IMG/VR virus record: IMGVR_UViG_3300027917_000024
Span: 1-64,000 of that record
Length of the DNA stretch: 64,000 bases
Source of the DNA: a virus
Strand: one strand, 5' to 3'
In this document: positions 1 through 64,000 of the stretch, piece by piece
Layout of the letters: each line of letters begins with the position of its first letter
Position numbering within the stretch: position 1 is the first letter of the stretch
Translations under genes and position numbers: made by a program
The notes under the pieces: generated by a model
What the model was told of the DNA's origin: nothing
What the model saw: only the letters and a program-made list of their open reading frames with translations
Databases searched by the model: none

Positions 1-22
1 AGTGTTACCTTCTTTGCCATAG

Positions 23-220
23 TTAGCCTCCCATAACTATTTCTAGATTATCTTCATCCTTCCTACTCTTCCTCCCTGCCCGATTCTCCTTGACCTCAAC
101 TAAGAGATCAATAGTTTCCTCATACCCACACCTACACGTCCAGAATTCCTTACCCTTGCGTTCGCCCCTGTAGCCAACGCTTCTAAACTTCATACTCTTA
201 CCACACTCATTACACATCAT
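23..220 (-). CDS. small zinc-ribbon-like hypothetical protein
   Basis: CxxC ... CxC motifs; GGAGG RBS upstream; directly downstream of the promoter at 271-299. Confidence 0.55.
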   Translation of the reverse strand: MMCNECGKSMKFRSVGYRGERKGKEFWTCRCGYEETIDLLVEVKENRAGRKSRKDEDNLEIVMGG

Positions 221-270
221 TTGTCTTGCCTCCCTTGTGATATTGAATAGTATATTTACTTCTAATACTA

Positions 271-299
271 TTTATACCACAGGGTTTGCATTTTGTCAA
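271..299 (-). promoter_or_regulatory. sigma70-type promoter with extended -10
   Basis: minus strand TTGACA-aaatgcaaaccctgtgg(17)-TATAAA, with A-tracts upstream; same architecture at 6671, 8599 and 10119. Confidence 0.8.
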
Positions 300-385
300 C
301 CTCTTTTTTCAAATTTTTTCATATTTTTTAGGGGCTTATAATAGAACAAGATACTCACTAGTATAACGGCCTGTAACTAGTCTCC

Positions 386-918
386 CTTTCACTTCGATTC
401 GGCTCTGCTCTCTTCCAGTTCTTATCATATCACTTCCTTTCTGCTCATCTCCTCTCCACTTCCCCTCTGCTCCGGTCTTATCATCTCCGTTTCGGTTCTC
501 TCCCCCTCCGTTCGGATCTCTTCCATCTCAACTCTGATCTTGTCTTCTCCAACTCAGCTCATCTCACTCGGATCTGTTCAGTACCCTTCTGTTCACTTCC
601 AGTTCATCACGATTCCCTTCCTTTCTGTTCCTCTCCAACTCCCATCGTATCGGATCTAATCTTCTCTGTTCGCTTCCGGTTCTCCTCATGTCGGATCCGT
701 CCCGTTCAGTTCCTTCTCCAATCGTATCGGATCTAATCTTCTCTTGTGATTTCCTGTTCCTTTCCTTTCGGGTCTGGTCAGCTCCATTTCTTTTCAGTAC
801 AAAAAACTACGACTCATACGTTTCCGAATCATTTCTTCTTATCTCTTGTCACATCCTTTTCCCCTCAAATCTTTTCTTTTCTACTCTCCTCTTCTCCCGT
901 TCTGGTCATTTCCCCTTC
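386..918 (-). repeat. pentamer-periodic non-coding array, (GA-NNN)n on the minus strand; candidate guide-RNA array
   Basis: plus strand parses as ctttc acttc gattc ggctc tgctc tcttc c.agttc ttatc atatc acttc ...; about 80 units in 386-800 and about 18 in 826-918; TC nearly invariant, other three positions variable; intergenic. Confidence 0.9.
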
Positions 919-1471
919 AACCCATAAAATCCTTCACATAAGATTTTCTGTTCTCGTTGAAGATCTTGAGTACATGCACGATATACTCTGCAGCCTCTTC
1001 CTTTGTGTAATGAAGATCTTTCTCTAAACGCTCTTGTAGTTGCAGTGCAGTTAGGTAGAGTAAGTCACCGGAGACCCATTGATTAGCTAGAATACCAAGG
1101 AACAACTGGAAGTCAGGAGGTATAGGATTAGAGACGTGATCATATGGACTCGCCTCGGTTACACTCCGCTTATGCACATCTTCTCTCCAGGTATTGAAGA
1201 GAGAAGAAGAACAACCTGCATTGATAGCTAGCTCCTTCCGGTACCTCTCACCTACCTCACCGGGAAGCAGGGCAAGTTTACAGAGGTACCGGCTAAGATC
1301 ATCACTCCATACCAGTTGAGGGCAATGTGTTACACCAGGATAGAGTCGAGAGGAAGCAGCGCAAGGAGCTTTCATACAACAATAGCCACACCCTACACAC
1401 TCAGCTGTCTGTATCTGACTTTCCGTTTGTATTATTGCATCCATTACTTTTCGACTCATACCCCTCACCAT
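917..1471 (-). CDS. Cys-rich putative Fe-S/Zn-binding protein (CxxCGxCC, YkgJ-like) lying between the two arrays
   Basis: CVGCGYCCMKAPC plus further cysteines (HCPQL, YLCKL, AGCSS). Confidence 0.6.
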   Translation of the reverse strand: MVRGMSRKVMDAIIQTESQIQTAECVGCGYCCMKAPCAASSRLYPGVTHCPQLVWSDDLSRYLCKLALLPGEVGERYRKELAINAGCSSSLFNTWREDVHKRSVTEASPYDHVSNPIPPDFQLFLGILANQWVSGDLLYLTALQLQERLEKDLHYTKEEAAEYIVHVLKIFNENRKSYVKDFMG

Positions 1472-1597
1472 TCACATCACATCAGTTCCTTGTCTGATCG
1501 CCTCCTCTCAGATCTGTTCCCTTTCTCCTCATTTCTCATCTCTTCTAAGCTCCTCTTTTCCTTTACTTTTCCCTTCTGATCGCATCAAATCCGGTTC
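1469..1597 (-). repeat. second pentamer-periodic (GA-NNN)n array
   Basis: plus strand cattc acatc acatc agttc c.ttgtc tgatc gcctc ctctc agatc tgttc c.ctttc tcctc atttc tcatc tcttc ... aaatc c.ggttc; about 25 units filling the whole intergenic gap. Confidence 0.88.
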
Positions 1598-1787
1598 AGA
1601 CCACCACTCGTATGCTCTTTTCCGGTTCGTTCCTTGTCTCTAGAGGAGTACAAAAGTAAATATCATTACAATGTCTGCACTCATAAGTTGGTTCGCATTG
1701 AAGTCCTTCGTAAGCTGGATCATCTTCCTTCTCTTCTTTAGTCAATAAATGCACAAACAATCCACAGTAAACACATCTCCATGCCAT
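1596..1787 (-). CDS. small Cys-rich hypothetical protein
   Basis: CVYC, CRHC motifs; tightly packed in the minus-strand operon. Confidence 0.5.
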   Translation of the reverse strand: MAWRCVYCGLFVHLLTKEEKEDDPAYEGLQCEPTYECRHCNDIYFCTPLETRNEPEKSIRVVV

Positions 1788-1788
1788 A

Positions 1789-2085
1789 TTATTTCCCCTT
1801 CTTCTTTTTCCTTGTGGCTATTTTGAGAGCAACATAATCATCATACAACGAATCCGACTGAGAAGATGGCCCAGGATCCTTCTTGAGCATTACAGAAAGA
1901 AGCCTCTTCCACTCTTCGGGCGCACACTTCTGACACCTTTTCAAATTCCTGAGCTCAATGTACGCTTTATGTTGCTTGCTGCTCTCCCCTTTATATAGCC
2001 AAGCATCAAACCATTCAGGATGCCCAAGAGAAACGTAGGTCTTCCTATCACACCCACCACAGTACCCACCAATAATAGCACTCAT
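1789..2085 (-). CDS. hypothetical Zn-binding protein
   Basis: CGGC and CQKC motifs; ATG at 2085 preferred because the track start (2175) overlaps the RAMP gene. Confidence 0.5.
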   Translation of the reverse strand: MSAIIGGYCGGCDRKTYVSLGHPEWFDAWLYKGESSKQHKAYIELRNLKRCQKCAPEEWKRLLSVMLKKDPGPSSQSDSLYDDYVALKIATRKKKKGK

Positions 2086-2090
2086 AACCT

Positions 2091-2780
2091 TCAATTTCCC
2101 TTCTTCTTCATCTTCATCTCTGCACGAGGCTCGAACTTGAGTGTATCGAACCTTCCCCATCCACCACTTGCCCACTGACTCATACCAAACTTGCGCCCAT
2201 AGCTAAAGATCGTCTCTAGCATTTCGATGTTCAGTTTACTTGTGGGGAGCAGCTCGACGGTGAAGTCCATCTTTGTTCCAGGCGGGAAGTAATCGCTACG
2301 GGTAAGAGCTGTCCTGGGACCTTGCGGAGTCATGGCACGAAGAGGCCTTTCGTAGACCGGCAACCTTCCTCCATTCTCTTTCAGGATACTAGGATCGTAC
2401 TGGAACCTGAGTTTCCTCGGCCAAACGAAAATGTACCGGTCAATCGTATTCTTGTATGCAGTCACCTTATCCACATCCTTGGTTTCCATGAGTACAGCCA
2501 AAGAGCTCTTCATGAACCCCTTTACCCAATAGTCGTACACATAGAAGCCATCCTTGTCCCTGAGAAAGGTTGTCCAGCCCCTTTGCTCAACTGCATCAAG
2601 AGCCTCGTATGCTTCTGTAACTTCCTTGGCAACCTCTTCCTCACTCTTCTTGCCTTTCTTGATCGCACGAGAGGCAATGTAGTCTTCATAGAGCTTCGGA
2701 TCTGCAGGACTCGTTCCCAAGCAGTTCTCTGTCCACTCAATACTGACATCGATCATCTGTCCATCGTCCATCATCTTCAT
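2091..2780 (-). CDS. stand-alone Cas7-group/RAMP-fold protein (Csm3/Csf2-like)
   Basis: RAMP motifs in the correct order: N-terminal strand + ENCLGTSP, YVYDYWVKGFMKS (cf. IPGSSLKG), RSDYFPPGTKMDFTV (cf. E.vp.Gt.f.f.i), C-terminal Gly-rich loop GMSQWASGGWGRF; AAGGAG RBS. Confidence 0.8.
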   Translation of the reverse strand: MKMMDDGQMIDVSIEWTENCLGTSPADPKLYEDYIASRAIKKGKKSEEEVAKEVTEAYEALDAVEQRGWTTFLRDKDGFYVYDYWVKGFMKSSLAVLMETKDVDKVTAYKNTIDRYIFVWPRKLRFQYDPSILKENGGRLPVYERPLRAMTPQGPRTALTRSDYFPPGTKMDFTVELLPTSKLNIEMLETIFSYGRKFGMSQWASGGWGRFDTLKFEPRAEMKMKKKGN

Positions 2781-2802
2781 TGTACTTTCTCCTTTCTATT
2801 CT

Positions 2803-3150
2803 TTACCAATTAACACCACCATAAAGAAACTCCTGTAGCTCTCCATCGTCCATTGCAGCGTACTCTTCGAACGTCTTTGTGACAGAACCAATGGTGATCG
2901 TTTGGTTGTCACAGTTGAGCTCAATAACCGGATGCTCATTGTCAGGCATGTAGCTACAGATCCCGAATCCGGTCTCTTCCGCTTCCTGGCCTTTAACCAT
3001 CTCACAAAAGACGATCCTTGTGAGGTAGGCATCGTCATCCCATCGCCATTTCTTCTTGAGCGCATCTCGGACGATGAAAGGTAGATGCCTTCCACCCCAA
3101 TGTGTGTACAGGTAGACTCCAGAAATCAAAACATTTGCTCTGTCACCCAT
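2803..3150 (-). CDS. phage hypothetical protein
   Basis: ORF with GGAG RBS; YLYTHWGG motif. Confidence 0.6.
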   Translation of the reverse strand: MGDRANVLISGVYLYTHWGGRHLPFIVRDALKKKWRWDDDAYLTRIVFCEMVKGQEAEETGFGICSYMPDNEHPVIELNCDNQTITIGSVTKTFEEYAAMDDGELQEFLYGGVNW

Positions 3151-3330
3151 TACATAATCTCCTTCATTCTTACTTCCTTTCAGTCTGTTAATACGTCAAC
3201 AATTCCATCACACTCATCACAATACCAAATCGAAAATACATGATCTACTATTTTTCTTTCTCCTCGTACATTTGTCTTTGCAATACTCACAACGGTTGCC
3301 CGATCCCTACCATTACCACATTCACACCAA

Positions 3331-3600
3331 TCATCTCGATCCTGTACTTGTCTTTTTATTCTTTGTGCTCGCCTCATCCACTTTCTCCTGCATGATAACA
3401 ATAGATGTGAGTTCATACTGTTCTGTAAATTGCCTCCCACAAGAACGGCATCTGACATCTGTTTCAATCCCCTTCTGACTGTCTTGGACGCACTCGCATG
3501 TAAGAGTCCGTTTTCTACAATCACTGAAGGGACAGCACATTCCTTCTTCTTTGACATATCGCTCCACTTCCTCAGCTGTTAGTCTTCTCTCTGTTTGCAT
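3331..3600 (-). CDS. zinc-ribbon hypothetical protein
   Basis: CPFSDC and CRSC motifs. Confidence 0.5.
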   Translation of the reverse strand: MQTERRLTAEEVERYVKEEGMCCPFSDCRKRTLTCECVQDSQKGIETDVRCRSCGRQFTEQYELTSIVIMQEKVDEASTKNKKTSTGSR

Positions 3601-3657
3601 TCCATATCCTTTATTTTTGAAAGTACAGTGCGTTCGGATCCTTCTTAACAGCCCAAG

Positions 3658-4215
3658 TCATCCCCCCGCATCTGGATAGCCCCCTGATGGAAAGGTAATG
3701 GTTCCATAGGAGTCCCGATGATTAGCTTCCAGTTCTTGACGAAATATGTAAGCATCCCCACAAGCTGCAGAACCAAGCTTACTTTCAAATTGTGGGCAGG
3801 TATCATGCATCACAATAAGTCCATGAGGTTTCAATATACAGTCCACGTTCCAAAAATCTTTCCTTACCTGTTCGTGACTATGACAACCATCTATCAAACA
3901 TACAGCAACAGAAGAAACTGATTGCTCCTCAAGATATGAAAAGAAATCATCAGATCTTCCTGTATACACTCGGCTTGCACCTGTTAAATCTTCCATCCAT
4001 CTTGCAGGAGCCGTATCACAATGGTAAGCAGTAGCCCTCCTTCTCTCAGCGAGTTCAGAGATTAATTTGGAAGAATACGGCCCCATCCCAATCTCGATTA
4101 TACTTCCTCCACGAAGCATACCAAGCATCCAATCAAAAGTGATTACAACCGCATCGCATCCAGTAAATCTACCGGCTCTTGCTCTGTTATATAATTCATC
4201 CGATCCGTTCGTCAC
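3658..4215 (-). CDS. class I SAM-dependent methyltransferase (Methyltransf_24-like)
   Basis: IIEIGMG motif I; LIDGCHSHE...D...LKPHGLIVMHDT. Confidence 0.8.
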   Translation of the reverse strand: MTNGSDELYNRARAGRFTGCDAVVITFDWMLGMLRGGSIIEIGMGPYSSKLISELAERRRATAYHCDTAPARWMEDLTGASRVYTGRSDDFFSYLEEQSVSSVAVCLIDGCHSHEQVRKDFWNVDCILKPHGLIVMHDTCPQFESKLGSAACGDAYIFRQELEANHRDSYGTITFPSGGYPDAGG

Positions 4216-4230
4216 TGCTTTCTCCTTATT

Positions 4231-4506
4231 CTACCTCTCCCGTATGTGATGTTCTATGACCTTCCAGCCGAACGACTTCCACCTTTCATCAGTTGGCGTC
4301 CATCCTTTATCCCCAACATGGATAACAGAAATAACATGAGCCTCATCTTTGACAGTACGTCTTCTGTAATCAAGAGTAGCCACAATCCTATTAACGTCAT
4401 CTTGACTGTCTGGATAGCAAGAATCATATCTGAGCATATCAATCGGGAAAGAAGAGACAAACCCATCAGCTCTTACCTTCATCGTATGTACATATATCTT
4501 CGCCAT
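4231..4506 (-). CDS. phage hypothetical protein
   Basis: GGAG RBS; FPIDMLRYDSCYP motif. Confidence 0.55.
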   Translation of the reverse strand: MAKIYVHTMKVRADGFVSSFPIDMLRYDSCYPDSQDDVNRIVATLDYRRRTVKDEAHVISVIHVGDKGWTPTDERWKSFGWKVIEHHIRER

Positions 4507-4606
4507 TGTAATCTCCTAAGCGAGCCATTCTTCAGCGCCAAGATCTTCCATTTCCTGCTTTGCTTTTTCCTTGAACCACTTCTCATCATTGTTCATTTTG
4601 ATCATC

Positions 4607-4891
4607 CTATTCCTCCTTATATTGTTCTGCTGGAAATACTATCGGAGGAACAAGTTCTTTGAGGTCGTCATGGAAATGATCTCCCCGCCAGGAATTCTCC
4701 ATGAACTTTATATTCCCTTTTGCAAGTAAATCAAGATCAAAAACTGCTGTACAGACCTCGTCCTCCACATCGAACTGAATAGCTAACATGGTCTTTCCCT
4801 TACACGCCGGTTCGTCATCTTGAAATATAGAGACAAAAAAAGGCGTTCCACCAACTCCATTTCTATGATAACTACAATCTAAAATCTTCAT
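4607..4891 (-). CDS. phage hypothetical protein
   Basis: GGAGG RBS; HRNGVGGTPF motif; operon packing. Confidence 0.55.
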   Translation of the reverse strand: MKILDCSYHRNGVGGTPFFVSIFQDDEPACKGKTMLAIQFDVEDEVCTAVFDLDLLAKGNIKFMENSWRGDHFHDDLKELVPPIVFPAEQYKEE

Positions 4892-4904
4892 TCTTTTCCT
4901 CCAT

Positions 4905-5153
4905 TCAATCTCCTGATAAAAATGAGAAGTAATATCTTGGCCAGTGCTGAAAAGCCAAGGTACCCCTTACTCCATCCGATTTTCTGGTTACATGCACAAA
5001 GGGAGCTAGGAAGGAATGTACTGTAAAATCATCCCGCAGCTCTTGAGTATCCCACACCTTCCCATAAACCTCTTCCAAATCTGCCCTTTCTGCTCTTGCC
5101 GAATTGATACGCTCAGTTGCCAACCTACGCAGTTCTTCAGTTGGATCTTGCAT
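4905..5153 (-). CDS. phage hypothetical protein, paralog of 9631-9885
   Basis: YGKVWDTQEL...RKSDGVRGTLAFQHWPRYYFSF aligns with YGEVWNTSEL...RKADGKKGTLLYQNFPRFYFSF. Confidence 0.7.
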   Translation of the reverse strand: MQDPTEELRRLATERINSARAERADLEEVYGKVWDTQELRDDFTVHSFLAPFVHVTRKSDGVRGTLAFQHWPRYYFSFLSGD

Positions 5154-5164
5154 GGCATCCTCCT

Positions 5165-5419
5165 TTAATAATAGGTCTCCTCATAAATCGTCTCACCATC
5201 CTTACTGATCCTAAGAGCAGCGTAGTCATCATCGGCCATTGTCACTGGCTTTTCCACATCGACCTCGCACCGGTAAACGTCATCTGCATGCCCACCAAAG
5301 CTGTAGACGATCACTGCTCCATCATACGCTACCCCTTTGAATGTGAAGAAGTACTTGTAGTAGTTCTTAAAGTGCAGCTGAACCTTCCCGTACTTCTCTA
5401 ACGCCTCTTCTTTTGTCAC
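5165..5419 (-). CDS. phage hypothetical protein
   Basis: start overlaps the stop of the HD gene. Confidence 0.55.
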   Translation of the reverse strand: MTKEEALEKYGKVQLHFKNYYKYFFTFKGVAYDGAVIVYSFGGHADDVYRCEVDVEKPVTMADDDYAALRISKDGETIYEETYY

Positions 5420-5847
5420 TACGCACTCCTTTCTTGCAGGTACTCAAGAGACTTCCGGTACCTCTTCTCCAGCCCCTTGTGCTCTTTAGGGAGAGGACGT
5501 TCGGGCCTGGGCATGTTATCTTCCAGGTCAGCAATCTTGATTCGAACCGCTACAGGATCGGAAGCAACCCTCTCTAAGTAATCCATGTACTTCTCTCCAT
5601 GCATCCGAGTAAGGATGTCTACAAGTTCCACCACTCTTTCAGGAAACTCGTAGGACTTGAGGTAAGCAAGAGAGAGAATGGTATCTTCAACAGTATCGTG
5701 GAGGACTGCAGCTGCCTGTTCAATAGGATCAGTAAACTTGAGCATGACTCGTAAGGGATGCAAGATATACGGCGTACCATTCTTGTCTACCTGTCCCTCA
5801 TGAAAGGCAGTGGCAACCCCAATCGCCTCTTCGACAACATGTTTCAT
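5419..5847 (-). CDS. HD-domain hydrolase, small RelA/SpoT-hydrolase-like
   Basis: H.GQ.DK.G.PYILHPLRV, AAVLHDTVEDT, IKIADLEDN. Confidence 0.8.
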   Translation of the reverse strand: MKHVVEEAIGVATAFHEGQVDKNGTPYILHPLRVMLKFTDPIEQAAAVLHDTVEDTILSLAYLKSYEFPERVVELVDILTRMHGEKYMDYLERVASDPVAVRIKIADLEDNMPRPERPLPKEHKGLEKRYRKSLEYLQERSA

Positions 5848-5848
5848 T

Positions 5849-6367
5849 TCAGTTGATCTCCTTCGAAGTATTTCTTACTAGGTTATATTCAGCTTCCCAA
5901 AGACCATCGAATATCCTACCTTCAATATCATGCCCTAGTTCATATGGTTCACCTATAATCTTTGGAGTTCCCTCATCAGACGTATCAATTTCCTGTGTAA
6001 TAACCAACCGCATATAAGGAGCAGCAATAGAGATATTGATCTGCTCCGTTCGCCCAGGTATGAACTTGACTCCAATATCATTCGCTAAATCCGCATCATC
6101 CTTATTATCGGATCGAGCCATCCACGCCTCGGTGATTAGAATAACTGCATATGCCTTATGTTCTTTGGCCAACTTCTTGAATTCCTCGATACATGCCGCT
6201 TTAGAATCCGCATCTTCAAATCTCAGTATAGTACCTTTCATTCCTTCTTCGGTGAAAAGAAATCCAACAGGAGCCACATATCCATCACGTTTAAGGAGTA
6301 TCTTAGCAATTTCAAGAAGATGATAGGCCGTATCCTTGATTTGATTTTCGTCTAGAATCTTTGCCAT
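5849..6367 (-). CDS. hypothetical protein
   Basis: 172 aa ORF in a tight operon. Confidence 0.6.
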   Translation of the reverse strand: MAKILDENQIKDTAYHLLEIAKILLKRDGYVAPVGFLFTEEGMKGTILRFEDADSKAACIEEFKKLAKEHKAYAVILITEAWMARSDNKDDADLANDIGVKFIPGRTEQINISIAAPYMRLVITQEIDTSDEGTPKIIGEPYELGHDIEGRIFDGLWEAEYNLVRNTSKEIN

Positions 6368-6369
6368 TT

Positions 6370-6633
6370 TTATTCCTTTCCTAGGTTTATGGGATGTAAT
6401 ACTTCATTAGCTTTCTGCCAACATGTATCCTCCAAGTAATCCAAAAATTCACATACTTCTTCATCTGTCATTCCCTCTACATACTCAATATTAAAGCGGG
6501 GGGGAGTACCAGGATAGTCATAAGATCTTGGCTCACCTGGATCAAATGTGGCAAATACGACAATATCACTCTCAGCTGAATCTCTCGGATGGGTTGCTCT
6601 ACATACAAACCTCCTCAATTGCTTCTCCATCAA
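6370..6633 (-). CDS. hypothetical protein
   Basis: first gene after the 6671 promoter; GGAGG RBS. Confidence 0.55.
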   Translation of the reverse strand: MMEKQLRRFVCRATHPRDSAESDIVVFATFDPGEPRSYDYPGTPPRFNIEYVEGMTDEEVCEFLDYLEDTCWQKANEVLHPINLGKE

Positions 6634-6670
6634 TCTACCTCCCTACAGTGGTTTCCTATTCCTCGGCTCA

Positions 6671-6699
6671 TTTCTACCACAAGAGTCTCACATTGTCAA
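6671..6699 (-). promoter_or_regulatory. sigma70-type promoter; probably drives the operon that ends in the RAMP gene and arrays
   Basis: TTGACA-atgtgagactcttgtgg(17)-TAGAAA with A/T tract upstream. Confidence 0.7.
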
Positions 6700-6746
6700 G
6701 AAAAAAGTAAAATTTTTTTAGGCACTTACCCAAACACCGTTCTACC

Positions 6747-7118
6747 TCATGAGTCATAACCCTTGCAATCAAATCGGTCCTTCTCCCATTCCGGCGTCAT
6801 GAATTCCCTACAATCCATAGGCTTTAGCTCGTGGATACCGCATTTCCTTTTCAATTCTCCTCCTTTATCAACGATCTCATATAAAAACGGGCAGTAGGGT
6901 AATTGCTGGCTTTTTCGCCGGGGGTTGTACCATATTTTTCTATAGGCATACTCCCTACCCCTCCGCACGTAGGTTTTAACAAATGCCAGAATATATTGAG
7001 CATCTGCGTCCTTCCATCTTCGAAAATCTTCCTGTGTAATCTCCAGTCCATAGCGAGATCCATAGTAATCACAACAATTGCCGCACTGCTTGCACTTGAA
7101 CTTCTTATTTACAATCAT
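6747..7118 (-). CDS. YkgJ-like Fe-S/Zn-chelating protein
   Basis: FKCKQCGNCC ... CPFL ... CGIHELKPMDCREF. Confidence 0.75.
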   Translation of the reverse strand: MIVNKKFKCKQCGNCCDYYGSRYGLEITQEDFRRWKDADAQYILAFVKTYVRRGREYAYRKIWYNPRRKSQQLPYCPFLYEIVDKGGELKRKCGIHELKPMDCREFMTPEWEKDRFDCKGYDS

Positions 7119-7690
7119 CCCTTTGCCATTCGATATGCATCTTGCTCAACTCTCCATCTCCTAAAAGCTTTCAAAACCTCAATACCAAACTTATTCGCCT
7201 TTGTCTCCCAATTCCCTCTCTCCTGTTTTGTTTTACACAGGAAGTGCCACAACTCATGCCCAAAGATAAAAACAAGTACTTCACTCTGATCACAGAAAGT
7301 AACCTCTTCTGAAATATACTTCCAACCCGTTACAGCTACTCTCCTGTAAGCCTTATGCTCCTCAGAGTGTTCAATGTACTCATATAATTGAATAGGCCCA
7401 CTATCCACATCATATGTCTCTGTACCTACATTCTCAGTAACAGTCATAGGAAATCGATTATAGGCAATGTTATACTTGCTTACTCGGCAGATGATACGGT
7501 AAGGTTTGTTACGAGTTCCTTTAGGTGGGTACTTACAAACACCGGAATAGTAACTTCGACCATAAGTTACCTTAAGTTCTATCTCACTCAGCCGTTTCAT
7601 ATTATAATCATCAGTAAACCGGTAAATAAAGTCCTTTACCTCAGCAAAGACTCCTGTATGGTCTCGTACAATCACAATGCCTCCCTTCAT
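7115..7690 (-). CDS. HExxH-motif protein (possible zinc metallopeptidase)
   Basis: FGHELWHFL followed by E.KAN. Confidence 0.5.
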   Translation of the reverse strand: MKGGIVIVRDHTGVFAEVKDFIYRFTDDYNMKRLSEIELKVTYGRSYYSGVCKYPPKGTRNKPYRIICRVSKYNIAYNRFPMTVTENVGTETYDVDSGPIQLYEYIEHSEEHKAYRRVAVTGWKYISEEVTFCDQSEVLVFIFGHELWHFLCKTKQERGNWETKANKFGIEVLKAFRRWRVEQDAYRMAKG

Positions 7691-7850
7691 TCATGGCCGT
7701 AACACTCATCACAAATTTCAAGACCATCATCGCCTTGGGGGGATTCACATACCCACTTACCACATACAACAATGGACACAGAGACATACCGCCCCCTCCA
7801 TTTCCCACGCTCCACAATGACAACGATAAGGATCTTTTTCTGCAGGATCA

Positions 7851-8129
7851 TTAATCAATAACGACATACTCCCTCCCTTCACACTTCAGTAGCTTCACCG
7901 TATTCAGGTTTGCATTTCGATAGCTTAGAATTTTACGGTCAAACATGTTAACAAGGTGAGGTTTGCCTTCGGCAGGATTCCGACCGCCATTTGAATACTT
8001 CTTCACACCAGTTCGCCCATTCATTTGGCGAAAGCTCTTGTCCTGCTTTTCAAAGTAGACAGTAAAGAATCGGCCTTTCTGGTTTTCAATTTTACTTCTC
8101 AGTTCACTTCTCTTCAGTGGAATAACCAT
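7851..8129 (-). CDS. small phage beta-barrel (SH3/WYL-like) protein
   Basis: FFTVYFEKQDKSFRQMNGRTGV...FD....YRN pattern. Confidence 0.5.
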   Translation of the reverse strand: MVIPLKRSELRSKIENQKGRFFTVYFEKQDKSFRQMNGRTGVKKYSNGGRNPAEGKPHLVNMFDRKILSYRNANLNTVKLLKCEGREYVVID

Positions 8130-8153
8130 TTCCCTTTCCTTTCCTATTCATTG

Positions 8154-8447
8154 TTACCTTCTACCTGACCTTCCTTTCTTGGCTCGTTTATGTACTCGAT
8201 TATGTTGTGCCTTGGAAATCCTCTTCAAATTACTCTTACGCATATCTGATTTCTTCTTATTCCTATGATGAACAACTTCTCCAGGCTTGGCTCCAGCTTT
8301 TCTTCGATAGTAATGTGCGCTCTTTCCACCCTTCCATGCTCCGTTTTGAGCTCCTGTACGCATTAAACTTTTTTTCTTATCCCTTCTACTCCTATTCCTG
8401 CTGGTATCTCTTGGGCGTGTATTCTTGATTTTGCGTTTTGCCATCAC
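8154..8447 (-). CDS. very basic protein with HNH-like motif
   Basis: GEVVHHRNKKKSDMRKSNL.......HNRVH; K/R-rich. Confidence 0.6.
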   Translation of the reverse strand: MMAKRKIKNTRPRDTSRNRSRRDKKKSLMRTGAQNGAWKGGKSAHYYRRKAGAKPGEVVHHRNKKKSDMRKSNLKRISKAQHNRVHKRAKKGRSGRR

Positions 8448-8483
8448 ACTTCTCCTTTCTGTAGTATTTCATTATTATACCAC

Positions 8484-8592
8484 AAAAAGAAAAAAGAGGG
8501 CAGGGGTAAGAAACCAAAGGAGGTAAAGAGAGGGATGTAGGGAGGCATTCCAATCTAACCGTTGGCAACTTACCCCTTTGTGGATGCCCTTA
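8484..8592 (-). ncRNA. candidate small RNA with anti-Shine-Dalgarno loop
   Basis: own promoter at 8599-8627; closing stem AGGGCA..AGGGGTAAG / CTTACCCCTGCCCT followed by a U-tract; loop contains CCTCCC and ACCTCCTTT. Confidence 0.5.
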
Positions 8593-8598
8593 TTGTAA

Positions 8599-8627
8599 AT
8601 CATACCACACACCCATAATCTTGTCAA
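8599..8627 (-). promoter_or_regulatory. sigma70-type promoter
   Basis: TTGACA-agattatgggtgtgtgg(17)-TATGAT. Confidence 0.8.
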
Positions 8628-8658
8628 GCCCCTTTTTATATTTTTTATATCTTACTAA

Positions 8659-8859
8659 CTAAAATATTATTCTAAGTGATATTATGAAAAGTGTTATCGC
8701 AAAGGATAAGATCATACCCGCACTAAGAGATCCCTTCACTTCATCCTTAGTAAAACCATCCTCCTCCCGATTACCAGAGCTCACCATAAGAAACCCTATC
8801 CCAAGAAGAAACGCTAAAGATACAAAAAATATCATATATCCAAAAAACATTATCCACAT
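8659..8859 (-). CDS. small two-TM membrane protein
   Basis: two hydrophobic segments. Confidence 0.5.
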   Translation of the reverse strand: MWIMFFGYMIFFVSLAFLLGIGFLMVSSGNREEDGFTKDEVKGSLSAGMILSFAITLFIISLRIIF

Positions 8860-8862
8860 ATC

Positions 8863-9465
8863 CTATTCCTCTCGCAAAAATGCCAGTTTAGCCAATCTCG
8901 TTAATGACCTATTCTCCTTAGTTCGAATACCCTTAAGTTTCTTATGTAGATGAACAGGCCTACTACATACAAGAATATCGCTATGTGTTATACATACTCG
9001 CCGGAATCCTGCTCGTAGTTTGGAGTAGAGTTGCTCAATGGTCATACCAAGTTTGCGGGGGGATTTCGGATAATTTGCAACGAAGATAGAAAAGGGATTC
9101 ATCAACTGCCAGATCTCATTTAAGGTCGTCGAAAGCATCTCATCACTAACCTGAACATTCAAAACATTAGATGCAAAAATGATATCCCACTTTCCTTTCA
9201 CTGAAATCAGATCTTTCACAAACATTCCATCGGCCTTAGAATCTTTTACAAAATCATGAGCCCACGTATTACCATAGCCAGCCTTCCTTAACATCTTTGT
9301 ATGAATAGCCTTGTGTCCTGAACCGTAATCAAGAATCCAATCTGTCTTATCATAAGCCATATCCAAAATCAGCTTCGGTACCTTAGCATTCGGCCCCACT
9401 GCACCCGAACTACGAGATGTCTTTACTACTTTACTTACCTCCTCTTCCTTAAATTGCACTTCCAT
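8863..9465 (-). CDS. SAM-dependent methyltransferase-like protein
   Basis: ILDYGSG motif I; WDIIFASNVLNV. Confidence 0.7.
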   Translation of the reverse strand: MEVQFKEEEVSKVVKTSRSSGAVGPNAKVPKLILDMAYDKTDWILDYGSGHKAIHTKMLRKAGYGNTWAHDFVKDSKADGMFVKDLISVKGKWDIIFASNVLNVQVSDEMLSTTLNEIWQLMNPFSIFVANYPKSPRKLGMTIEQLYSKLRAGFRRVCITHSDILVCSRPVHLHKKLKGIRTKENRSLTRLAKLAFLREE

Positions 9466-9630
9466 TACATCGCCCCCCTCTTCTATCTCATAGTTTTCTA
9501 CTTGTAGATTCCCTGATCCCTCTCTAAATCTCTCAGTGGATACTTTACCCTCCTCTTCGGTTTTGGAGTATGTACTTTTGTTGGACGTACCCAGGATCTC
9601 ACCTTAGGCACCTTCCTATTTTTTATATCT

Positions 9631-9885
9631 TTACGTGCCATTTATATCCTTATCCTCCAAAAAGGAAAAGTAAAATCGTGGGAAGTTCTGATAAAGCAAT
9701 GTCCCTTTCTTGCCATCAGCCTTCCTTAATACTCTTACCCTCCGATGCAAGAATTCGTATACAACAAAATTACTCTTCAGCTCACTTGTATTCCACACTT
9801 CACCATACATATTCTCCAAGTGTGCCCGATCTTTTATCTCCTTGGCTGTCTCTCTCCTCATATTAACTCCATTCCATGCTATCAT
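9631..9885 (-). CDS. phage hypothetical protein, paralog of 4905-5153
   Basis: clear alignment to the 4905-5153 product. Confidence 0.65.
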   Translation of the reverse strand: MIAWNGVNMRRETAKEIKDRAHLENMYGEVWNTSELKSNFVVYEFLHRRVRVLRKADGKKGTLLYQNFPRFYFSFLEDKDINGT

Positions 9886-10118
9886 CTATAGAGAAAAAGC
9901 AGTTCATAATGTAATACAATAAAATTTACACGGAATTCAATAGGTTATCAGATCGAACTGACTTTCCGATTTATACATCATTAGAGCAAAAAATAAAGAG
10001 AACCCAATATCCAAATGAAAGCTATAGCAAAACCTATAACCTGTAGAGTAAGCATAAAAGGATCCTCATCGTTAGGATGCCTCACAGTTAATCCTCCTTA
10101 CATTATTGATGATCCCCA

Positions 10119-10147
10119 GTTATACCACAAGACCTGAATCTTGTCAA
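10119..10147 (-). promoter_or_regulatory. sigma70-type promoter
   Basis: TTGACA-agattcaggtcttgtgg(17)-TATAAC. Confidence 0.75.
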
Positions 10148-10405
10148 GCCTTTTTTCTCCCACCCTTCTTAATTTTTTTCTTGGCCTTTGACTCAGCCTC
10201 CCACTCCTTCATCTCCTCAGTTTTATGGTTATGTCGATTCAATATCTCAAAAACAGAGCTGACCAAAGGGACGTATCCCCCTGACCGATCATGATCAACA
10301 ATAAAATTCTCATATCCTCTGGGTTTTACGATGCGATACATATAATACTTAGTAGAACGACACTTTCCAATTCTCTGGATATGTACTTCATCAATCTGAT
10401 CAAAA

Positions 10406-10681
10406 TTAACGGATACTTTTACGACGAGCACCTCTCCCTCTCCTCCTTACAATTTTCCAAAGACTATCTGCTCCATTAAAAAGGTTTGCCTTTTTATGCC
10501 GTCGAATAGCAGCAGTCGCCCTACTATCCCTCCAGTTATAAATCATTAACTCATCCCCGTCAAGATAATATTCAAAATGATGTACTAACCCACAATCGCA
10601 GCATGCCCAAAGTAATGGACTCTCTTTATATCTAACCTTTACAGCTTCTCCATCGTATACAGGATCATACCTACCTGCCAT
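10406..10681 (-). CDS. phage hypothetical protein
   Basis: ACCDCGLVH motif; GGAG RBS. Confidence 0.55.
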   Translation of the reverse strand: MAGRYDPVYDGEAVKVRYKESPLLWACCDCGLVHHFEYYLDGDELMIYNWRDSRATAAIRRHKKANLFNGADSLWKIVRRRGRGARRKSIR

Positions 10682-10692
10682 TAGTAAGTCTC

Positions 10693-11241
10693 CTAGATAT
10701 CAGACTTGTTAGAACAATCACAAAATCCTATAATCCTAACATCCTCCTTCTTAAAGACCTTTGCCTTATCACCTATCCAAATGTCAATTCTATTCTCGTA
10801 TCTCTTATTCATTATATCATTAACCGTAAAGATCCCAAAACCTTCCACCCACACCTTACTGAATGGAATAAAGCCCCTGTCAAGTAGATCTCTACTTACA
10901 GCTACCGTCCCTGGCCCTGTTTTCGTATTGAATGCAGTAATCTCTGGAGTACTATCGGTCTGGGAAGGGTGGGAATTGTAGCAGGTAACCGTAACCGTGG
11001 CAGACGTGACCAACTGCCTACGCCTCTCATATTGCAAGTCCAAAGTCTCATTGTTCCTGAGACAGTCAATCAATTGTTTTTGAACAGCATAATATTTTTG
11101 CTGAAACTCAAGAGCCATATTCCCAAACGTCCTCGCATACCCTCCTACATCATATAATGCGAAACGAAGAAAACCAATCCAAATACAAAGGCTCAAAGCA
11201 ACTCCTATAAAAATCAAATCCTTTTTTGTACACATAATCAC
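10693..11241 (-). CDS. membrane-anchored 3D-domain (lytic transglycosylase-like) protein
   Basis: N-terminal TM; VTCYNS..SQTDSTP.ITA, VAVSRDL, VND.M, RIDIW. Confidence 0.8.
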   Translation of the reverse strand: MIMCTKKDLIFIGVALSLCIWIGFLRFALYDVGGYARTFGNMALEFQQKYYAVQKQLIDCLRNNETLDLQYERRRQLVTSATVTVTCYNSHPSQTDSTPEITAFNTKTGPGTVAVSRDLLDRGFIPFSKVWVEGFGIFTVNDIMNKRYENRIDIWIGDKAKVFKKEDVRIIGFCDCSNKSDI

Positions 11242-11251
11242 CTCCTAAAAA

Positions 11252-11326
11252 TGGTAGGGCGAGGGGGATTCGAACCCCCGACTCCCTGGTTAAAGGCCAG
11301 GTACTCCTCCACTGAGTTACCGCCCT
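11252..11326 (-). tRNA. tRNA-Lys(UUU)
   Basis: cloverleaf AGGGCGG/UCGCCCU; anticodon arm CCUGG-CCUUUAA-CCAGG; UUCGAAU T-loop; CCA encoded. Confidence 0.9.
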
Positions 11327-11782
11327 GTGATCAACTCTAACGTATCTTTGGCTAGTTTGCCCCCATCTATCTCTATGTAAGACAATCCAACATGAGAGCT
11401 CGCCTTATCAGCATACCATTCCAAAGTTTTGGTTACTTCCTCATATTCTTTCATTGCTTCCTTTGCCACGTATCTCATAGCATTTGGTCGGCCTGTAAGA
11501 TTATCAAGGAGCTGCTATAGTTTCGACATCTTCCTTTTCATCCATACATCCTGGTCGGTGACGCTTCCAGTCTGGTAGCTCATTACCTAAATGGGTATCC
11601 TCAATCCATTCCTCTAGATAATGAATGTATGCCAAGAGCGATACGACTTTCTCATCCCAATGCACATTAAGATTCCTGTGATGATCGTCAGGAGGACACA
11701 TACTACATAGCAACGAAGGATACGCTCTGAATTTTCCTCTGCAAACATGCCCATCAGGTAGCATCGAGTTCTCCTTTCTCAA

Positions 11783-12103
11783 CTAGTGAAGTATCTCCTT
11801 ATTTGGTTTCTTGATTCTCCACTTATGGCCTTGGTATCCAGAGAAGGTTGCCCACCCCTCTTCTCCTCCAACAACTCCTCCATACCTCACATCGAATCCG
11901 CAGCTAAAAGTCTCTCCACATACTCTAAAAAACGCAGACTCAGATCCATTCTCAACCAACTCAATATCAGTAATAGTAGTCTTGGAATCACCTTGCATAT
12001 GGGCATCACCAAAATCCTGTAACGTCCCACCAATCCAGTCAGCCCTGCTCTCAACAAACTGGCTCCACAAGGGATATGTCTTACCGTTTATTACAAGTGT
12101 CAT
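11783..12103 (-). CDS. phage hypothetical protein
   Basis: 106 aa ORF in a tight operon. Confidence 0.55.
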   Translation of the reverse strand: MTLVINGKTYPLWSQFVESRADWIGGTLQDFGDAHMQGDSKTTITDIELVENGSESAFFRVCGETFSCGFDVRYGGVVGGEEGWATFSGYQGHKWRIKKPNKEILH

Positions 12104-12284
12104 ACATCACCCCCGTACACACTCTAGCTTCCAGCGCTTTGTCTTACAGTAGTCTCTCACATGCCCTAAGCTCCACCCTACCATGTACCTCAAGATAGGG
12201 GCTGAGAAAACTACCCGCCCTTCCTCAGCCTCGAACCCCGCTACAAAATGTCGAGCCGAGATCCTATAGAGAGATCGTCTTTCT

Positions 12285-12680
12285 CTAAGGATTGTCATCG
12301 TCATCTTCCCAATATTGCTCGATCAGATCACATAGAACTTCTCGGGCTCCAGAGGAAAGGCCAGCAAGACACTCTCCTGCAATCTCTCCTTGAAAATCAA
12401 AAACATGCTCCCACAGATACTCATGAAGGTACCCAAACAAAAACCCCTCGCAGAAGAAGGCATCGATAATCTCGTCACAGATAGCACACATCTTATATAC
12501 ATCCCAATTGCCTTCCCACTTCCCTGTAATGTATCTGTACTTGTGAGAGGGGAGGATCTTCTTTCCACACTCACAACACTGATACTCTTTTCTGGCAGTG
12601 ACCTCTCTATTGTTGTAGCACTCGGGATGCTCATAGTCTCCAACATAGATACAAGAGCAATCAGTCATTCTTACCTCCAT
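12285..12680 (-). CDS. Cys-rich phage hypothetical protein
   Basis: ARKEYQCCECGKKI...CAIC. Confidence 0.6.
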   Translation of the reverse strand: MEVRMTDCSCIYVGDYEHPECYNNREVTARKEYQCCECGKKILPSHKYRYITGKWEGNWDVYKMCAICDEIIDAFFCEGFLFGYLHEYLWEHVFDFQGEIAGECLAGLSSGAREVLCDLIEQYWEDDDDNP

Positions 12681-12984
12681 TCACTACCTTGAGCTCTTCC
12701 TTTCGGATCATCTTCACCATTTCCTTGTGCCCCTCTTCTGCTTCTTCCCAAGTGCTATACCTTCTCATCTCCTCATTATGCTCTCCACCAAATACCAACG
12801 TCTCGAAAAGCAAAGGAGGTCCGTTCCCAAACTGGAGATCAAGAACCAGAAAGACAGTTGAAACCTCCACATCTCCTGGTAGCTTATCATATGCTACCCG
12901 CCTGTCCTTCTCAAGAGCCCGAGCTGCCTCTTCCATACTCTTTGCTTTGACTGGCTTCTTGTCTTTCAGTACATACCATACCAT
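12661..12984 (-). CDS. conserved phage hypothetical protein
   Basis: VSTVFL.LD...GPPLLFET.VFGG...RYSTWEEA..GH motif. Confidence 0.65.
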   Translation of the reverse strand: MVWYVLKDKKPVKAKSMEEAARALEKDRRVAYDKLPGDVEVSTVFLVLDLQFGNGPPLLFETLVFGGEHNEEMRRYSTWEEAEEGHKEMVKMIRKEELKVVNGGKND

Positions 12985-12985
12985 T

Positions 12986-13447
12986 TCAATTAACCTCCTT
13001 CTTACTCGTTTGGCGCATCAGACCCATTAGCATTGTTTCTTGAAGCTTATAGAGCTCAGCTGATTTGAATATGTGAGACAAAACACCATTGATTAAAAAC
13101 TCCGATACTTGTGCCATAGTTGCTGTCAAAAAATCCCTGTGAATAAGAAGACAAAGCGCAAAAACTTCTACAGGAATTAAAATAGGCACATCTACAACTA
13201 AAAATATTTGTGAATCAACTGTCGGATCACCTTTCTCTTTTAACTTATCAAAAAAATCCTTAACGTAATGCATCATCTCATCTTCGGATTCGTATGCCTC
13301 TGTCACTTCTTCACTTATTAGCTTTATTACATCTACTAAGCGCTCCTTGAAATCATCCAGAAGTTCCTTGGGGATGTTTGTATCTTCCCGCATGTACTTC
13401 TCTAGGATCTCTAAAATTTCTTTCTCGTTAAGTTCATCCATACGCAT
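12986..13447 (-). CDS. hypothetical protein
   Basis: 153 aa acidic ORF. Confidence 0.55.
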   Translation of the reverse strand: MRMDELNEKEILEILEKYMREDTNIPKELLDDFKERLVDVIKLISEEVTEAYESEDEMMHYVKDFFDKLKEKGDPTVDSQIFLVVDVPILIPVEVFALCLLIHRDFLTATMAQVSEFLINGVLSHIFKSAELYKLQETMLMGLMRQTSKKEVN

Positions 13448-13462
13448 TCCTTATGATAAAGT

Positions 13463-13550
13463 TGGCGGAGGCTGTAGGACTCGAACCTACGCAGGTATTA
13501 CCCTGAACTCTGATTAGCAATCAGGTACCTTACCACTCGGTCAAGCCTCC
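13463..13550 (-). tRNA. tRNA-Ser(GCU)
   Basis: GGAGGCU acceptor, UU-GCU-AA loop, long variable arm, G73-CCA. Confidence 0.9.
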
Positions 13551-13565
13551 TTTTATTTTTATAAG

Positions 13566-13649
13566 CGGAGGGCATGGGATTCGAACCCACAAGAGTATTA
13601 CCTCCACATGATTTCCAGTCATGCGCCTTAACCGTTCAGCCAACCCTCC
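13566..13649 (-). tRNA. tRNA-Ser(GGA)
   Basis: CAUGA-CUGGAAA-UCAUG arm, long variable arm, UUCGAAU. Confidence 0.9.
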
Positions 13650-13652
13650 ATA

Positions 13653-14294
13653 CTATTCCTTATAGAAATACCATATCCCACGAATCGCCCTCTCATCCAA
13701 ACTATTATCATCACTGTAAGGAGCATCGTATTGATAGTAGGCAGAATTATATTTGTTCGTCATTACTCTATGAAATCTCATATTACAAGACTCTAATATC
13801 CCCTCTATCATAGCATGCGAAGGTCTATTACCAATCCGCTCGTAAGAGACATTATATCCTTTCTGCTTAACCCCCACTGTTTTGTCAGGATCCGCTGAGT
13901 TAACAAACTCCGTTTCAAGTATTACATATTGATTAGGCTTCAATAACGCACACAATTCAAGCAGATTCTTCCGAGGATCTGATAAATGGTATAAAGTTCC
14001 TATATGAAAAATAATATCTACCCCAGTAATATCCGGCCATCCTATATCCATATCCCATACAAAGAATTCAAGTTCAGGATGTAATTTTTTAGCATCTTCA
14101 ATATGCTCTTCCCTAACATCGAATCCTATAATATGCGGAGTCAATTCATAAAACATCATACCTAAATGACCAACACCGCAACCAACCTCTAATATACGCT
14201 TATTGACAATGTCTTCTTTAGGGATCAAATCTACAATAGCTTCATACAACTTCCGTCTGCGAGTTCCCCAATCTCCGTGATCAAATTTAGCCAT
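13653..14294 (-). CDS. class I SAM-dependent methyltransferase
   Basis: RILEVGCGVG, GFDVR, GTLYHL.DP. Confidence 0.85.
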   Translation of the reverse strand: MAKFDHGDWGTRRRKLYEAIVDLIPKEDIVNKRILEVGCGVGHLGMMFYELTPHIIGFDVREEHIEDAKKLHPELEFFVWDMDIGWPDITGVDIIFHIGTLYHLSDPRKNLLELCALLKPNQYVILETEFVNSADPDKTVGVKQKGYNVSYERIGNRPSHAMIEGILESCNMRFHRVMTNKYNSAYYQYDAPYSDDNSLDERAIRGIWYFYKE

Positions 14295-14316
14295 CTATCT
14301 GTACTCCTATTATATT

Positions 14317-14388
14317 TAGGGCCAAGGAGAATTGAACTCAGACCGGTGGATTGAAAGTCCCCCATCCTGACCATTAGAACATAGCCCC
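14317..14388 (-). tRNA. tRNA-Glu(UUC), degenerate
   Basis: GGGGCUA/UGGCCCU acceptor, CU-UUC-AA loop; mismatches in anticodon and T stems. Confidence 0.6.
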
Positions 14389-14400
14389 TTTTACTATTAG

Positions 14401-14474
14401 AGTGCATGATGGGAGTCGAACCCCTCTCATCAGGGTGGAAACCTGAGGTACCGCCACGTATACCAGACTCGCAC
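14401..14474 (-). tRNA. tRNA-Gly(UCC)
   Basis: UCAGG-UUUCCAC-CCUGA arm, UUCGACU; single mismatches in acceptor and T stems. Confidence 0.7.
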
Positions 14475-14478
14475 AATC

Positions 14479-14556
14479 TGGTGGAAGGGACTGGAATTGA
14501 ACCAGTGACCTTCTGGGCTTCGACCAGACGCTCTACCATAACTGAGCTACCCCTCC
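14479..14556 (-). tRNA. tRNA-Phe(GAA)
   Basis: UCUGG-UCGAAGC-CCAGA arm, standard D arm, ACCA end. Confidence 0.85.
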
Positions 14557-14770
14557 AAAAGCATACAACCTTTTATTATAGCTACAAGACTAAAGGATAA
14601 TCCAAATCCTATCAAGAGCACAGATACCCCAACCCTTCTAGTAAAAAAAATATCATCATCCAAGTATGCAATGAAACCTAGAAAAGACGAAAACAAAGCT
14701 ACAATAAAAAAGGTACATCCTAGAAAAAGCAACACATAACCCCAAAATTCTTCCATCTCATTCTCCTTTT

Positions 14771-14846
14771 TGGGTTAACCGGAGAGAATCGAACTCTCAC
14801 CTCCAGGGCCACAACCTGACGTGCAAACCTTTACACCACGGCTAAC
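14771..14846 (-). tRNA. tRNA-His(GUG)
   Basis: UU-GUG-GC loop, G-1:C73 pair, CCA encoded. Confidence 0.88.
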
Positions 14847-14855
14847 ATAGTAGAC

Positions 14856-15587
14856 TCAAGATATTCCCGCATTTTTGAGATATGTTGTCATTGCTTTTAT
14901 TGCTGCGTCTACATTCCTCGAACCGTGAATATGCATAATATGAGGACCATTATGATGAAGGCTAATAGATGGATTAGTACTATTATGGCCACCAATATCC
15001 TGAAAATTCAATCTTGGATCATAAATTTTTTCTCTTATTTCTTCTGGTGACATACCTTGCATATGAAAAAGGGTATTATAGATTATACATTCATATGCCC
15101 ATACATCTTTCCAGTCAGAAGCAATCTTATCTCCAGTCTCCCACATCTCATTTGTTATAGCTCCTACTGGATAGTACCTGACATTAGACATCATCCACGG
15201 CTTCAAATGATAATAAAGCTTTGGTTCAACCTTATGTGAATAACTACAAAACTGATTCTGGATATCAAACATCACAAACTTGTCATACTTACCAAAAATC
15301 TCAGTCGGTTTAATACAAACGGAATCTGAATCTACCCATAGAATATTACAGTCTCCTGCCTGGTAGATTTTCTTTATCCGATAATAAATATCCTGAAACA
15401 TTCTATGATAATTTTCAGCCAGTCCCTCTAATACTATAACCTCATCCAAATCCTTCAAGTTCTTTCGGAAGGAGCGTATACATAAATCTGTTAATTGTCG
15501 ATACTTATTAAATATTAGCAATCTCTTCTTGTCTAGCCCTTCTTTATCATTAAGGTCATAACAAGCTGTAATAAGTATATTAGCCAT
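14856..15587 (-). CDS. putative nucleotide-sugar (GT-A) transferase
   Basis: ILWVDSDSVC DxD motif; C-terminal IMHIHG. Confidence 0.55.
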   Translation of the reverse strand: MANILITACYDLNDKEGLDKKRLLIFNKYRQLTDLCIRSFRKNLKDLDEVIVLEGLAENYHRMFQDIYYRIKKIYQAGDCNILWVDSDSVCIKPTEIFGKYDKFVMFDIQNQFCSYSHKVEPKLYYHLKPWMMSNVRYYPVGAITNEMWETGDKIASDWKDVWAYECIIYNTLFHMQGMSPEEIREKIYDPRLNFQDIGGHNSTNPSISLHHNGPHIMHIHGSRNVDAAIKAMTTYLKNAGIS

Positions 15588-16875
15588 CCAACGCCCCTTT
15601 CAGCTCTATATTTCTACTTCCAGCTACCTCTTTCAGATACTTAAACCATTCCACAATCTGAGGGCTCGTATTAGGTTCAAAATCCTCTTTCCCTATCGTA
15701 TGGTAATCTTCAAAATTAGTGTTCTTGTTTAACACATAACCATATTTTTCAGGAGTCTGCCATACACTGCATCCTGGGAAAGGTTGAAAAATATGGATAC
15801 CAAACGCATCAACATACTCTGCACATGTAATAAACTCAGCCGTCTCAGCCACCGTTTCTTCTGTCTCACCAGGGAAACCTACAATCATCTGCCCCCTAAT
15901 TCTTATTCCTACCTTCTCACACGTAGAAATTGCATTGTAAGCCTGTTCTACTGTCGTCTTTTTGTTCATCATCTTTAGCATATTATTGGATCCGCTCTCA
16001 AAACCAAATACAAATTGCAAACATCCCGCATCCTTCATGGTTCGTAACAAATCATAATCACAACGATCCACTCTATTCAGACAGTGCCACTTTATTCCTA
16101 ATTTCTTTATCTTGTCACAGAACTCATACACTCGCTCCTTACTTATAACAAAAGTGTCATCTAAAATGTAAATGAGCTCCACCTTATATTTATTAATCAA
16201 GGTCTCCACTTCTTCTATGGTTCTATCTACACTATGACTCCTCACCTTTCCTCCCCAGATATAACTCTGAGCACAAAAATTACAATTGAAAGGACATCCC
16301 CTAGAAGTAATAAGTGTTGCTTCCCTGCACTCTCCTAATAAATACTTAAATGTCTGAGATCTTGAGTATCTATAAAAATCTACAAGATCTAAATCAGGTG
16401 GAGGAAAATCATCTATATCTGCAGTCAATGGGGTTTGTGGTGTACGAACAACCTTTCCATCAGAATCTTTATATGCTATATTAAAAACCTGATGTAAAGG
16501 GAGATGCAATAATTCAAACATTGCAATCTCACCCTCTCCTACCACACATACATCCGCATCTGTATTACTCAAAACATGCTCTGGAACAGTTGTAGCATGA
16601 GGCCCACCAACCACAACAAATGCATTCTCCCTTTCCTTTAATTTTTTTGTGATAGCTTGTATCTGAGGAAAATTAGGGGAGGTTCCTGTAATCCCATAGC
16701 AATCCCCAACGGGTATCTTCCACTGACGTTCTTCCAACCCAGACAAGTCACATAGCTGCACATCAATATTTCGTTTTTCCAAATAAGATGCAACATACAA
16801 TATTCCTAAAAAGGGGAGATCAGTATCCGAAATTAGCCAAGGACTCGGTGGGATAATAAGCACCACCTTTGGCAT
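15580..16875 (-). CDS. B12-binding-domain radical SAM protein
   Basis: PFLGILYVASYL, VVGGPHAT, VVGEGE, TSRGCPFNCNFC, GFESGS, IVGFPGET. Confidence 0.92.
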   Translation of the reverse strand: MPKVVLIIPPSPWLISDTDLPFLGILYVASYLEKRNIDVQLCDLSGLEERQWKIPVGDCYGITGTSPNFPQIQAITKKLKERENAFVVVGGPHATTVPEHVLSNTDADVCVVGEGEIAMFELLHLPLHQVFNIAYKDSDGKVVRTPQTPLTADIDDFPPPDLDLVDFYRYSRSQTFKYLLGECREATLITSRGCPFNCNFCAQSYIWGGKVRSHSVDRTIEEVETLINKYKVELIYILDDTFVISKERVYEFCDKIKKLGIKWHCLNRVDRCDYDLLRTMKDAGCLQFVFGFESGSNNMLKMMNKKTTVEQAYNAISTCEKVGIRIRGQMIVGFPGETEETVAETAEFITCAEYVDAFGIHIFQPFPGCSVWQTPEKYGYVLNKNTNFEDYHTIGKEDFEPNTSPQIVEWFKYLKEVAGSRNIELKGALDG

Positions 16876-17174
16876 AAGTACACATCTCCATTTTGTTTTT
16901 AGTTATCACCATTATACCATACCCATTCTAACATTTGTCTGTAATTTTGGTATAAGCTCTGCAGCGAAGACTACTCTCTAGTTCTCGCAATTGCTCACAA
17001 ACCTCATCGAATTCAAAAAGTATACACTCATAATATTTCAAATCAGCCACATCCATAACACCAAAAAAAATATCTAAACTATCATCTGCCGCTTTAATCT
17101 CCATCAACCGATTTCTAAGTTGTTTTCTAATTTTCTTTGCTTCTTTTCGTATTTCTTCAGACATAACAACCTCG

Positions 17175-17265
17175 TGGCGGGTGAGGGAGGAGTCGAACCT
17201 CCGGTGTTTTCTCGTAGAGTCACGGTTTTACAGACCGCTGCCCTCGCCTCTAGGCACACTCACCC
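17175..17265 (-). tRNA. tRNA-Tyr(GUA)
   Basis: GCGGU-CUGUAAA-ACCGU arm, long variable region, CCA. Confidence 0.85.
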
Positions 17266-17277
17266 ACTAATAAATTA

Positions 17278-17688
17278 TTACTCTCCTACCTCTTCCAAAT
17301 ATGCTTTATTAATCCAAAAGGAACAATTACCATGACCGTCTTCTTCCATACACACTGACGGAGAATTCATTTTTTCTTTTTGCTCATTAGATAACAAAGA
17401 ATAGTATTTCTCACTCATCGTAAATGAACAGAGTCCACCATCTTCTCTCAGACACAGAGAAGGCATCACATCCTCAACAGCCATAGGTGGAGTTTCATCA
17501 TCTAACCCTACCAAGCCTCTGCCCTCACCTGGAAAATAATCGATATTACTATCATCTTTACTAGCTGGATTTGTAAGTACGGAATGCCCAATCACCGGCG
17601 TCGTGCCATTCTGTAAAATAAGAAAAGAGCCTGTAGATATAAGAGCACCTAACACAACACATCCAATCGCTATTCCTAATAATCTCAT
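17278..17688 (-). CDS. secreted/membrane hypothetical protein
   Basis: N-terminal hydrophobic segment; duplicated PSxC..ED..G.CSF motif. Confidence 0.55.
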   Translation of the reverse strand: MRLLGIAIGCVVLGALISTGSFLILQNGTTPVIGHSVLTNPASKDDSNIDYFPGEGRGLVGLDDETPPMAVEDVMPSLCLREDGGLCSFTMSEKYYSLLSNEQKEKMNSPSVCMEEDGHGNCSFWINKAYLEEVGE

Positions 17689-17749
17689 GGTACATCTCCT
17701 TTCCTTGATCTGTTTACTTACTTAATTCCATTTATATATTTATATATGA

Positions 17750-17834
17750 AGCCTAGGGAGAGATTCGAACTCCCGATGGACTTACGTCTGAGGCTTACAA
17801 AACCCCTGCTCTCGACCACTAAAGCGACCTAGGC
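17750..17834 (-). tRNA. tRNA with UGU (Thr) anticodon and a long variable arm
   Basis: perfect GCCUAGG/CCUAGGC acceptor; GGGGU-UUUGUAA-GCCUC arm; V-arm GAC-GUAA-GUC; UUCGAAU. Confidence 0.8.
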
Positions 17835-17835
17835 A

Positions 17836-18759
17836 TTAAAATCCAAACTGTCCTGTATCCACCCACTCCATACTAATTAATGACCAGAAATCTAATGCTA
17901 GCTTATCCTCCGTATAAGCATATGGAAGCCATCCATAACCAGCTTCTCCCCATCCCCTCCCCCAACTATTCAGGAACTTTATAGCTCCCTTACTGGTTGC
18001 CCTTGTCTTTTCATCTTTTATAACAAGATTATCATCATATCCCACCGCCAACACAGCATGCCCACCAATACAAGCATCCTTTTTATTAGGATACGGAATC
18101 TTCCCACCACCACCATCCTTATAATTCTCAAAAACATAAAATCCAAACATAGATGGCATTCCGGCTGCAAGATATTTCTTTACTGAATAAAGAACTGCAC
18201 TTCCTTTCTTATCCAGTTTTACAGGATCATGAGAAAAATATGTCAAAGCTTCCCAGTTATCAGCTAATCCGTATATAAATGGGCCTGGAGCCTTGTCAAA
18301 TCCCTTGATAGAATATTTAAAATATTGCTCTGGAGGCACCCCAAACAATACCAAAGCCCCCATTGTACTTCTGAGATAAGCTCCTGTATCACCATGATCG
18401 ACACCTATAAGCCACCGTGTAACCTTATAAACAAATCTACGAGAACCCAAAATTGACTTCCCAAAAGCTTTTTCCTGATAGTATTCAACCATAGACGTTG
18501 CGGCATGAGCAGTACAAGATCCAAGTTTCCCTTGATCCTTGACAGTAGTAATCCACTTACCGAGATCAACTTTTTCGGGGAGAGGTGCTGGATCAGAACC
18601 TAACGGTATTCCCATCTTCTCAACTTGGCTCTTTATATCCAGCTCAGTATAGTCTCGTAAATCTGGGTATGACCGTAACCAACCCGTACCAAAAACTTTT
18701 TCAGCTTCTACATCTTCAATCCTGTGTGTTAATAATGACATACTTGATCCTCCTCTCAT
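17836..18759 (-). CDS. papain-family (C1A) cysteine peptidase
   Basis: DQGKLGSCTA (Gln/Cys), GGHAVLAVGYD (His), NSWG..WG..GY (Asn). Confidence 0.93.
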   Translation of the reverse strand: MRGGSSMSLLTHRIEDVEAEKVFGTGWLRSYPDLRDYTELDIKSQVEKMGIPLGSDPAPLPEKVDLGKWITTVKDQGKLGSCTAHAATSMVEYYQEKAFGKSILGSRRFVYKVTRWLIGVDHGDTGAYLRSTMGALVLFGVPPEQYFKYSIKGFDKAPGPFIYGLADNWEALTYFSHDPVKLDKKGSAVLYSVKKYLAAGMPSMFGFYVFENYKDGGGGKIPYPNKKDACIGGHAVLAVGYDDNLVIKDEKTRATSKGAIKFLNSWGRGWGEAGYGWLPYAYTEDKLALDFWSLISMEWVDTGQFGF

Positions 18760-18767
18760 TGTGGTTG

Positions 18768-18844
18768 TGGCGGGAATGAAGGGATTCGAACCCTCGACTT
18801 CCTGATCGACAGTCAGGTACGCTAGGCCGCTGCGTCACATTCCC
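18768..18844 (-). tRNA. tRNA-Asp(GUC)
   Basis: CCUGA-CUGUCGA-UCAGG arm, GCCA end. Confidence 0.9.
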
Positions 18845-19311
18845 TGGCTATTATTCAAAGCTCTATTTTTCTCTTCTTCCCAATCCTTATGATAAATATA
18901 CCCAAACTGATACACTATAAAATCAAGTAGATGGGTAAGCCCTTCCACTTTATCTTCAAGCTCTCGTATCTGCTGCTCTTGCTTCATTAACTGTGTGGTA
19001 GGATTAACTCTCAAAACTGGAACACTTTCTCTGGTCATCATACTCTCCCCTACTGGATCTGGAACTGGAACTGGAATTTGATGAAGAAGAACTACTAGTT
19101 CCAGTTCAAGCTCTAAATCGAGTAGTAGTTCTTCTTCATCAAGTTCCAGAGAATCTTTTTTATACCCCACTGTCTTTGCATATCTAAATCTATACCCACC
19201 AAGGACAGGATCTGATTTTCGCATAGCTTTAGACACAATAGTTTGTGGAATATTTAAATCATGTGAAATCTGTTTAATAGTATAATATCGTTTAATAAAC
19301 TTCCCTTTCAT
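18835..19311 (-). CDS. hypothetical protein with N-terminal HTH-like segment
   Basis: YTIKQISHDLNIPQTIVSKAM. Confidence 0.45.
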   Translation of the reverse strand: MKGKFIKRYYTIKQISHDLNIPQTIVSKAMRKSDPVLGGYRFRYAKTVGYKKDSLELDEEELLLDLELELELVVLLHQIPVPVPDPVGESMMTRESVPVLRVNPTTQLMKQEQQIRELEDKVEGLTHLLDFIVYQFGYIYHKDWEEEKNRALNNSQGM

Positions 19312-19325
19312 ATATTTTTACTATT

Positions 19326-19697
19326 TCAATTGCTACAAGTGCTTTGGAATACTTCGTCACACTGGTGTGAAGGCACATCTATATAGTCGCACCCCCGTTG
19401 ACGACATAAAGTTTCACAAGTCGTCTGACATCGTAAAATTTGGTGTGTAAAACTCCAGCAGTTAGCACAATGCCCCTCACAAATACCGGCACAGGAACCA
19501 CTACTTCCCCTGTATCCATCATCGTAGCTTCCCCCGTAATAGCCTCCATACTCACCACAGCCACTCAAAACAGAGGCTATGATCATAAAGAGGAATACAA
19601 AAAGTAAAATTAACAACCCTAACATCATCAAAAACGCTAGCCTGTCTTTGATTTTGGCAAGCATCTTCTCATCTCCTTGTCTAGGTAATCGACTCAT
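19326..19697 (-). CDS. Cys-rich putative lipoprotein
   Basis: hydrophobic helix followed by lipobox-like LSGC; many further cysteines. Confidence 0.55.
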   Translation of the reverse strand: MSRLPRQGDEKMLAKIKDRLAFLMMLGLLILLFVFLFMIIASVLSGCGEYGGYYGGSYDDGYRGSSGSCAGICEGHCANCWSFTHQILRCQTTCETLCRQRGCDYIDVPSHQCDEVFQSTCSN

Positions 19698-19708
19698 ACT
19701 TTACTCCA

Positions 19709-20013
19709 CTATTTACTACACTTACAAAATGGATCCAGCTTTACACAATAGACTTGTCCAACCACCGCACCAGCACACAGTTCCTTATGGTAACTCCTAT
19801 CATTCTGATCACAGCTCCACAATGACTTGCCGTAGCCTTCAAAATGTGCTATAATATGCTTTTCTGTCCTGCTCGCACAGCCCCCAGAACTCGTCCTCAC
19901 ATCCAGTTCAAAGTCAGTAAGCTTTGCCTTCTTCACACACTCGCAGCAATTCCACTCCGAGCATGTAGGAGCAAGAAGGAATGGCAGCAGTAAAAAATAG
20001 CAAGGATTTTCAT
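19709..20013 (-). pseudogene. Cys-rich secreted protein gene frameshifted in a T6 tract
   Basis: ATG at 20013 with GGGAG RBS; one extra T at 19992-19997 joins MKILAIFLLLPFLLAPTC to the 19709-19936 ORF. Confidence 0.5.
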
Positions 20014-20033
20014 GTTATCTCCCTTTCTTTTGA

Positions 20034-20116
20034 TGCAGGTGGAGGGAATCGAACCCCCAATCCCGAAGGCACACGGGCCTAAACCGTGCCTGTATCCCTA
20101 GTTCCAGCACACCTGC
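20034..20116 (-). tRNA. tRNA-Leu(UAG)
   Basis: CACGG-UUUAGGC-CCGUG arm, variable arm, A73. Confidence 0.88.
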
Positions 20117-20790
20117 ATAAATCATATGGCGTATAGTGCCCAAACAACTCATATAGTATCGGCTCATCTATAAAGCATCCAAATAGCAAAAATACATACA
20201 GCACCTAAAGTCCCATAGCAGATCACAACAGCAAGATTTTCCATGCTAATCTCCTTTATCAGCTGGTACTCTTTTCAAATGCTGCAATAAAAATATAAGA
20301 TCGTCTATGTCCTCAAAATTGAAGTCCCAACACATCCCTGCAGTATCATCTTTATCACCAGGAAAAGGATACCAAATACAGCAGCCGACCTTCCCTTTGT
20401 ACTCTATCTTATCCCCTCTAATGTTCCCTTGCTTGTATATATGAAACTTATCTTTCTTTTTCACCTGTACCATCAATCATCCTCCATTGAGTACTTAACA
20501 ACCACATGCTTCGGATTACCACAACCGCACATAAGAGTCTTCAATGGAACTTCCTCTCGCTTCTCAAAAATGTATTCCTTCCCACAAGGCATCCCAATTT
20601 TAAGTACAGGACATTTCAAATCCCGGTCACCATCCAAAAGCATATCCACTAAAATATTTCGATGCACCGCATGAATACCTACAAATTCTCCTAAGTCTTC
20701 TCCTTCAACTAGGTCTATTATTGCCTCCTTCTCAATATGATCTGTAGTTTTCTCCTCCATTTTATTCCTCCATGAGTTTACCACACAGTT

Positions 20791-20864
20791 TCGGGATGGG
20801 GTGATTTGAACACCCGACTCCCTGCGCCCAAGGCAGGTGCTCTTCCAGGCTGAGCTACACCCCG
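20791..20864 (-). tRNA. tRNA-Pro(UGG)
   Basis: CGGGGUG start, CCUGC-CUUGGGC-GCAGG arm. Confidence 0.9.
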
Positions 20865-21307
20865 TTAAAATCCTTTCTCATCCTTTGCATATCATCATCC
20901 CACCCAGATATATCGTAGTAGCCTAACTTACAATAAAGCCGTCGAGCACTCCAATTATTATCTCTAACATACAAAGCAGAGTACATACACCCTCTATCAC
21001 GAGCTCTACCTTCGAGAGTTGCAAGCAATCTAGATGCTACACCATTCCTTCTGAACGCTGGAACAACAGAGACATCCTGTACCTGCAAACTCTTCTTCCG
21101 TTTCCCATTATAAACAACTCCTACAGCCTTCCCTATTATTTGGTTACATATTTCCGCCTTCAAAACAATCGCACAGGGATTTCTAAGCCTTCTCACAAAA
21201 CTTTGCCTATCCCACTGCCCCATATACCGAAATGCCTTCTCCTCTACTGCCACTAATTCACAAACATCATTAAGAGTTGCCTCCCTTATATGTACTCTTC
21301 TTTCCAT
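20855..21307 (-). CDS. GNAT family N-acetyltransferase (RimI-like)
   Basis: VSVVPAFRRNGVASRLL, N..ARRLY.KLGY; ATG 21307 has a GGAGG RBS. Confidence 0.85.
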   Translation of the reverse strand: MERRVHIREATLNDVCELVAVEEKAFRYMGQWDRQSFVRRLRNPCAIVLKAEICNQIIGKAVGVVYNGKRKKSLQVQDVSVVPAFRRNGVASRLLATLEGRARDRGCMYSALYVRDNNWSARRLYCKLGYYDISGWDDDMQRMRKDFNGV

Positions 21308-21776
21308 CGCTCCTCCCTTTCTTGCTCTTTTTAACACTTGTACTAATCTTATCATCGCAAGCAGCAGTTCTATTCTCACCTAAAGCAACCTTGTTGTTCC
21401 AGCGTTCAGAACTTCTACGTAGCCGCACCCTCTCACGATTCTCTGCGTACCATTTCTTGAAGTAAGCAGCGATCCTTTCTCTATTCCTTCTACGATATCT
21501 CTTAGCATATTCCCTGATCTTATCCTGATTCTTTAACCTGTATTCAGCTTGTTTCAACAGCCTAGTTTCTCTATGCTTTATATGTACAAACTTGGAACAT
21601 TCGTAACAGTATTTGTACTTTCGATTTCTAACACTGCACCCAGAATCTCGGAAGTCATGACCACGTCCACAAAGCGATCCAAGATTCCACACTTCTGGAT
21701 TATAGCCATGTATCATCAACAGCCTCTTTTCCTCCGCTTCACTATACGGAGAATACTTTTTCTTCTCTTTCTTCAT
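21270..21776 (-). CDS. basic Zn-binding hypothetical protein
   Basis: CGRGH...CYEC followed by K/R/Y helical repeats; start moved to 21776 to avoid the tRNA-Val overlap. Confidence 0.55.
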   Translation of the reverse strand: MKKEKKKYSPYSEAEEKRLLMIHGYNPEVWNLGSLCGRGHDFRDSGCSVRNRKYKYCYECSKFVHIKHRETRLLKQAEYRLKNQDKIREYAKRYRRRNRERIAAYFKKWYAENRERVRLRRSSERWNNKVALGENRTAACDDKISTSVKKSKKGRSDGKKSTYKGGNS

Positions 21777-21796
21777 TTTACCTTTCCTCCTTTTTC

Positions 21797-21872
21797 TGGT
21801 AGACGAGATAGGATTCGAACCTACGATCCCTTGCTTGTAAGGCAAGTGCTTTAACCACTAAGCTACTCGTCT
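21797..21872 (-). tRNA. tRNA-Val(UAC)
   Basis: CUUGC-CUUACAA-GCAAG arm, ACCA end. Confidence 0.92.
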
Positions 21873-22132
21873 GTTTTTACATACTTCCAGGTAGTATTTC
21901 TTCCTAGTTTTTCCTCCTTAGTTTTTCGTATATCCAGTTTTGTAACAATTACTTCTACGTCCACTTCCCACTCATGCCACGTATCACATTTATCACATAC
22001 AGCATAGAATATACCAACTTCGTGTGGTTCCAATGTTTTAAGTTCACACGGGCCGTCCTTACTTTGAAAATTTTCTAGTTCCACTCCACAACTGCAAGTA
22101 GCCTTATAATCCACGTAATCGAACATGCCCAT
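21863..22132 (-). CDS. phage Zn-binding hypothetical protein
   Basis: MGMFD...CSCG...FQSKD..C; CDKC. Confidence 0.6.
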   Translation of the reverse strand: MGMFDYVDYKATCSCGVELENFQSKDGPCELKTLEPHEVGIFYAVCDKCDTWHEWEVDVEVIVTKLDIRKTKEEKLGRNTTWKYVKTDE

Positions 22133-22388
22133 AGTTTATTATCTCTTAACTTTCCCCATTAGTATAATCTTCTCACACCTTCTCTTTCGATAATGCCTGA
22201 GCCAATCTAGAGCTCGCCTCTTTTACGAGACGATTATACCACTCTTCAACTCCGTCATGTCGGCGGCACACAACTTTAAAGGGATCCGGTATGCTCCTAT
22301 GATAAACCCACTTGTCTGAAGCCTTCTCCTTCAACATCTTCTTACAGATAAAACACTGTACTTCCGCCTCCTTCGAAATTTCAGCCAT

Positions 22389-22943
22389 TTACCTAGCCTT
22401 CCCCGGTTTCTTCCGTCTTTTTACTGGAACTCTCTTCATTTTCATCTTTGCCTCTCTCTCCAACCAATTATACATCATAAGACTGGTTCTGACACTGTAG
22501 AAGTTATCGAGCTTCTCCTTCTCGTATAGTACATCTTTGAACTCATCCGTCTCTCTAATAGCCTCAGCCTCTATTCCAATCTTTCTCATCTTCTTGTAAT
22601 TAAATCCTGATCGGACCCATTCCATAACATATGTCACATAAAACCCTACCGATCCTTGAGGCATCGTTTTTTGTTGTGCTACGTGAACAAGCTCATGATG
22701 TATAAGTAATGCCTGAAAATATCTATTACTAGAATCATAAACAGAATCATCGATAAGTATAAGATCTTCATGAAAAGTAATCCCTAAATGCCAAAACCAA
22801 GTAACCTTATAGAATTCTACTTCATCATATAACTCAACAGGCATAAATCCCCTAAATTCATGCCCGTACTTATCAAGATACTCCCTAATTCTTTCATCTG
22901 GGTACCATCTGTCCATATGTTTTGACCCCACTAGGCATATCAC
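22389..22943 (-). CDS. HExxH protein (DUF4157-like)
   Basis: GITF...LIHHELVHVAQ...EAEA. Confidence 0.6.
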   Translation of the reverse strand: MICLVGSKHMDRWYPDERIREYLDKYGHEFRGFMPVELYDEVEFYKVTWFWHLGITFHEDLILIDDSVYDSSNRYFQALLIHHELVHVAQQKTMPQGSVGFYVTYVMEWVRSGFNYKKMRKIGIEAEAIRETDEFKDVLYEKEKLDNFYSVRTSLMMYNWLEREAKMKMKRVPVKRRKKPGKAR

Positions 22944-22987
22944 AATTGCTCAGAATGGGATCAGTTACTAGCCCCGTTAGTTGTTGT

Positions 22988-23061
22988 TGGGCGTGGTGGG
23001 AGTCGGACCCACAAAACCGGGAGCTTAAATCCCGTACCTATACCAATTCGGTTACACGCCC
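22988..23061 (-). tRNA. tRNA-Leu(UAA) with short variable loop
   Basis: GGGCGUG/CACGCCC acceptor, CGGGA-UUUAAGC-UCCCG arm, T-loop UCCGACU. Confidence 0.8.
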
Positions 23062-23435
23062 TTCTTTTTCGTCTTCGTTTTCTCCACTGACAAAAACCCG
23101 AGTTCACTTAAATATTTAAAATCCCGTATACAAACTACTGGTGCGAATCTCTTTCTGTATTCATCTGTATCCTTAGGAATTGAATCTCCTTCCTTCATGC
23201 CTTCCATCTTAAGATCCGATATAATATGTAACCTAGCAGCTGCGGCGGCCCCATCTCCCCACATCTGTCTTACAATCTCAATCCCTTCCTTATTATGTAA
23301 TACGTCCCGGTGCATTGGATCGAAGCTACCATCAGCCAACCATGCATACTGATCAAGATATCGATGTACATGCTCATACGTCTCACCAAACTTCATTAGA
23401 CTCTCGGCCATATGCTCCGATAGTTTCATGGCCAT
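23052..23435 (-). CDS. His-rich conserved phage protein (DUF6915-like)
   Basis: H.....FG....VHRYLD....HR..LH..EG....HI.SD pattern. Confidence 0.55.
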   Translation of the reverse strand: MAMKLSEHMAESLMKFGETYEHVHRYLDQYAWLADGSFDPMHRDVLHNKEGIEIVRQMWGDGAAAAARLHIISDLKMEGMKEGDSIPKDTDEYRKRFAPVVCIRDFKYLSELGFLSVEKTKTKKKGV

Positions 23436-23697
23436 CAGTCCTTTGGGAACCGCAAATTAAATGGACGATCCTTCACCAGATTTGGAACCTCATCAAAATC
23501 CCGTTTACCAGCATCGCCCATCTTTTTTTCTTCCATACCTTTTCTCCCTATACGATTTACCAACCAAACACCACCGCCACCATCTCTAATCGCACCTGCA
23601 GCAACAGGGCTTCCCAGGCTATACCGCTAGTCTGCTGAATCAGGTCAATCAATCGATCCGTCTCCATCACAACCCCCCTTTTTAGTCAAAGTGACTA

Positions 23698-23973
23698 CTA
23701 ATCACCCGTCTCCTTGCCTTCCAGGGCCTCACGGGCAGCAACAAAAATGCCTTCTTCGCCTGTATTGTCTCTTACGTATTCCAACGCTTCCCGCAGCCTG
23801 TCCCGTTCGGCCTCAAGTGCATTACTTTTGTCTATCGCCACGGCCATCGTTACGTCCTGTGTCCGTAGCTGTTCCTGCGCCTCGGCAAGGTCGGCCTCGG
23901 CCTTCTCTACTCTCTGTTGCCAGCTTTCAAGGGCTTTCCAGATGTGATCGTAGTCACTCATCAGATCCTCCAA
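23698..23973 (-). CDS. coiled-coil phage protein
   Basis: KAEADLAEA, LEAERDRLREAL. Confidence 0.55.
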   Translation of the reverse strand: MEDLMSDYDHIWKALESWQQRVEKAEADLAEAQEQLRTQDVTMAVAIDKSNALEAERDRLREALEYVRDNTGEEGIFVAAREALEGKETGD

Positions 23974-24413
23974 TCTTCAATATCAACCAACCCAAAAACA
24001 CCCAATACCCGCAATAAGCGAGTACAAACGCCCACTCCCACAATCCGATTGACGGATCACTCATGGCTCACCCCCATCTTATTTCAGCCATTTTGGTTTG
24101 TCGCATACATCGAAATAAATAGCATCGTCATCGTGAACTTCTTCAAGGCGGTTTTCCAAACGCTTGATATAGGCCAGGAGGTCGCTGGCCTTCCCCTGCT
24201 CGGGGACAAAGCTCAGCATCAGCTCGAGGCCCGTCATGGTCCGGCTTCCCAAATACTCCAGCTCCTCTTTAGTCGGTAGACTCATTTGTATCCCCCCCCT
24301 TTTTTTTGCTCATGACTACTCCTTTCCCTTAATCAGTTCTTCCTCCTCTTTGGTGAGGCTGAGATTCCTCTGTGTCAGCTTGCTTGGTTCCACTCTTCTC
24401 GGGGTTCCGTTTT

Positions 24414-25133
24414 TCAGGTTGGTAAAAGAAGGATTCGCCTAAGTGTGGCAAGCTCGGCCTCAAGCAGAAGAATTTTGTTTATCGCTTGTATGTGATCCTC
24501 TCTTGCGGCACTTGTCTCGGCCTCGGCCTTCTCTAGTTTCCCAAGCAACTCCTCGGCCTGGGCCTTGTAGTAGTCCCGCTCTGCCCGTAGACAACCGATT
24601 TCCTCATAGAATGCATCTGCTTGTCGGTCAAATTCCTTGGCATCTGCTTTCCAACCGGCAAGCTCGGCCTTAATTCGCCGTATTTCTTTTGCATCTGATA
24701 GACTCGGTTCCCCCGTATCTCGACACTGCCTATCGTCTCCAATGGCGTTGCCAATGCCATCACGATAATGCTTGAGGCGTTGCTGCGCCTCGGCAAGCTC
24801 GGCCTCGGTTTTCTCCCATCCATCCCATGCGCTTTCTAGCCATTCCTCAAAGAATTTACATTCCCGTTTCGCCTCGGCAAGCTCGGCCTTGCGTTGGTCG
24901 TTTTCTCCGTCATAGATCACAATTTGCTCTCCAAGAAGTTTGACGTTATCCCGCATCTCGACAAGCTCGGCCTCAAGCAGAAGAATTTTGTTTATCGCTT
25001 GTATGTGATCCTCTCTTGCGGCACTTGTCTCGGCCTCGGCCTTCTGTGCTCTCTGTCGCCACTTTACGGTTTCTTTGATCGGTGGTGCCCCGCAATGTTC
25101 ACAATGTGGCATGAGTCTATCGGATTCCGTCAC
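24414..25133 (-). CDS. modular coiled-coil phage protein with internal repeats
   Basis: KAEAETSAAREDHIQAINKILLLEAEL twice; repeated AELA linkers. Confidence 0.65.
   Translation of the reverse strand: MTESDRLMPHCEHCGAPPIKETVKWRQRAQKAEAETSAAREDHIQAINKILLLEAELVEMRDNVKLLGEQIVIYDGENDQRKAELAEAKRECKFFEEWLESAWDGWEKTEAELAEAQQRLKHYRDGIGNAIGDDRQCRDTGEPSLSDAKEIRRIKAELAGWKADAKEFDRQADAFYEEIGCLRAERDYYKAQAEELLGKLEKAEAETSAAREDHIQAINKILLLEAELATLRRILLLPT
24449..25045. repeat. 84-bp exact direct repeat (24449-24532 and 24962-25045)
   Basis: caagctcggcctcaagcagaag...cggcctcggccttct present twice. Confidence 0.9.
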
Positions 25134-25637
25134 GGCTCACCCCTTTCCAATCTGTAACACGGACCAATATACTCAGCCATCAATAGATTTGTTCCAAAAA
25201 TTTGCTCTATCTCGGCAAACGATTCAGCCGCAACATATACTATCTCATCATCACACTTAGCATATTTACCATTAGCAAATTGAGTGGTTGTTTTTAGGGC
25301 ATTGGTGGTTTTTACCCGTACTTTGTAGCAAAAGTGTGACACAATCTTACTCATATTCCTCCCTTGTATCCTTCAGCTCAATCAAAAGTGCTATTGCTAC
25401 CTACGCCGTAGCCTCCTTGAGCTTCTTTTTATAAGCTACCTCCGCCCTAGAAATCTCTGCCAGTACCCACCAGCTCCGATACATGTCATTCCACTTCTCA
25501 GGGCTCTTTCGCATATCCTCTGCTAAATCTTTGAGGAACTTTTTGAACTCAATCGGGTCATAAATCCAGCTCTTTTGATCCAGATCCAAAAACGGTAGTA
25601 TCACGATCTACCTCCTCCAAAATAAGTTAATTTTTTC

Positions 25638-26021
25638 TTGACTTTCTATTTTTCTTTTGATAACGTAATTTCTAATAACAACCCAAAACTTAGAAAACTG
25701 AAAGGATATATCATGCCTAAAAAACCTCGTAAAATAAGAAAGCCACAACCGAAACCATCTACCGCAATCCTAATCAAGAAAGACAACAATACCATCCGAA
25801 TACGTCACCAGCGATTTGATGGGTTCGACATCTATACAGCAGAAACAGTAAACGAGAAATTACTTTTTCATAAACCAGAAGATAAGCACATAATATTTGC
25901 CGATACATTCAAATTCCTCGGATCAAAGGAGAATCTGTGGCTGTGCGAAGATGTTACAAACGGTACAATCCACATCGCCCCCTTTGACCGGTTTGCTCAG
26001 TTAGATATGAATAAGACCTAA
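25638..26021 (+). CDS. hypothetical protein, isolated plus-strand gene
   Basis: likely start MPKKP after an AAGGA RBS. Confidence 0.5.
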   Translation: MTFYFSFDNVISNNNPKLRKLKGYIMPKKPRKIRKPQPKPSTAILIKKDNNTIRIRHQRFDGFDIYTAETVNEKLLFHKPEDKHIIFADTFKFLGSKENLWLCEDVTNGTIHIAPFDRFAQLDMNKT

Positions 26022-26045
26022 TAATTTTATTTACATCTCCGATCA

Positions 26046-26414
26046 TTACAGATCCTCGTTCAGGTACTGGATAATATAGTTCCCCTGTACATCTTTTATA
26101 GAAGTTTTAGGAATATCATCTATATCCTTAAACCTCACCAATGCCAATCCAGCCGTCCCATTGAAGTCGTGGATCAATAAAATACAGAGGAGATATTCAG
26201 CAGTACAAGTATCTCCTTTCAAGCTATATGTTATACTTTCGTATAATTCCTCATAAGAATCTAAGATTATGGGACCGTACCATTTCAAAGCACACACTCG
26301 ATTACACGTACCTGTAACTGAATCTTCTGTAATACCAAGATCCTTCACACCTAAACATCCTACAAAACCCAACAGCAAAACAATCACAAGGTATCGCATT
26401 GTACCCCCATTCAC
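26046..26414 (-). CDS. putative lipoprotein, tandem paralog 1
   Basis: signal peptide with FVGC; ends IIQYLNEDL. Confidence 0.65.
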   Translation of the reverse strand: MNGGTMRYLVIVLLLGFVGCLGVKDLGITEDSVTGTCNRVCALKWYGPIILDSYEELYESITYSLKGDTCTAEYLLCILLIHDFNGTAGLALVRFKDIDDIPKTSIKDVQGNYIIQYLNEDL

Positions 26415-26809
26415 AGATCCTCATTCAGATATTGAATAATACAATTCCCATACTCATCATTAAGAGACGTTCTAGGAATATCATTTACTGTATTGAACCT
26501 CACTACTTCCATCTCAATAGTCCCATTAGTATCGTATGTCAGCCAAATACAAAGTAGATCAGGAGCGACACAAGTATTAGGATCGTGTTGGATCAGCAGT
26601 GTGGTTATCAAGTCTTCATAACTCTCAAAAACAACACAACCGTACCATTCAATGCGGCACAACGACTTGAACTCGGATTCCTTAATACTTGGGTTCTTTA
26701 TGACAGGACAACCCAAAACACCCAAGAGCAAACATAGGACTATTTGAATGATTATAGCAATGCTAACAAAGCCTTTCTTATTTTCTTTTCCCATAAAATA
26801 CCTCCCCAC
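26411..26809 (-). CDS. putative lipoprotein, tandem paralog 2
   Basis: signal/TM with VLGC; C..WYG, LLCI, DIP.TS..D..GN.IIQYLNEDL shared with its neighbour. Confidence 0.65.
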   Translation of the reverse strand: MGRYFMGKENKKGFVSIAIIIQIVLCLLLGVLGCPVIKNPSIKESEFKSLCRIEWYGCVVFESYEDLITTLLIQHDPNTCVAPDLLCIWLTYDTNGTIEMEVVRFNTVNDIPRTSLNDEYGNCIIQYLNEDL

Positions 26810-27120
26810 CTGTTTATCTTATACATAAACCCATAGCACCCATTTGTCAAGAAAAAAATAAAAATTATTTTGGGACGAAATTTATAACAGTATTCTGAAT
26901 ATTAGTTAATTGCCGTGACACCCCTTGAAAGTGAGCCACTATCAACGTCCTCAAGTATGAGCCGTTCTATCTGCCCAATATTCAGATCTATGAAAAGCCC
27001 ATCAAGGAGTTTCCGCACTTCCAGACAGGTAGGACAAAGGATCACTCCCTTATAGTAGGGATCCTCATGTAGTTCGAGGATGAAAGGCTTTAAGCACTGA
27101 TTACAACGAATCTCAGTCAT

Positions 27121-28127
27121 TCACACCTCCTCTAAGCATGTTATAGATTACTCCTTATATTATAAAAAATTAAAAGTCATTTCGCAATCCTTTTCTGATA
27201 GACCCAAATTCCTATTTTCTACACCTCTAAAAACATAATAGATACAAATAGTTATAAGTATCATCTCCACGAAACCCAATAAAGACAGTGGTAAAAAAAA
27301 TCATTAGCAGAATCAACTAGTTACAGCGACCTTGAAAAAATGAAGACCACCCCGATTTTGGGGGATTCAAAACACAAGCAAATTCAGCCATAAAATTAAC
27401 AAATACAACTAGTTACAAATTTTAGTAACTCACCTACTTTATACCACAAGAGCTAACATACTGTCAGATTAGCTACTTTCCTTGACATACACTCAAATTT
27501 TATTTAGATCCTTTTATATTTTATTTTTCATAACTTATCTCTTTTCCAGTATCTTTAACTTATCGTTACACTAATTTTTTGCTTGACACGATAGTCCTAT
27601 TTCAATTATTACATATAATTGACTACGGGGTGGGGGAAGATGCTCGGCTAGCAAGCGGTGCTTGCACCTCGCACTTCCGGTTTAGTTCTTACTCTGGTTT
27701 TAGATCCAGTCTTCTCACTAAGTTCCTCATTGAGTTTCTATTTCTTCTTCTTATCATACTTCTAAGATTCCATCAAGAAAATAAATAGAAAAAAACTGAG
27801 AATTGAGGTTAGGTTGTAATTATTCACCGAGTATCTTCAGGGGGGGTGATTTAGGATTTTTAATGGAGAGGTGTGGCTTTCATCCGAGAAGCCCATCCAT
27901 CAGGTATGTCCACCCCTCAAGAGTTAAGACTTTAATTTATCAGTGACATCTTACCAGGAAATACTTTTACAGAATAGATGTGACGAGAAGCTCCCGCCTT
28001 CAAGTAATACTTTAACTTCCCGCCATAACTCACTTTTTACCTTAACCTTCTTAAAAAAAATAAAAAATATTCAACTTTTATTAAAAAAAGTCTCTGCTCG
28101 TGCATCTTTTTAATAGGAAGGGAACCT
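27121..28127. other. about 1 kb non-coding strand-switch region (possible origin or control region)
   Basis: divergent gene orientation; AT-rich; repeated AACTAGTTACA; long inverted repeat 27636-27838. Confidence 0.5.
28070..28115 (+). promoter_or_regulatory. candidate phage-specific bipartite promoter
   Basis: TTCAACTTTT-N17-CTCGTGCATCTTT just upstream of an RBS; repeated at 44433-44480. Confidence 0.55.
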
Positions 28128-28478
28128 ATGAATCAGCTCCTCAGCACAATTTTAAACTTGATTGAGAGTACTGTCCTTGAATATGAGCTCTTGAAAGAAG
28201 AGACAGTCGATGGATTTCCGGTCATGGCCATCCGATGTAATATTCGTAAGCCAGACCTTTCCAGCGAGAATCAGTACTTTATAGCCATACAAGATATTAC
28301 CGGCCCACACTGCGTCGATTGGTTTGCCCATAAGGATCAGACAGATGATAGGTTAGCGATCTGGAAAAAGTTACTTGGACGTGGGAACAGAGACATTATC
28401 GAGTATAGTTTCCCAGGTATTTTCCCAACAAGGAAGTATACCCTTAAGGAGAGTAATAAGAGGAGCAAGAATGATTAA
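28128..28478 (+). CDS. hypothetical protein
   Basis: first gene of the plus-strand block; RBS present. Confidence 0.55.
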   Translation: MNQLLSTILNLIESTVLEYELLKEETVDGFPVMAIRCNIRKPDLSSENQYFIAIQDITGPHCVDWFAHKDQTDDRLAIWKKLLGRGNRDIIEYSFPGIFPTRKYTLKESNKRSKND

Positions 28479-28944
28479 AAGAGATACTCAATTTACAGAG
28501 GCAATACCTATCATGTCCTTCTACTTTGGCCCAGTGAATGTTGGGTGGATTTACATTGAACCACCACATTTTGAGATTCGTACCTTCAAACGGGATACTA
28601 TAGATTTTGATACCCTTGTTGATTATTACCCAGATATTGTCCTCGTAAATCTACACATGAAATTTATACGGGCACATTTTGCAGATTCCTATATTTTAAG
28701 GATTCATTCAAAAGATGTAAAAGAAATGTTCAAAACAACACCCACCTCCTTTGAATCTTACAAGGTATACTTTGAAAAGATCATCAATTCACTCTCTACA
28801 AGCACAGCCGAACCTAGTTACAAATGCCCATTCTCTTTCTCACCAACAGAATTAAAAAGCTTGAAGCAATTGGTGTATACTCTTCACCTTTTAGAGATGG
28901 ATAAATATATTACTCACCCACTTCTTACTGAAGAGGATGTATAA
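28471..28944 (+). CDS. hypothetical protein
   Basis: ATG 28471 with GAGGAG RBS, coupled to neighbours. Confidence 0.55.
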   Translation: MIKRDTQFTEAIPIMSFYFGPVNVGWIYIEPPHFEIRTFKRDTIDFDTLVDYYPDIVLVNLHMKFIRAHFADSYILRIHSKDVKEMFKTTPTSFESYKVYFEKIINSLSTSTAEPSYKCPFSFSPTELKSLKQLVYTLHLLEMDKYITHPLLTEEDV

Positions 28945-29730
28945 ATGTACATAAAGGCAAAAACCCTGCCTGATGCGTGGTTTCAAGCTGTCTATAATTT
29001 AATAGATTACGATGAAGACAAGAAACTAAAAAATGGAGTCCTATATCAAATAGACCAAGGCAGTTACGAGCAATCATGGCGACTTGAATATCCCTTTATT
29101 GCAATTGAAATAAATCATCCTCTAGAAAAACCTTTGCTTCCTGACCTCCCACCTCATACGAACTTACCCCCAATAGCTGATATGGCATATGTATATCAGT
29201 ATTTCATAGAGTATTTCATGGGAACTGAAATACCTCCTAATACTGTATACAGCTATGGAAGTCGAATTAATCAGATCTTGTGCTGGAACAAAGTACGTGC
29301 CTATGACATGCCCCAGTTAGATATATTGATAGAGAGACTTAAGGAACATCCCCACTCTAATCAGCTTATTTTACAGATAGCCGAACCCAGTGATCTTCTT
29401 CTTGTTGATCCTCCCTGTTTGAGATCTATAGCACTTAAAGTAATTGATGGTAACATAGATCTCCATGTTTACTTTCGTTCAAATGATCTCTGGTCTGGTT
29501 TTCCTGTCAATCTCGCCTGTATGTCACTCTTCCTTAAGTATTTGACAGTGATGGCTGAGTATGGAAGTGGGAAGATATATTACTTTAGTAGTGGGTTGCA
29601 TCTGTATCATCATAACTTCGAACATGCTGCCATTAGGTGTCAGAAACCAGAATTTATAGAACTGATAGCAAAGTTAATGGGTATAGCTCTTCCCACCAAA
29701 GGGACGTGTTTAGCTCATCAAGACGAATAG
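28945..29730 (+). CDS. thyA: thymidylate synthase family protein (dUMP-type)
   Basis: YSYGSRI, catalytic PPCL, FRSNDLWSGFPVN (Asn indicates dUMP specificity), LHLY. Confidence 0.85.
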   Translation: MYIKAKTLPDAWFQAVYNLIDYDEDKKLKNGVLYQIDQGSYEQSWRLEYPFIAIEINHPLEKPLLPDLPPHTNLPPIADMAYVYQYFIEYFMGTEIPPNTVYSYGSRINQILCWNKVRAYDMPQLDILIERLKEHPHSNQLILQIAEPSDLLLVDPPCLRSIALKVIDGNIDLHVYFRSNDLWSGFPVNLACMSLFLKYLTVMAEYGSGKIYYFSSGLHLYHHNFEHAAIRCQKPEFIELIAKLMGIALPTKGTCLAHQDE

Positions 29731-29747
29731 ATGAAAGGAGTATTCCT

Positions 29748-30389
29748 ATGGAGCTTAAATTATCACAGCTTCTTCCAAATCCATTTCGTAAGATTGAACA
29801 GTACCCAATTGATAAGGAGAAGGTTGCAACACTAGTAGACTCAATTATGGAAACAGATTTTTGGGATAATCTACTTGCAAGACCTGCTCCTAAAAATGGT
29901 AAATACGAGCTTGCTTACGGGCACCATCGACTAGAAGCAGCAAAACAAGCAGGAATAAAAAAAGTAGATATTCCAATTAGAAATCTCTCCAATGCCAGAA
30001 TGATCAAGATAATGGCTAACGAGAATATGGAGCAGTATCGGGCCGATCCAAAAACAGTACTATCGACTATTGTTACAGCGAAAGAATTTTTAGACTCTGA
30101 AATTTCTAAGTGTTCAAAACTGAAGGACTTTTCGAAGCGAGTGGGTGCTGGCACCCGCTCATTATTTGCTAACGAATCTACCTTCCAAAAAGCAAAAGTA
30201 AGTAGTGTGGGAAAAGACATCCTTGGTAAATTTCTAGGGGTGAGCTGGAAGGAATGGTTAATAACTGAGGCATTAGCCACAATAAGAGATGTAAAGAAAA
30301 AGGAGGTATCGCAAGAAGCAATAGAGGAATTCAAAAGTATGAGGACTTCTGAGCCGTTTAGAGAAGTAGCAAAAGAACAGAGGAAATAA
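29748..30389 (+). CDS. ParB/Srx-like domain protein
   Basis: LLPNPFR, YELAYGHHRLEAA, MANEN. Confidence 0.8.
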   Translation: MELKLSQLLPNPFRKIEQYPIDKEKVATLVDSIMETDFWDNLLARPAPKNGKYELAYGHHRLEAAKQAGIKKVDIPIRNLSNARMIKIMANENMEQYRADPKTVLSTIVTAKEFLDSEISKCSKLKDFSKRVGAGTRSLFANESTFQKAKVSSVGKDILGKFLGVSWKEWLITEALATIRDVKKKEVSQEAIEEFKSMRTSEPFREVAKEQRK

Positions 30390-30399
30390 AAATAAAATC

Positions 30400-30428
30400 T
30401 TGAACTGATAATACTAGTGTGATACTAT
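30400..30428 (+). promoter_or_regulatory. sigma70-type promoter
   Basis: TTGAAC-17-TACTAT with TGTG extension. Confidence 0.55.
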
Positions 30429-30486
30429 ATATTTAACTGCCAATACATAGTAACTTTCCTTTCCTGTACGGATCAAGGATAGCTAA

Positions 30487-30546
30487 GGTGGAGGGTTATT
30501 GGCAGAAACACTAGGTCAGGTACTGATTGCCCTCCACCCCTTTTTT
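30487..30546 (+). terminator. hairpin plus U-tract (terminator or attenuator)
   Basis: GGTGGAGGG (30487-30495) / CCCTCCACC (30530-30538) then T6; unusually large loop. Confidence 0.45.
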
Positions 30547-30561
30547 GTTCTAAATGAGGCT

Positions 30562-30777
30562 ATGGCAAGCGTTAAGAATAGTAGAAAGAAAGGCCGCAGA
30601 TCGAAAGGTAAAAAAAGGAGAAAGGTTGAGAAGGAAAAAAGCAGAAAGACTAGGAAATATAAAGCAGGGAAATCACGAAGTGGAAAAAGCAATGCCCGAT
30701 CAACTAGTAAAAAGACTCGTAACAAAGCAACCAAGAAGAATAAAAAGAAGGATAAGAGCAAGAAGAGGAAGCAATAG
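30562..30777 (+). CDS. extremely Lys/Arg-rich small protein
   Basis: MASVKNSRKKGRRSKGKKRRK...; GAGG RBS. Confidence 0.55.
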   Translation: MASVKNSRKKGRRSKGKKRRKVEKEKSRKTRKYKAGKSRSGKSNARSTSKKTRNKATKKNKKKDKSKKRKQ

Positions 30778-30831
30778 CGGCCATTAGTGTTACTGTTAAC
30801 CCCAACCTTTAGTGGGGTAAAGGAGTAGTAT

Positions 30832-31095
30832 ATGAAAGCAGTCCTCAACTACCTCCTCGAACAGCCTAAGACCTATATTCCTCTGATTGGAATTGCAATT
30901 ACTTGGGGGGCTGACATTATTGCACAGCAACTCGGTGTTCCACTATCCATCAGTCCTGAGGTCAAAGAATCTCTCACGGTACTTTTGGGAGTTCTTGCAG
31001 CCTACCTTTTACGTAGAGGCACTGTGAAAGACAAGGACATGGATAAGAAGCTCGAAGAACTCATGAAGAAGATATTAAAGGAAGTTCGAGGTTAG
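30832..31095 (+). CDS. holin-like two-TM protein
   Basis: two hydrophobic helices and a charged C-terminus; AAGGAG RBS. Confidence 0.5.
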   Translation: MKAVLNYLLEQPKTYIPLIGIAITWGADIIAQQLGVPLSISPEVKESLTVLLGVLAAYLLRRGTVKDKDMDKKLEELMKKILKEVRG

Positions 31096-31325
31096 TAATT
31101 AAAAGCAGCTAAGTCCATAATTTCTGGACATACCGCACAAAAAAGTAGGGAGTAAGACATTTCTCGTTCAAAATTAGGAAAAAAGTCTCAGCTACTCAAC
31201 TTCAAATATCAAAACACACACCTCAGATGCAGGTGTACTTCACATAAATGCCGTCACTATAAAAAAGGAGAATGCAAAAAAATATATAAAAACAGCAAAC
31301 CTACCTATTAGGAGATCGTACAAAT

Positions 31326-34184
31326 ATGCCAGGAAAACTATCAGACAATGCATTACAAGTAGCACAATCCAGATATTTTATGGAAGGTGAGGATTGGGAG
31401 AAATGTACTTATCGAGTTGCAAGTAGTGTAGCTACTATTGAGAAGGACAAAGAAAAATACGAACAAGCATTCCACGAAATGATTTATAATATGGAGTTTA
31501 TACCTGGTGGGAGGATACTTCGAAATGCAGGAAGACCGAAGGGAAACTGTTATAACTGTTTTAATATTCCAATAAATGATAGTAGAGAAGAGATAGGAGA
31601 ACACCTTAAAAACTGTCTTATTACCTGGGGAACCGGTGGTGGAATTGGTTGTAATTGGTCATCTATTAGACCAAAGAACAGTCCTATAATTACTTCTGGT
31701 GGCCAAGCTTCTGGACCTGTCAGTTTTCTTGAAGCTACCGATGCCCTCGCTGCTACTATAGAATCAGGAGGTCAGAGAAGAAGTGCTGCCCTTGCTAGCC
31801 TAGATATTACACATCCTGACATCTTTGATTTCATCGATGCCAAATTAGTCCACGGGAAGCTATCTCATTTTAACATTAGTGTTAATATCAATAATGATTT
31901 CTTAGTCGCCGTTGAATCCAATGATGAAATAGAACTCATATTCAATCAACAGGTCTATAAAAAAGTCAAGGCAAGGACTCTGTGGAATAAAATTTTAAAG
32001 AATATGCTGAATCATGCAGAACCTGGACTATTAAATACAAGTAACCTATACAAAAATAACTCATACTCATATGCAAATGTGACCTGTCTTTCTGGTGATA
32101 CATTAATTTCTACTACAGATGGGCTTGTACCTATAAAAAATCTTGTAGGAAAAACTATAAATTTAGTTACTGATTTGAGGACTATTAATTCGCAAGGTAC
32201 ATTTATAGAGCGTGGTAGAGGAGTGTATTCTGGAAAACAACTATTATTTGAGGTAAAACTGTCCAATAAACAAATTCTTAAGGTGACACACGACCATGAA
32301 GTAAGAACGATGAGAGGTTGGAAAAAGGTAAAAGATCTAAAAATAAACAAAGACTATTTACTGGTGCAAAATTCTATTTCTCAAAATTTTATTAGTAAAG
32401 AAATAAATGAAGCTGAATATGATGATGGATTTATGGTAGGTTATTTAGTTGGGGATGGTTGGATAACATACCATAAAAACAATAAGAGTACTCAATACGG
32501 ATTTGTATGTCATGAAGACGAAAAGAACATTATTGATTTTATTTATGAAAAAATCAATAGTATGACAAAGCGAGAAACTAATTGGAGAAGATCTTCTAAT
32601 GGAGGAAAATCTTTTGAGTTAGTAACAACAGATAGTGTCATAAGACAATATTTCTCTAAATGGGGTTATGTAGACATTACAAATAAATATGGGTACACAT
32701 CAGGGACCAAAAAAAGTAGTAAGTTTATATCAGATGAGGTGTTAACTTCTTCTCCATCTTTTAAACGAGGTTTTATATCTGGCCTATTTTCCGCAGATGG
32801 ACATATTTGCACTTACAAAAAAAGTAAGTGTTCTAGGATTCAATTGACTACCGCAAAAAGGGATACAGCACAAAGACTCCAAATAATGTTAAATGAGTTT
32901 GGCATCCCAACGAGTATAGGCTCTGGGATAACTAAACTGAATGGAAAATTACATACATGTTATAATGTAACAACATCAGGATTTTTGGCAACTATGGCTT
33001 TTAAAAGTCATATTGGTTTGAAATATAGTATAAAACAAAAAGAATTGAATTTAGTTACACCGGAAACATGTACAGATTGGACTACCAAATTTTATGGTGC
33101 TTATCTTGTAAAAAGCGTTAAAGAATTAGAAGTAGAAGATGTTTATGATATTCAAGCTGATGTTACCCACTCACTTATTGCAAACGGAATAGTTGTCCAT
33201 AATTGCACCAACCCATGCGGAGAATTGCCCCTCGAACCTTACTCGGCTTGCTGCTTAGGTTCCCTTATTCTTCCTAAATATATTAGCGAAGGAGGGAAAG
33301 TTCATTGGAAAAAGTTAGAAGACACCATCAAACTGGCTATAAGATTCCTAGATAATGTGATTGACGTGACAAGATATGAATTAAAACAAGTTGATATAGC
33401 TGCACACAGGTCAAGAAGAGTCGGTTTAGGAGGCGCAGGACTAGCCGAATTCCTTTTCGCTAAGAAAGTAAGATACGGAACAGAAGAATCTATATCAGAA
33501 ATAGAACGCCTCGTTAAGTTTATCAGAAACGTTGCTTATCAGACCCTAGTTGAACTCTCTGTCGAAAAGGGCTCTTTCCCAGCATTTGATCCTATAGCAT
33601 ATGGTAAGGCATCTTTTGTTAGAAAACTCCCTGCATCACTACGGAGTGATATTAAAAAACATGGATCAAGGTGCGTTACTTCTTTATCATGGGCTCCGAC
33701 AGGAACTATCTCCTTATTACCAGAAGTCTCTAGTGGATGCGAGCCTCTCTTCGCCAGGGCTTATAAGAGGAAGGACAGAGTTGGCACTCGTATTTATATA
33801 CATCCAGTATATAGAAAATTAATAGAGGAGGGCAACCTTATCAAACAAAAGGAGCTCCCAGATTGGTTTGTAGATGCTTATGATTTAACGCCTCAAGATC
33901 ATCTAGAAGTCCAAAGCATCATTACTAAATACATTGATAGTGCAGTGAGCAAGACCATTAACCTACCAAAAGAAACTACCTCAGATCAATTAAGTTCACT
34001 CCTATTAGAGTATATCTACGACTTAAAAGGTGTAACAGTATACAGAGACGGATCCAGAGAAGGTCAAGTATTAAACAGAATTCCCCACGAAGAAACACTA
34101 AAAGCAGTCAAAGACGGTAAAATAATTGATGACGAAATTCCAGAAGAAGCAACAAAATGTGCATCGGGGAAATGTGATATCTAG
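31326..34184 (+). CDS. nrdJ: class II (B12-dependent) ribonucleotide reductase with intein
   Basis: PGGRIL.NAG, NCF, TNPCGE, APTGTIS, SAVSKTINLP, KGVTVYRDGSR (class II type, no YY), C-terminal CxxxxC; no nrdB in the window. Confidence 0.92.
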   Translation: MPGKLSDNALQVAQSRYFMEGEDWEKCTYRVASSVATIEKDKEKYEQAFHEMIYNMEFIPGGRILRNAGRPKGNCYNCFNIPINDSREEIGEHLKNCLITWGTGGGIGCNWSSIRPKNSPIITSGGQASGPVSFLEATDALAATIESGGQRRSAALASLDITHPDIFDFIDAKLVHGKLSHFNISVNINNDFLVAVESNDEIELIFNQQVYKKVKARTLWNKILKNMLNHAEPGLLNTSNLYKNNSYSYANVTCLSGDTLISTTDGLVPIKNLVGKTINLVTDLRTINSQGTFIERGRGVYSGKQLLFEVKLSNKQILKVTHDHEVRTMRGWKKVKDLKINKDYLLVQNSISQNFISKEINEAEYDDGFMVGYLVGDGWITYHKNNKSTQYGFVCHEDEKNIIDFIYEKINSMTKRETNWRRSSNGGKSFELVTTDSVIRQYFSKWGYVDITNKYGYTSGTKKSSKFISDEVLTSSPSFKRGFISGLFSADGHICTYKKSKCSRIQLTTAKRDTAQRLQIMLNEFGIPTSIGSGITKLNGKLHTCYNVTTSGFLATMAFKSHIGLKYSIKQKELNLVTPETCTDWTTKFYGAYLVKSVKELEVEDVYDIQADVTHSLIANGIVVHNCTNPCGELPLEPYSACCLGSLILPKYISEGGKVHWKKLEDTIKLAIRFLDNVIDVTRYELKQVDIAAHRSRRVGLGGAGLAEFLFAKKVRYGTEESISEIERLVKFIRNVAYQTLVELSVEKGSFPAFDPIAYGKASFVRKLPASLRSDIKKHGSRCVTSLSWAPTGTISLLPEVSSGCEPLFARAYKRKDRVGTRIYIHPVYRKLIEEGNLIKQKELPDWFVDAYDLTPQDHLEVQSIITKYIDSAVSKTINLPKETTSDQLSSLLLEYIYDLKGVTVYRDGSREGQVLNRIPHEETLKAVKDGKIIDDEIPEEATKCASGKCDI
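32085..33203 (+). mobile_element. intein (373 aa) with LAGLIDADG endonuclease in NrdJ
   Basis: CLSGDT ... VTHDH ... VYDI ... VVHN|C; GYLVGDG and GLFSADG motifs. Confidence 0.92.
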
Positions 34185-34186
34185 AC

Positions 34187-36643
34187 ATGATACAGATTGT
34201 AAAAACTAATACATATTCAAAGCTTGAGTTTATTCAAGAAAACCCACTTGATTTAGAGACTCACAAGAAGTGCGTAGCTGAGCTCCATCGTAGACTAGCC
34301 ATATTTGATCCTAATGCAAAATTCTCTGAAAAGTATAATTCGTTTAAGTCTAACGGCGAGCGTATTTGGGATGGCTATATTCGTTTCTTCAATACCAAGA
34401 ACTTCTCATTCCTTACAGGCCACCTCCCTTACGTTGAGAAAGTCCTTGATGGCCAAGAAGTTGAGTACGGAATCATTGATAAATGCTACCGGCCCAATGT
34501 TGATATAAGTCCTGTCTATGAACTAAAGGGAATTACATTAAGAGATTACCAGAAAAAGGGTGTCTATATCTGCACCAACAGAACTAATCGAGGAGTATTT
34601 TATCAAGCAACAAATTCTGGTAAAGGACATAGTTTAGATACACCTATACTTACTCCTACTGGGTGGCAAGAGATACAAAATTTAAAAGTAGGAGATTATA
34701 TTGTTGCTGCTGATGGATGCCCTACAAGAATTACTGGTTTATTTCCTAGAGGTAAACAGCAAACTTATACAATTACATTTAATGATCATACTTCTATTAT
34801 TTGTGATGCTGATCATTTATGGACAGTACAGACACCATACAGCAAAAAGAAACTATGGAATACCTTATCTACGAAAGAAATAATAAAGCGAAATAATAAA
34901 TTAGGTAAGAGAGCTTCACGCCTTAAAATACCTAATTGTTATCCTATCCAGTTTAACAGAAAAAAATTACTTTTGAAACCCTATGTTTTAGGAGTATTAT
35001 TAGGTAATGGAAGTCTTTGTTATACCACACCAAAATTAACTACTACAGATAAAGAAATAGTCAATGCAATATCAAGATATTACAAAGTGAATCCGATCAG
35101 TTCGAAAAACAGATGCCAAGGATATTCTATATTAGACATACACGATATTATCAAACAATTAGGACTAAACGATGTAAGGTCATGGACAAAATTTATACCA
35201 AAAGAGTATTTACTATCCGATATTGATGATAGATTGGCTATTCTTCAAGGACTAATGGATACAGATGGAACAGTATGTAAAAGTGGAAGGACAGTTAGTT
35301 TTAGTAGTACTTCAAAACAGTTAGTATGTGATGTTATGTATTTAGTTAGATCTTTAGGAGGAAAAGCTGTCTTAGGTAAACCGAGGCGTACAATTTATAC
35401 AATTAACGGCATAAAAAAACAAGGACGAGAAAGCTATCGAGTATATATTAAATTAATTTATGATAATCTTATACCTTTTAGGTTGGCTAGGAAAAAAGTT
35501 CGATACTATAACCATACGCATAAAAAACATAGCTATAAAACTATTGTAGGTATAAAGGATGCAGGAATACAAGAAACTATTTGTATTTCAATCAATCACC
35601 CATCTGGCTTATATGTAGCTAAAGATTTTATAGTGACACACAATACAATCCAGGCAATTGCTACTTGCGAATCCATCCCTGTGAACACTCTTTTTCTAGT
35701 GGATCGAGTAGAGCTTCTAGACCAGGCGTATAAAAAGTTCAAGAAGCATGGGTCCAGAGAAGTTGGAGTCATTACACCACAGGAATTTGAGCCTAGGGAA
35801 GTAACCATCGGACTGCAACGAACCATCTGGAGTAGGCTTAGAAATCAATATACTAGGGATGAATATACAAATTATTTGAAATCGGTAGAAATGCTGTTCG
35901 TCGATGAAGTACATAAGTCAACTTCTTCTACCTGGAAATATGTACTTAGGCATATGCATCACGCTTACTATCGGTACGGCCTATCTGGTACTCCTCTGTT
36001 AGAAGATGCCATTCGAAATATGCTCCTTGTTGGTTTTATTGGTAGGATTGTACAGAAAATTAGCAATCAATATCTAATTGAAAATGGATATTCTGCAAAG
36101 CCTTTAATTAACATTGTAAAACGTGAGGCGGAGAGGATTTCCAGTACTCTTGATTACATTGAGGTATACAGAATAGGGATAACAGAGAATGCTACAAGAA
36201 ACGCTCAAATTATAGATCTAATCAAAAAGCATAGTGGGGAAACCATTCTTGTAATAGTAAAACATTTAGAGCACGGTAGGATCATAAAAAGTTCCATAGA
36301 AAAAGAGAAAGGGTATTTTGTATCGGGACAGGATAGGAAGGCAGAACGTATTTCGATATATAATAAATTTAAAGATAAAAAGATCCCAATCGTAATTGCA
36401 ACCATGATCTACAAAGAAGGAATAGACATCAGTGCTATTGATGTTCTTATATATGCAGCTGGCGAGAAGGCACCTGTTACAATATTACAGGTTCTTGGAA
36501 GGGGACTAAGAGCAAGGGAGGATAAGAAGTTTTTAAAATATTATGACTTTGAAGATAAAGGGCATCGCCATTTGAGCAGCCATACAAGAAAAAGGATCAA
36601 GATCTACAAGAGAGAGAATTTCTTAATTGAATACATAAGATAG
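34187..36643 (+). CDS. superfamily 2 DNA helicase (UvsW-like) with intein
   Basis: LRDYQ, TNSGK|T, DEVH, GLSGTP, EGIDI, QVLGRGLR. Confidence 0.9.
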   Translation: MIQIVKTNTYSKLEFIQENPLDLETHKKCVAELHRRLAIFDPNAKFSEKYNSFKSNGERIWDGYIRFFNTKNFSFLTGHLPYVEKVLDGQEVEYGIIDKCYRPNVDISPVYELKGITLRDYQKKGVYICTNRTNRGVFYQATNSGKGHSLDTPILTPTGWQEIQNLKVGDYIVAADGCPTRITGLFPRGKQQTYTITFNDHTSIICDADHLWTVQTPYSKKKLWNTLSTKEIIKRNNKLGKRASRLKIPNCYPIQFNRKKLLLKPYVLGVLLGNGSLCYTTPKLTTTDKEIVNAISRYYKVNPISSKNRCQGYSILDIHDIIKQLGLNDVRSWTKFIPKEYLLSDIDDRLAILQGLMDTDGTVCKSGRTVSFSSTSKQLVCDVMYLVRSLGGKAVLGKPRRTIYTINGIKKQGRESYRVYIKLIYDNLIPFRLARKKVRYYNHTHKKHSYKTIVGIKDAGIQETICISINHPSGLYVAKDFIVTHNTIQAIATCESIPVNTLFLVDRVELLDQAYKKFKKHGSREVGVITPQEFEPREVTIGLQRTIWSRLRNQYTRDEYTNYLKSVEMLFVDEVHKSTSSTWKYVLRHMHHAYYRYGLSGTPLLEDAIRNMLLVGFIGRIVQKISNQYLIENGYSAKPLINIVKREAERISSTLDYIEVYRIGITENATRNAQIIDLIKKHSGETILVIVKHLEHGRIIKSSIEKEKGYFVSGQDRKAERISIYNKFKDKKIPIVIATMIYKEGIDISAIDVLIYAAGEKAPVTILQVLGRGLRAREDKKFLKYYDFEDKGHRHLSSHTRKRIKIYKRENFLIEYIR
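34625..35644 (+). mobile_element. class 3-type intein (340 aa) with LAGLIDADG domain in the helicase P-loop
   Basis: starts GHSLDTPILTPTGW; block B DHLW, block F TICIS, block G VTHN|T; GLMDTDG. Confidence 0.88.
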
Positions 36644-36659
36644 AATACTGAGAGGTATC

Positions 36660-37514
36660 ATGACAGAGATACCTGATTTTGTTAGAATGGAAGATTATGT
36701 AGAAAGGGCTAATGGAACTTATACTCGGTATTCCACACCTGAACTAAATCTTCGGATCCGACAGATGATTGAGATGTTAGGCCTTGATCCAAAAGATGGG
36801 GAGATGAAGAAGAAGATATGGAGTGACAGAACACAAGAAAGAATCATAAGCCATTTACTTTCATATGCTATACAAGAAAAAAAAGTAGATTATACTCACA
36901 CATGGTACAAATGGTTAAAGAATAAAATAAACGAATTTCATTACAGATATACAAAACATCAGCTTATACATAAAGATACTATCGATGCGTACAAAAAACT
37001 ATTCAGATTATACCTATTTATTACAACAGAGACAGGCGTATTAAAGGCAGAAGATAAAGGCAAGGAATTAAATTACTATATAGCAGCGCAATATAGTGCC
37101 AGGTACAGTCCAGTGAAAGGCTTATTGACTAAATTTACAGTTGATACATTTTTATTCAATCGTAATATCCTTTACTACAGGGATTTTAAAAAGAACGGGT
37201 TTCCCCCAACACTCATCATACCAGGACCAAAGCTCCTATACCACCCCAAAGAAACCAATGAACACAAACGTAGACTTCGTAACCTACCTGATATAAAATG
37301 TACTCCATTTCTTGACATCACCCTTCCTATCTTAAACCTCAGAATACCAGCACTTACCAGGAAGACAAACGATTGGCTCCATCATTACCTCCGTTCCATC
37401 GAGCTCATGATGATTCGAGAAAGATTGCTTGCTCGACCTTACAATCGCTTTCTTCTATCTGTTGAGCATTTGAGAGTATACAAGGAGATAATGAGTCGTG
37501 CAAGTACAAAGTAA
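36660..37514 (+). CDS. hypothetical protein
   Basis: 284 aa ORF between helicase and primase. Confidence 0.65.
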   Translation: MTEIPDFVRMEDYVERANGTYTRYSTPELNLRIRQMIEMLGLDPKDGEMKKKIWSDRTQERIISHLLSYAIQEKKVDYTHTWYKWLKNKINEFHYRYTKHQLIHKDTIDAYKKLFRLYLFITTETGVLKAEDKGKELNYYIAAQYSARYSPVKGLLTKFTVDTFLFNRNILYYRDFKKNGFPPTLIIPGPKLLYHPKETNEHKRRLRNLPDIKCTPFLDITLPILNLRIPALTRKTNDWLHHYLRSIELMMIRERLLARPYNRFLLSVEHLRVYKEIMSRASTK

Positions 37515-40500
37515 AAGCCAAACTATTCTCGAAGACATTTATAGTTCTTTAAGATCACGAAGTACTGAATATAAAGTAGATAATGCTAATGAAAATCTTA
37601 TCTTAAAAACATGTCCGATATGTCAAGATACTGGAGATCATTTTTATTTAGGAATTGCGACAAAAAATTTAGGGCTATGGAATTGTTTTAAATGTAGACA
37701 AGGGGGAAGTTGGAATAAACTCAAAAGGCATATAGTAGGGGAAGAGGGTTGTTTTATTGATACTCCCTTTCATGCCAAGCCAAAGATTAATGTAGAACAA
37801 GGAGCATCCAAAACAGTAACGGCACATAACAGATTACTTTCTGATTCTGACACAATGAGTTGGCTATATAACAGGAACATTAAAATAGATTCAATACAAA
37901 AATACAAGCTAGGTGTAAAAACTATAGAGCATCCTAAATCAAAAGAAATAATAAAATACCTTACTATCCCGTTTATCTTCAAAGAGCAACTCGTAGACAT
38001 CAAATACCGTAGCCTACCCCCAGCGAAGAAATCCTTTTATCGAACTCCTGGTGGGATGAGTATACTATATAACTATGATAACATCGATCATTCTCTTAAC
38101 TACATTTATATATGTGAAGGGGAGTTAGATGCAATAAGTTTAGCTCAAGAAGGGGAATCTAATATCGTTTCTATTACAGTGGGAGCGAAATCTTTTATAC
38201 CAGAATGGTTTGACCTATTAAGAGAGTTCAAAATCATATATTTAGTTATGGATAATGATGCGGCGGGGCAGGAAGGCGCAAAGATTATTGCAAACAGATT
38301 AGGTAGGGATAGATGCTACAATATTCTTCTACCAAAAGAAGTAGATCCAAAAACAAAAAAGCCTAAAATAAAAGACCTCAATGATTATTTTAGATACCAC
38401 GACATTAGTGATTTTAAGACTTTAACCTTACGAGCCACCCAATTTACGATTGATACCATATACTCTATTGAAAATGTTATCAGCAATCTTGAATCTCAGT
38501 TCAAGGACAAAGGAGAACTCATTGAAGGGTTAGCTACGCCTTGGGAGAGCCTGAATAGTAAAATGGGACCAATTGCAAGGGGGGATTTGATCTATCTAAG
38601 TGGGAAGCCAAAGACTGGTAAGTGTGTTGAAAAGTCTACAAAGATATGTACTCATAAAGGATTAATAAGTATCGAAGAAATGTTTAGCTATTATGGTATT
38701 TCTCTAGATAATGATGAAAGAGTTGAAGATATCAGTAGTAAAAAAATATTTGTAGATACTAGCAATGGTAGGAGACAAATCACACATTTTACTATTAATG
38801 GGAGGAGAGAATTATTAGAAATCAGAACTAAGTTAGGACTATCAATTAAAGTAACCAAGAACCATCCACTTCGAGTAATGGGAATGACAGGAAAATTAAA
38901 GTGGGTAGCTGCTAAAGATCTCAGGGTCAAAGATAGATTGGTAGTTAGTAGATCTATAAGTGAAGGGGGAGCAGTAGATCTAATTACAAGAGAGGAAGCA
39001 AGATTCATTGGATACCTTATTGCTGACGGATGTTTATCTGTCTCCAATCGAATCCTATTTTCTAACTCAAATCAGGATGTAATAAACGACTACAAAAGCT
39101 GTGTTTATACTATAGATCAAGAATTAGAAGTGGAACATTATCCCCAAAAAAATTCGAATGGTGTTGAACAGCATATAAATTCCAAACGTTTCAGAGAATT
39201 CATTAGGTCTGCCTATACTTTAGATTATGTAAAAGCTGCCGATAAAGTGGTACCACTATTAATACGGACAAGTTCTAATATTATATGGAAGGAATTCTTG
39301 TCTGCGTATTTTGAATGCAAATCATATATTAATATCTCTCGTAATTGTATAGAAGTTACATCTTCCTCCAAGGAATTAATAGATACGATACAACTCATGT
39401 TACTCAGTTTGGGAATCGTGTCTCGACAGCGTATGAAAAAGGTTAAAGGGTATGACCAACCATATTATGAACTAGTACTACCTTTTGATGAAGCCATTAA
39501 ATTTATTCAGAGGATTGGATATATAAGTAAAGAGCAAAAAGATAAAATAGATATATTACTGCGAAATAGTAAAATTAAAAGAAATAAATCTAATGACACA
39601 GTACCATTCCAGAGAGAGCACTTTTTATACATTCAAGATAATTATTCTACTGATGGAGAATGGAACCATCTCGCAAATAAAATAGTTCGTGGAGTCAGAG
39701 ATCCATCACATGCATTATTAGAACGGATTATAAATTATATTGACCGTAGAGAATGGGACATACCAATATGTACATACTGGAAAAGTATTAGGAATATGTA
39801 TTTTGACTCGATAACATCAATCGAAAATATTGGTGAGAAAGAAACCTATGACATTGTGCAGCCAGAAACCAACGAATTTATTGGTAATGGTATAATTAAT
39901 CACAATACTACTCTTGCTCTTAATCTCTGTTATTATTTTTCTTACATTAAAAAAATACCATCCCTGCTATTTTGTTTAGAGATGCCACCAGAAAGATTAA
40001 CAGCAAAACTTATATGTCGCCATAGACTGGCTGCTCATAAGGAAATTGCTCTGGATGATATATATCTAACTCGTGCGGATTTTCTGGATCCCAACAACGG
40101 AGATGTACAGTTATACTTTGGCTATACTGCAGATCCACACTATTTAAATATAGATGCAATGTTTAAAGTGTTCGAAGTAGCAACAAGAAAGTATGGAATA
40201 GAATTTTTAGTATTTGATAACTTACAATTTTTAAGTAGGAATCTTGAACATACCGCTCAAGAAATTGCCATGATTAGTCGGCAATTCAAAATTATGGCAA
40301 TGAATTTCAACATACGAATCATGGTGGTGGTACAACCGAAAAGAATAAGCGAAGATGAGATTATGACTTCTGTTCATATGAAAGATTCTAGTGCTATGGA
40401 GGCGGATGCTGATTGTGTATTAATATGTCACAGAAAAAGTTTTGCAAAGGATATCTACACAGAGAAGGCAGATGATGAAACACTACTCAGTCCTATTATA

Positions 40501-40623
40501 ACACTTACAGTAGACAGAACCAGGTACGCACAAGGAGGATTTACAAGAATGTTTTTAGAGGGAGCAAAGAGCTACATAAGAGAAGCCACAGACAATGAGC
40601 TGGTACTAAATGGGAGCAGATAG
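37498..40623 (+). CDS. primase-helicase (Zn finger + TOPRIM + SF4 helicase) with intein
   Basis: CPIC...CFKC; ICEGELDA, MDNDAAG; GKPKTGK|TT; FDNLQF; KDSSAMEADAD. Confidence 0.92.
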   Translation: MQVQSKSQTILEDIYSSLRSRSTEYKVDNANENLILKTCPICQDTGDHFYLGIATKNLGLWNCFKCRQGGSWNKLKRHIVGEEGCFIDTPFHAKPKINVEQGASKTVTAHNRLLSDSDTMSWLYNRNIKIDSIQKYKLGVKTIEHPKSKEIIKYLTIPFIFKEQLVDIKYRSLPPAKKSFYRTPGGMSILYNYDNIDHSLNYIYICEGELDAISLAQEGESNIVSITVGAKSFIPEWFDLLREFKIIYLVMDNDAAGQEGAKIIANRLGRDRCYNILLPKEVDPKTKKPKIKDLNDYFRYHDISDFKTLTLRATQFTIDTIYSIENVISNLESQFKDKGELIEGLATPWESLNSKMGPIARGDLIYLSGKPKTGKCVEKSTKICTHKGLISIEEMFSYYGISLDNDERVEDISSKKIFVDTSNGRRQITHFTINGRRELLEIRTKLGLSIKVTKNHPLRVMGMTGKLKWVAAKDLRVKDRLVVSRSISEGGAVDLITREEARFIGYLIADGCLSVSNRILFSNSNQDVINDYKSCVYTIDQELEVEHYPQKNSNGVEQHINSKRFREFIRSAYTLDYVKAADKVVPLLIRTSSNIIWKEFLSAYFECKSYINISRNCIEVTSSSKELIDTIQLMLLSLGIVSRQRMKKVKGYDQPYYELVLPFDEAIKFIQRIGYISKEQKDKIDILLRNSKIKRNKSNDTVPFQREHFLYIQDNYSTDGEWNHLANKIVRGVRDPSHALLERIINYIDRREWDIPICTYWKSIRNMYFDSITSIENIGEKETYDIVQPETNEFIGNGIINHNTTLALNLCYYFSYIKKIPSLLFCLEMPPERLTAKLICRHRLAAHKEIALDDIYLTRADFLDPNNGDVQLYFGYTADPHYLNIDAMFKVFEVATRKYGIEFLVFDNLQFLSRNLEHTAQEIAMISRQFKIMAMNFNIRIMVVVQPKRISEDEIMTSVHMKDSSAMEADADCVLICHRKSFAKDIYTEKADDETLLSPIITLTVDRTRYAQGGFTRMFLEGAKSYIREATDNELVLNGSR
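38623..39906 (+). mobile_element. intein (428 aa) in the helicase P-loop
   Basis: CVEKST ... VTKNHP ... TYDI ... INHN|T; GYLIADG. Confidence 0.9.
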
Positions 40624-41176
40624 GATGGATCTTCATAGATTAGCACAACTAAATAATGCAATAGATAGTTATTTTACACTAGATGAGCTGAAATACATAA
40701 ACATAATGATACATAGCTACCAGAAACTAATCGATAAGGATCCTGCATATGAAACGGATGATTACATATCAGAACTCTTTCTCCTATTAGTTGAACTTAA
40801 AAGGAAAGGAGTACCTGATGAAGTTAGATCGAGGGCGAGATATTACTTACAATATTTAAAGACCTTGATGTTAGCAAGAGCACGAAGAACAAAAATAAGA
40901 AAAAAGATAGAAGAAGTCCTTCTCCAGTTACATTCTTCGAGTAGTAGTGGTAACAGGCATATAGATAATTTAAACTCTTTTGTTAAATTTCTTCTAAATG
41001 AAGGCGAGGATGAGCTGTTCTATATATTACTTATGACTATATCATCTGTTTTGAACGACAAGGAATCGAAGTTGGACAAATTGAATATATCTCGAATCTC
41101 TGCTGATCTGCCAATGCATTATCTAGAATATAGAAGACATATTGAAAAAATCAGGAGGCTTTATGAGCAAACGTAA
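40610..41176 (+). CDS. putative phage sigma70/ECF-like factor
   Basis: region 2-like DDYISELFLLLVE...YYLQYLKTLML; region 4-like LNISRISADLPMHYLEYRRHIEKIRRL. Confidence 0.45.
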   Translation: MGADRMDLHRLAQLNNAIDSYFTLDELKYINIMIHSYQKLIDKDPAYETDDYISELFLLLVELKRKGVPDEVRSRARYYLQYLKTLMLARARRTKIRKKIEEVLLQLHSSSSSGNRHIDNLNSFVKFLLNEGEDELFYILLMTISSVLNDKESKLDKLNISRISADLPMHYLEYRRHIEKIRRLYEQT

Positions 41177-41549
41177 ACTTGAAGATATGTTTGCAGAAAT
41201 TGATGAGCAAGAAGAAATCGAAAACATAGAAGAGCTAGTAAATGAGCTGTGGGATGTATACCACCGGTTCTCGGAATTATCGCACAGAGTCATGAGAGTA
41301 TTCAAAAGGTATATGCCAGGGAAGAATGAGCGTATCGGTTTGAGTAACTATATCCTCACACTCTTTGACAAGCATGAAAAACTGACTCGGCAGGATATCA
41401 TGGAGTATCTCATAATAGGTGATTTTGAATATACAATATCTTCAAAAAGTCTTACGGATAGCCTGTACTTTCTCTTAAAAACTAATAGGCTAATTCGGTA
41501 CAAAGATCCATCAACTGGAGAGCATTGTTATAAAAGGGGGAATGGATAA
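41163..41549 (+). CDS. putative winged-helix protein
   Basis: LTRQDIMEYL...ISSKSLTDSLYFLLKTNRLIR. Confidence 0.45.
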   Translation: MSKRKLEDMFAEIDEQEEIENIEELVNELWDVYHRFSELSHRVMRVFKRYMPGKNERIGLSNYILTLFDKHEKLTRQDIMEYLIIGDFEYTISSKSLTDSLYFLLKTNRLIRYKDPSTGEHCYKRGNG

Positions 41550-44422
41550 TGTCTGGTGTTTGTACTCTGTGTGGGCTATATAAAACTACAACGAATGTGA
41601 AAATCGATAGTGTTGTAGGTGAGATCAAGGCTACTGAGTGCAAAGAACCTATTGAGATAGCATTTATTGCGGAGGCCCCTGGAAAAGTCGAGGAGGAAAA
41701 AGGTATTCCTTTAGTGGGTCCTGCTGGAATGAACTTAGATACTGCTCTTAAATCGGCAGAAATTGATAGGTCTCGTGTGTTCGTTGGTAATATCTGCCGC
41801 TGCAAGCCTCCTAATAATCGAACCCCAAGCAGAACTGAGCAGCAGAAATGCTATCCCTATCTGTTAAAAGAGCTCAAAAAAGTCAAACCTAAAGTAATTG
41901 TGTGTTTAGGACTTGCAGCCACGAAGACTATTCTCAAAGACAGTACAATTAGGATGAAAGATGCACATGGTAGAGCATATAGTGGTAAACCTCTTTTAGG
42001 CTTTGACTGTATCATTGTCCCTACTTGGCATCCCAGTCCTACAACTTTCATAAATAACGAAGATCGGCGATTCCAGATGATGGCTGACATTCGTATAGCT
42101 AAAAGCCATTTAGAGGGTGAATCATTAAAGGATAAAAAGGACTGGCTTTCAATCACTGTTGCAAATTATGAGACTTGGCTCTTGGTTCTTCCAATACTCA
42201 AGAAGGCAACCCATTTTACCATCGACGTGGAAACAACTGGACTGAATGTTTTTGCTAAAAATGCGGAAATCACAAATTTTGGAATAACATCCCATGGTAA
42301 TTATGGTATTTCTGTTATTTGTAGAGAAGGAGATTGGATTAGAACAAACAAAGATGGAACTATCCACGACTATTTCAATGATTTTCTTACTGATCTCGAA
42401 GAGTTAATGGATACAATACCTACTGTTGCTCATAATATGTGCTTTGATGCCAAATACATGAAGAAAAAGTGGAACATCTGGCCAAAAAAATGGCTCTGGG
42501 ATACGATGCTGGGCCACTCAATTATTAGCCCAGGAGGTTCTGCCAAACTAAAGGACATAAGTTGGCAATATACTCCTAAGATGGGAGGGTATGAACATGA
42601 ATTGTTACAGGCTGGTGGGTTGGAGAAAGCAAATGCGTATGAGAGAGTAGATTACAATGTTGGTGATATCGTTTGTACGGATCGGATATATAATAGGCAA
42701 CTTGAGATCTTAGAAAAAGAGAAGAAGTTATTTCTTATGCAGAAGATTCTTATGCCAGCCGCTGAAATCTTCGCAGAGATGGAGTATATAGGAGTTGCTA
42801 TTGATGAATATGTTCTTAGAAACCTAGAGAAAGACTATGGAAAACGACTGTTAGATGAAAAAACAAAAATATATATGCACGGTACTATAATGCAATATAA
42901 CAGAACACACGGTGGCTTCAATCCCAGTTCAACAGATCAAGTTGGACAAGTGTTATTTGATAAGAAGTATTGTGGATTTACAGTCATAGACGTATCTGAC
43001 AAAACCGGAAAACCATCCTGCTCCAAAAAAGTTCTTGTTGAGTTACAGAGGAAATATAACAGTAAACTTGTAAGTATGATTCTAGACTACCGTGCGCTGT
43101 TAAAGCTTCATAGTACCTATCTCAAGGGAATGAAATCACAGCTAATCAATGGTCGGATACACACAAACTATCACCTAAACGTTGCGAGGTCAGGGCGTAC
43201 AAGCTCGTGTGTTGCGGAGGGAACTTTGGTAGATGTTGTACGAGATTTATCTAGGTATCCTAATGGTATTCCAATCGAAGATATACGCCCAGGAGATTAT
43301 GTATACTGTTATGATAATAAATGTAACCTAACAATCAGGAAAGTAAAATGGGCAGGAAGGACTGGAAGAGAGAAAGTATTAAAACTAAAATGGATTGGTG
43401 CTGGTAGAAAGTTTTCGGGAGAATTGAAAGTAACTCCTGAGCATAAAATCCGCCATTCTGATGGACATTATATAGAAGCAATAGATTGTAAAGGAATAAA
43501 TACTCTAGCACTTAGTAGAAGTTTGCGTAAATCTGGTAAAAGTAGGCTATTAATTTTAGATGTGTTAGATGAAGGAGAGATGGTCGATGTTTATAATCTT
43601 GAAGTAGAAGAGTTTCACAACTTTATTGCTAATGGTATCTGTATAAAAAATAGTGGACCCAACCTTCAAAATATACCCGAAGATAGTGATATAAAATCTA
43701 TGTTTATTCCAGATGTGGGATTTAGATTTATTGATTTGGATTATCGGCAGATGGAATTGGTTGTCTCTGCCTATTATACTGGTGATGAGGTTATGAAAAA
43801 GGCCATACTTTCTGGTGATGCTCATACATATATTGCAAAATTAATTTTTGGTATGGCAGAGGTAAGTGAAGATAATAGAAGGTTTGTAAAGACACTTAAT
43901 TTTGGGGTTCTCTATGGAATGGGAGCTGGGAAGTTAGCAGAATCACTTGGTATAGAGGAAGACGATGCAAGAAGGCACATAAAAGAATATTTTAATATTT
44001 TGAAGGCTACAAAAACTTGGATAGATAGAAGGCGGTGGCATGCTGAACATAAGGGATTTGTTACATCTAAATTTGGACGTATCAGGAAGTATAAAGCAAG
44101 GGAGGAAATTCTTCCAGGCGAGAAGGTTGAATATAACTCCGCTGTCAACCACCCTATACAATCACTAGCATCTGATCTTATGCTCTACGCTATGGTACAA
44201 TGGAAAAAGTATTTAGTAAAACGTGGTTTGTATCCACATGATGCTTACATGGCATTACAGGTACACGACTCTATTGTTAGTTGTGTCAAAGAGCAACTAG
44301 TTGAAGAACTCCTTCTGGCTAAAAAGAACGTATTTGAGTCAATCAAGTTCGAATTTATGACATTACCGTTATCAGTAGAACTAAAAACAGGCCATGATTG
44401 GGGTAACTTATCGAAAACATAG
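41549..44422 (+). CDS. polA: family A DNA polymerase with N-terminal family 4 UDG domain, 3'-5' exonuclease and mini-intein
   Basis: EAPG..EE..G.PLVGPAG, CKPPNNRTP, TWHPS; DVETTGL; SGRTSS|SGPNLQNIP; DYRQMEL; KTLNFGVLYG; QVHDS. Confidence 0.93.
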   Translation: MSGVCTLCGLYKTTTNVKIDSVVGEIKATECKEPIEIAFIAEAPGKVEEEKGIPLVGPAGMNLDTALKSAEIDRSRVFVGNICRCKPPNNRTPSRTEQQKCYPYLLKELKKVKPKVIVCLGLAATKTILKDSTIRMKDAHGRAYSGKPLLGFDCIIVPTWHPSPTTFINNEDRRFQMMADIRIAKSHLEGESLKDKKDWLSITVANYETWLLVLPILKKATHFTIDVETTGLNVFAKNAEITNFGITSHGNYGISVICREGDWIRTNKDGTIHDYFNDFLTDLEELMDTIPTVAHNMCFDAKYMKKKWNIWPKKWLWDTMLGHSIISPGGSAKLKDISWQYTPKMGGYEHELLQAGGLEKANAYERVDYNVGDIVCTDRIYNRQLEILEKEKKLFLMQKILMPAAEIFAEMEYIGVAIDEYVLRNLEKDYGKRLLDEKTKIYMHGTIMQYNRTHGGFNPSSTDQVGQVLFDKKYCGFTVIDVSDKTGKPSCSKKVLVELQRKYNSKLVSMILDYRALLKLHSTYLKGMKSQLINGRIHTNYHLNVARSGRTSSCVAEGTLVDVVRDLSRYPNGIPIEDIRPGDYVYCYDNKCNLTIRKVKWAGRTGREKVLKLKWIGAGRKFSGELKVTPEHKIRHSDGHYIEAIDCKGINTLALSRSLRKSGKSRLLILDVLDEGEMVDVYNLEVEEFHNFIANGICIKNSGPNLQNIPEDSDIKSMFIPDVGFRFIDLDYRQMELVVSAYYTGDEVMKKAILSGDAHTYIAKLIFGMAEVSEDNRRFVKTLNFGVLYGMGAGKLAESLGIEEDDARRHIKEYFNILKATKTWIDRRRWHAEHKGFVTSKFGRIRKYKAREEILPGEKVEYNSAVNHPIQSLASDLMLYAMVQWKKYLVKRGLYPHDAYMALQVHDSIVSCVKEQLVEELLLAKKNVFESIKFEFMTLPLSVELKTGHDWGNLSKT
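43208..43651 (+). mobile_element. mini-intein (148 aa) in the DNA polymerase
   Basis: CVAEGTLV ... VTPEHKI ... VYNLEVEEFHNFIANGICIKN|S; no endonuclease motifs. Confidence 0.88.
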
Positions 44423-44432
44423 GATAAAAAAT

Positions 44433-44480
44433 TTCAACTTTTTTTGATAAAAACACCATTCTCATGCATCTTTAATAATA
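44433..44480 (+). promoter_or_regulatory. candidate phage-specific bipartite promoter (second copy)
   Basis: TTCAACTTTT-N18-CTCATGCATCTTT then GAGGAGG RBS. Confidence 0.55.
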
Positions 44481-44495
44481 GAGGAGGAAAAAGAC

Positions 44496-44684
44496 ATGGC
44501 ACAAAAAGTGGAAGACATTACTGGTACAAGTATTTCATTCAGAATTACTTATGAGCAAAAACAAAAATTACTGAAGATTGCAGAGGAAGTGGAAAAGGGA
44601 TGTGGAACTCCAGCAACTCTTACAGACATTATCAAGACTGCAGTGAAACAGACCTGGGGAATCGATTTATATAAGGAGAAATAA
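44496..44684 (+). CDS. ribbon-helix-helix-like small protein
   Basis: SISFRIT.EQKQKL.....TLTDIIKTAV. Confidence 0.5.
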   Translation: MAQKVEDITGTSISFRITYEQKQKLLKIAEEVEKGCGTPATLTDIIKTAVKQTWGIDLYKEK

Positions 44685-44685
44685 G

Positions 44686-45078
44686 ATGGGAGATCTAGAA
44701 CTTGATCTTTCGATTGCGGCGAACAATACCCCACTACTTCTTGAGCAACTACAAAAGTCTCCTCATATTTATTGGCAGTTTGCAATGAAATATGAAGAAG
44801 CGAAGCGAGCAGTGGCCAATCAAAAGCTGGAGATAAAGGTACGGGAAGCAACACTTTCAAGGAATCTAAGAGACGAAAAAGGAAAAGCACTATCTGATGC
44901 AAAGATAGAGAGAATGCTTTTTACTTTTGATGAGTATTGTTCGTTACATGAGGAACTGAACAAGAGAAAGGAGATTGAAGGGAAGTGTAGTGCTATTGTA
45001 AGGGCTCTTGAGCAGAGACACCACATTATGACAACCGTGGCCTCACTCATTAAACACGAACTCAGACAAAGTATTTAG
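44686..45078 (+). CDS. helical protein, UvsY-like recombination mediator candidate
   Basis: coiled-coil, LSDAKIE..L....EY pattern; upstream of SSB and RecA. Confidence 0.45.
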   Translation: MGDLELDLSIAANNTPLLLEQLQKSPHIYWQFAMKYEEAKRAVANQKLEIKVREATLSRNLRDEKGKALSDAKIERMLFTFDEYCSLHEELNKRKEIEGKCSAIVRALEQRHHIMTTVASLIKHELRQSI

Positions 45079-45171
45079 AAAGGAGGATTCTACGCAAAAT
45101 TAATTCAAAACCAATAAAAATTCAAAACAAGCAACAAGCAAGTACCGCAAAAAGCAAAAAGGAGATTAAAA

Positions 45172-46155
45172 ATGGACAAATTCGATGTCAACTTAGATGC
45201 TAATGTAAGAAAGAGACTATTCTTCGGCAAGGTATGTGAAGCTCAAAAGGGTGGAGATTGCCAAGAGTGTGCTAAGGCAAGTGATCTATTTCGTCAATCA
45301 AGAGCACAATCAGATCAAGGAAAAAAGAAAGAACTAGAAGATCAAGCCAGAGGTCTCTATGCCAAGAGCCGCATCTTTATCAATGCCATTAATGTGAGGG
45401 ACGAGGACAAAACATATCCTGTTCGTATCTATGCAATACCTCCTCTTGTCTATGATGAGGTAATCAGTGTAATCAGAGGTGCGAGGCAACTTGATCCGCA
45501 AAAGAATGTTTTTCATCCATTAACTGGCCATAATATACTCATCACAAAAAGAGGAAGTGGAATCCTCACACGATATTCCACACAGCTAGACCAAAATCCA
45601 AGTAAGATTCCAAACGAGGAATTACTTGCACAACTTCAGGGGGGAGATCGTAGTGGTCTACACAATCTTAATATGGTTGAGGAGTTTATCAATGACAATT
45701 ATTTACACATCACCACCCTCAATAATGACCAGAATCTGATAAGGCTTCTTCCTCCGTTTGAAGATCAGACCATTTACAAAGAGATTAAATTCCATAGATT
45801 CACTATAGGTTCTTACAGGAGCATTAGTGATGGAAATAGTGGAAGTAGAGTTCCTGATCCAAAAGAATCAGGTCATAGTTTAGATGGTCCTAGTTTTGAT
45901 GACCAAGGTATGCAGGACGAATTTGATCCATCTGCTCTCGAAGATATTCAAGAATTTACTCCTGATACCAATCCAGCACAAGCAGAACCCGTCCCTGTTA
46001 AAACTGAAGCACTACCACAAACCTCTAATGATTCAGTAGTTAATGCTTTAAAGGAGGAAATTAAGAAAATCGAGGCGGGTGCTGGGAAGGAGGAAACAGA
46101 GAGGATTTTGGAACGGCTCAAAGAGATTAAGAGTGAAGCTATAGGAAGTACCTAG
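45172..46155 (+). CDS. single-stranded DNA-binding protein (gp32-like)
   Basis: C.......CQEC Zn site, LYAKSRIFINAI, FHPLTGHNILITKRGSG..TRY, acidic C-terminal part. Confidence 0.7.
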   Translation: MDKFDVNLDANVRKRLFFGKVCEAQKGGDCQECAKASDLFRQSRAQSDQGKKKELEDQARGLYAKSRIFINAINVRDEDKTYPVRIYAIPPLVYDEVISVIRGARQLDPQKNVFHPLTGHNILITKRGSGILTRYSTQLDQNPSKIPNEELLAQLQGGDRSGLHNLNMVEEFINDNYLHITTLNNDQNLIRLLPPFEDQTIYKEIKFHRFTIGSYRSISDGNSGSRVPDPKESGHSLDGPSFDDQGMQDEFDPSALEDIQEFTPDTNPAQAEPVPVKTEALPQTSNDSVVNALKEEIKKIEAGAGKEETERILERLKEIKSEAIGST

Positions 46156-46156
46156 T

Positions 46157-46540
46157 ATGGATCTGCTTGGGCGAGATAAATTATATGCTACGGAATGGGT
46201 TGAGCGAACATTTGAATATGTTCGCTCAGCCAGGACCGTATTGAGAGAGACAGGAGAACTTTCATTCATCTTAACATTTCAGCCGAGAGATTTTGAGCCT
46301 AGAAAGGACCTCGATGATATTATTGCTATTTCTGAATCAGTGATGATTTATGATATTAACTTGTATATTGACTCATACTATTTCATTTACCAAGTTGGAG
46401 AAGAGACAACACATAAAGTTGGTCATATCTACACAGAGGATCTTTTAGCATATAATCGGAAGCTAATAACTTTTGAGCAAGTAATGGAGAAATTAGAATA
46501 CACCAGCCTACTTGAAACCGATGATAAAGATAGATCCTAA
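46157..46540 (+). CDS. hypothetical protein
   Basis: operon packing. Confidence 0.5.
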   Translation: MDLLGRDKLYATEWVERTFEYVRSARTVLRETGELSFILTFQPRDFEPRKDLDDIIAISESVMIYDINLYIDSYYFIYQVGEETTHKVGHIYTEDLLAYNRKLITFEQVMEKLEYTSLLETDDKDRS

Positions 46541-46853
46541 TCTTGAGTCAGCTTGGGAGTTGATGATAGAAAATCAAGATGTTTTTAGTGAGAAGGATTT
46601 AATAGTACTTCTTGAAGGACATCTTAATTATGATGTGGCAATAGGACTACGAGGTATAGATGCAATCCCGCCGTGCTATCAGTATGCTCCGTGTATAGAT
46701 TGTGTATATGTAAATTTTTGTAGGAATCAAGAACGACGGCTTCAAGGAGGATTAAGTGATGCAAGTAGACGAATCGATGAAGACAGTTACCGCAAACAAC
46801 TGCTTAAAGATCTCGGTAGAATTCTCTCTGACAGTGAATCTTGGGAATTTTAA
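46512..46853 (+). CDS. hypothetical Cys-containing protein
   Basis: PPC....PCIDC.....C. Confidence 0.45.
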   Translation: MKPMIKIDPNLESAWELMIENQDVFSEKDLIVLLEGHLNYDVAIGLRGIDAIPPCYQYAPCIDCVYVNFCRNQERRLQGGLSDASRRIDEDSYRKQLLKDLGRILSDSESWEF

Positions 46854-47022
46854 TAGTGCCAAACTGGGATGCTCGATGGAAGATATTATTGAGAATGAGG
46901 ACGAATTCGAGATCAAGTTCGATCATATATACAAAAAGTTAAGGCGTAAAGTTGTAAATGAACTTGCTGATATTAATAAAGAATATATTGCTGGGAAAAA
47001 GGATCGGGGGATTGCTGGATGA
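46756..47022 (+). CDS. phage hypothetical protein
   Basis: TVNLGNFNSAK motif. Confidence 0.55.
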   Translation: MMQVDESMKTVTANNCLKISVEFSLTVNLGNFNSAKLGCSMEDIIENEDEFEIKFDHIYKKLRRKVVNELADINKEYIAGKKDRGIAG

Positions 47023-47519
47023 ATAAGAATCAAAAGCTGAGAAATATTATTGAATATGGTGGTGATGATGTAGAAGTTACTAGAATAACAAATACTCTCT
47101 ACAGGGTTGGATACTGTAGCCGATGTGGGAGCTGTTGTAAGAATATCGATATAAGTAGCCGAGTGAGTGAATATGTTATTGAATGGTTAAAGGGATATGG
47201 TGTTGGTGTGCAGGTAAAGGATAATATTTTTGAGAGTCCAGATGAGCGGTCCAAATATGAGTATTCCGCAACCCTTAGTTTTCCTATTACGTGCAAACAC
47301 CTAGACGAGGTACGGGCAGAAGTCGACAAAAAAGCGACCTGTCTATGTACATGTAAAAGATATAAGGATCGACCAGCAGTATGTAAATTATATCCAAGAA
47401 AAACGTCTAAATGGCCAACGTGTACATATGTATTTCTAGATGATGACAACATGAAATGGTTCGTAAGCGAGTGGGAGAAAAAACATGGCAAAGAGAAAAA
47501 AATCAAGTTCGTCTCTTGA
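47019..47519 (+). CDS. YkgJ-like Fe-S/Zn-chelating protein
   Basis: CSRCGSCC ... CKHL ... C.RYKDRPAVCKLYP. Confidence 0.75.
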   Translation: MNKNQKLRNIIEYGGDDVEVTRITNTLYRVGYCSRCGSCCKNIDISSRVSEYVIEWLKGYGVGVQVKDNIFESPDERSKYEYSATLSFPITCKHLDEVRAEVDKKATCLCTCKRYKDRPAVCKLYPRKTSKWPTCTYVFLDDDNMKWFVSEWEKKHGKEKKIKFVS

Positions 47520-48627
47520 TTCTAACACACTTGAACAGAACGCCGATAATATCATAAGCCAACTTACAAAAGAATTTGGGGAAGGTACAGCTTTTCGAAG
47601 TGAATCTAATTTTGAGTTTTCTAATAAAGGTGTTATCTCAACTGGCATCCTTAGTCTAGATCGAGCTCTCGGAGTTGGAGGGCTACCAATTGGAAGGATT
47701 ATAGAAGTATTCGGTACGGAGATGTCAGGCAAGAGCAGCTTAGCATTCAAGGCAGCTGGTGAGGCGCAGCGTAAGGGTATTGTTGCTGTATATATCGATC
47801 TGGAACATTCTCTTGATATGGAACTGGCAAGAAATAGTGGTATGGATATTGTGGAGAACTGTGTAATTTCCCAACCGGCATTTGGCGAAGAAGCTATGAA
47901 AACTATTGAGATGATTATCCGTGGGGGCTATAAGGTTTTCGTAGTGGTTGACTCTGTCGCCGCATTATTACCAAAAGTAGAACTTGATACTGGATTTACA
48001 GAGCCTACCCAACTTGGACGGCAAGCCGCACTTATGACAGAGGCACTACGAAAACTTGCTGGTCTTATTTCAAAATCAGATTGTACAGTATTATTTGTAA
48101 ATCAAACCCGCCAGAAGATTGGTAGTTACTTCCCAGGAGCAAAGAGTACTCCTGGTGGTAATGCCTTGAAATTCTACTCATCAATCCGTCTCCAGGTTAG
48201 TAATGTAGGAAAGCTGACACAAGGAACAGATATTGTAGGTCATACTGCCAAAATAAAAGTTGAGAAGAACAAACTAGCAGCACCATTCAAGGAAGTTAAT
48301 GTCGATTTATTTTATGGGAGCGGTTTTTGCGGGATTGCTGATATTCTAAAAATTGCTGAAGCTCATGATATTGTAACTCGCTCTGGTTCCTGGTATGCAT
48401 ACGGCGAAGAAAAATTGGGGCAAGGACTTTTTAGTAGTTTAAAAACTTTGATTACAAATCCAGAATGGTATTTCGAGATACGAGATCAAGTTGCTAATCT
48501 GTTAGGGACCACTTTAACCCATAGGGAAATGTATTATGATAAAACCATAAAAATTGGAGACGAAGTGTGGCAACCAGAAACAATCGATAACAAGGATATT
48601 CCCGATTCTACAGTAAAGGCAGAGTAA
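47485..48627 (+). CDS. recA: RecA recombinase
   Basis: STG..SLD.ALG.GGLP.GRIIE.FG.E.SGKS, VVDSVAALLP, NQ.R, TPGGNALKFYSS.R, KNKLA.PF. Confidence 0.95.
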   Translation: MAKRKKSSSSLDSNTLEQNADNIISQLTKEFGEGTAFRSESNFEFSNKGVISTGILSLDRALGVGGLPIGRIIEVFGTEMSGKSSLAFKAAGEAQRKGIVAVYIDLEHSLDMELARNSGMDIVENCVISQPAFGEEAMKTIEMIIRGGYKVFVVVDSVAALLPKVELDTGFTEPTQLGRQAALMTEALRKLAGLISKSDCTVLFVNQTRQKIGSYFPGAKSTPGGNALKFYSSIRLQVSNVGKLTQGTDIVGHTAKIKVEKNKLAAPFKEVNVDLFYGSGFCGIADILKIAEAHDIVTRSGSWYAYGEEKLGQGLFSSLKTLITNPEWYFEIRDQVANLLGTTLTHREMYYDKTIKIGDEVWQPETIDNKDIPDSTVKAE

Positions 48628-48628
48628 T

Positions 48629-49810
48629 ATGCGAACAGAACATATAGATCTCGGTGACACAAATCAGATCATTCTTTTCTCTGATATACATTTCCACGAG
48701 TACAAACCATTCTCTAAACCTACGACAGATGGGATTGGTTCTAGGTTTCAATGGATCTTACATGCAATGGATCTTATTTTCGAGTATGCCGTAGCAGAGA
48801 AGATAAAACATTTATTCTTTCTCGGCGATCTCTACCATCAGCGTACCCTCATATATAGTGTCGTATTTGACAGGGTAGCAGCTTGTATCGAGAGGGCCAA
48901 AGAATCTGGATTGGAAATACATGCTATATTAGGGAACCATGACTATGTATATAATAATGACAATTCTCCTTCTATCGTAAAGAGAATTCGAGGGTTGGAT
49001 GTTATAGATTCTCCTACTTTGTATCTTTTAAGAGATAGGGACGAGAAGATAGGATGTATGCCCTTCCGATTCAAACTTCCACAACTAAGAGAGGATCTGA
49101 AGGAGCTGCGTGAAGCTATAGAGGATTTGCCACCACACCAAATTGATGCTGACCATTTACTTTTAGGGCATTTTGAGATAGATGGTGCCGCAGTGAATGA
49201 TGAATATGTTCTGAGTGAAGTAATTGATAAAAGCGAATTTGAAGGAACTCACTTTAAGTTTATATTGTCTGGTCATATACACAAACGTCAGGCTCTCGCT
49301 ACTAATAATGGTCAAGTGATTGAATATATTGGTACTCCTTTACAGCACACTTTTACAAATGAAGGATCCCCATACGGTTTTGTTGTTTATGATTTTGAAG
49401 GAGAAGCCAAGTCAAAACACATCGAACTGAGTGATATGGCCGATTTTCCAGAGTTTGTTACCTTGGAATTTCGTTCACAAGACGATGTAAAGGCAGCTAT
49501 TCGTGATAAGAAAAATAGGTTTAACATTGACTATTACAGACTAAGAACTTATGCAGATGATCTCAAATTAGAGAGTATATTCAAAAGGCTTCCTAACTAT
49601 ACTTTTGAACCAATGGGGGTGGAGACTAGCCAGAACACCGAATCTGAGGAGGATGAAGGTGCGCTTAAATTCAACTTAAATATTGGTCATTATTTAAGAT
49701 TATTTGCAGAGCAGGAAGCGGGTACACAAACATTGGATTGGCTTGATATTAATCTGCTTGTGGAATATCTAATGAAAGTAGCAACAAAAGGAAATATATG
49801 TCTAGAGTAA
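48629..49810 (+). CDS. sbcD: SbcD/Mre11-like metallophosphoesterase nuclease
   Basis: SDIH, GDLYH, GNHD, LLGH, SGHIH. Confidence 0.88.
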   Translation: MRTEHIDLGDTNQIILFSDIHFHEYKPFSKPTTDGIGSRFQWILHAMDLIFEYAVAEKIKHLFFLGDLYHQRTLIYSVVFDRVAACIERAKESGLEIHAILGNHDYVYNNDNSPSIVKRIRGLDVIDSPTLYLLRDRDEKIGCMPFRFKLPQLREDLKELREAIEDLPPHQIDADHLLLGHFEIDGAAVNDEYVLSEVIDKSEFEGTHFKFILSGHIHKRQALATNNGQVIEYIGTPLQHTFTNEGSPYGFVVYDFEGEAKSKHIELSDMADFPEFVTLEFRSQDDVKAAIRDKKNRFNIDYYRLRTYADDLKLESIFKRLPNYTFEPMGVETSQNTESEEDEGALKFNLNIGHYLRLFAEQEAGTQTLDWLDINLLVEYLMKVATKGNICLE

Positions 49811-51813
49811 ATTTCAAGTTACTGACAATAAGTGGATTTTCATGTATTGAAAAAGAAGCTAGTATTCCACTCGACGGGGTTGGTCTCTGCTGCATTGAAG
49901 GCCGAGTATTAGATAAGGGATTTATAGATGCCTTCGAAACGGATCAAGTATTTAGAAGTAATGGTGCTGGGAAGAGCTCAATTGTGGAGGCATTTTACTT
50001 CACACTTACTGGAGAGTTTTTCGATTCTGACACTACACTCGCTTCTGTTATTAATCGTTTCTCAAAAGCACCGACCAAACTGTCTATTGAAGGAGATGTG
50101 GATGGTAAGAAATTTAAAGTTTTCCGGTCACTGGATAGTAAATCAAGGCGTCCTGGCAGTAAAGTAGCCCACCGTCTATTCTTTACTTTTGATGGTGAGA
50201 ATATCCACGAGCAAACAAATTCCCTCCCACAAACACAGGAACGTATCAATGAACTTCTCGGCATAACACCACTCTTACTACTCAATAGTAAGATCTTTGG
50301 CCAAGGCGATATAAGCAGTTTCACCAATGTCAATGACCGGCAGAAAAAAGTAATCATAGATAATCTTGTTGGAATAGGTACCTGCGATAAGTTCTGCAAA
50401 GCCTCAAAAGCACTACTATCAGAAGCATCCACAGAAATAGCAACACTAAAGATACAAATCATGAGTAAGAAAGAATCACAGCAACAAGCAGAGGATGAAT
50501 TGATAGAGATACGCTTGAAAGAAACTACTTGGAAGAGAGAAAAGACAGCCAAATTAATAGAAATAGCAAGAAATATAGAAGAGCTTGAAAATGAAATACA
50601 GTTCCTTGAAGATTCAATTAACGAATGTAAGCTATCCAAATCGAAACTTGGTATTCCCGCAGATCAGCAAAATGAGATCAGGAAAAAATTAGAAGAAGTC
50701 AACCTTTTATTGTCTACTACTGAAGGAAGTTTGAAAGAAGAGCAGATAAAATATAACCAGCTAGAGGCAAAATCAAGTTTTCAAATGGGACTCAAAAAGA
50801 GTGTGGAAGACAAGATGATAAAGCTCTCGGATCTCTACCAGAAGGAAGGATCCAAGTGTCCTACCTGTTATCAAGAATTGACAGTCGATGGTTTGAAGAC
50901 TGTGTATAATGAACTAGAGCAAGAACGGAATGATATTAAGAGTGCAGTGGAAGGATTTGCTGTTGAGATCGGGAAATCTACACAGGCCTGTAAGAAATGG
51001 GAAGCAACAAAAGAGGAAATAGATCGAGTAAGAAACAGCTTGAAGGGCCAGATGGGGGCACTAGAACATGTTGTAAAAAAGATAGAGAAAGCTGAATCTG
51101 ATATAGCCCGTTTCGAAGAACTAATCAAAGCAAGTGGAAAGAGAAAAACACTACTTAACAGTAATCTGCGAACTATAGAAAATGAACAATCCCCATATCT
51201 TACATTCCACAAGGGCAAGGAGACAAAGCTTGAAGACATGAAAAAGGAGATTGAAGAGAAAGAAAAGGAGATAGAAAGACTAGAAAAGGATCAACAATAC
51301 TTTAACTTCCTTGTCCGAGCTTTCGATAAGGGAGGTATACCACAACTGATCTCTAATGATGTACTTAAGATTCTAAATAAGATTTTAGAGAAATATAAAA
51401 ACAAGATCTTAGGTCGTAACTTCAATGCTGAATACCAAATGCGAGAAAAAAGAGGTACGGAAGAGATAAGCCTTAACCTTGAAAATCCAACAGGTGGTGA
51501 GGGATATTCAAGGCAATCAAAGGGGGAGAAAAGAAAGATCGATCTGTGTCAAATGTTCACTATATCAGACTTCGCAAAAATGCAGAACAAATGCAACTTA
51601 AATGTTATTTGGTTCGATGAGATATTTTCTGAACTTGATCCTCACAGCTGCGAATCAGTACTAGACATTATCAAAGATTATCCAGCCCAATCTAAATTTA
51701 TCATCACACATAAGGACCTGTTTAAAGACGAATTTAAAAATCGAATCTATGTTGAAAAAAATGGGAACTCATCGACTGTCAGAGTGAATTACGTTACGGG
51801 AGAGGCAGGATGA
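49798..51813 (+). CDS. sbcC: SbcC/Rad50-like ATPase
   Basis: NGAGKSS, Q-loop FGQG, coiled coil with CPTC hook, SKGEKRK signature, FDE. Confidence 0.9.
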   Translation: MSRVNFKLLTISGFSCIEKEASIPLDGVGLCCIEGRVLDKGFIDAFETDQVFRSNGAGKSSIVEAFYFTLTGEFFDSDTTLASVINRFSKAPTKLSIEGDVDGKKFKVFRSLDSKSRRPGSKVAHRLFFTFDGENIHEQTNSLPQTQERINELLGITPLLLLNSKIFGQGDISSFTNVNDRQKKVIIDNLVGIGTCDKFCKASKALLSEASTEIATLKIQIMSKKESQQQAEDELIEIRLKETTWKREKTAKLIEIARNIEELENEIQFLEDSINECKLSKSKLGIPADQQNEIRKKLEEVNLLLSTTEGSLKEEQIKYNQLEAKSSFQMGLKKSVEDKMIKLSDLYQKEGSKCPTCYQELTVDGLKTVYNELEQERNDIKSAVEGFAVEIGKSTQACKKWEATKEEIDRVRNSLKGQMGALEHVVKKIEKAESDIARFEELIKASGKRKTLLNSNLRTIENEQSPYLTFHKGKETKLEDMKKEIEEKEKEIERLEKDQQYFNFLVRAFDKGGIPQLISNDVLKILNKILEKYKNKILGRNFNAEYQMREKRGTEEISLNLENPTGGEGYSRQSKGEKRKIDLCQMFTISDFAKMQNKCNLNVIWFDEIFSELDPHSCESVLDIIKDYPAQSKFIITHKDLFKDEFKNRIYVEKNGNSSTVRVNYVTGEAG

Positions 51814-52403
51814 TAAAACAGCTATTGCCAGAAATCGCTTTACCGAACTATAATCTTAACTTTGAATTTGAAAAACGAGAACAGAACGAAAAGGTAAATT
51901 ATGTAAATAGTTTTGGCGAGCTCTCTTTAAAAGACTACCGGATTACCATCATGAAAATGGGAGGAGAGTTCGATAAGTACTTGTATGCAACTTTTGTTTG
52001 TTATTCTATAGCAAATGCCTACGATGTAAATCTCTCCAAGCACAAAGCCTACGCATTAGGATTATTCACTTATCACATTCTAACGTATAACAGCTTCGTA
52101 AAATTATTCAAACAGTTTACAAAAAGGAGTGTATTTACTCCATTTAAAGTGGCAGTTCCATCTTTTAATTTAGAAGTTGAGCCTCATACAGAAGATGACG
52201 CACCACTAGGAATAATCAACGTCCCAAAGCAGCGTATACAAATTTATTCTGAGTGTGTACCAAAGCTCAAGAACGTAATACTTATACATGAATTATTTGA
52301 ATGGGCAAACACGATGTATAACCTAAGTCTGAAACATATTGAAATACAAAGCTTATCTGAAGGACTGGTCTACGTCTTAAACAATAATAATTTTACAACA
52401 TGA
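51810..52403 (+). CDS. protein with a duplicated metallopeptidase-like domain
   Basis: LIHELFE in the second half; the first half aligns but lacks HE. Confidence 0.4.
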   Translation: MIKQLLPEIALPNYNLNFEFEKREQNEKVNYVNSFGELSLKDYRITIMKMGGEFDKYLYATFVCYSIANAYDVNLSKHKAYALGLFTYHILTYNSFVKLFKQFTKRSVFTPFKVAVPSFNLEVEPHTEDDAPLGIINVPKQRIQIYSECVPKLKNVILIHELFEWANTMYNLSLKHIEIQSLSEGLVYVLNNNNFTT

Positions 52404-52404
52404 T

Positions 52405-52977
52405 ATGAAAATTGGATTCGACTTAGATGGATGTGTAATACAACTAATGCCAACAATGTTGGGCATACTGAAGAAAAAGTACGGCCTGTCTTACACAGAA
52501 CAAGATGTTACATGTTGGAAGCTTGAGGACTGTTTAGGTATTACAGAACAGATGACAAGATCCATTGTTAACGAATCACTTGGTGCATGGAAAAGTTGGA
52601 AGCCATATGAGGGAGCTATCGAATTTATCAATGAATATCATAGGAGGTCAGGAGGAATAGTAACATTCATTACTGGGCGACAGCCCGAATTTCGAATAGC
52701 CACATATGAATGGTTGGATTGGTGGCTCCCTCATATCCCTTATGAACTAATTCTGACAGGTAAAGCTAACAAAGGAGAATTAGCGAGACAACTTCGTATT
52801 CATATGTTTATAGAAGATTATTTCGACGGTGTCCTAGATCTTGCCAATAATGGAATATTTGTACTTATGCCAGCCAGACCTTGGAACAGAGACGTAAATC
52901 TTTTCAATGTAATTACTTTTAATGAGTGGAAAGATATCATGTGTGTTCTAGATTTCTATGGGGGAAATAATGAGTAG
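52405..52977 (+). CDS. HAD-family 5'(3')-deoxyribonucleotidase-like protein
   Basis: IGFDLDG, ITGR, FIEDY, RPWN. Confidence 0.85.
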   Translation: MKIGFDLDGCVIQLMPTMLGILKKKYGLSYTEQDVTCWKLEDCLGITEQMTRSIVNESLGAWKSWKPYEGAIEFINEYHRRSGGIVTFITGRQPEFRIATYEWLDWWLPHIPYELILTGKANKGELARQLRIHMFIEDYFDGVLDLANNGIFVLMPARPWNRDVNLFNVITFNEWKDIMCVLDFYGGNNE

Positions 52978-53461
52978 AAAACCTTTCTCCTCCTACGACC
53001 ATAAAACAAATGATCCAATAACAAAAAGGATAGCGGTTAGATTCTTAGAGCAAGGTGGGGAATTTGAACTCCAATGTCCATTAGATGATCAACCAGAACG
53101 ATTTGGAGACTGGGACTTCTTTATCTTTTCTCAGGCATTAAATAGAAATATGTTTGTAGAAGTTCAACGAAAACACGGATGGAAGGATTATGGTAAATGG
53201 CAGCACAACTTTCGGACTGTACATGTAGAAGAAAGAAAACATAAGAGTCGTGCAGAATTATTTATAATGTTTAACTATCACTGTAACACTCTTCTTATAG
53301 GAAGTATGAAAAAAATTATAGAAGCTAAAGTCATAAAAAAAGATTGCAGACTTTCAGATGGGAGTATACTTGAAGATGATCACTTCTACGAACTGCCTCC
53401 AGAAAGTTTTGATTTCTATAAGTTGGATGGTTACGGAGTATGGAGGACTACAAAACCGTGA
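52958..53461 (+). CDS. hypothetical protein, possible PD-(D/E)xK fold
   Basis: DWDF...FVEVQRK. Confidence 0.45.
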   Translation: MGEIMSRKPFSSYDHKTNDPITKRIAVRFLEQGGEFELQCPLDDQPERFGDWDFFIFSQALNRNMFVEVQRKHGWKDYGKWQHNFRTVHVEERKHKSRAELFIMFNYHCNTLLIGSMKKIIEAKVIKKDCRLSDGSILEDDHFYELPPESFDFYKLDGYGVWRTTKP

Positions 53462-53952
53462 GTGGACTTTATTATATAGGTGTAGATCCAGGTATGAGGG
53501 AAGCAGGAGTTGGTGTAATTGACTATGAAGGTAGATTTGTGAAGGGCGAAAGGCTTTCTAACTGGGCTCCTTATCAATTCAAGGAGCTTATTCTTCGTAT
53601 AGTAGATGATAATACCAAGCTTATACATCTTGTTGCAATAGAAAAAGTAGGTGCAATGCCAAAACAAGGAATAGCTAGCACGTCTAAATTCATGAAAGCT
53701 ACAGGTATTATGATCGGGGTACTGGTAGGATTAGAAATTCCATTTGTCGAGGTAGCTCCGCAAACATGGAGGAAGATATCACCAGTACTAGCATCGAAAA
53801 AGGGAGAAACACCAACTGAGAAGAAAAGAAAATCACTTGAGTATATACAAAATAGATACCCTGAAGCCAGACTAATCAAGCAGGTAGAACATAATGTAGC
53901 CGATGCATTATGTATAGCTGAGTGGCTTTACATCAATAGAGGCAAAGTATGA
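53440..53952 (+). CDS. RuvC-like Holliday junction resolvase
   Basis: IGVDPG, AIEKV, V.PQTWRK, NVADALCIA. Confidence 0.85.
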   Translation: MEDYKTVSGLYYIGVDPGMREAGVGVIDYEGRFVKGERLSNWAPYQFKELILRIVDDNTKLIHLVAIEKVGAMPKQGIASTSKFMKATGIMIGVLVGLEIPFVEVAPQTWRKISPVLASKKGETPTEKKRKSLEYIQNRYPEARLIKQVEHNVADALCIAEWLYINRGKV

Positions 53953-54114
53953 CACCTGATAAAGTAGAAAATGCTTTAGACCCAATCAAGAAAGAATGGG
54001 AAAAATTTGTACTTTCAGGCCAGAGTATAACCATTGGGTCTGGACAGAACTGTATATGTATTCCTGCATGGGCTATTCAATTTCTAGCACAGGTGATGGA
54101 GTGGAAACCCTTCG

Positions 54115-54819
54115 ATGACAGAGATTCCTAAGTCCGAGCTCCCTTCTCACATTACCGACCAGCACTTCTCCGACAAACAGGCCGCTACAGATGAGGAGTT
54201 CTGGGATAATCAAGCTACACTTCCTGGGTATCAGCCGGTAGTGGTAGATGATGATAACCATACCAGTACAAGAATGCTTTATAACTATCTTTCAACCCAG
54301 ATAAACTTTAGGGACAAGATCATTTTAGATGTGGGCTGTGGTGTAGGAAGAATACTGCCTATCTATATTGAGTTTGGTGCAAGAGAAATTCATGGTATTG
54401 ACATCTCACATAGCATGTTAAAGATTGCCAGATTCAAGCATCCGCATCCTCATGTAATGTTATATAAGATGAACAGTAACAATATGTATGGATTCTCAGA
54501 TAACTTCTTTGATCTTACTATGTGTATAACCACTTTAGCACATATAGGAAACGATGATGACTTAAGCCAGACAGTGCATGAAATAGTACGGGTGACCAAA
54601 CCAGATGGATATATAGTAGTAATCGAGCCCATGTCCTTCAATTTAGTTATGAACTACCCGCACTCTAGGATGACTATGCGCCCAAGTCAGGGTTATCTAC
54701 ACTTATTCAAAGACGGAACAACAAATGTACATAGCAGCCGTGAATGTTTTGGTAGCCCTGATCACCAAGATGCGTGGCGAAATGTGATGATATTCAGAAA
54801 GAACACAGATGCTGCATGA
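54115..54819 (+). CDS. class I SAM-dependent methyltransferase
   Basis: ILDVGCGVGR, GIDIS.SML, FDL, RVTKPDG. Confidence 0.88.
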   Translation: MTEIPKSELPSHITDQHFSDKQAATDEEFWDNQATLPGYQPVVVDDDNHTSTRMLYNYLSTQINFRDKIILDVGCGVGRILPIYIEFGAREIHGIDISHSMLKIARFKHPHPHVMLYKMNSNNMYGFSDNFFDLTMCITTLAHIGNDDDLSQTVHEIVRVTKPDGYIVVIEPMSFNLVMNYPHSRMTMRPSQGYLHLFKDGTTNVHSSRECFGSPDHQDAWRNVMIFRKNTDAA

Positions 54820-55390
54820 ACCTAGGGGGCAACTAGGAAAGAAAGCGTTACAAAAAAAAAGAGATAAGATACTAGTACGACAGAGAAAGTACAGAGAAGA
54901 AAATAAAGATAAGATACTAGTACGACAGAGAAAGTACTATGAAGAAAATAAAGATGAGATACTAGTACGACAGAGGAAGCGCTATGAAAGGAAGTATAAA
55001 ACTAGCCCAGCATATAGACTCAATTGTAGTATGCGAAGTAATATGTACCAGTCTCTAAAAAAGGGAGGAGGTAAAAGAAACAACCACTGGGAAGATCTCG
55101 TGCCTTATACGCTTGAAGAATTACAACGACACCTAGAATCTAAATTTGATTCCTATATGACTTGGGAAAATTATGGGAGTTACTGGCATGTGGATCATAT
55201 AATTCCATTAGCTAGTTTTACTTTCGAATCTGCTGATGATCCTCAATTTCAATTAGCTTGGGCACTTTCTAATCTACAACCCCTAGAAAGTTCTGAAAAT
55301 ATAGGTAAGGGTGATAGATTTGATCATCCATCTAATAAAAAATTTAAACCTATTCCGAAGGTACTAATTAACAATGATCTACGAACCTAG
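54809..55390 (+). CDS. free-standing HNH endonuclease
   Basis: MTWENYGSYWHVDHIIP...NLQPL...N..KG; N-terminal 45-bp tandem repeats (54871, 54916, 54961). Confidence 0.8.
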   Translation: MLHEPRGQLGKKALQKKRDKILVRQRKYREENKDKILVRQRKYYEENKDEILVRQRKRYERKYKTSPAYRLNCSMRSNMYQSLKKGGGKRNNHWEDLVPYTLEELQRHLESKFDSYMTWENYGSYWHVDHIIPLASFTFESADDPQFQLAWALSNLQPLESSENIGKGDRFDHPSNKKFKPIPKVLINNDLRT

Positions 55391-56408
55391 GGGGCTGCAT
55401 GGCAAAGACAAGAAGGTTATTATCCTCATGCTCGAAGGTGGTATTGGAGATCATCTTCTAGCTACACCTCTTCTTCGTGGCCTCAGAAAAAAGTATCCCA
55501 CCGATCAATGGTATCTCATAATGATTGCGATGTACCATGAAGTCTTTGGTTACGAGGATCCCAAAACTAAAGACGGCAATACTTTGATATGCATGAATCC
55601 GTATATCGATAAGCTCTATTCCATGCGACTACCCTCTCGCTTCTATATGGAATGGGCTCGAAATGCAGATGTAATATATCGGTTAAATCCATATATACTA
55701 TCTCCGCAAAGACTAGGCTCTAACCACTTTGCTGAAACATGGTGTACTATTCATGAAGTTAAAATGGACGCTCTTGTATTGGACTATTATATTACTGAGC
55801 ATGAAGACTTAATGGCAAGAAGACTCTATGAAATGCTCGTAAATCCAGTTATTGTAATCCAACCTTTCGGTGCATATGACCCTATCGACCACATCAAAGC
55901 CACCGAGAATAAAGACTGGTGCGATGACAGGTGGGAGTTTATTATTCAACTTCTCTTGAACAGGGGCTACGATATTATTCAGGTGGGAAAGATAGGAGAG
56001 CGAGTATTTAATGGTGTTCTTTCTTTTGTAGGCCATGCAAACATAAGGGAGACGGCAGCTATTATGAAGTATGCCGAGTACTTCATCAGCATTGATTCTT
56101 TTGTAATGCATATGGCCAAAGCACTAAATAAAATTGGTATTGTATTGTGGGGAAGAACTAATCCCTTCAGAGTTGGTTATATGGAGAACTATAATATTTT
56201 CAAGCTGCATTCGTGTCCTGAGATCTTCTGTGGCCGACCAGAAGGAGCGCTCTTCGATATGGCCTTCGATCAGCCCTACTTTACCCCGTGGCAGTGTCCT
56301 CATAGAGACTGCATGAAGGCAATTACAGTAGCAGATGTAGCTAAAGGGATAGGCTTTATGGAACAAAGACTACAGCTGGATCCTGTTACATATGAGAGGA
56401 AGATGTAA
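55374..56408 (+). CDS. glycosyltransferase family 9 (heptosyltransferase-like)
   Basis: GGIGDHLLATP.LR.L, IQP, KDW...W, IQVG, SIDSF.MH.A.A. Confidence 0.85.
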   Translation: MIYEPRGLHGKDKKVIILMLEGGIGDHLLATPLLRGLRKKYPTDQWYLIMIAMYHEVFGYEDPKTKDGNTLICMNPYIDKLYSMRLPSRFYMEWARNADVIYRLNPYILSPQRLGSNHFAETWCTIHEVKMDALVLDYYITEHEDLMARRLYEMLVNPVIVIQPFGAYDPIDHIKATENKDWCDDRWEFIIQLLLNRGYDIIQVGKIGERVFNGVLSFVGHANIRETAAIMKYAEYFISIDSFVMHMAKALNKIGIVLWGRTNPFRVGYMENYNIFKLHSCPEIFCGRPEGALFDMAFDQPYFTPWQCPHRDCMKAITVADVAKGIGFMEQRLQLDPVTYERKM

Positions 56409-57649
56409 TGGCAGTTCCTAAGAAATACAAAGGGAGGGAAAAAGAATACTATAGAAAGTATTATAAGGAGAACAGGAATAGAATATTAGAACTACAGAGA
56501 AAGAATAGAGAAAAAAATAGGGATAAGATTAGAGATAGACAAAGGAAATACTACAAAAAAAATAAAGATAAGGTGCTCGAAACAAATAAAAGATCTAGGG
56601 AGAAAAGTATAGATAAAAGACTTGAATATGAAAAGAAGTATAGGGAGGAAAACAAAGATAGAATACAAGAATATAAAAAGGAATATGCCAAGAAAAATAA
56701 AGACAGACTGCAAGAATATAAAAAGGAATACTATAAGAAGAACAAAGATACGATAGCAGCCAAGAAGAAAAAGCACAGAGAAAAAAATAAGGATAAGATA
56801 GCAGAAAGTAGTAAGAGATACAGGGAAGAAAATAGGGACGAGATATTAAAGAGGCAAAAACAGTGTAGAGAGAAAAATAGGGATAAAATACTAAAGAGAC
56901 AAAAGGAATATACCGAGAAAAATAAGGACAAAATAAAGGAGTCTCAAAAGAAGTATAGACACCAAAATAAAGCAAAAATAGTAGCTCGACAAAAACAATA
57001 TAGAGAAGAGAACCGGGAGAAAATAAAAGCCGGACGAAAGAGATACTACGAAAAAGAAGAGAACCAGGAGAAAATAAAAGCCGGACGAAAGAGATATTAC
57101 GAAGAGAATAAAGAAAAAATGGCGACTCAACATAAACAGTACTATGAAGAGAACAAAGGCACAATAGCAAAAAAGGCAAAGAAATTTAGAGAAGAAAACA
57201 AGGAGAAAATATCAGAAGGGCAAAGGAAATATTATAAAAAGAATCAGAATGACCCAATGTTTAAGTTGAATGGGGCAATGCGACAAGGAATATATCAGGC
57301 ACTAAAAAGAAATGGAGGAAGTAAAAACGGACGACATTGGGAAGATCTTGTGCCTTATACTCTTGAAGAATTACAACAGCACCTAGAATCTAAATTTGAT
57401 GAAAATATGACTTGGGAAAATTATGGGAGTTATTGGCATCTAGATCATATAATTCCACTAGCCAGTTTTACTTTTCAATCTGCAGACGACCCACAATTTA
57501 AATTAGCTTGGACACTTTCTAATCTACAACCTCTAGAAAGTTCTGAAAATATAGGTAAGGGAAATAGATTTGATCACCCATCCAATAAAAAATTTAAACC
57601 TATTCCAAAAGCTGAAGTGAGCCCCAAAAATTTAGATTGCCTCATCTGA
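56408..57649 (+). CDS. free-standing HNH endonuclease with a long K/R/E/Y repeat N-terminus
   Basis: many approximately 15-aa NKDKI-type repeats; C-terminal HNH domain nearly identical to that of 54809-55390. Confidence 0.8.
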   Translation: MAVPKKYKGREKEYYRKYYKENRNRILELQRKNREKNRDKIRDRQRKYYKKNKDKVLETNKRSREKSIDKRLEYEKKYREENKDRIQEYKKEYAKKNKDRLQEYKKEYYKKNKDTIAAKKKKHREKNKDKIAESSKRYREENRDEILKRQKQCREKNRDKILKRQKEYTEKNKDKIKESQKKYRHQNKAKIVARQKQYREENREKIKAGRKRYYEKEENQEKIKAGRKRYYEENKEKMATQHKQYYEENKGTIAKKAKKFREENKEKISEGQRKYYKKNQNDPMFKLNGAMRQGIYQALKRNGGSKNGRHWEDLVPYTLEELQQHLESKFDENMTWENYGSYWHLDHIIPLASFTFQSADDPQFKLAWTLSNLQPLESSENIGKGNRFDHPSNKKFKPIPKAEVSPKNLDCLI

Positions 57650-58155
57650 TAGTCTACGCCAAGAAGTGCCATAATCTGAGGTACAAGTTAAGAAGTAGAT
57701 TTAGTGGTAGGTTTAGGCCTGTACACTCCGGTTATGTATGGCTTTAGTCGCTTTAGTGGCAGTACTTCTGTTCCAAATCCCATACCATGAATAACCCGCC
57801 CATCTCCTATGTACATCCCAAAATGATAGGCTGTTTTCAAAGTAAAGTTAGATATCATTACTATATCTCCATACTGAATATTTTCTATCTTAACTTGATT
57901 AGCTAATTCGGATTTGTCATATTCAAGAATTGCATCGGCTATTTCCTTCTCGCTCTTTAAATCATACTCTGGATCAGGAAAATCATAGTCATGTACTCTT
58001 TTTATTAGATCTATCATCAGTCCCCAACAATCAAACCCTTCTTCTCTTGATCTTCCTCTTTTTGTATAAGGCAATCCAATATAAGTTTCTATATCATCAA
58101 CTTTTCTTGCCATTAAATTGCCTCATCTGATAGTCTACGCCAAGAAGTACCATTA
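57632..58155. repeat. about 43-bp direct repeat flanking the NlpC/P60 gene (57632-57674, 58113-58155)
   Basis: tta[g/a]attgcctcatctgatagtctacgccaagaagt[g/a]ccat[a/t]at. Confidence 0.85.
57688..58113 (-). CDS. NlpC/P60 family tail-associated protein
   Basis: YIGLPY...G.....GFDCWGL, GDIV, HFGMYIGDGRVIH. Confidence 0.9.
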   Translation of the reverse strand: MARKVDDIETYIGLPYTKRGRSREEGFDCWGLMIDLIKRVHDYDFPDPEYDLKSEKEIADAILEYDKSELANQVKIENIQYGDIVMISNFTLKTAYHFGMYIGDGRVIHGMGFGTEVLPLKRLKPYITGVYRPKPTTKSTS

Positions 58156-58595
58156 TAAAAGTAAAAGGCATTTCCTACAGAATCATAGTAGAGTTTCCCT
58201 TCTTCAGCTGCAGGAGTGCCTAATGGTTCAAATGTAGCAGACCGGATTACACTTCCAGCTGGGGTTTGATTTAAGTGGCTGTCTATTCTGTTTAATGCCT
58301 CAGCCAGTATTGTTGGCCATCCCACATCTCCTTTATCAACTGTAGGCCATTGATAGTGAAAAGTATAGTCTTTTACAATAGCGTAGTTGACATTGATCCT
58401 GTTGGCATCCCCAGCATAAACAGGACTGATCGTAAGTTCTGTGTCGCTGTTAACGCTCTGGATCTCATAAAAATCAGTGTCGCCTACAACAATAAAAATA
58501 TTACTTATACTGGCATTGACTAGCCATCTCGTTCCAGTCCCAGTAACGGTGGCACTTCCTATGTCTATGGATATTGTTCCTGTTCTGTACTGCAT
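58113..58595 (-). CDS. tail/tail-fibre-associated structural protein
   Basis: YRTGTISI..GSATVTGTGT.W, YEI.SV.SDTELT; GKLYYD....FYFYNG..W; paralog of the next gene. Confidence 0.65.
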   Translation of the reverse strand: MQYRTGTISIDIGSATVTGTGTRWLVNASISNIFIVVGDTDFYEIQSVNSDTELTISPVYAGDANRINVNYAIVKDYTFHYQWPTVDKGDVGWPTILAEALNRIDSHLNQTPAGSVIRSATFEPLGTPAAEEGKLYYDSVGNAFYFYNGTSWRRLSDEAI

Positions 58596-58605
58596 TCTAA
58601 CCTCC

Positions 58606-59193
58606 TTAAGAATGTAATAGCTTTCTCCATTGTGGGTACCAAACAGCAGCACTTACTCCTGTACCTTCATGTACTGTTACACCACTTGCCATGGTTCCAT
58701 TGTAATAGAGAAATGTTTTGTAACCTATATCATAGAATAGTTTTCCTACTCTTGGTTTTATAAGAGGGTTTACCTGATAGTGAGAAGCCCCAGAAGTTGT
58801 AACCATAGTTCCAGATGGTATGGTTTCGAAGGTCATAGAACCGATATATCGCTCTAGAAATCGGCGGTCAATCTCTTGTAACGCTCTTCTTAATATTCTT
58901 GGCCAATCAACGTCGCCTACTGTAATATACGGCCAACCATAATTCGTGGTATAGTCTTGTACGATTGTATACTCTTCACCCCAAATGTCTTCTGCGTCCT
59001 CATTTAAATAGGCATAAGTAAGTGTAAGCTCTGTTGTACTCGAAACACTACTGATCCAATAGATATTCTGCTCACCTCTTACCTTGAATATGCACCCATT
59101 CCAACTCCCGTCTGTAACCCATGTCGTATTTTTACCAATTACAGTTGTAGAGTTGTGATCAATACTTACAGTTCCTGTTCTATATTGTCCCAT
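58606..59193 (-). CDS. tail/tail-fibre-associated structural protein, paralog
   Basis: QYRTGTVSID, DYT..Y.WP....GDV.WP.IL..AL..ID shared with 58113-58595. Confidence 0.65.
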   Translation of the reverse strand: MGQYRTGTVSIDHNSTTVIGKNTTWVTDGSWNGCIFKVRGEQNIYWISSVSSTTELTLTYAYLNEDAEDIWGEEYTIVQDYTTNYGWPYITVGDVDWPRILRRALQEIDRRFLERYIGSMTFETIPSGTMVTTSGASHYQVNPLIKPRVGKLFYDIGYKTFLYYNGTMASGVTVHEGTGVSAAVWYPQWRKLLHS

Positions 59194-59202
59194 CTCAGCT
59201 CC

Positions 59203-60405
59203 TTACCAGAAAGAAACTATTTTTACTAGATCTGCATATACAGTTTTACAGACGTTGCTTTTACCTACATATGCTAATGTATCTGGATCAAACTCATAGA
59301 ATATAGGAAAGACGTCCCCAGCAACACAATCTACACCTGCTCCAAAAAGTCTATTTGAGTCTCCCCCTAAGCACCAAATCCTATAAAACCCAGAAGGAGC
59401 TTGGTCAGAATAGGGATTCCATACCCATTGAGCAGTATCATAGTAAGTCTGTGTAAGATTTAGTGAGGTGGCCACTGCAAATTTCTGAGAAACGGATGCA
59501 TATCGTTTTTCTAAAAAGCACTCTTCTACATTATTATCATATCTAAGAGAGTATAGATATCCATTTACACCGTCTCCTCCAATTTTATATATTGTACTAT
59601 CAAAGACCTCATCAGCCATTTGTATCACATCTGTTGCATCCCAGGCCGCAACATCAAAAACTACCATCTTGAAATACTGTGGTGGATACGCCCAAGCTTC
59701 CATAGTATACAATATATAGAGTGTAGTGGCATTACCTGCTAGTGATACCGGCCTTCCTCCAGTAAGTCCATATTCTGTTGTAAAATCATACGCAAAAATA
59801 TTCTTCTCGTTAATAATCTCATAGGTCTCTGGGTTGATTTGAAAAAGATGTTCCCCAAAGGGTTCTTTCATAAGCACAAATGTCCCACCAGTATCAACCA
59901 CAATATCAGTTAAGGTCCAAGGTTTAGACAGCCTATCAATCCAGTGCGAAGGTTTTATAGGGGTTGCACTACCATACGCTTCTATGGTATTTTCTGATTC
60001 TCCACTAGGCCATTCTCTTACTTCAAATCGATATTCGGTGGTTGGACACCTAGCTGTATGGTAAGGTAGATTCTCAGAGGTAGGTGAACCTGGTCCTATC
60101 ACACCCTCGTAATTCATCGGTGAATGACAATAAAGCCCACAACCGTTATCGCACTCGGGACACCACTCATTCCAATTTAACCAAGTATCAGTAGGGCATC
60201 TACAGTGCTCTGCATAGTCGTGTCTCAATACGATACTAATGTTATCCCCTTTAGCTCCAATTCCTACAGGCATACATCCACTATTAGCTTCTATAATAAG
60301 GTTTTCTCCCAGTTCTGCCGGTGGAGACCATATTGCCGGTCTATATGTTGGTGGTAAATATGGATATGCAGGTGCTTGTGGCTTCCAGTACCAATCCCAA
60401 CTCAC
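59203..60405 (-). CDS. putative virion structural protein
   Basis: 400 aa, beta-rich, Cys cluster; tail context. Confidence 0.5.
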   Translation of the reverse strand: MSWDWYWKPQAPAYPYLPPTYRPAIWSPPAELGENLIIEANSGCMPVGIGAKGDNISIVLRHDYAEHCRCPTDTWLNWNEWCPECDNGCGLYCHSPMNYEGVIGPGSPTSENLPYHTARCPTTEYRFEVREWPSGESENTIEAYGSATPIKPSHWIDRLSKPWTLTDIVVDTGGTFVLMKEPFGEHLFQINPETYEIINEKNIFAYDFTTEYGLTGGRPVSLAGNATTLYILYTMEAWAYPPQYFKMVVFDVAAWDATDVIQMADEVFDSTIYKIGGDGVNGYLYSLRYDNNVEECFLEKRYASVSQKFAVATSLNLTQTYYDTAQWVWNPYSDQAPSGFYRIWCLGGDSNRLFGAGVDCVAGDVFPIFYEFDPDTLAYVGKSNVCKTVYADLVKIVSFW

Positions 60406-60419
60406 TGTATCTTCCTCCT

Positions 60420-62084
60420 CTAAGGTACGTCTAAGGCGTCTTGTATCTCAGAACCATCAAATTCTGTATTAGTAGTTTGTAGTAGACTAGCTCTTGTCGG
60501 TTTCAATGTGGTTCCATCAATTTCAATTAATGCTAGATACGTATCATCTCCATTTAGCCATATTAATGTTCCTATGGTAAAGAGGGCATTTGGGTAATTT
60601 CCACAGACAAGATATGGGCCACCGCCTTCGAACCAATTGTCTCCATAATAGATATCCCTTTGCCAATCACATAATTCACCTAAATGATATTCCGCACGTA
60701 GGGCAGATACAGCCACCTCATCTAGGTTTTTATCATAACTAGCCAAATCAGTATACATCTCATGTGGCTGGTCATCCCAATACCAACCATTCTTTTCTCT
60801 TGAAACTGCCATCCCATCTGTACCTGCTGTTACTGCATAGGCCTCGCATACATTCAGATTCTTCGACCGTAAGAGAGTCTCGAACTGTTTTGTACTACTA
60901 TTATAACTGTCTCTCTCGTATACATAGGTTTTTGCATAGACGTTGAAACCTGATTTAACAGTAAAATTATCGGCTCTCCATGTTACATTCTGAGATGCGT
61001 TTGAATTATCTACACGAAGTGAAATGTTGATTATTCTGTATGCATAGGAGTTCCTAAACTCATCGTGCTCTGCGATCAATGTCCAATCACTTCCATTCCA
61101 ATAATACCCCCTTAATTCGGTATATCCTGTAATCATACCCTCTGACCGCCGCATTCTGGCTACTATCCTTAATTTACCACTTGTATCTGGAGAACTACCT
61201 ATCATAGAATCAATTGTATGCCACGAACTATCGTAGTAGCCAAGTTGATATCCATATTGTCCTCCCCAATAACCAAATCGTACATAAGCAACATCGGTTT
61301 TTGTTTTATAATAGTTAAGTACTAGATCAATTCCCCAACTCTCCACCGCACCATAATTTATTAACTCAAAATCCACAGCGATATCAACTTGTGGCAGATC
61401 ATAATCCCCCCCAATCATATAGGTAGTTGTTACATGATCCGCTGTTCCTAATCCAATCTGAGTGAGTTCTAGTTTGTTATTTTGAATATCTGGAGACCCT
61501 GAAGTAATATTCCACTTTTTAGAATTTGGTGCGCTGCCATCCAATCCTGTAAAATCATCACCAAGGTAACTACTCTCAACCATCTCGCTTCCTGCTGTTA
61601 TGTAGACCTCATCATCAACGACATCAATGAACTTTATATTCGTTTCAGAAGTATAATCAAAATAATCTATTAACCGCAGAAATTTCCATCCAGATGCTTC
61701 AGGAATGGAGCTCGAACTAGACTCTTCGGTTTCTATATGACTAGAACCAATTTCTGCAATATAGCGAACATGAGGATCGGATGTGTCTCTAAAAGTAGCA
61801 AAAACGGAGCCATAATCGCTACTACCTATTAACAATAACTGGTTATAGGCTCCCGCACCATAATCTACTGTTATTGATGGGTTTGCCGCCTCAATAATAT
61901 CAATTAAATTTTGAACCGTTGTAGAACTTATATAGGTAGGTTTTGAATCTGCTACTGGCCATTTTAGTTTAGCAACTCTATGGCCTTCTACTGCAGCCGA
62001 ATCGTTGTATTGCATATAAATAATTCGGCTCCCAGTTTTCCCTCCTACAAGGGCATGTCTTGCAATATTACTCATACCAATCAT
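60420..62084 (-). CDS. putative virion structural / receptor-binding protein
   Basis: DDFTG...W and beta-sandwich (lectin-like) character; tail context. Confidence 0.5.
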   Translation of the reverse strand: MIGMSNIARHALVGGKTGSRIIYMQYNDSAAVEGHRVAKLKWPVADSKPTYISSTTVQNLIDIIEAANPSITVDYGAGAYNQLLLIGSSDYGSVFATFRDTSDPHVRYIAEIGSSHIETEESSSSSIPEASGWKFLRLIDYFDYTSETNIKFIDVVDDEVYITAGSEMVESSYLGDDFTGLDGSAPNSKKWNITSGSPDIQNNKLELTQIGLGTADHVTTTYMIGGDYDLPQVDIAVDFELINYGAVESWGIDLVLNYYKTKTDVAYVRFGYWGGQYGYQLGYYDSSWHTIDSMIGSSPDTSGKLRIVARMRRSEGMITGYTELRGYYWNGSDWTLIAEHDEFRNSYAYRIINISLRVDNSNASQNVTWRADNFTVKSGFNVYAKTYVYERDSYNSSTKQFETLLRSKNLNVCEAYAVTAGTDGMAVSREKNGWYWDDQPHEMYTDLASYDKNLDEVAVSALRAEYHLGELCDWQRDIYYGDNWFEGGGPYLVCGNYPNALFTIGTLIWLNGDDTYLALIEIDGTTLKPTRASLLQTTNTEFDGSEIQDALDVP

Positions 62085-62099
62085 TTGCTTCCCCTCCGT

Positions 62100-63998
62100 T
62101 TAGTAAGGCCCATCTGATGGTGTTCTATTCCCACAACCGTCTGTTACGTAGAGATACCATAATTGTGGAGATCCAGTACCTTCTCCTAGACCCATCATAT
62201 TTGCTCCGAACCTTATTTCTGAATCTGTCCAGTAAGTAATCTCTTGCTGATGTAAGATTGTACATAAAGCATAAAGAGCATTATTTCCAATCTCTACTTT
62301 GGCACTTCCACAATATACCCCAAACCCACTTCCTTGGACCGTGCCATAAATGGTTTCTCCATGCACTCCTATTTCTTTCGTAAAGCTACTTATGGAAGGT
62401 GTATCCGCTTTTTCCGAGCAGTAGCTAGCATCACAAGCTGACATGACATATGTATCTGATGTTCCGAAGTATACAATTATTCTTAGATCGCCTCCACCAA
62501 CAGTGGTCGTTCCTCCCTGGTCTATATCAATATTAATATCGTCATACTGTGCTATATTTTGGTATGTAAGAGTTATCGTATTTGATGAATACTCACCCTC
62601 TTTAATTTCTAATTGCTCCCCCCCAAGGCCAAAGATACTGGAAGAATTACAATTGATATCAACAAGTAAACTAGCTCCACTAGGAGGTACATCTACAGCC
62701 ATTCTTGCCTTTGTAATATATCCTGAAAATGGTGCCAGGAAAGAGACTATGTTTTGTGTCTGTCCCCATTGTCCTTTTATAAGAATATTGTTGCCCCTAT
62801 CACCTCCAAGTGTAAATGGCATATTAGCGCCGCTCGCAATAGCAAACGGCAACCAACCATTTACTGCGTCCGAGTAGTAATAACATCTGGCATCGAGAGC
62901 TTGATATACTATTGTACCACCTACTGGTTTGAGTACTTGTCCTAAGGTCATGGTAGAGGCGGTAATACCATACTGTGACCTGATAGCTGGGCCGTCTGAT
63001 CTTTCTCCAATTACAGCATAATCGGTAGAAGTCCGAACATGCATTCCTTTCTTCATACCGTACATTTGTATTCCTGTTGTATTAGCACTGCTCATATATA
63101 CCATTGTACCACTAGGGGCCGTACTCTCAAGTCTCAGTGCGTTTCCTGTGTAACCTGACGTTCCAATTTTTATTCCTGCTCCTGTACCGCATGCTAAACT
63201 AATAGCGTACCCATCACCAGTTGCTACTCCTCCGCTGGATTGAAAATCTATCAATTTTCCTGTCGCTGACCTTGCCTTTATAAGATTTAGATTGGCACTT
63301 TCCAGGCTAAGTGTTGCATAGGCTACATCAGGTCCGGTAGTCGTTGTAACTTCTAGCCCACCACCTGCTCCGCATTGTAAGCTCGCAGCATATGAAGTTC
63401 CTGTGCCATTTGCAGTACCCTTGATTAATTGCCCAAGTTGTGTACTAACTTTTAAACCAATACCTTTCACAGCATTGGCCTGTATTGCTCCATACTGCGT
63501 AGTTGTTACGTCGCTTGATGCAGATATTGCCCACGCCCTCTTCGAATAAAAATATGAGGCGTCTCGTGGCAGAGATGTATTCAAATTTTTTACTTGAAAT
63601 GCGAGGTTGTTATAGCTCAGGATATCAACAGGGTAAAGTCCTTCTGTTGCTATAGCTATATAACTTCCTTCGTCATAAGCGTCCTGCAGTGACACACCAC
63701 CAGCAGCACCGCCTGTTATGGATTGCCACGCCCCATCATAATAACGCAGTCCACTTGCAGCATTCGAATAGACAACAGTTCCTATTTGTGGGCTTGTAAT
63801 TGCGGCATGATTATCAGAATAAATTGTAATTCCATTTTTAGAGTCAATAGCTGGATAAGTAGTTGAAGATGCTCTCAATGCCCATGATGATGTCCCAGTA
63901 ACTTCCAGGCCTACCCTATTTGATCTTATTACAGCAGCAGGATACCCGACAGCTCCCCCAGAGACTTCCAGCGCTGTCTGTGATGCTTCTAGAATGGC
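62100..63998 (-). CDS. tail fibre-like protein, 5'-partial (frame open to the window edge)
   Basis: G/A/S/T-rich repeats, SLQDAYD motif, P.GA...VDIN.N..SIF and IDIDQ.G...G.DL; no stop between 63878 and the end of the window. Confidence 0.65.
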   Translation of the reverse strand, partial: AILEASQTALEVSGGAVGYPAAVIRSNRVGLEVTGTSSWALRASSTTYPAIDSKNGITIYSDNHAAITSPQIGTVVYSNAASGLRYYDGAWQSITGGAAGGVSLQDAYDEGSYIAIATEGLYPVDILSYNNLAFQVKNLNTSLPRDASYFYSKRAWAISASSDVTTTQYGAIQANAVKGIGLKVSTQLGQLIKGTANGTGTSYAASLQCGAGGGLEVTTTTGPDVAYATLSLESANLNLIKARSATGKLIDFQSSGGVATGDGYAISLACGTGAGIKIGTSGYTGNALRLESTAPSGTMVYMSSANTTGIQMYGMKKGMHVRTSTDYAVIGERSDGPAIRSQYGITASTMTLGQVLKPVGGTIVYQALDARCYYYSDAVNGWLPFAIASGANMPFTLGGDRGNNILIKGQWGQTQNIVSFLAPFSGYITKARMAVDVPPSGASLLVDINCNSSSIFGLGGEQLEIKEGEYSSNTITLTYQNIAQYDDINIDIDQGGTTTVGGGDLRIIVYFGTSDTYVMSACDASYCSEKADTPSISSFTKEIGVHGETIYGTVQGSGFGVYCGSAKVEIGNNALYALCTILHQQEITYWTDSEIRFGANMMGLGEGTGSPQLWYLYVTDGCGNRTPSDGPY

Positions 63999-64000
63999 TT

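Follow-up and report, generated by a model that had tools for sequence, protein, structure and literature searches.

A probable VIPR locus with G-A-NNN repeat arrays in an uncultured marine-sediment phage

The locus and its genome

The window, by which we mean the whole stretch of 64,000 nucleotides analysed here, carries on its minus strand an intact gene for a small RAMP protein together with three small cysteine-rich ORFs and two purine-rich tracts built of five-base units (Table 1). The source contig is a phage of 105,150 bp, and the only sequencing runs found to contain the locus were DNA runs of marine sediment metagenomes; in three of these the contigs cover the same phage again, with no array variants. 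Megablast searches with the locus found no match among GenBank phages. As the earlier note on this DNA had claimed, CRISPR and cas components are missing: no CRISPR-like repeat-spacer array was detected in the window, and the Cas1 and Pfam RAMP models matched nowhere in the contig, while the positive controls did match. The locus has in this way the minimal VIPR-like layout of a viral genome without Cas1, without a Pfam RAMP match and without a CRISPR-like array.

Table 1. Position of the features of the locus in the window
Feature	Position	Strand	Description
vipr	2091..2780	(-)	Intact ORF, 229 aa; stand-alone RAMP (Cas7-like)
Vipr G-loop	residues 199-211		C-terminal, glycine-rich; GMSQWASGGWGRF
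96-aa ORF	1789..2079	(-)	CxxC...CxxC and basic tail; directly after vipr
63-aa Cys-rich ORF	1596..1787	(-)	Neighbour; between vipr and proximal array
Proximal array (putative vrRNA)	1464..1597	(-)	~25 GA-NNN units in four blocks; from lag-5 identity and segmentation
Proximal array blocks	1591-1562, 1560-1521, 1519-1490, 1488-1464	(-)	Each starts with an extra G
180/184-aa Cys-rich ORF	917..1459	(-)	Neighbour; CVGCGYCC motif; between both arrays
Distal array, 5' part	845..918	(-)	~14 purine-rich GA-NNN units; 8-unit block 896-857
Distal array, interruption	797..844	(-)	GA phase lost; predicted hairpin with U6 run at its end
Distal array, main part	381..796	(-)	~80 GA-NNN units; 11 blocks of 5-8 units

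Grammar of the arrays

Autocorrelation yielded the sharp lag-5 peak that had been anticipated, with identities of 0.52 (positions 386-918) and 0.53 (1469-1597) compared with 0.21 to 0.32 at other lags (about 0.27), and with no such peak in the flanking DNA. A sliding 100-nt scan of the whole 105,150-bp contig identified these two tracts as its only extended period-5 regions, isolated 100-nt windows above the threshold being found at 8101 and 73626. Phase-tracking segmentation of the minus strand divided the tracts into 157 units, 122 of them 5-mers with an initial G, in 81% of which the second base is A and in which positions 3 to 5 are variable; read on the gene strand the tracts are GA-NNN, as the earlier note had described. 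Eighteen units have six bases and none has four, and about 22% of all units (35/157) are other than G-anchored 5-mers. The extra base is a G that precedes GA once per 5-8 units, so that blocks are 5n+1 nt long (26-41 nt in most cases), and GG is restricted to the block junctions. About 16 clean blocks comprise at least five units. We also observed a higher-order duplication of 77 nt (588-664 and 665-741, with a weaker copy at 404-480), and the guide segment GAGAA GATTA GATCC GATAC GATKG occurs twice in the main part of the distal array.

Coding and microsatellite readings of the tracts were both ruled out, the former because the period is 5 rather than 3 and the latter, as had been argued before, because the variable part of the units seldom recurs. 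The apparent depletion of stop triplets among the variable triplets reflects a general avoidance of TpA (TAT and TAC are low and TGA is high).

The hairpin at 797-844 is the sole strong local stem in the predicted fold of 386-918 on the minus strand (fold z-score -1.37) and possibly acts as a terminator or processing element. The motif GTATGAGTCG lies inside this interruption and is present again where the 184-aa ORF begins. No recurring 3' tail was found between blocks and no conserved 3' tail or pseudoknot, which counts against a VIPR reading, and no Rfam family, hammerhead and other ribozymes included, was detected within positions 1-4000.

The tracts had been described as intergenic and downstream of the gene; they do lie on the same strand, but the three small, unrelated ORFs split vipr from the arrays, a layout unlike that of most relatives that also speaks against VIPR. 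Family searches gave no match for these ORFs, and homologs of them were found beside vipr in none of the 80 related loci. The 96-aa ORF is a weak candidate for an accessory (vap) gene; in one relative (L083) it is absent and the array begins straight after the vipr stop codon. For the 180/184-aa ORF there is a weak lead to CxxCxxCC zinc- or iron-chelating domains (atlas score of 0.78; NCBIfam E = 0.008, below the cut-off). We identified no conserved vap gene, another point against VIPR, and no vap1 homolog, and PADLOC gave no match for the four other ORFs tested.

The RAMP protein and its homology to Vipr

Structure modelling gives the protein a Cas7 fold, that of a minimal RAMP with an RRM core, a helical insertion (residues 28-67), a beta-hairpin thumb (residues 142-165) and the C-terminal glycine-rich loop, in agreement with the earlier description of a RAMP/Cas7-like gene. 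The top match in a profile search of the PDB was the G-loop of type VII Cas7 (E = 0.002). Pfam, PHROGs, NCBIfam and PADLOC assigned no family to the protein, PADLOC giving one weak and unrelated match (restriction-enzyme model, E = 0.0012). Matches by tblastn were confined to four gut phages that lack annotation (34-36% identity), while the closest Vipr homologs are 82-93% identical.

VIPR (Viral Interference Programmable Repeat) systems consist of a solo RAMP protein and vrRNAs made of pentanucleotide repeats, and read DNA by a gapped code (bioRxiv 10.64898/2026.04.26.720920,.720927); the parallel drawn in the earlier note is real and published. The type II VIPR of the Escherichia phage SUSP1 comprises a Vipr of 195 aa, vap1 and four vrRNAs (10.64898/2026.04.26.720920,.720927, 10.64898/2026.10.15.759431), and we found this locus in the SUSP1 genome with the architecture as published. 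Pairwise BLASTP between the two Vipr proteins detected no similarity (E = 0.5) and a narrow profile of 11 sequences had no match in the SUSP1 genome, so that broader profiles were required for the link: the family profile aligned with that of the SUSP1 Vipr clade over its full length (178 columns, 96.3% probability, E = 1.6e-9), and the family HMM matched SUSP1 Vipr at the G-loop.

In SUSP1 Vipr, H17 and D177 contact G1, R179 contacts Y3, and G176 lies in the G-loop, which walls the Y3 pocket (10.64898/2026.04.26.720920,.720927, 10.64898/2026.10.15.759431). Mapped onto the window's Vipr by remote profile alignment, H17 is lost in a deletion and the counterpart of D177 is Gln202, changes that would agree with a repeat that no longer has the first G, whereas W178 aligns with the invariant Trp203. 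R179 corresponds to Ala204, which counts against the VIPR reading and could mean a changed or weaker grip on the RNA. Because the four closest homologs have the QWA G-loop too, it is a conserved trait of the clade.

Arrays and second base in related phages

The relatives examined were 79 viral contigs with Vipr homologs, making 80 loci with the window. In all 80 a period-5 array is found no farther than 1.5 kb from the gene, the median distance being 41 nt, and its periodic G lies on the strand of the gene, so that the adjacent arrays expected beside homologs were present and co-oriented in 79 of 79 viral relatives. A Vipr of 87% identity from another metagenome has a GA array immediately after it. 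Six-base units open with GG in 748 of 855 cases across the family, and the size of the branch is about 2,500 cluster representatives.

Among close relatives the scaffold of the arrays is conserved and their content variable: mismatches amount to 1.6% at the G, to 7.4%, 13.4%, 18.7% and 16.6% at the successive positions of the unit and to 4.3% at the junction G, and the arrays evolve faster than vipr (86% versus 99.3% identity in one instance). The second base depends on the clade, being C, T or A, with G-[C/T]-NNN in most clades; A reaches 52-65% in one IMG/VR clade, and the window, with 81%, has a cleaner second base than any other member of the family sample. Calling the locus a GA-based variant was hence fair, the family repeat being G-[C/T/A]-NNN and the window's version the most A-rich.

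Ser at position 201 of the window's Vipr, equivalent to G176 of SUSP1, accompanies A-rich second bases; on the tree each trait changed three times and all three changes were concordant, three events being too few for a sign test to reach significance. We offer as a hypothesis that the second base may follow this G-loop residue, which gives the field a concrete proposal on how Vipr proteins might select the letters of their scaffold.

Interpretation of the locus

Taking the protein, the arrays and their relatives together, the best explanation, to which we give a probability of about 90%, is that the locus is a VIPR system of an uncultured marine-sediment phage with a genome of about 105 kb or more, in which the protein of 229 aa belongs to the Vipr family of RAMPs and the two same-strand tracts are arrays of vrRNA guides. 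The repeat departs from a strict GGY/NN pattern, and membership is possible nonetheless because the published description permits "a related consensus" (NNNGG, YNNNG or NNNNG). If the locus works like the solved SUSP1 system, the arrays would be transcribed and each five-base repeat would be occupied by one Vipr protomer, forming an RNP. The constant G, as the counterpart of G2 in SUSP1, would stack on the G-loop's invariant Trp203 inside a pocket of the protein, the A after it, in the place of the pyrimidine Y3, would also be seated in a protein pocket, and the remaining bases would be offered for gapped pairing with a rival mobile element's double-stranded DNA, leading to silencing of that element. 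Most likely, successive guides of 26-41 nt lie back to back and meet at the extra G found every 5-8 units (GGA); the array would then be "staggered" and without separate 3' tails, as staggered arrays are in 10.64898/2026.04.26.720920.

The alternative that survives best, doubtful as it is, keeps the same RNP and changes the code: since just two bases are fixed per repeat, each protomer might display three, of which three pair and one target base is skipped (a target period of 4 nt), in place of the published two plus one. Positions 3, 4 and 5 do all vary among close relatives (13-19% mismatch), and the residues that contact G1 in SUSP1 Vipr appear missing or altered here. Decoded patterns, whose search the earlier note had proposed, found nothing convincing in the phage's own genome (ten decoding rules, nothing above shuffles), in the genomes of 20 relatives or in exact scans of IMG/VR. 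With exact seeds in 21 phage genomes, the rule reading three bases and skipping one (NNNx) was alone in exceeding shuffles (7 versus 2.8), but these matches do not continue along the guides and such a weak excess is expected given the many rules tried. At the level of blocks the best matches, for periods 3 to 6, were no better than those of reversed guides. Exact IMG/VR scans with the block at 676-637 gave 5, 4, 3 and 2 matches under the rules 34x, x45, NNNx and NNNxx, in unrelated contexts and without extension into the flanks; the three for the 18-base NNNx pattern exceed the roughly estimated 0.3 expected by chance, yet only 1 of 18 flanking guide bases matched. Degenerate peptides matched Vipr proteins and phage ORFs no better than shuffles did. 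We would likewise regard as improbable the wider proposal that the G-[A/Y]-NNN class of VIPR, which includes this locus, uses three guide bases per protomer and one skipped target base, with the anchor set by the G-loop (Ser for adenine, Gly for pyrimidine); if it were true, the scaffold itself could be re-designed.

That the locus is a decaying or domesticated remnant, with the gene intact and the arrays no longer serving as guides, is very unlikely. The break in the distal array, the 35 units that depart from the G-anchored 5-mer, the ORFs separating vipr from the arrays in contrast to relative L083 and the alanine in place of R179 would all suit such a remnant, but some 650 nt keep both the GA phase and the GG marks, with a second base cleaner than elsewhere in the family sample, the QWA G-loop is shared by the clade, and internal degeneracy of vrRNAs is described as frequent in 10.64898/2026.04.26.720920. 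Least credible of all is that the tracts work untranscribed as DNA (protein-binding iterons, curved DNA or an origin-like element) while the RAMP protein binds RNA in an unrelated role: no sigma-70-type promoter or terminator is predicted near the arrays on the minus strand, as this would have it, but the polarity of the G follows the gene strand in every one of the 80 loci, which a double-stranded site does not need, the second base changes together with a residue of the G-loop, and experiments have shown the homologous SUSP1 system to be an RNP.

The programmable RNA-guided DNA binders of the VIPR class have been known for only months, and bench tests have so far covered GGY/NN systems only. 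The window and its 79 relatives document a large branch with one G, a clade-specific second base and an extra G that would punctuate the guides; since each repeat leaves three bases free, it can be tested whether the code stays two plus one, and for annotation it matters that strict GGY searches overlook such arrays.

Comparison with known systems

The locus adds a variant to the VIPR class, already published and first described in 2026, and is not a new type of system. In common with SUSP1 it has a small solitary RAMP whose RRM core is joined by a thumb and, at the C-terminus, a G-loop (G-x-G/S-D/Q-W-...-G-R-F). Both phages also carry arrays in gene orientation whose five-base repeats combine a fixed portion containing G with a hypervariable one, both lack cas genes and a CRISPR array, and the two proteins show profile homology over their full length. 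The repeat is G-A-NNN in the window and G-G-Y-NN in SUSP1, the published consensus being GGY/NN (YNNGG) with a structured invariant 3' tail per tract as a type II feature (10.64898/2026.04.26.720920); instead of a 3' tail or pseudoknot for each guide, none of which was found, the window has its extra G per 5-8 units, and its arrays are far longer, with about 16 clean blocks against four vrRNAs.

The repeats NNNGG, YNNNG and NNNNG and "staggered" arrays are given in the Methods and the legends of figs. S17-S18 of 10.64898/2026.04.26.720920, in whose notation the G-[C/T]-NNN of most clades is YNNNG; adenine at the pyrimidine position goes unmentioned in the text consulted. The locus is probably of this YNNNG/NNNNG "staggered array" kind.

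With the Csm3/Cas7 backbone of type III and VII CRISPR effectors (for instance 9ash_F, 6ifn_E and 8yhd) the protein has the Cas7 fold in common at 7-13% identity. Those effectors are multi-subunit and encoded with cas genes, whereas the contig, unlike type III/VII loci, has no Cas10, Cas5, Cas6, Cas1 or CRISPR array and the protein stands alone in a phage, with a repeat step of 5 nt as against 6 in Csm3/Cas7 systems.

The locus as a VIPR system

The 229-aa RAMP (Cas7-like) gene and its two period-5 tracts constitute a bona fide VIPR system with a GG-punctuated G-[Y/A]-NNN repeat and adenine as the second scaffold letter. VIPR, a solo-RAMP system with pentanucleotide-repeat RNAs (vrRNAs) and phage SUSP1 as its reference, was described in 2026 (bioRxiv 10.64898/2026.04.26.720920 for the discovery, 10.64898/2026.04.26.720927 for structures and 10.64898/2026.10.15.759431 for biology), and the parallel drawn in the earlier note proved correct. 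Our analyses confirm the observation made in that note and support its interpretation.

Array structure

Both tracts are genuine and lie well beyond chance expectation, with lag-5 identities of 0.52 (array 1, distal) and 0.53 (array 2, proximal) against 0.21-0.32 at the remaining lags and no peak in adjacent DNA; sliding-window scanning of the window and its full contig revealed no further extended period-5 regions. Phase-tracking segmentation of the minus strand gave 157 units, 122 of them five-base units starting with G, and A is second in 81% of these 122 while positions 3-5 are mixed (A share 34-45%), as the description of the tracts as GA plus three variable bases had it. Eighteen units have six bases and none has four; the additional base is in every case a G before GA (GANNNG followed by GA), and this G splits the arrays into blocks that are 5n+1 bases long, for the most part 26-41 nt. 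Array 1 contains a 77-nt higher-order duplication and one guide segment is found twice in the arrays, both showing that segments were locally duplicated and then diverged.

The motif GTATGAGTCG occurs in the hairpin/U6 element inside array 1 and in the start-codon region of the 184-aa ORF, which hints that part of the 5' end of this ORF was duplicated into the array. Elsewhere, a short TC-rich stretch with a lag-5 signal in one 100-nt window only (0.45 vs 0.29) and no adjacent RAMP gene is probably low-complexity sequence.

Features of the window and of the SUSP1 reference locus
Feature	Position	Strand	Remarks
Gene run	3150-23	-	Order: 115-aa ORF, 229-aa gene, 96-aa and 63-aa Cys-rich ORFs, array 2, 180/184-aa Cys-rich ORF, array 1, promoter-like element of next gene
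vipr	2091-2780	-	229 aa; G-loop at residues 199-211
Array 2	1469-1597	-	Proximal
Start-codon region, 184-aa ORF	1455-1464	-	GTATGAGTCG
Array 1	386-918	-	Distal
Hairpin/U6 element	797-844	-	GTATGAGTCG; interrupts array 1
77-nt duplication	588-664 / 665-741		In array 1
Sigma-70-type promoter	271-299	-	TTGACA, 17 nt, TATAAA
Zinc-ribbon ORF	23-220		65 aa
TC-rich stretch	8060-8210		
tRNA cluster	11252-23061	-	14 tRNAs, scattered among small ORFs
Ribonucleotide reductase, helicase, primase-helicase ORFs	31326-40623	+	Internal PHROG matches
Two HNH-type genes	54852-57103		45-nt tandem coding repeats
SUSP1 Vipr (KT454805)	L002:28474-29061	-	vap1 (accessory gene) adjoining

Arrays beside related genes

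From 561 relatives, 80 IMG/VR loci were taken, 79 of which had enough data to be analysed. As the proposal of a guide system had led one to expect, a period-5 array lies within 1.5 kb of the gene in 79/79 relatives and in the window (median distance 41 nt), and the periodic G is on the sense strand of the gene in all 80 of these loci. This constant polarity of the G argues for an RNA product of the tracts and against their being a DNA site. A Vipr 87% identical to that of the window, from another metagenome, is likewise followed immediately by a GA-type array.

Position 1 of the unit is a fixed G across the family and positions 3-5 are variable. The base at position 2 depends on the clade (C 40-70%, T 45-70% or A 52-65%), with the window at the extreme (81% A); the family repeat is G-[C/T/A]-NNN, and the locus is fairly called a GA-based variant of VIPR. 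Six-base units recur every 5-8 units, with a GG start in 748 of 855. Among close relatives vipr changes more slowly than the arrays (99.3% vs 86% identity in one example), and the array differences among closely related phages concentrate on the variable letters (mismatches of 1.6%, 7.4%, 13.4%, 18.7% and 16.6% at positions 1-5, and 4.3% at the junction G).

Many Vipr-family phages of metagenome 3300045988 among the IMG/VR loci carry A/C-type or C-type arrays. The A/C-type clade has its array upstream of vipr and most other clades have theirs downstream, so that the side of the gene on which the array sits is clade-specific.

Homology to SUSP1 Vipr and register of the repeat

The 229-aa protein is unnamed in the curated family libraries searched (Pfam, PHROGs, NCBIfam, PADLOC). 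A profile built from its ten close homologs matched 2,516 cluster representatives (E up to 0.001), and the protein therefore belongs to a large unnamed family of ~200-aa proteins. At the SUSP1 locus GGY-NN arrays occupy both gaps flanking Vipr. Pairwise BLAST between the window's protein and SUSP1 Vipr gave no match; profiles of the window's family (161 sequences) and of the SUSP1 clade (121 sequences) aligned end to end over 178 columns (96.3% probability, E 1.6e-9), and the family HMM matches SUSP1 Vipr at the G-loop. This full-length alignment and the G-loop match identify the protein as a true, if distant, Vipr.

SUSP1 Vipr recognises G1 through H17 and D177 and G2 through R138 and stacking on W178, and its Y3 pocket is walled by helix 1 and the G-loop, R179 included. 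In the profile alignment the H17 position lies within a five-residue deletion in the window's family, and D177, W178 and R179 correspond to invariant Gln202, invariant Trp203 and Ala204, the latter column being Arg in most of the family. The deletion of H17 and the change of D177, with W178 kept, fit a repeat without G1 and with G2. From this remote alignment we infer that the window's repeat G would be the equivalent of G2 and its A would sit in the Y3 site.

The SUSP1 G176 column is Ser201 in the window's Vipr, and Ser arose there three times on the tree (the window clade, the IMG/VR locus L017 and an 18-member IMG/VR clade), always with an A-rich position 2 (A share 0.42-0.81), the A share being at most 0.37 with Gly, Cys or Leu. 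These three concordant events, which are not significant, suggest that Ser in this column goes with an adenine second base.

Targets and reading code

In the genomes searched, decoded patterns gave no convincing hit. Ten reading rules gave no match above shuffles in the own genome, in line with the report of no self-targeting in the VIPR paper, and twenty whole genomes of related phages showed no block-level excess at target periods 3-6. Under the 'three bases plus one skip' rule, exact five-unit seeds were in small excess (7 vs 2.8 in shuffles) and an 18-base pattern had three exact IMG/VR matches; none extended into flanking units and the sites lie in unrelated genes, and we treat them as chance, keeping the rule as an unlikely possibility.

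Phage and neighbourhood

The source is a single viral contig of 105,150 bp (39.5% GC; CheckV completeness 72%) from marine sediment, the first 64 kb of which are the window. The sequencing runs found to contain the locus include no RNA run. The contig encodes 14 tRNA genes and replication genes (ribonucleotide reductase, helicases, primase, DNA polymerase, UvsX-like recombinase and SbcC). We found no CRISPR-like array in the window and no Cas1 or Pfam RAMP match in the contig, with control genomes giving signal, which agrees with the absence of a CRISPR array and of cas1 noticed before. The genes around vipr are tightly packed, and its three Cys-rich neighbours (96, 63 and 180/184 aa), considered as accessory genes, have no family match, have no counterparts in related loci and are missing from L083, the short contig with the 87%-identical Vipr.

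The near-consensus promoter, which comes immediately after the distal array and ahead of the zinc-ribbon ORF, was overlooked by a consensus scan because its -10 hexamer ends in A. Internal parts of the ribonucleotide reductase, helicase and primase-helicase ORFs also match PHROGs for terminase, endonuclease and helicase, and look like intein or homing-endonuclease insertions.

Comparison with published VIPR systems

Worth the attention of specialists are the covariation of Ser with adenine and the question of which code the three free bases follow. In the discovery paper (10.64898/2026.04.26.720920), the Methods give YNNNG as one of the alternative repeats and a legend mentions 'staggered arrays'. 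Most of the window's family is YNNNG in the notation of those Methods, and the one-base offset between abutting blocks of the family fits that legend. VIPR as a class, alternative repeats and staggered arrays included, is already in print, and this locus adds one member.

Follow-up and report, generated by a model that had tools for sequence, protein, structure and literature searches.

The locus presented here raises the question of why a long array of five-nucleotide units is interrupted, at intervals, by one additional base that is always the same. It is located near the start of the window, as we call the whole stretch of DNA that was analyzed (64,000 nt), which belongs to an IMG/VR virus record of 105 kb with 14 tRNAs. 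Between positions 390 and 918, base identity at lag 5 reached 0.525, against approximately 0.27 at other lags, and the identity peak drifted to 5n+1 at lags 21 and 26. In a sliding lag-5 scan of the whole window only two extended stretches rose more than 3 sd above the mean, namely 376-925 and 1426-1650, together with a single isolated 100-nt window (8101-8200). In 390-918 pyrimidines dominate the plus strand, with 212 T and 187 C against 71 A and 59 G. The minus strand carries the genes of the first 28 kb, so that the sense reading of the array is G-A-R-N-N.

The array was parsed by dynamic programming, with only the TC dinucleotide scored and an equal penalty for 4- and 6-nt steps; because the TC anchor alone was scored, the parse is blind to the identity of any inserted base. 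Positions 388-916 resolved into approximately 105 units, N-T-C-N-N on the plus strand and G-A-R-N-N on the sense (minus) strand, comprising 90 pentamers, 13 hexamers and one tetramer (563-566). The hexamers start at plus coordinates 413, 454, 485, 521, 547, 597, 633, 674, 710, 751, 782, 853 and 894. All 13 read N-TCC-NN, which places the extra C at 416, 457, 488, 524, 550, 600, 636, 677, 713, 754, 785, 856 and 897, whereas TCC occurs in only 15 of the 90 pentamers, so that 13 out of 13 would be expected by chance with a probability of about 8e-11. On the sense strand the extra base is a G at the end of the hexamer, just before the next G-A-R. An earlier note, made from the letters of the stretch, had claimed that the phase slips always add a C on the plus strand (G on the sense strand), and the base-blind parse bore this out at each of the 13 clear slips; the spacings that it gave (41, 31, 36, 26, 50, 36, 41, 36, 41, 31) were also recovered. 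The fourteenth slip that it had listed, at 913, is ambiguous, as it falls in a run of four C beside the stop codon of ORF 917-1471 and its placement is not unique. Additionally, the pattern TCC-N3-(TC-N3)x7-TCC occurs five times in the window (at most one mismatch) and not once in 100 shuffles.

The main tract (388-797, minus strand), defined by the lag-5 signal, the parse and the shuffle test, contains 11 blocks of 5-10 units, each ending in an extra-G hexamer. It is followed by a non-periodic break (798-827, minus strand) in which six units have lost the TC anchor; the break by which the earlier note saw a sub-array split off is real. On the sense strand this break holds a weak hairpin and then a U6 run, the MFE fold pairs the stretch, and a terminator scan detected nothing there. 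The proximal part of the main array (828-916, minus strand) was parsed with an extra G at plus 856 and 897. Short non-periodic inserts of approximately 30-40 nt, dividing long arrays into sub-arrays, were seen both in the window (798-827) and in a related locus, L019 (~1900-1940). The parse also revealed two paralogous 8-unit blocks (639-679 and 716-756; region 633-756, minus strand). They follow the hexamers 633-638 and 710-715 and have in common a core of 24 identical nucleotides, placed in register within the block, and their duplication begins, on the plus strand, at a block boundary. A second array (1469-1597, minus strand), recognized by the lag-5 signal and the parse, consists of approximately 25 G-A-R-N-N units with extra-G hexamers. 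In its sense-strand parse all five hexamers end in G, while the plus-strand parse gives TCC in four of five, the fifth being an edge artefact. The window thus carries approximately 130 repeat units in two arrays, neither of which has tails. Beyond the 3' end of the main array lies an ACTAGT...ACTAGT pair (357-381, minus strand), proposed in the earlier note as a hairpin cap; a cap is not supported, as the fold of 300-400(-) is no better than shuffles (MFE -10.4 kcal/mol, shuffle mean -13.2, z = +0.98). A promoter and terminator scan of 200-3000 returned nothing on the sense strand, and no GenBank phage showed DNA similarity to window positions 1-6000.

Four ORFs from the ORF list, all on the minus strand, lie beside or near the arrays. 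ORF 917-1471, between the two arrays, encodes a 184-aa Cys-rich protein (CxxCxxCC). It was considered as a partner of the array, but its homologues in two other viral contigs (L002, L003) have no arrays nearby, which makes a core role in the system improbable. ORF 1596-1787 encodes a 63-aa Cys-rich, zinc-ribbon-like protein with no family match in Pfam or PHROG. ORF 1789-2175, directly downstream of the gene at 2091-2780, encodes a small protein with CxxC...CxxC and a basic tail; it had no Pfam or PHROG match, is not conserved in the related loci L012, L019 and L032, and is a possible candidate for an accessory (vap-like) gene. Small Cys-rich (CxxC...CxxC) ORFs with no family assignment recur around the locus (23-220, 1596-1787, 1789-2175, 3180-3557), and some of them could be DNA-binding accessory proteins.

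The fourth, ORF 2091-2780, gives the array its identity. Scanning IMG/VR with the 41-nt block pattern led to 54 loci, and the same array grammar was found in three of them, L012, L019 and L032, with TCC in 10/10, 22/25 and 12/14 of their hexamers, respectively. When every ORF of these three loci and the window was compared by all-vs-all blastp, the family of ORF 2091-2780(-) was the only one common to all four. In each of the four the array lies on the sense strand of this gene, either directly downstream or at most ~700 nt upstream. The 229-aa product had no match in Pfam or PHROG. Its AlphaFold (AF2) model (pLDDT 80), however, is that of a stand-alone Cas7/Csm3-like RAMP: Foldseek returned type VII Cas7, Csm3 and Cmr4 (E-value = 6e-7 and probability 1.0 to type VII Cas7 and Csm3), and VIA-align scored Z = 12.9 against Csm3. 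A C-terminal G-loop, GxxQWxxGGWGRF, was identified, of which W203, G199 and G209 are invariant. A profile search found 2,613 representative clusters at E ≤ 1e-3, and the nearest ESM Atlas clusters are approximately 90-100% viral. In close relatives of this phage the Vipr protein is 82-93% identical; a JGI contig (L138) stops 72 nt past the gene. Two top-scoring relatives, P0011 (458 aa) and P0012 (432 aa), show two Vipr-like stretches per polypeptide and may be tandem-fused Vipr proteins. ORF 2091-2780 is the vipr gene of a VIPR system whose guide arrays occupy 388-916 and 1469-1597, where G-A-R stands in the place of G-G-Y. The assignment of the array to VIPR follows from the fact that the one gene common to all loci is a Cas7/Csm3-fold RAMP with a Vipr-like G-loop. 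It also agrees with the terms in which the earlier note read the array, those of guides and a filament, as VIPR is an RNA-guided system that forms its filament with one protomer per pentamer (10.64898/2026.04.26.720927).

VIPR is a very recent and minimal RNA-guided DNA-binding system, a CRISPR-related DNA silencer first described in 2026 preprints (10.64898/2026.04.26.720920, 10.64898/2026.04.26.720927). According to the first of these, it combines a stand-alone ancestral RAMP (Vipr) with vrRNAs of 9-16 pentamers; the protein holds a fixed GGY, while pairing with double-stranded DNA is left to the variable NN and follows a rule by which one nucleotide is skipped (10.64898/2026.04.26.720920). 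Each repeat is bound by one protomer, and the protomers form a helical filament whose turn counts 6 subunits in the binary complex and 5 in the ternary one (10.64898/2026.04.26.720927). The first preprint also lists the alternative repeats NNNGG, YNNNG and NNNNG, names “staggered arrays with overlapping vrRNAs” as a layout (fig. S18), and reports sRNA-seq confirmation for the ribozyme-interspersed and single-vrRNA layouts only (10.64898/2026.04.26.720920). A Vipr is expected to be a stand-alone single-RRM RAMP with G-loop and thumb that is related to Cas7, and in the window the fold and the G-loop of ORF 2091-2780 agree with this. Tandem pentanucleotide repeats flank vipr on its own strand, as they do in 157 of the 160 loci of its clade described below. 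The location is mainly viral or proviral: the window itself belongs to a virus record, and its relatives include 567 or more loci from viral contigs, besides 141 from bacterial genomes and MAGs. The canonical GGY is absent, being G-A-R in the window and G-[C/A/T]-r in the clade; this does not exclude membership, because the preprints accept “related consensus” repeats. In place of the 9-16-repeat guides with structured 3' tails that characterize type II, we found blocks of 5-10 units and no tails, a layout that fits the “staggered” architecture rather than type II.

Several published systems come close. The layout of the window and its clade most likely corresponds to the “staggered vrRNA arrays” of 10.64898/2026.04.26.720920, to judge from the legend of its fig. 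S18. Both have a phage stand-alone Vipr RAMP, long and contiguous tail-less pentamer arrays on the strand of the gene, units whose end marks the start of the next, and one strongly conserved G per pentamer; they differ in the fixed trinucleotide, which is G-A-R in the window. The text of that preprint gives no figures for the delimiter base, the block length or the indel pattern. The type II VIPR of Escherichia phage SUSP1 (Vipr, vap1 and four vrRNAs) is also similar in having a phage-borne Cas7-like protein of ~20-25 kDa and a 5-nt code of a fixed trinucleotide plus a variable dinucleotide. Its G-loop, GxGxWRxxxGRF, resembles that of the window, with which it aligns in the C-terminal half of the protein, although the overall similarity is remote (hhalign E-value = 1e-4, probability only 57%). 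Unlike the window, the parsed SUSP1 sequence shows strict GGYNN units with zero hexamers, and each of its 10-16-repeat guides has its own leader and structured 3' tail. Non-canonical arrays with the trinucleotides GAC/NN, CAC/NN, WGT/NN and TGH/NN have been described in 10.64898/2026.10.21.760802, in which a Vipr-like fold also stands beside 5-nt arrays whose trinucleotide is not GGY; these have about 10 repeats, and the part of that text available to us contains neither G-A-R/NN nor hexamer punctuation. Finally, the backbone of type III and VII CRISPR-Cas (Csm3, Cmr4, Cas7) provided the best structural matches (Z 11-13) and likewise forms a filament along a guide RNA with periodic base flipping. 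The window, in contrast, is devoid of CRISPR repeats, Cas10, Cas5, Cas6 and adaptation genes, and VIPR has a period of 5 nt, not 6 nt, and a non-contiguous guide. A tandem-repeat finder detected no 25-40-nt repeats near the vipr gene and the neighboring ORFs matched no Cas families in Pfam or PHROG; neither the repeat-spacer array nor the multi-subunit effector of class 1 CRISPR-Cas was found. The system as such is already published, and the window is a well-measured example of it, notable for its G-A-R trinucleotide and for the size of its two tail-less arrays.

The behavior of the extra base was followed across the Vipr clade. A profile scan of viral contigs yielded at least 567 related loci, of which the best 80 were kept, and a second scan of bacterial genomes and MAGs yielded 141, of which 80 were kept; the bacterial-genome matches belong mostly to gut Clostridia and Coriobacteriia, with several environmental phyla. 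Long 5-nt arrays were present in 79/80 viral and 78/80 bacterial-genome loci, abutting vipr in the viral ones. Read on the sense strand of vipr, conserved anchor and extra base alike are G in nearly all of these arrays, and the typical unit of the clade is G (0.85-0.90) followed by C, A or T and then by three less constrained bases. Hexamers far outnumber tetramers, with 932 vs 37 in the viral set and 924 vs 53 in the genome set (1,856 vs 90 in total). At the sixth base of the hexamers, G makes up 91-94% in the viral and 95% in the genome set, compared with just 19-26% at position 5 of the pentamers. Block length between extra Gs has a mean of 6.0 units in the viral set (sd 1.9, n = 842; 74% at 5-7 units) and of 6.2 in the genome set (sd 2.4, n = 807), while geometric, that is random, placement with an equal mean would give an sd of about 5.5. 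Constraint is stronger in the units that flank the extra G than in internal ones: position 2 is C in 0.93 vs 0.57, position 4 of the junction units is A in 0.55-0.80, position 3 of the following unit is A in 0.70, and it is in this following unit that the anchor is best conserved (G in 0.97). The commonest class of junction reads approximately G-C-A-A-n-G | G-A-A, compared with which that of the window, GAR-nn-G | GAR, is plainer. Few slips were seen in the arrays beside more distant Vipr-like genes, and since those arrays and SUSP1 have few or no slips, the punctuation is specific to this Vipr clade. The identity of the residue that follows the G-loop Trp showed a weak and noisy link with the base at position 2 of the repeat.

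Closely related arrays are colinear, and most of their differences are point changes. Where indels are well flanked, they amount to whole units (5, 10 or 20 nt) or to one or two whole blocks (21, 36, 62 or 67 nt), the only exception being 1 nt long. Substitution frequencies at unit positions 1 to 5 of near-identical blocks are 0.028, 0.046, 0.041, 0.078 and 0.097. The extra G changes at 0.037, as rarely as the fixed positions (0.028-0.046), and positions 4-5 change about twice as often; by these frequencies the fixed trinucleotide comprises positions 1-3, the guide dinucleotide that varies comprises positions 4-5, and the extra G is an element under constraint. A cassette-like shuffling of blocks was also considered and rejected, the exact-match mosaic being mostly point-mutated colinear blocks. 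No strict ruler of block length can be at work, because unit-level indels change the length freely and blocks of 2 units exist. The earlier note had argued that an insertion of always the same base looks like a delimiter, that it cuts the array into guide-sized blocks, and that random indel bases in homologous arrays would speak against it. Instead, homologous arrays share the inserted G, it divides them mostly into 5-7 units, and the comparison of block gain and loss among related phages, for which the note had called, turned up whole units or whole blocks apart from the 1-nt case. These sequence comparisons support the view that the extra base is a delimiter conserved by selection rather than an indel of random origin.

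We therefore read the tract as a vrRNA array of a phage VIPR in which the extra G most likely marks where one short guide ends and the next begins along a tail-less array, with a probability of roughly 60%. The array would be read from the minus strand, downstream of the vipr gene at 2091-2780. By analogy with type II VIPR, for which the 2026 preprints have established the mechanism, each G-A-R-N-N pentamer would bind a single Vipr protomer; the protein would hold the fixed G-A-R, the counterpart of the published G-G-Y, and the two variable bases would be presented for gapped pairing with double-stranded DNA. The array has no structured 3' tails, and instead the extra G (...NN-GAR becoming ...NN-G-GAR) breaks the 5-nt register every 5-10 units. 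Since protomers need a 5-nt spacing, a step of 6 nt would be expected to stop the filament or make it start anew. Each block would then be a short guide, that is an RNP segment of about one helical turn (5-7 protomers), and the extra-G junction a probable site of transcript trimming. That each block is a separate guide or filament unit delimited by the extra G is plausible. The stricter proposal, that the single extra G is the only delimiter and ends the filament after about one turn of 5-7 protomers, giving very short tail-less guides, would have slightly less than an even chance. Against single-block guides stands the fact that blocks of 5-7 units hold just 10-14 informative bases, below the published guides of 9-16 repeats. 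If the proposal is true, it would constitute a protein-register mechanism for short guides that has not yet been experimentally described for VIPR. Apart from this, the measurements from approximately 160 loci provide a concrete and testable rule for where guides start and end in an apparently very large Vipr clade.

Searches for natural targets yielded none for any block of the window, which also counts against the reading as guide junctions. When all arrays were compared by gapped k-mers, with five pairing rules, to ~1.2 Mb of loci and the phage genome, the hits stayed at about control level. Exact scans of IMG/VR with the NN-x rule gave 30 and 4 unrelated hits for window blocks 4 and 6, close to chance expectation and with no second block matching nearby, whereas a 12-unit pattern spanning a junction had 0 matches. 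Allowing one mismatch, we searched 2.05 Mb for every block of the window, but this added nothing to the seeded hits. The idea that positions 3-5 are codons was uninformative, the stop triplets being only mildly depleted (215 observed vs 267 expected).

The alternative that survives best is that the array, or several of its blocks, is read through as one long guide or filament, with the extra G, spaced at about one helical turn, forming a bulge that relieves strain or resets the path of the RNA and does not terminate the guide. The modal block of 5-6 units does equal the 5-6 subunits per turn of Vipr filaments, and such a reading would avoid the low specificity of single blocks. A correction of register would nevertheless sit poorly with block lengths that range from 4 to 8 and are freely altered by unit indels, and with the handle- or junction-like consensus of the units beside the G; the unmatched 12-unit pattern is weak evidence in the same direction. 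We consider this explanation unlikely, at a fraction of the weight given to guide junctions. A further possibility is nucleation in the absence of cleavage, where G-G-H recreates G-G-Y and provides a high-affinity start for Vipr assembly, and the weaker G-H units are filled cooperatively. The junction G-G-[C/A/T] does resemble the published GGY, and it is the unit after the extra G that has the best conserved anchor. Nothing argues directly against nucleation, which is compatible with block boundaries and hard to tell apart from them by sequence; even so, we regard it as less probable again than read-through.

Much further down, a neutral origin by replication slippage, which could duplicate an anchor G in one simple event (G to GG) and confer no function, is largely refuted by the excess of +1 over -1 slips, the narrow spacing (sd 1.9-2.4), the conservation of the extra G and its specific flanking consensus, and the GG-rich canonical arrays of SUSP1, in which no such slips occur. 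Equally improbable is that the tract is not VIPR at all and is instead a GGA-rich CsrA-type sponge, a TRAP-like tract (GAG plus a 2-3-nt spacer) or a DNA helical-phasing element: 28 GGA motifs in ~530 nt, mixed 5- and 6-nt units reminiscent of TRAP sites, and a mean period of 5.14 nt that when doubled approximates one DNA turn (36/7 x 2 = 10.3 bp) suggest as much, but the array is tightly linked to, and co-oriented with, a Cas7-fold gene in 157 of the 160 loci, its anchor is G plus C, A or T by clade and neither GGA nor GAG, its RNA is ~75% purine and not significantly more structured than shuffles (z = -1.4), and published RNA and structural data cover the family. Rfam matched tRNAs only, and a CsrA/RsmA sponge of the CsrB/RsmZ type, which presents GGA in hairpin loops, is not supported. 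The TRAP-like, CsrA-sponge and helical-phasing ideas were dropped along with that of a Rho-rut site; the Cas7-fold gene is the only shared neighbor.

We also recorded a second class of 5-nt arrays among the loci, with N-G-G-A-N on one strand and few phase slips. These arrays were located in L018 (4001-5100), L020 (6576-7175), L034 (6701-8025), L036 (five arrays, 601-7075), L039 (11426-11800) and L040 (12401-12650). Each adjoins an ORF that weakly matches the profile of the window Vipr (E-value = 3e-4 to 0.7), and the arrays probably represent further VIPR types whose fixed motif resembles GGA. One Oscillospiraceae MAG contig (JAGCAN010000001.1) bears two vipr loci ~48 kb apart (L231 and L235, at ~22-29 kb and 70-77 kb).

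Elsewhere in the window, the 14 tRNA genes are all located on the minus strand between 11252 and 23061. Among the tRNAs, a tRNA-Thr(UGU) of 85 nt at 17750-17834 has a long variable arm. Several tandem repeats at 54855-57103 are rich in purines, measure 45-51 nt in multiples of 3 (TRF scores 130-205) and are probably part of a repeat-containing coding sequence on the plus strand.
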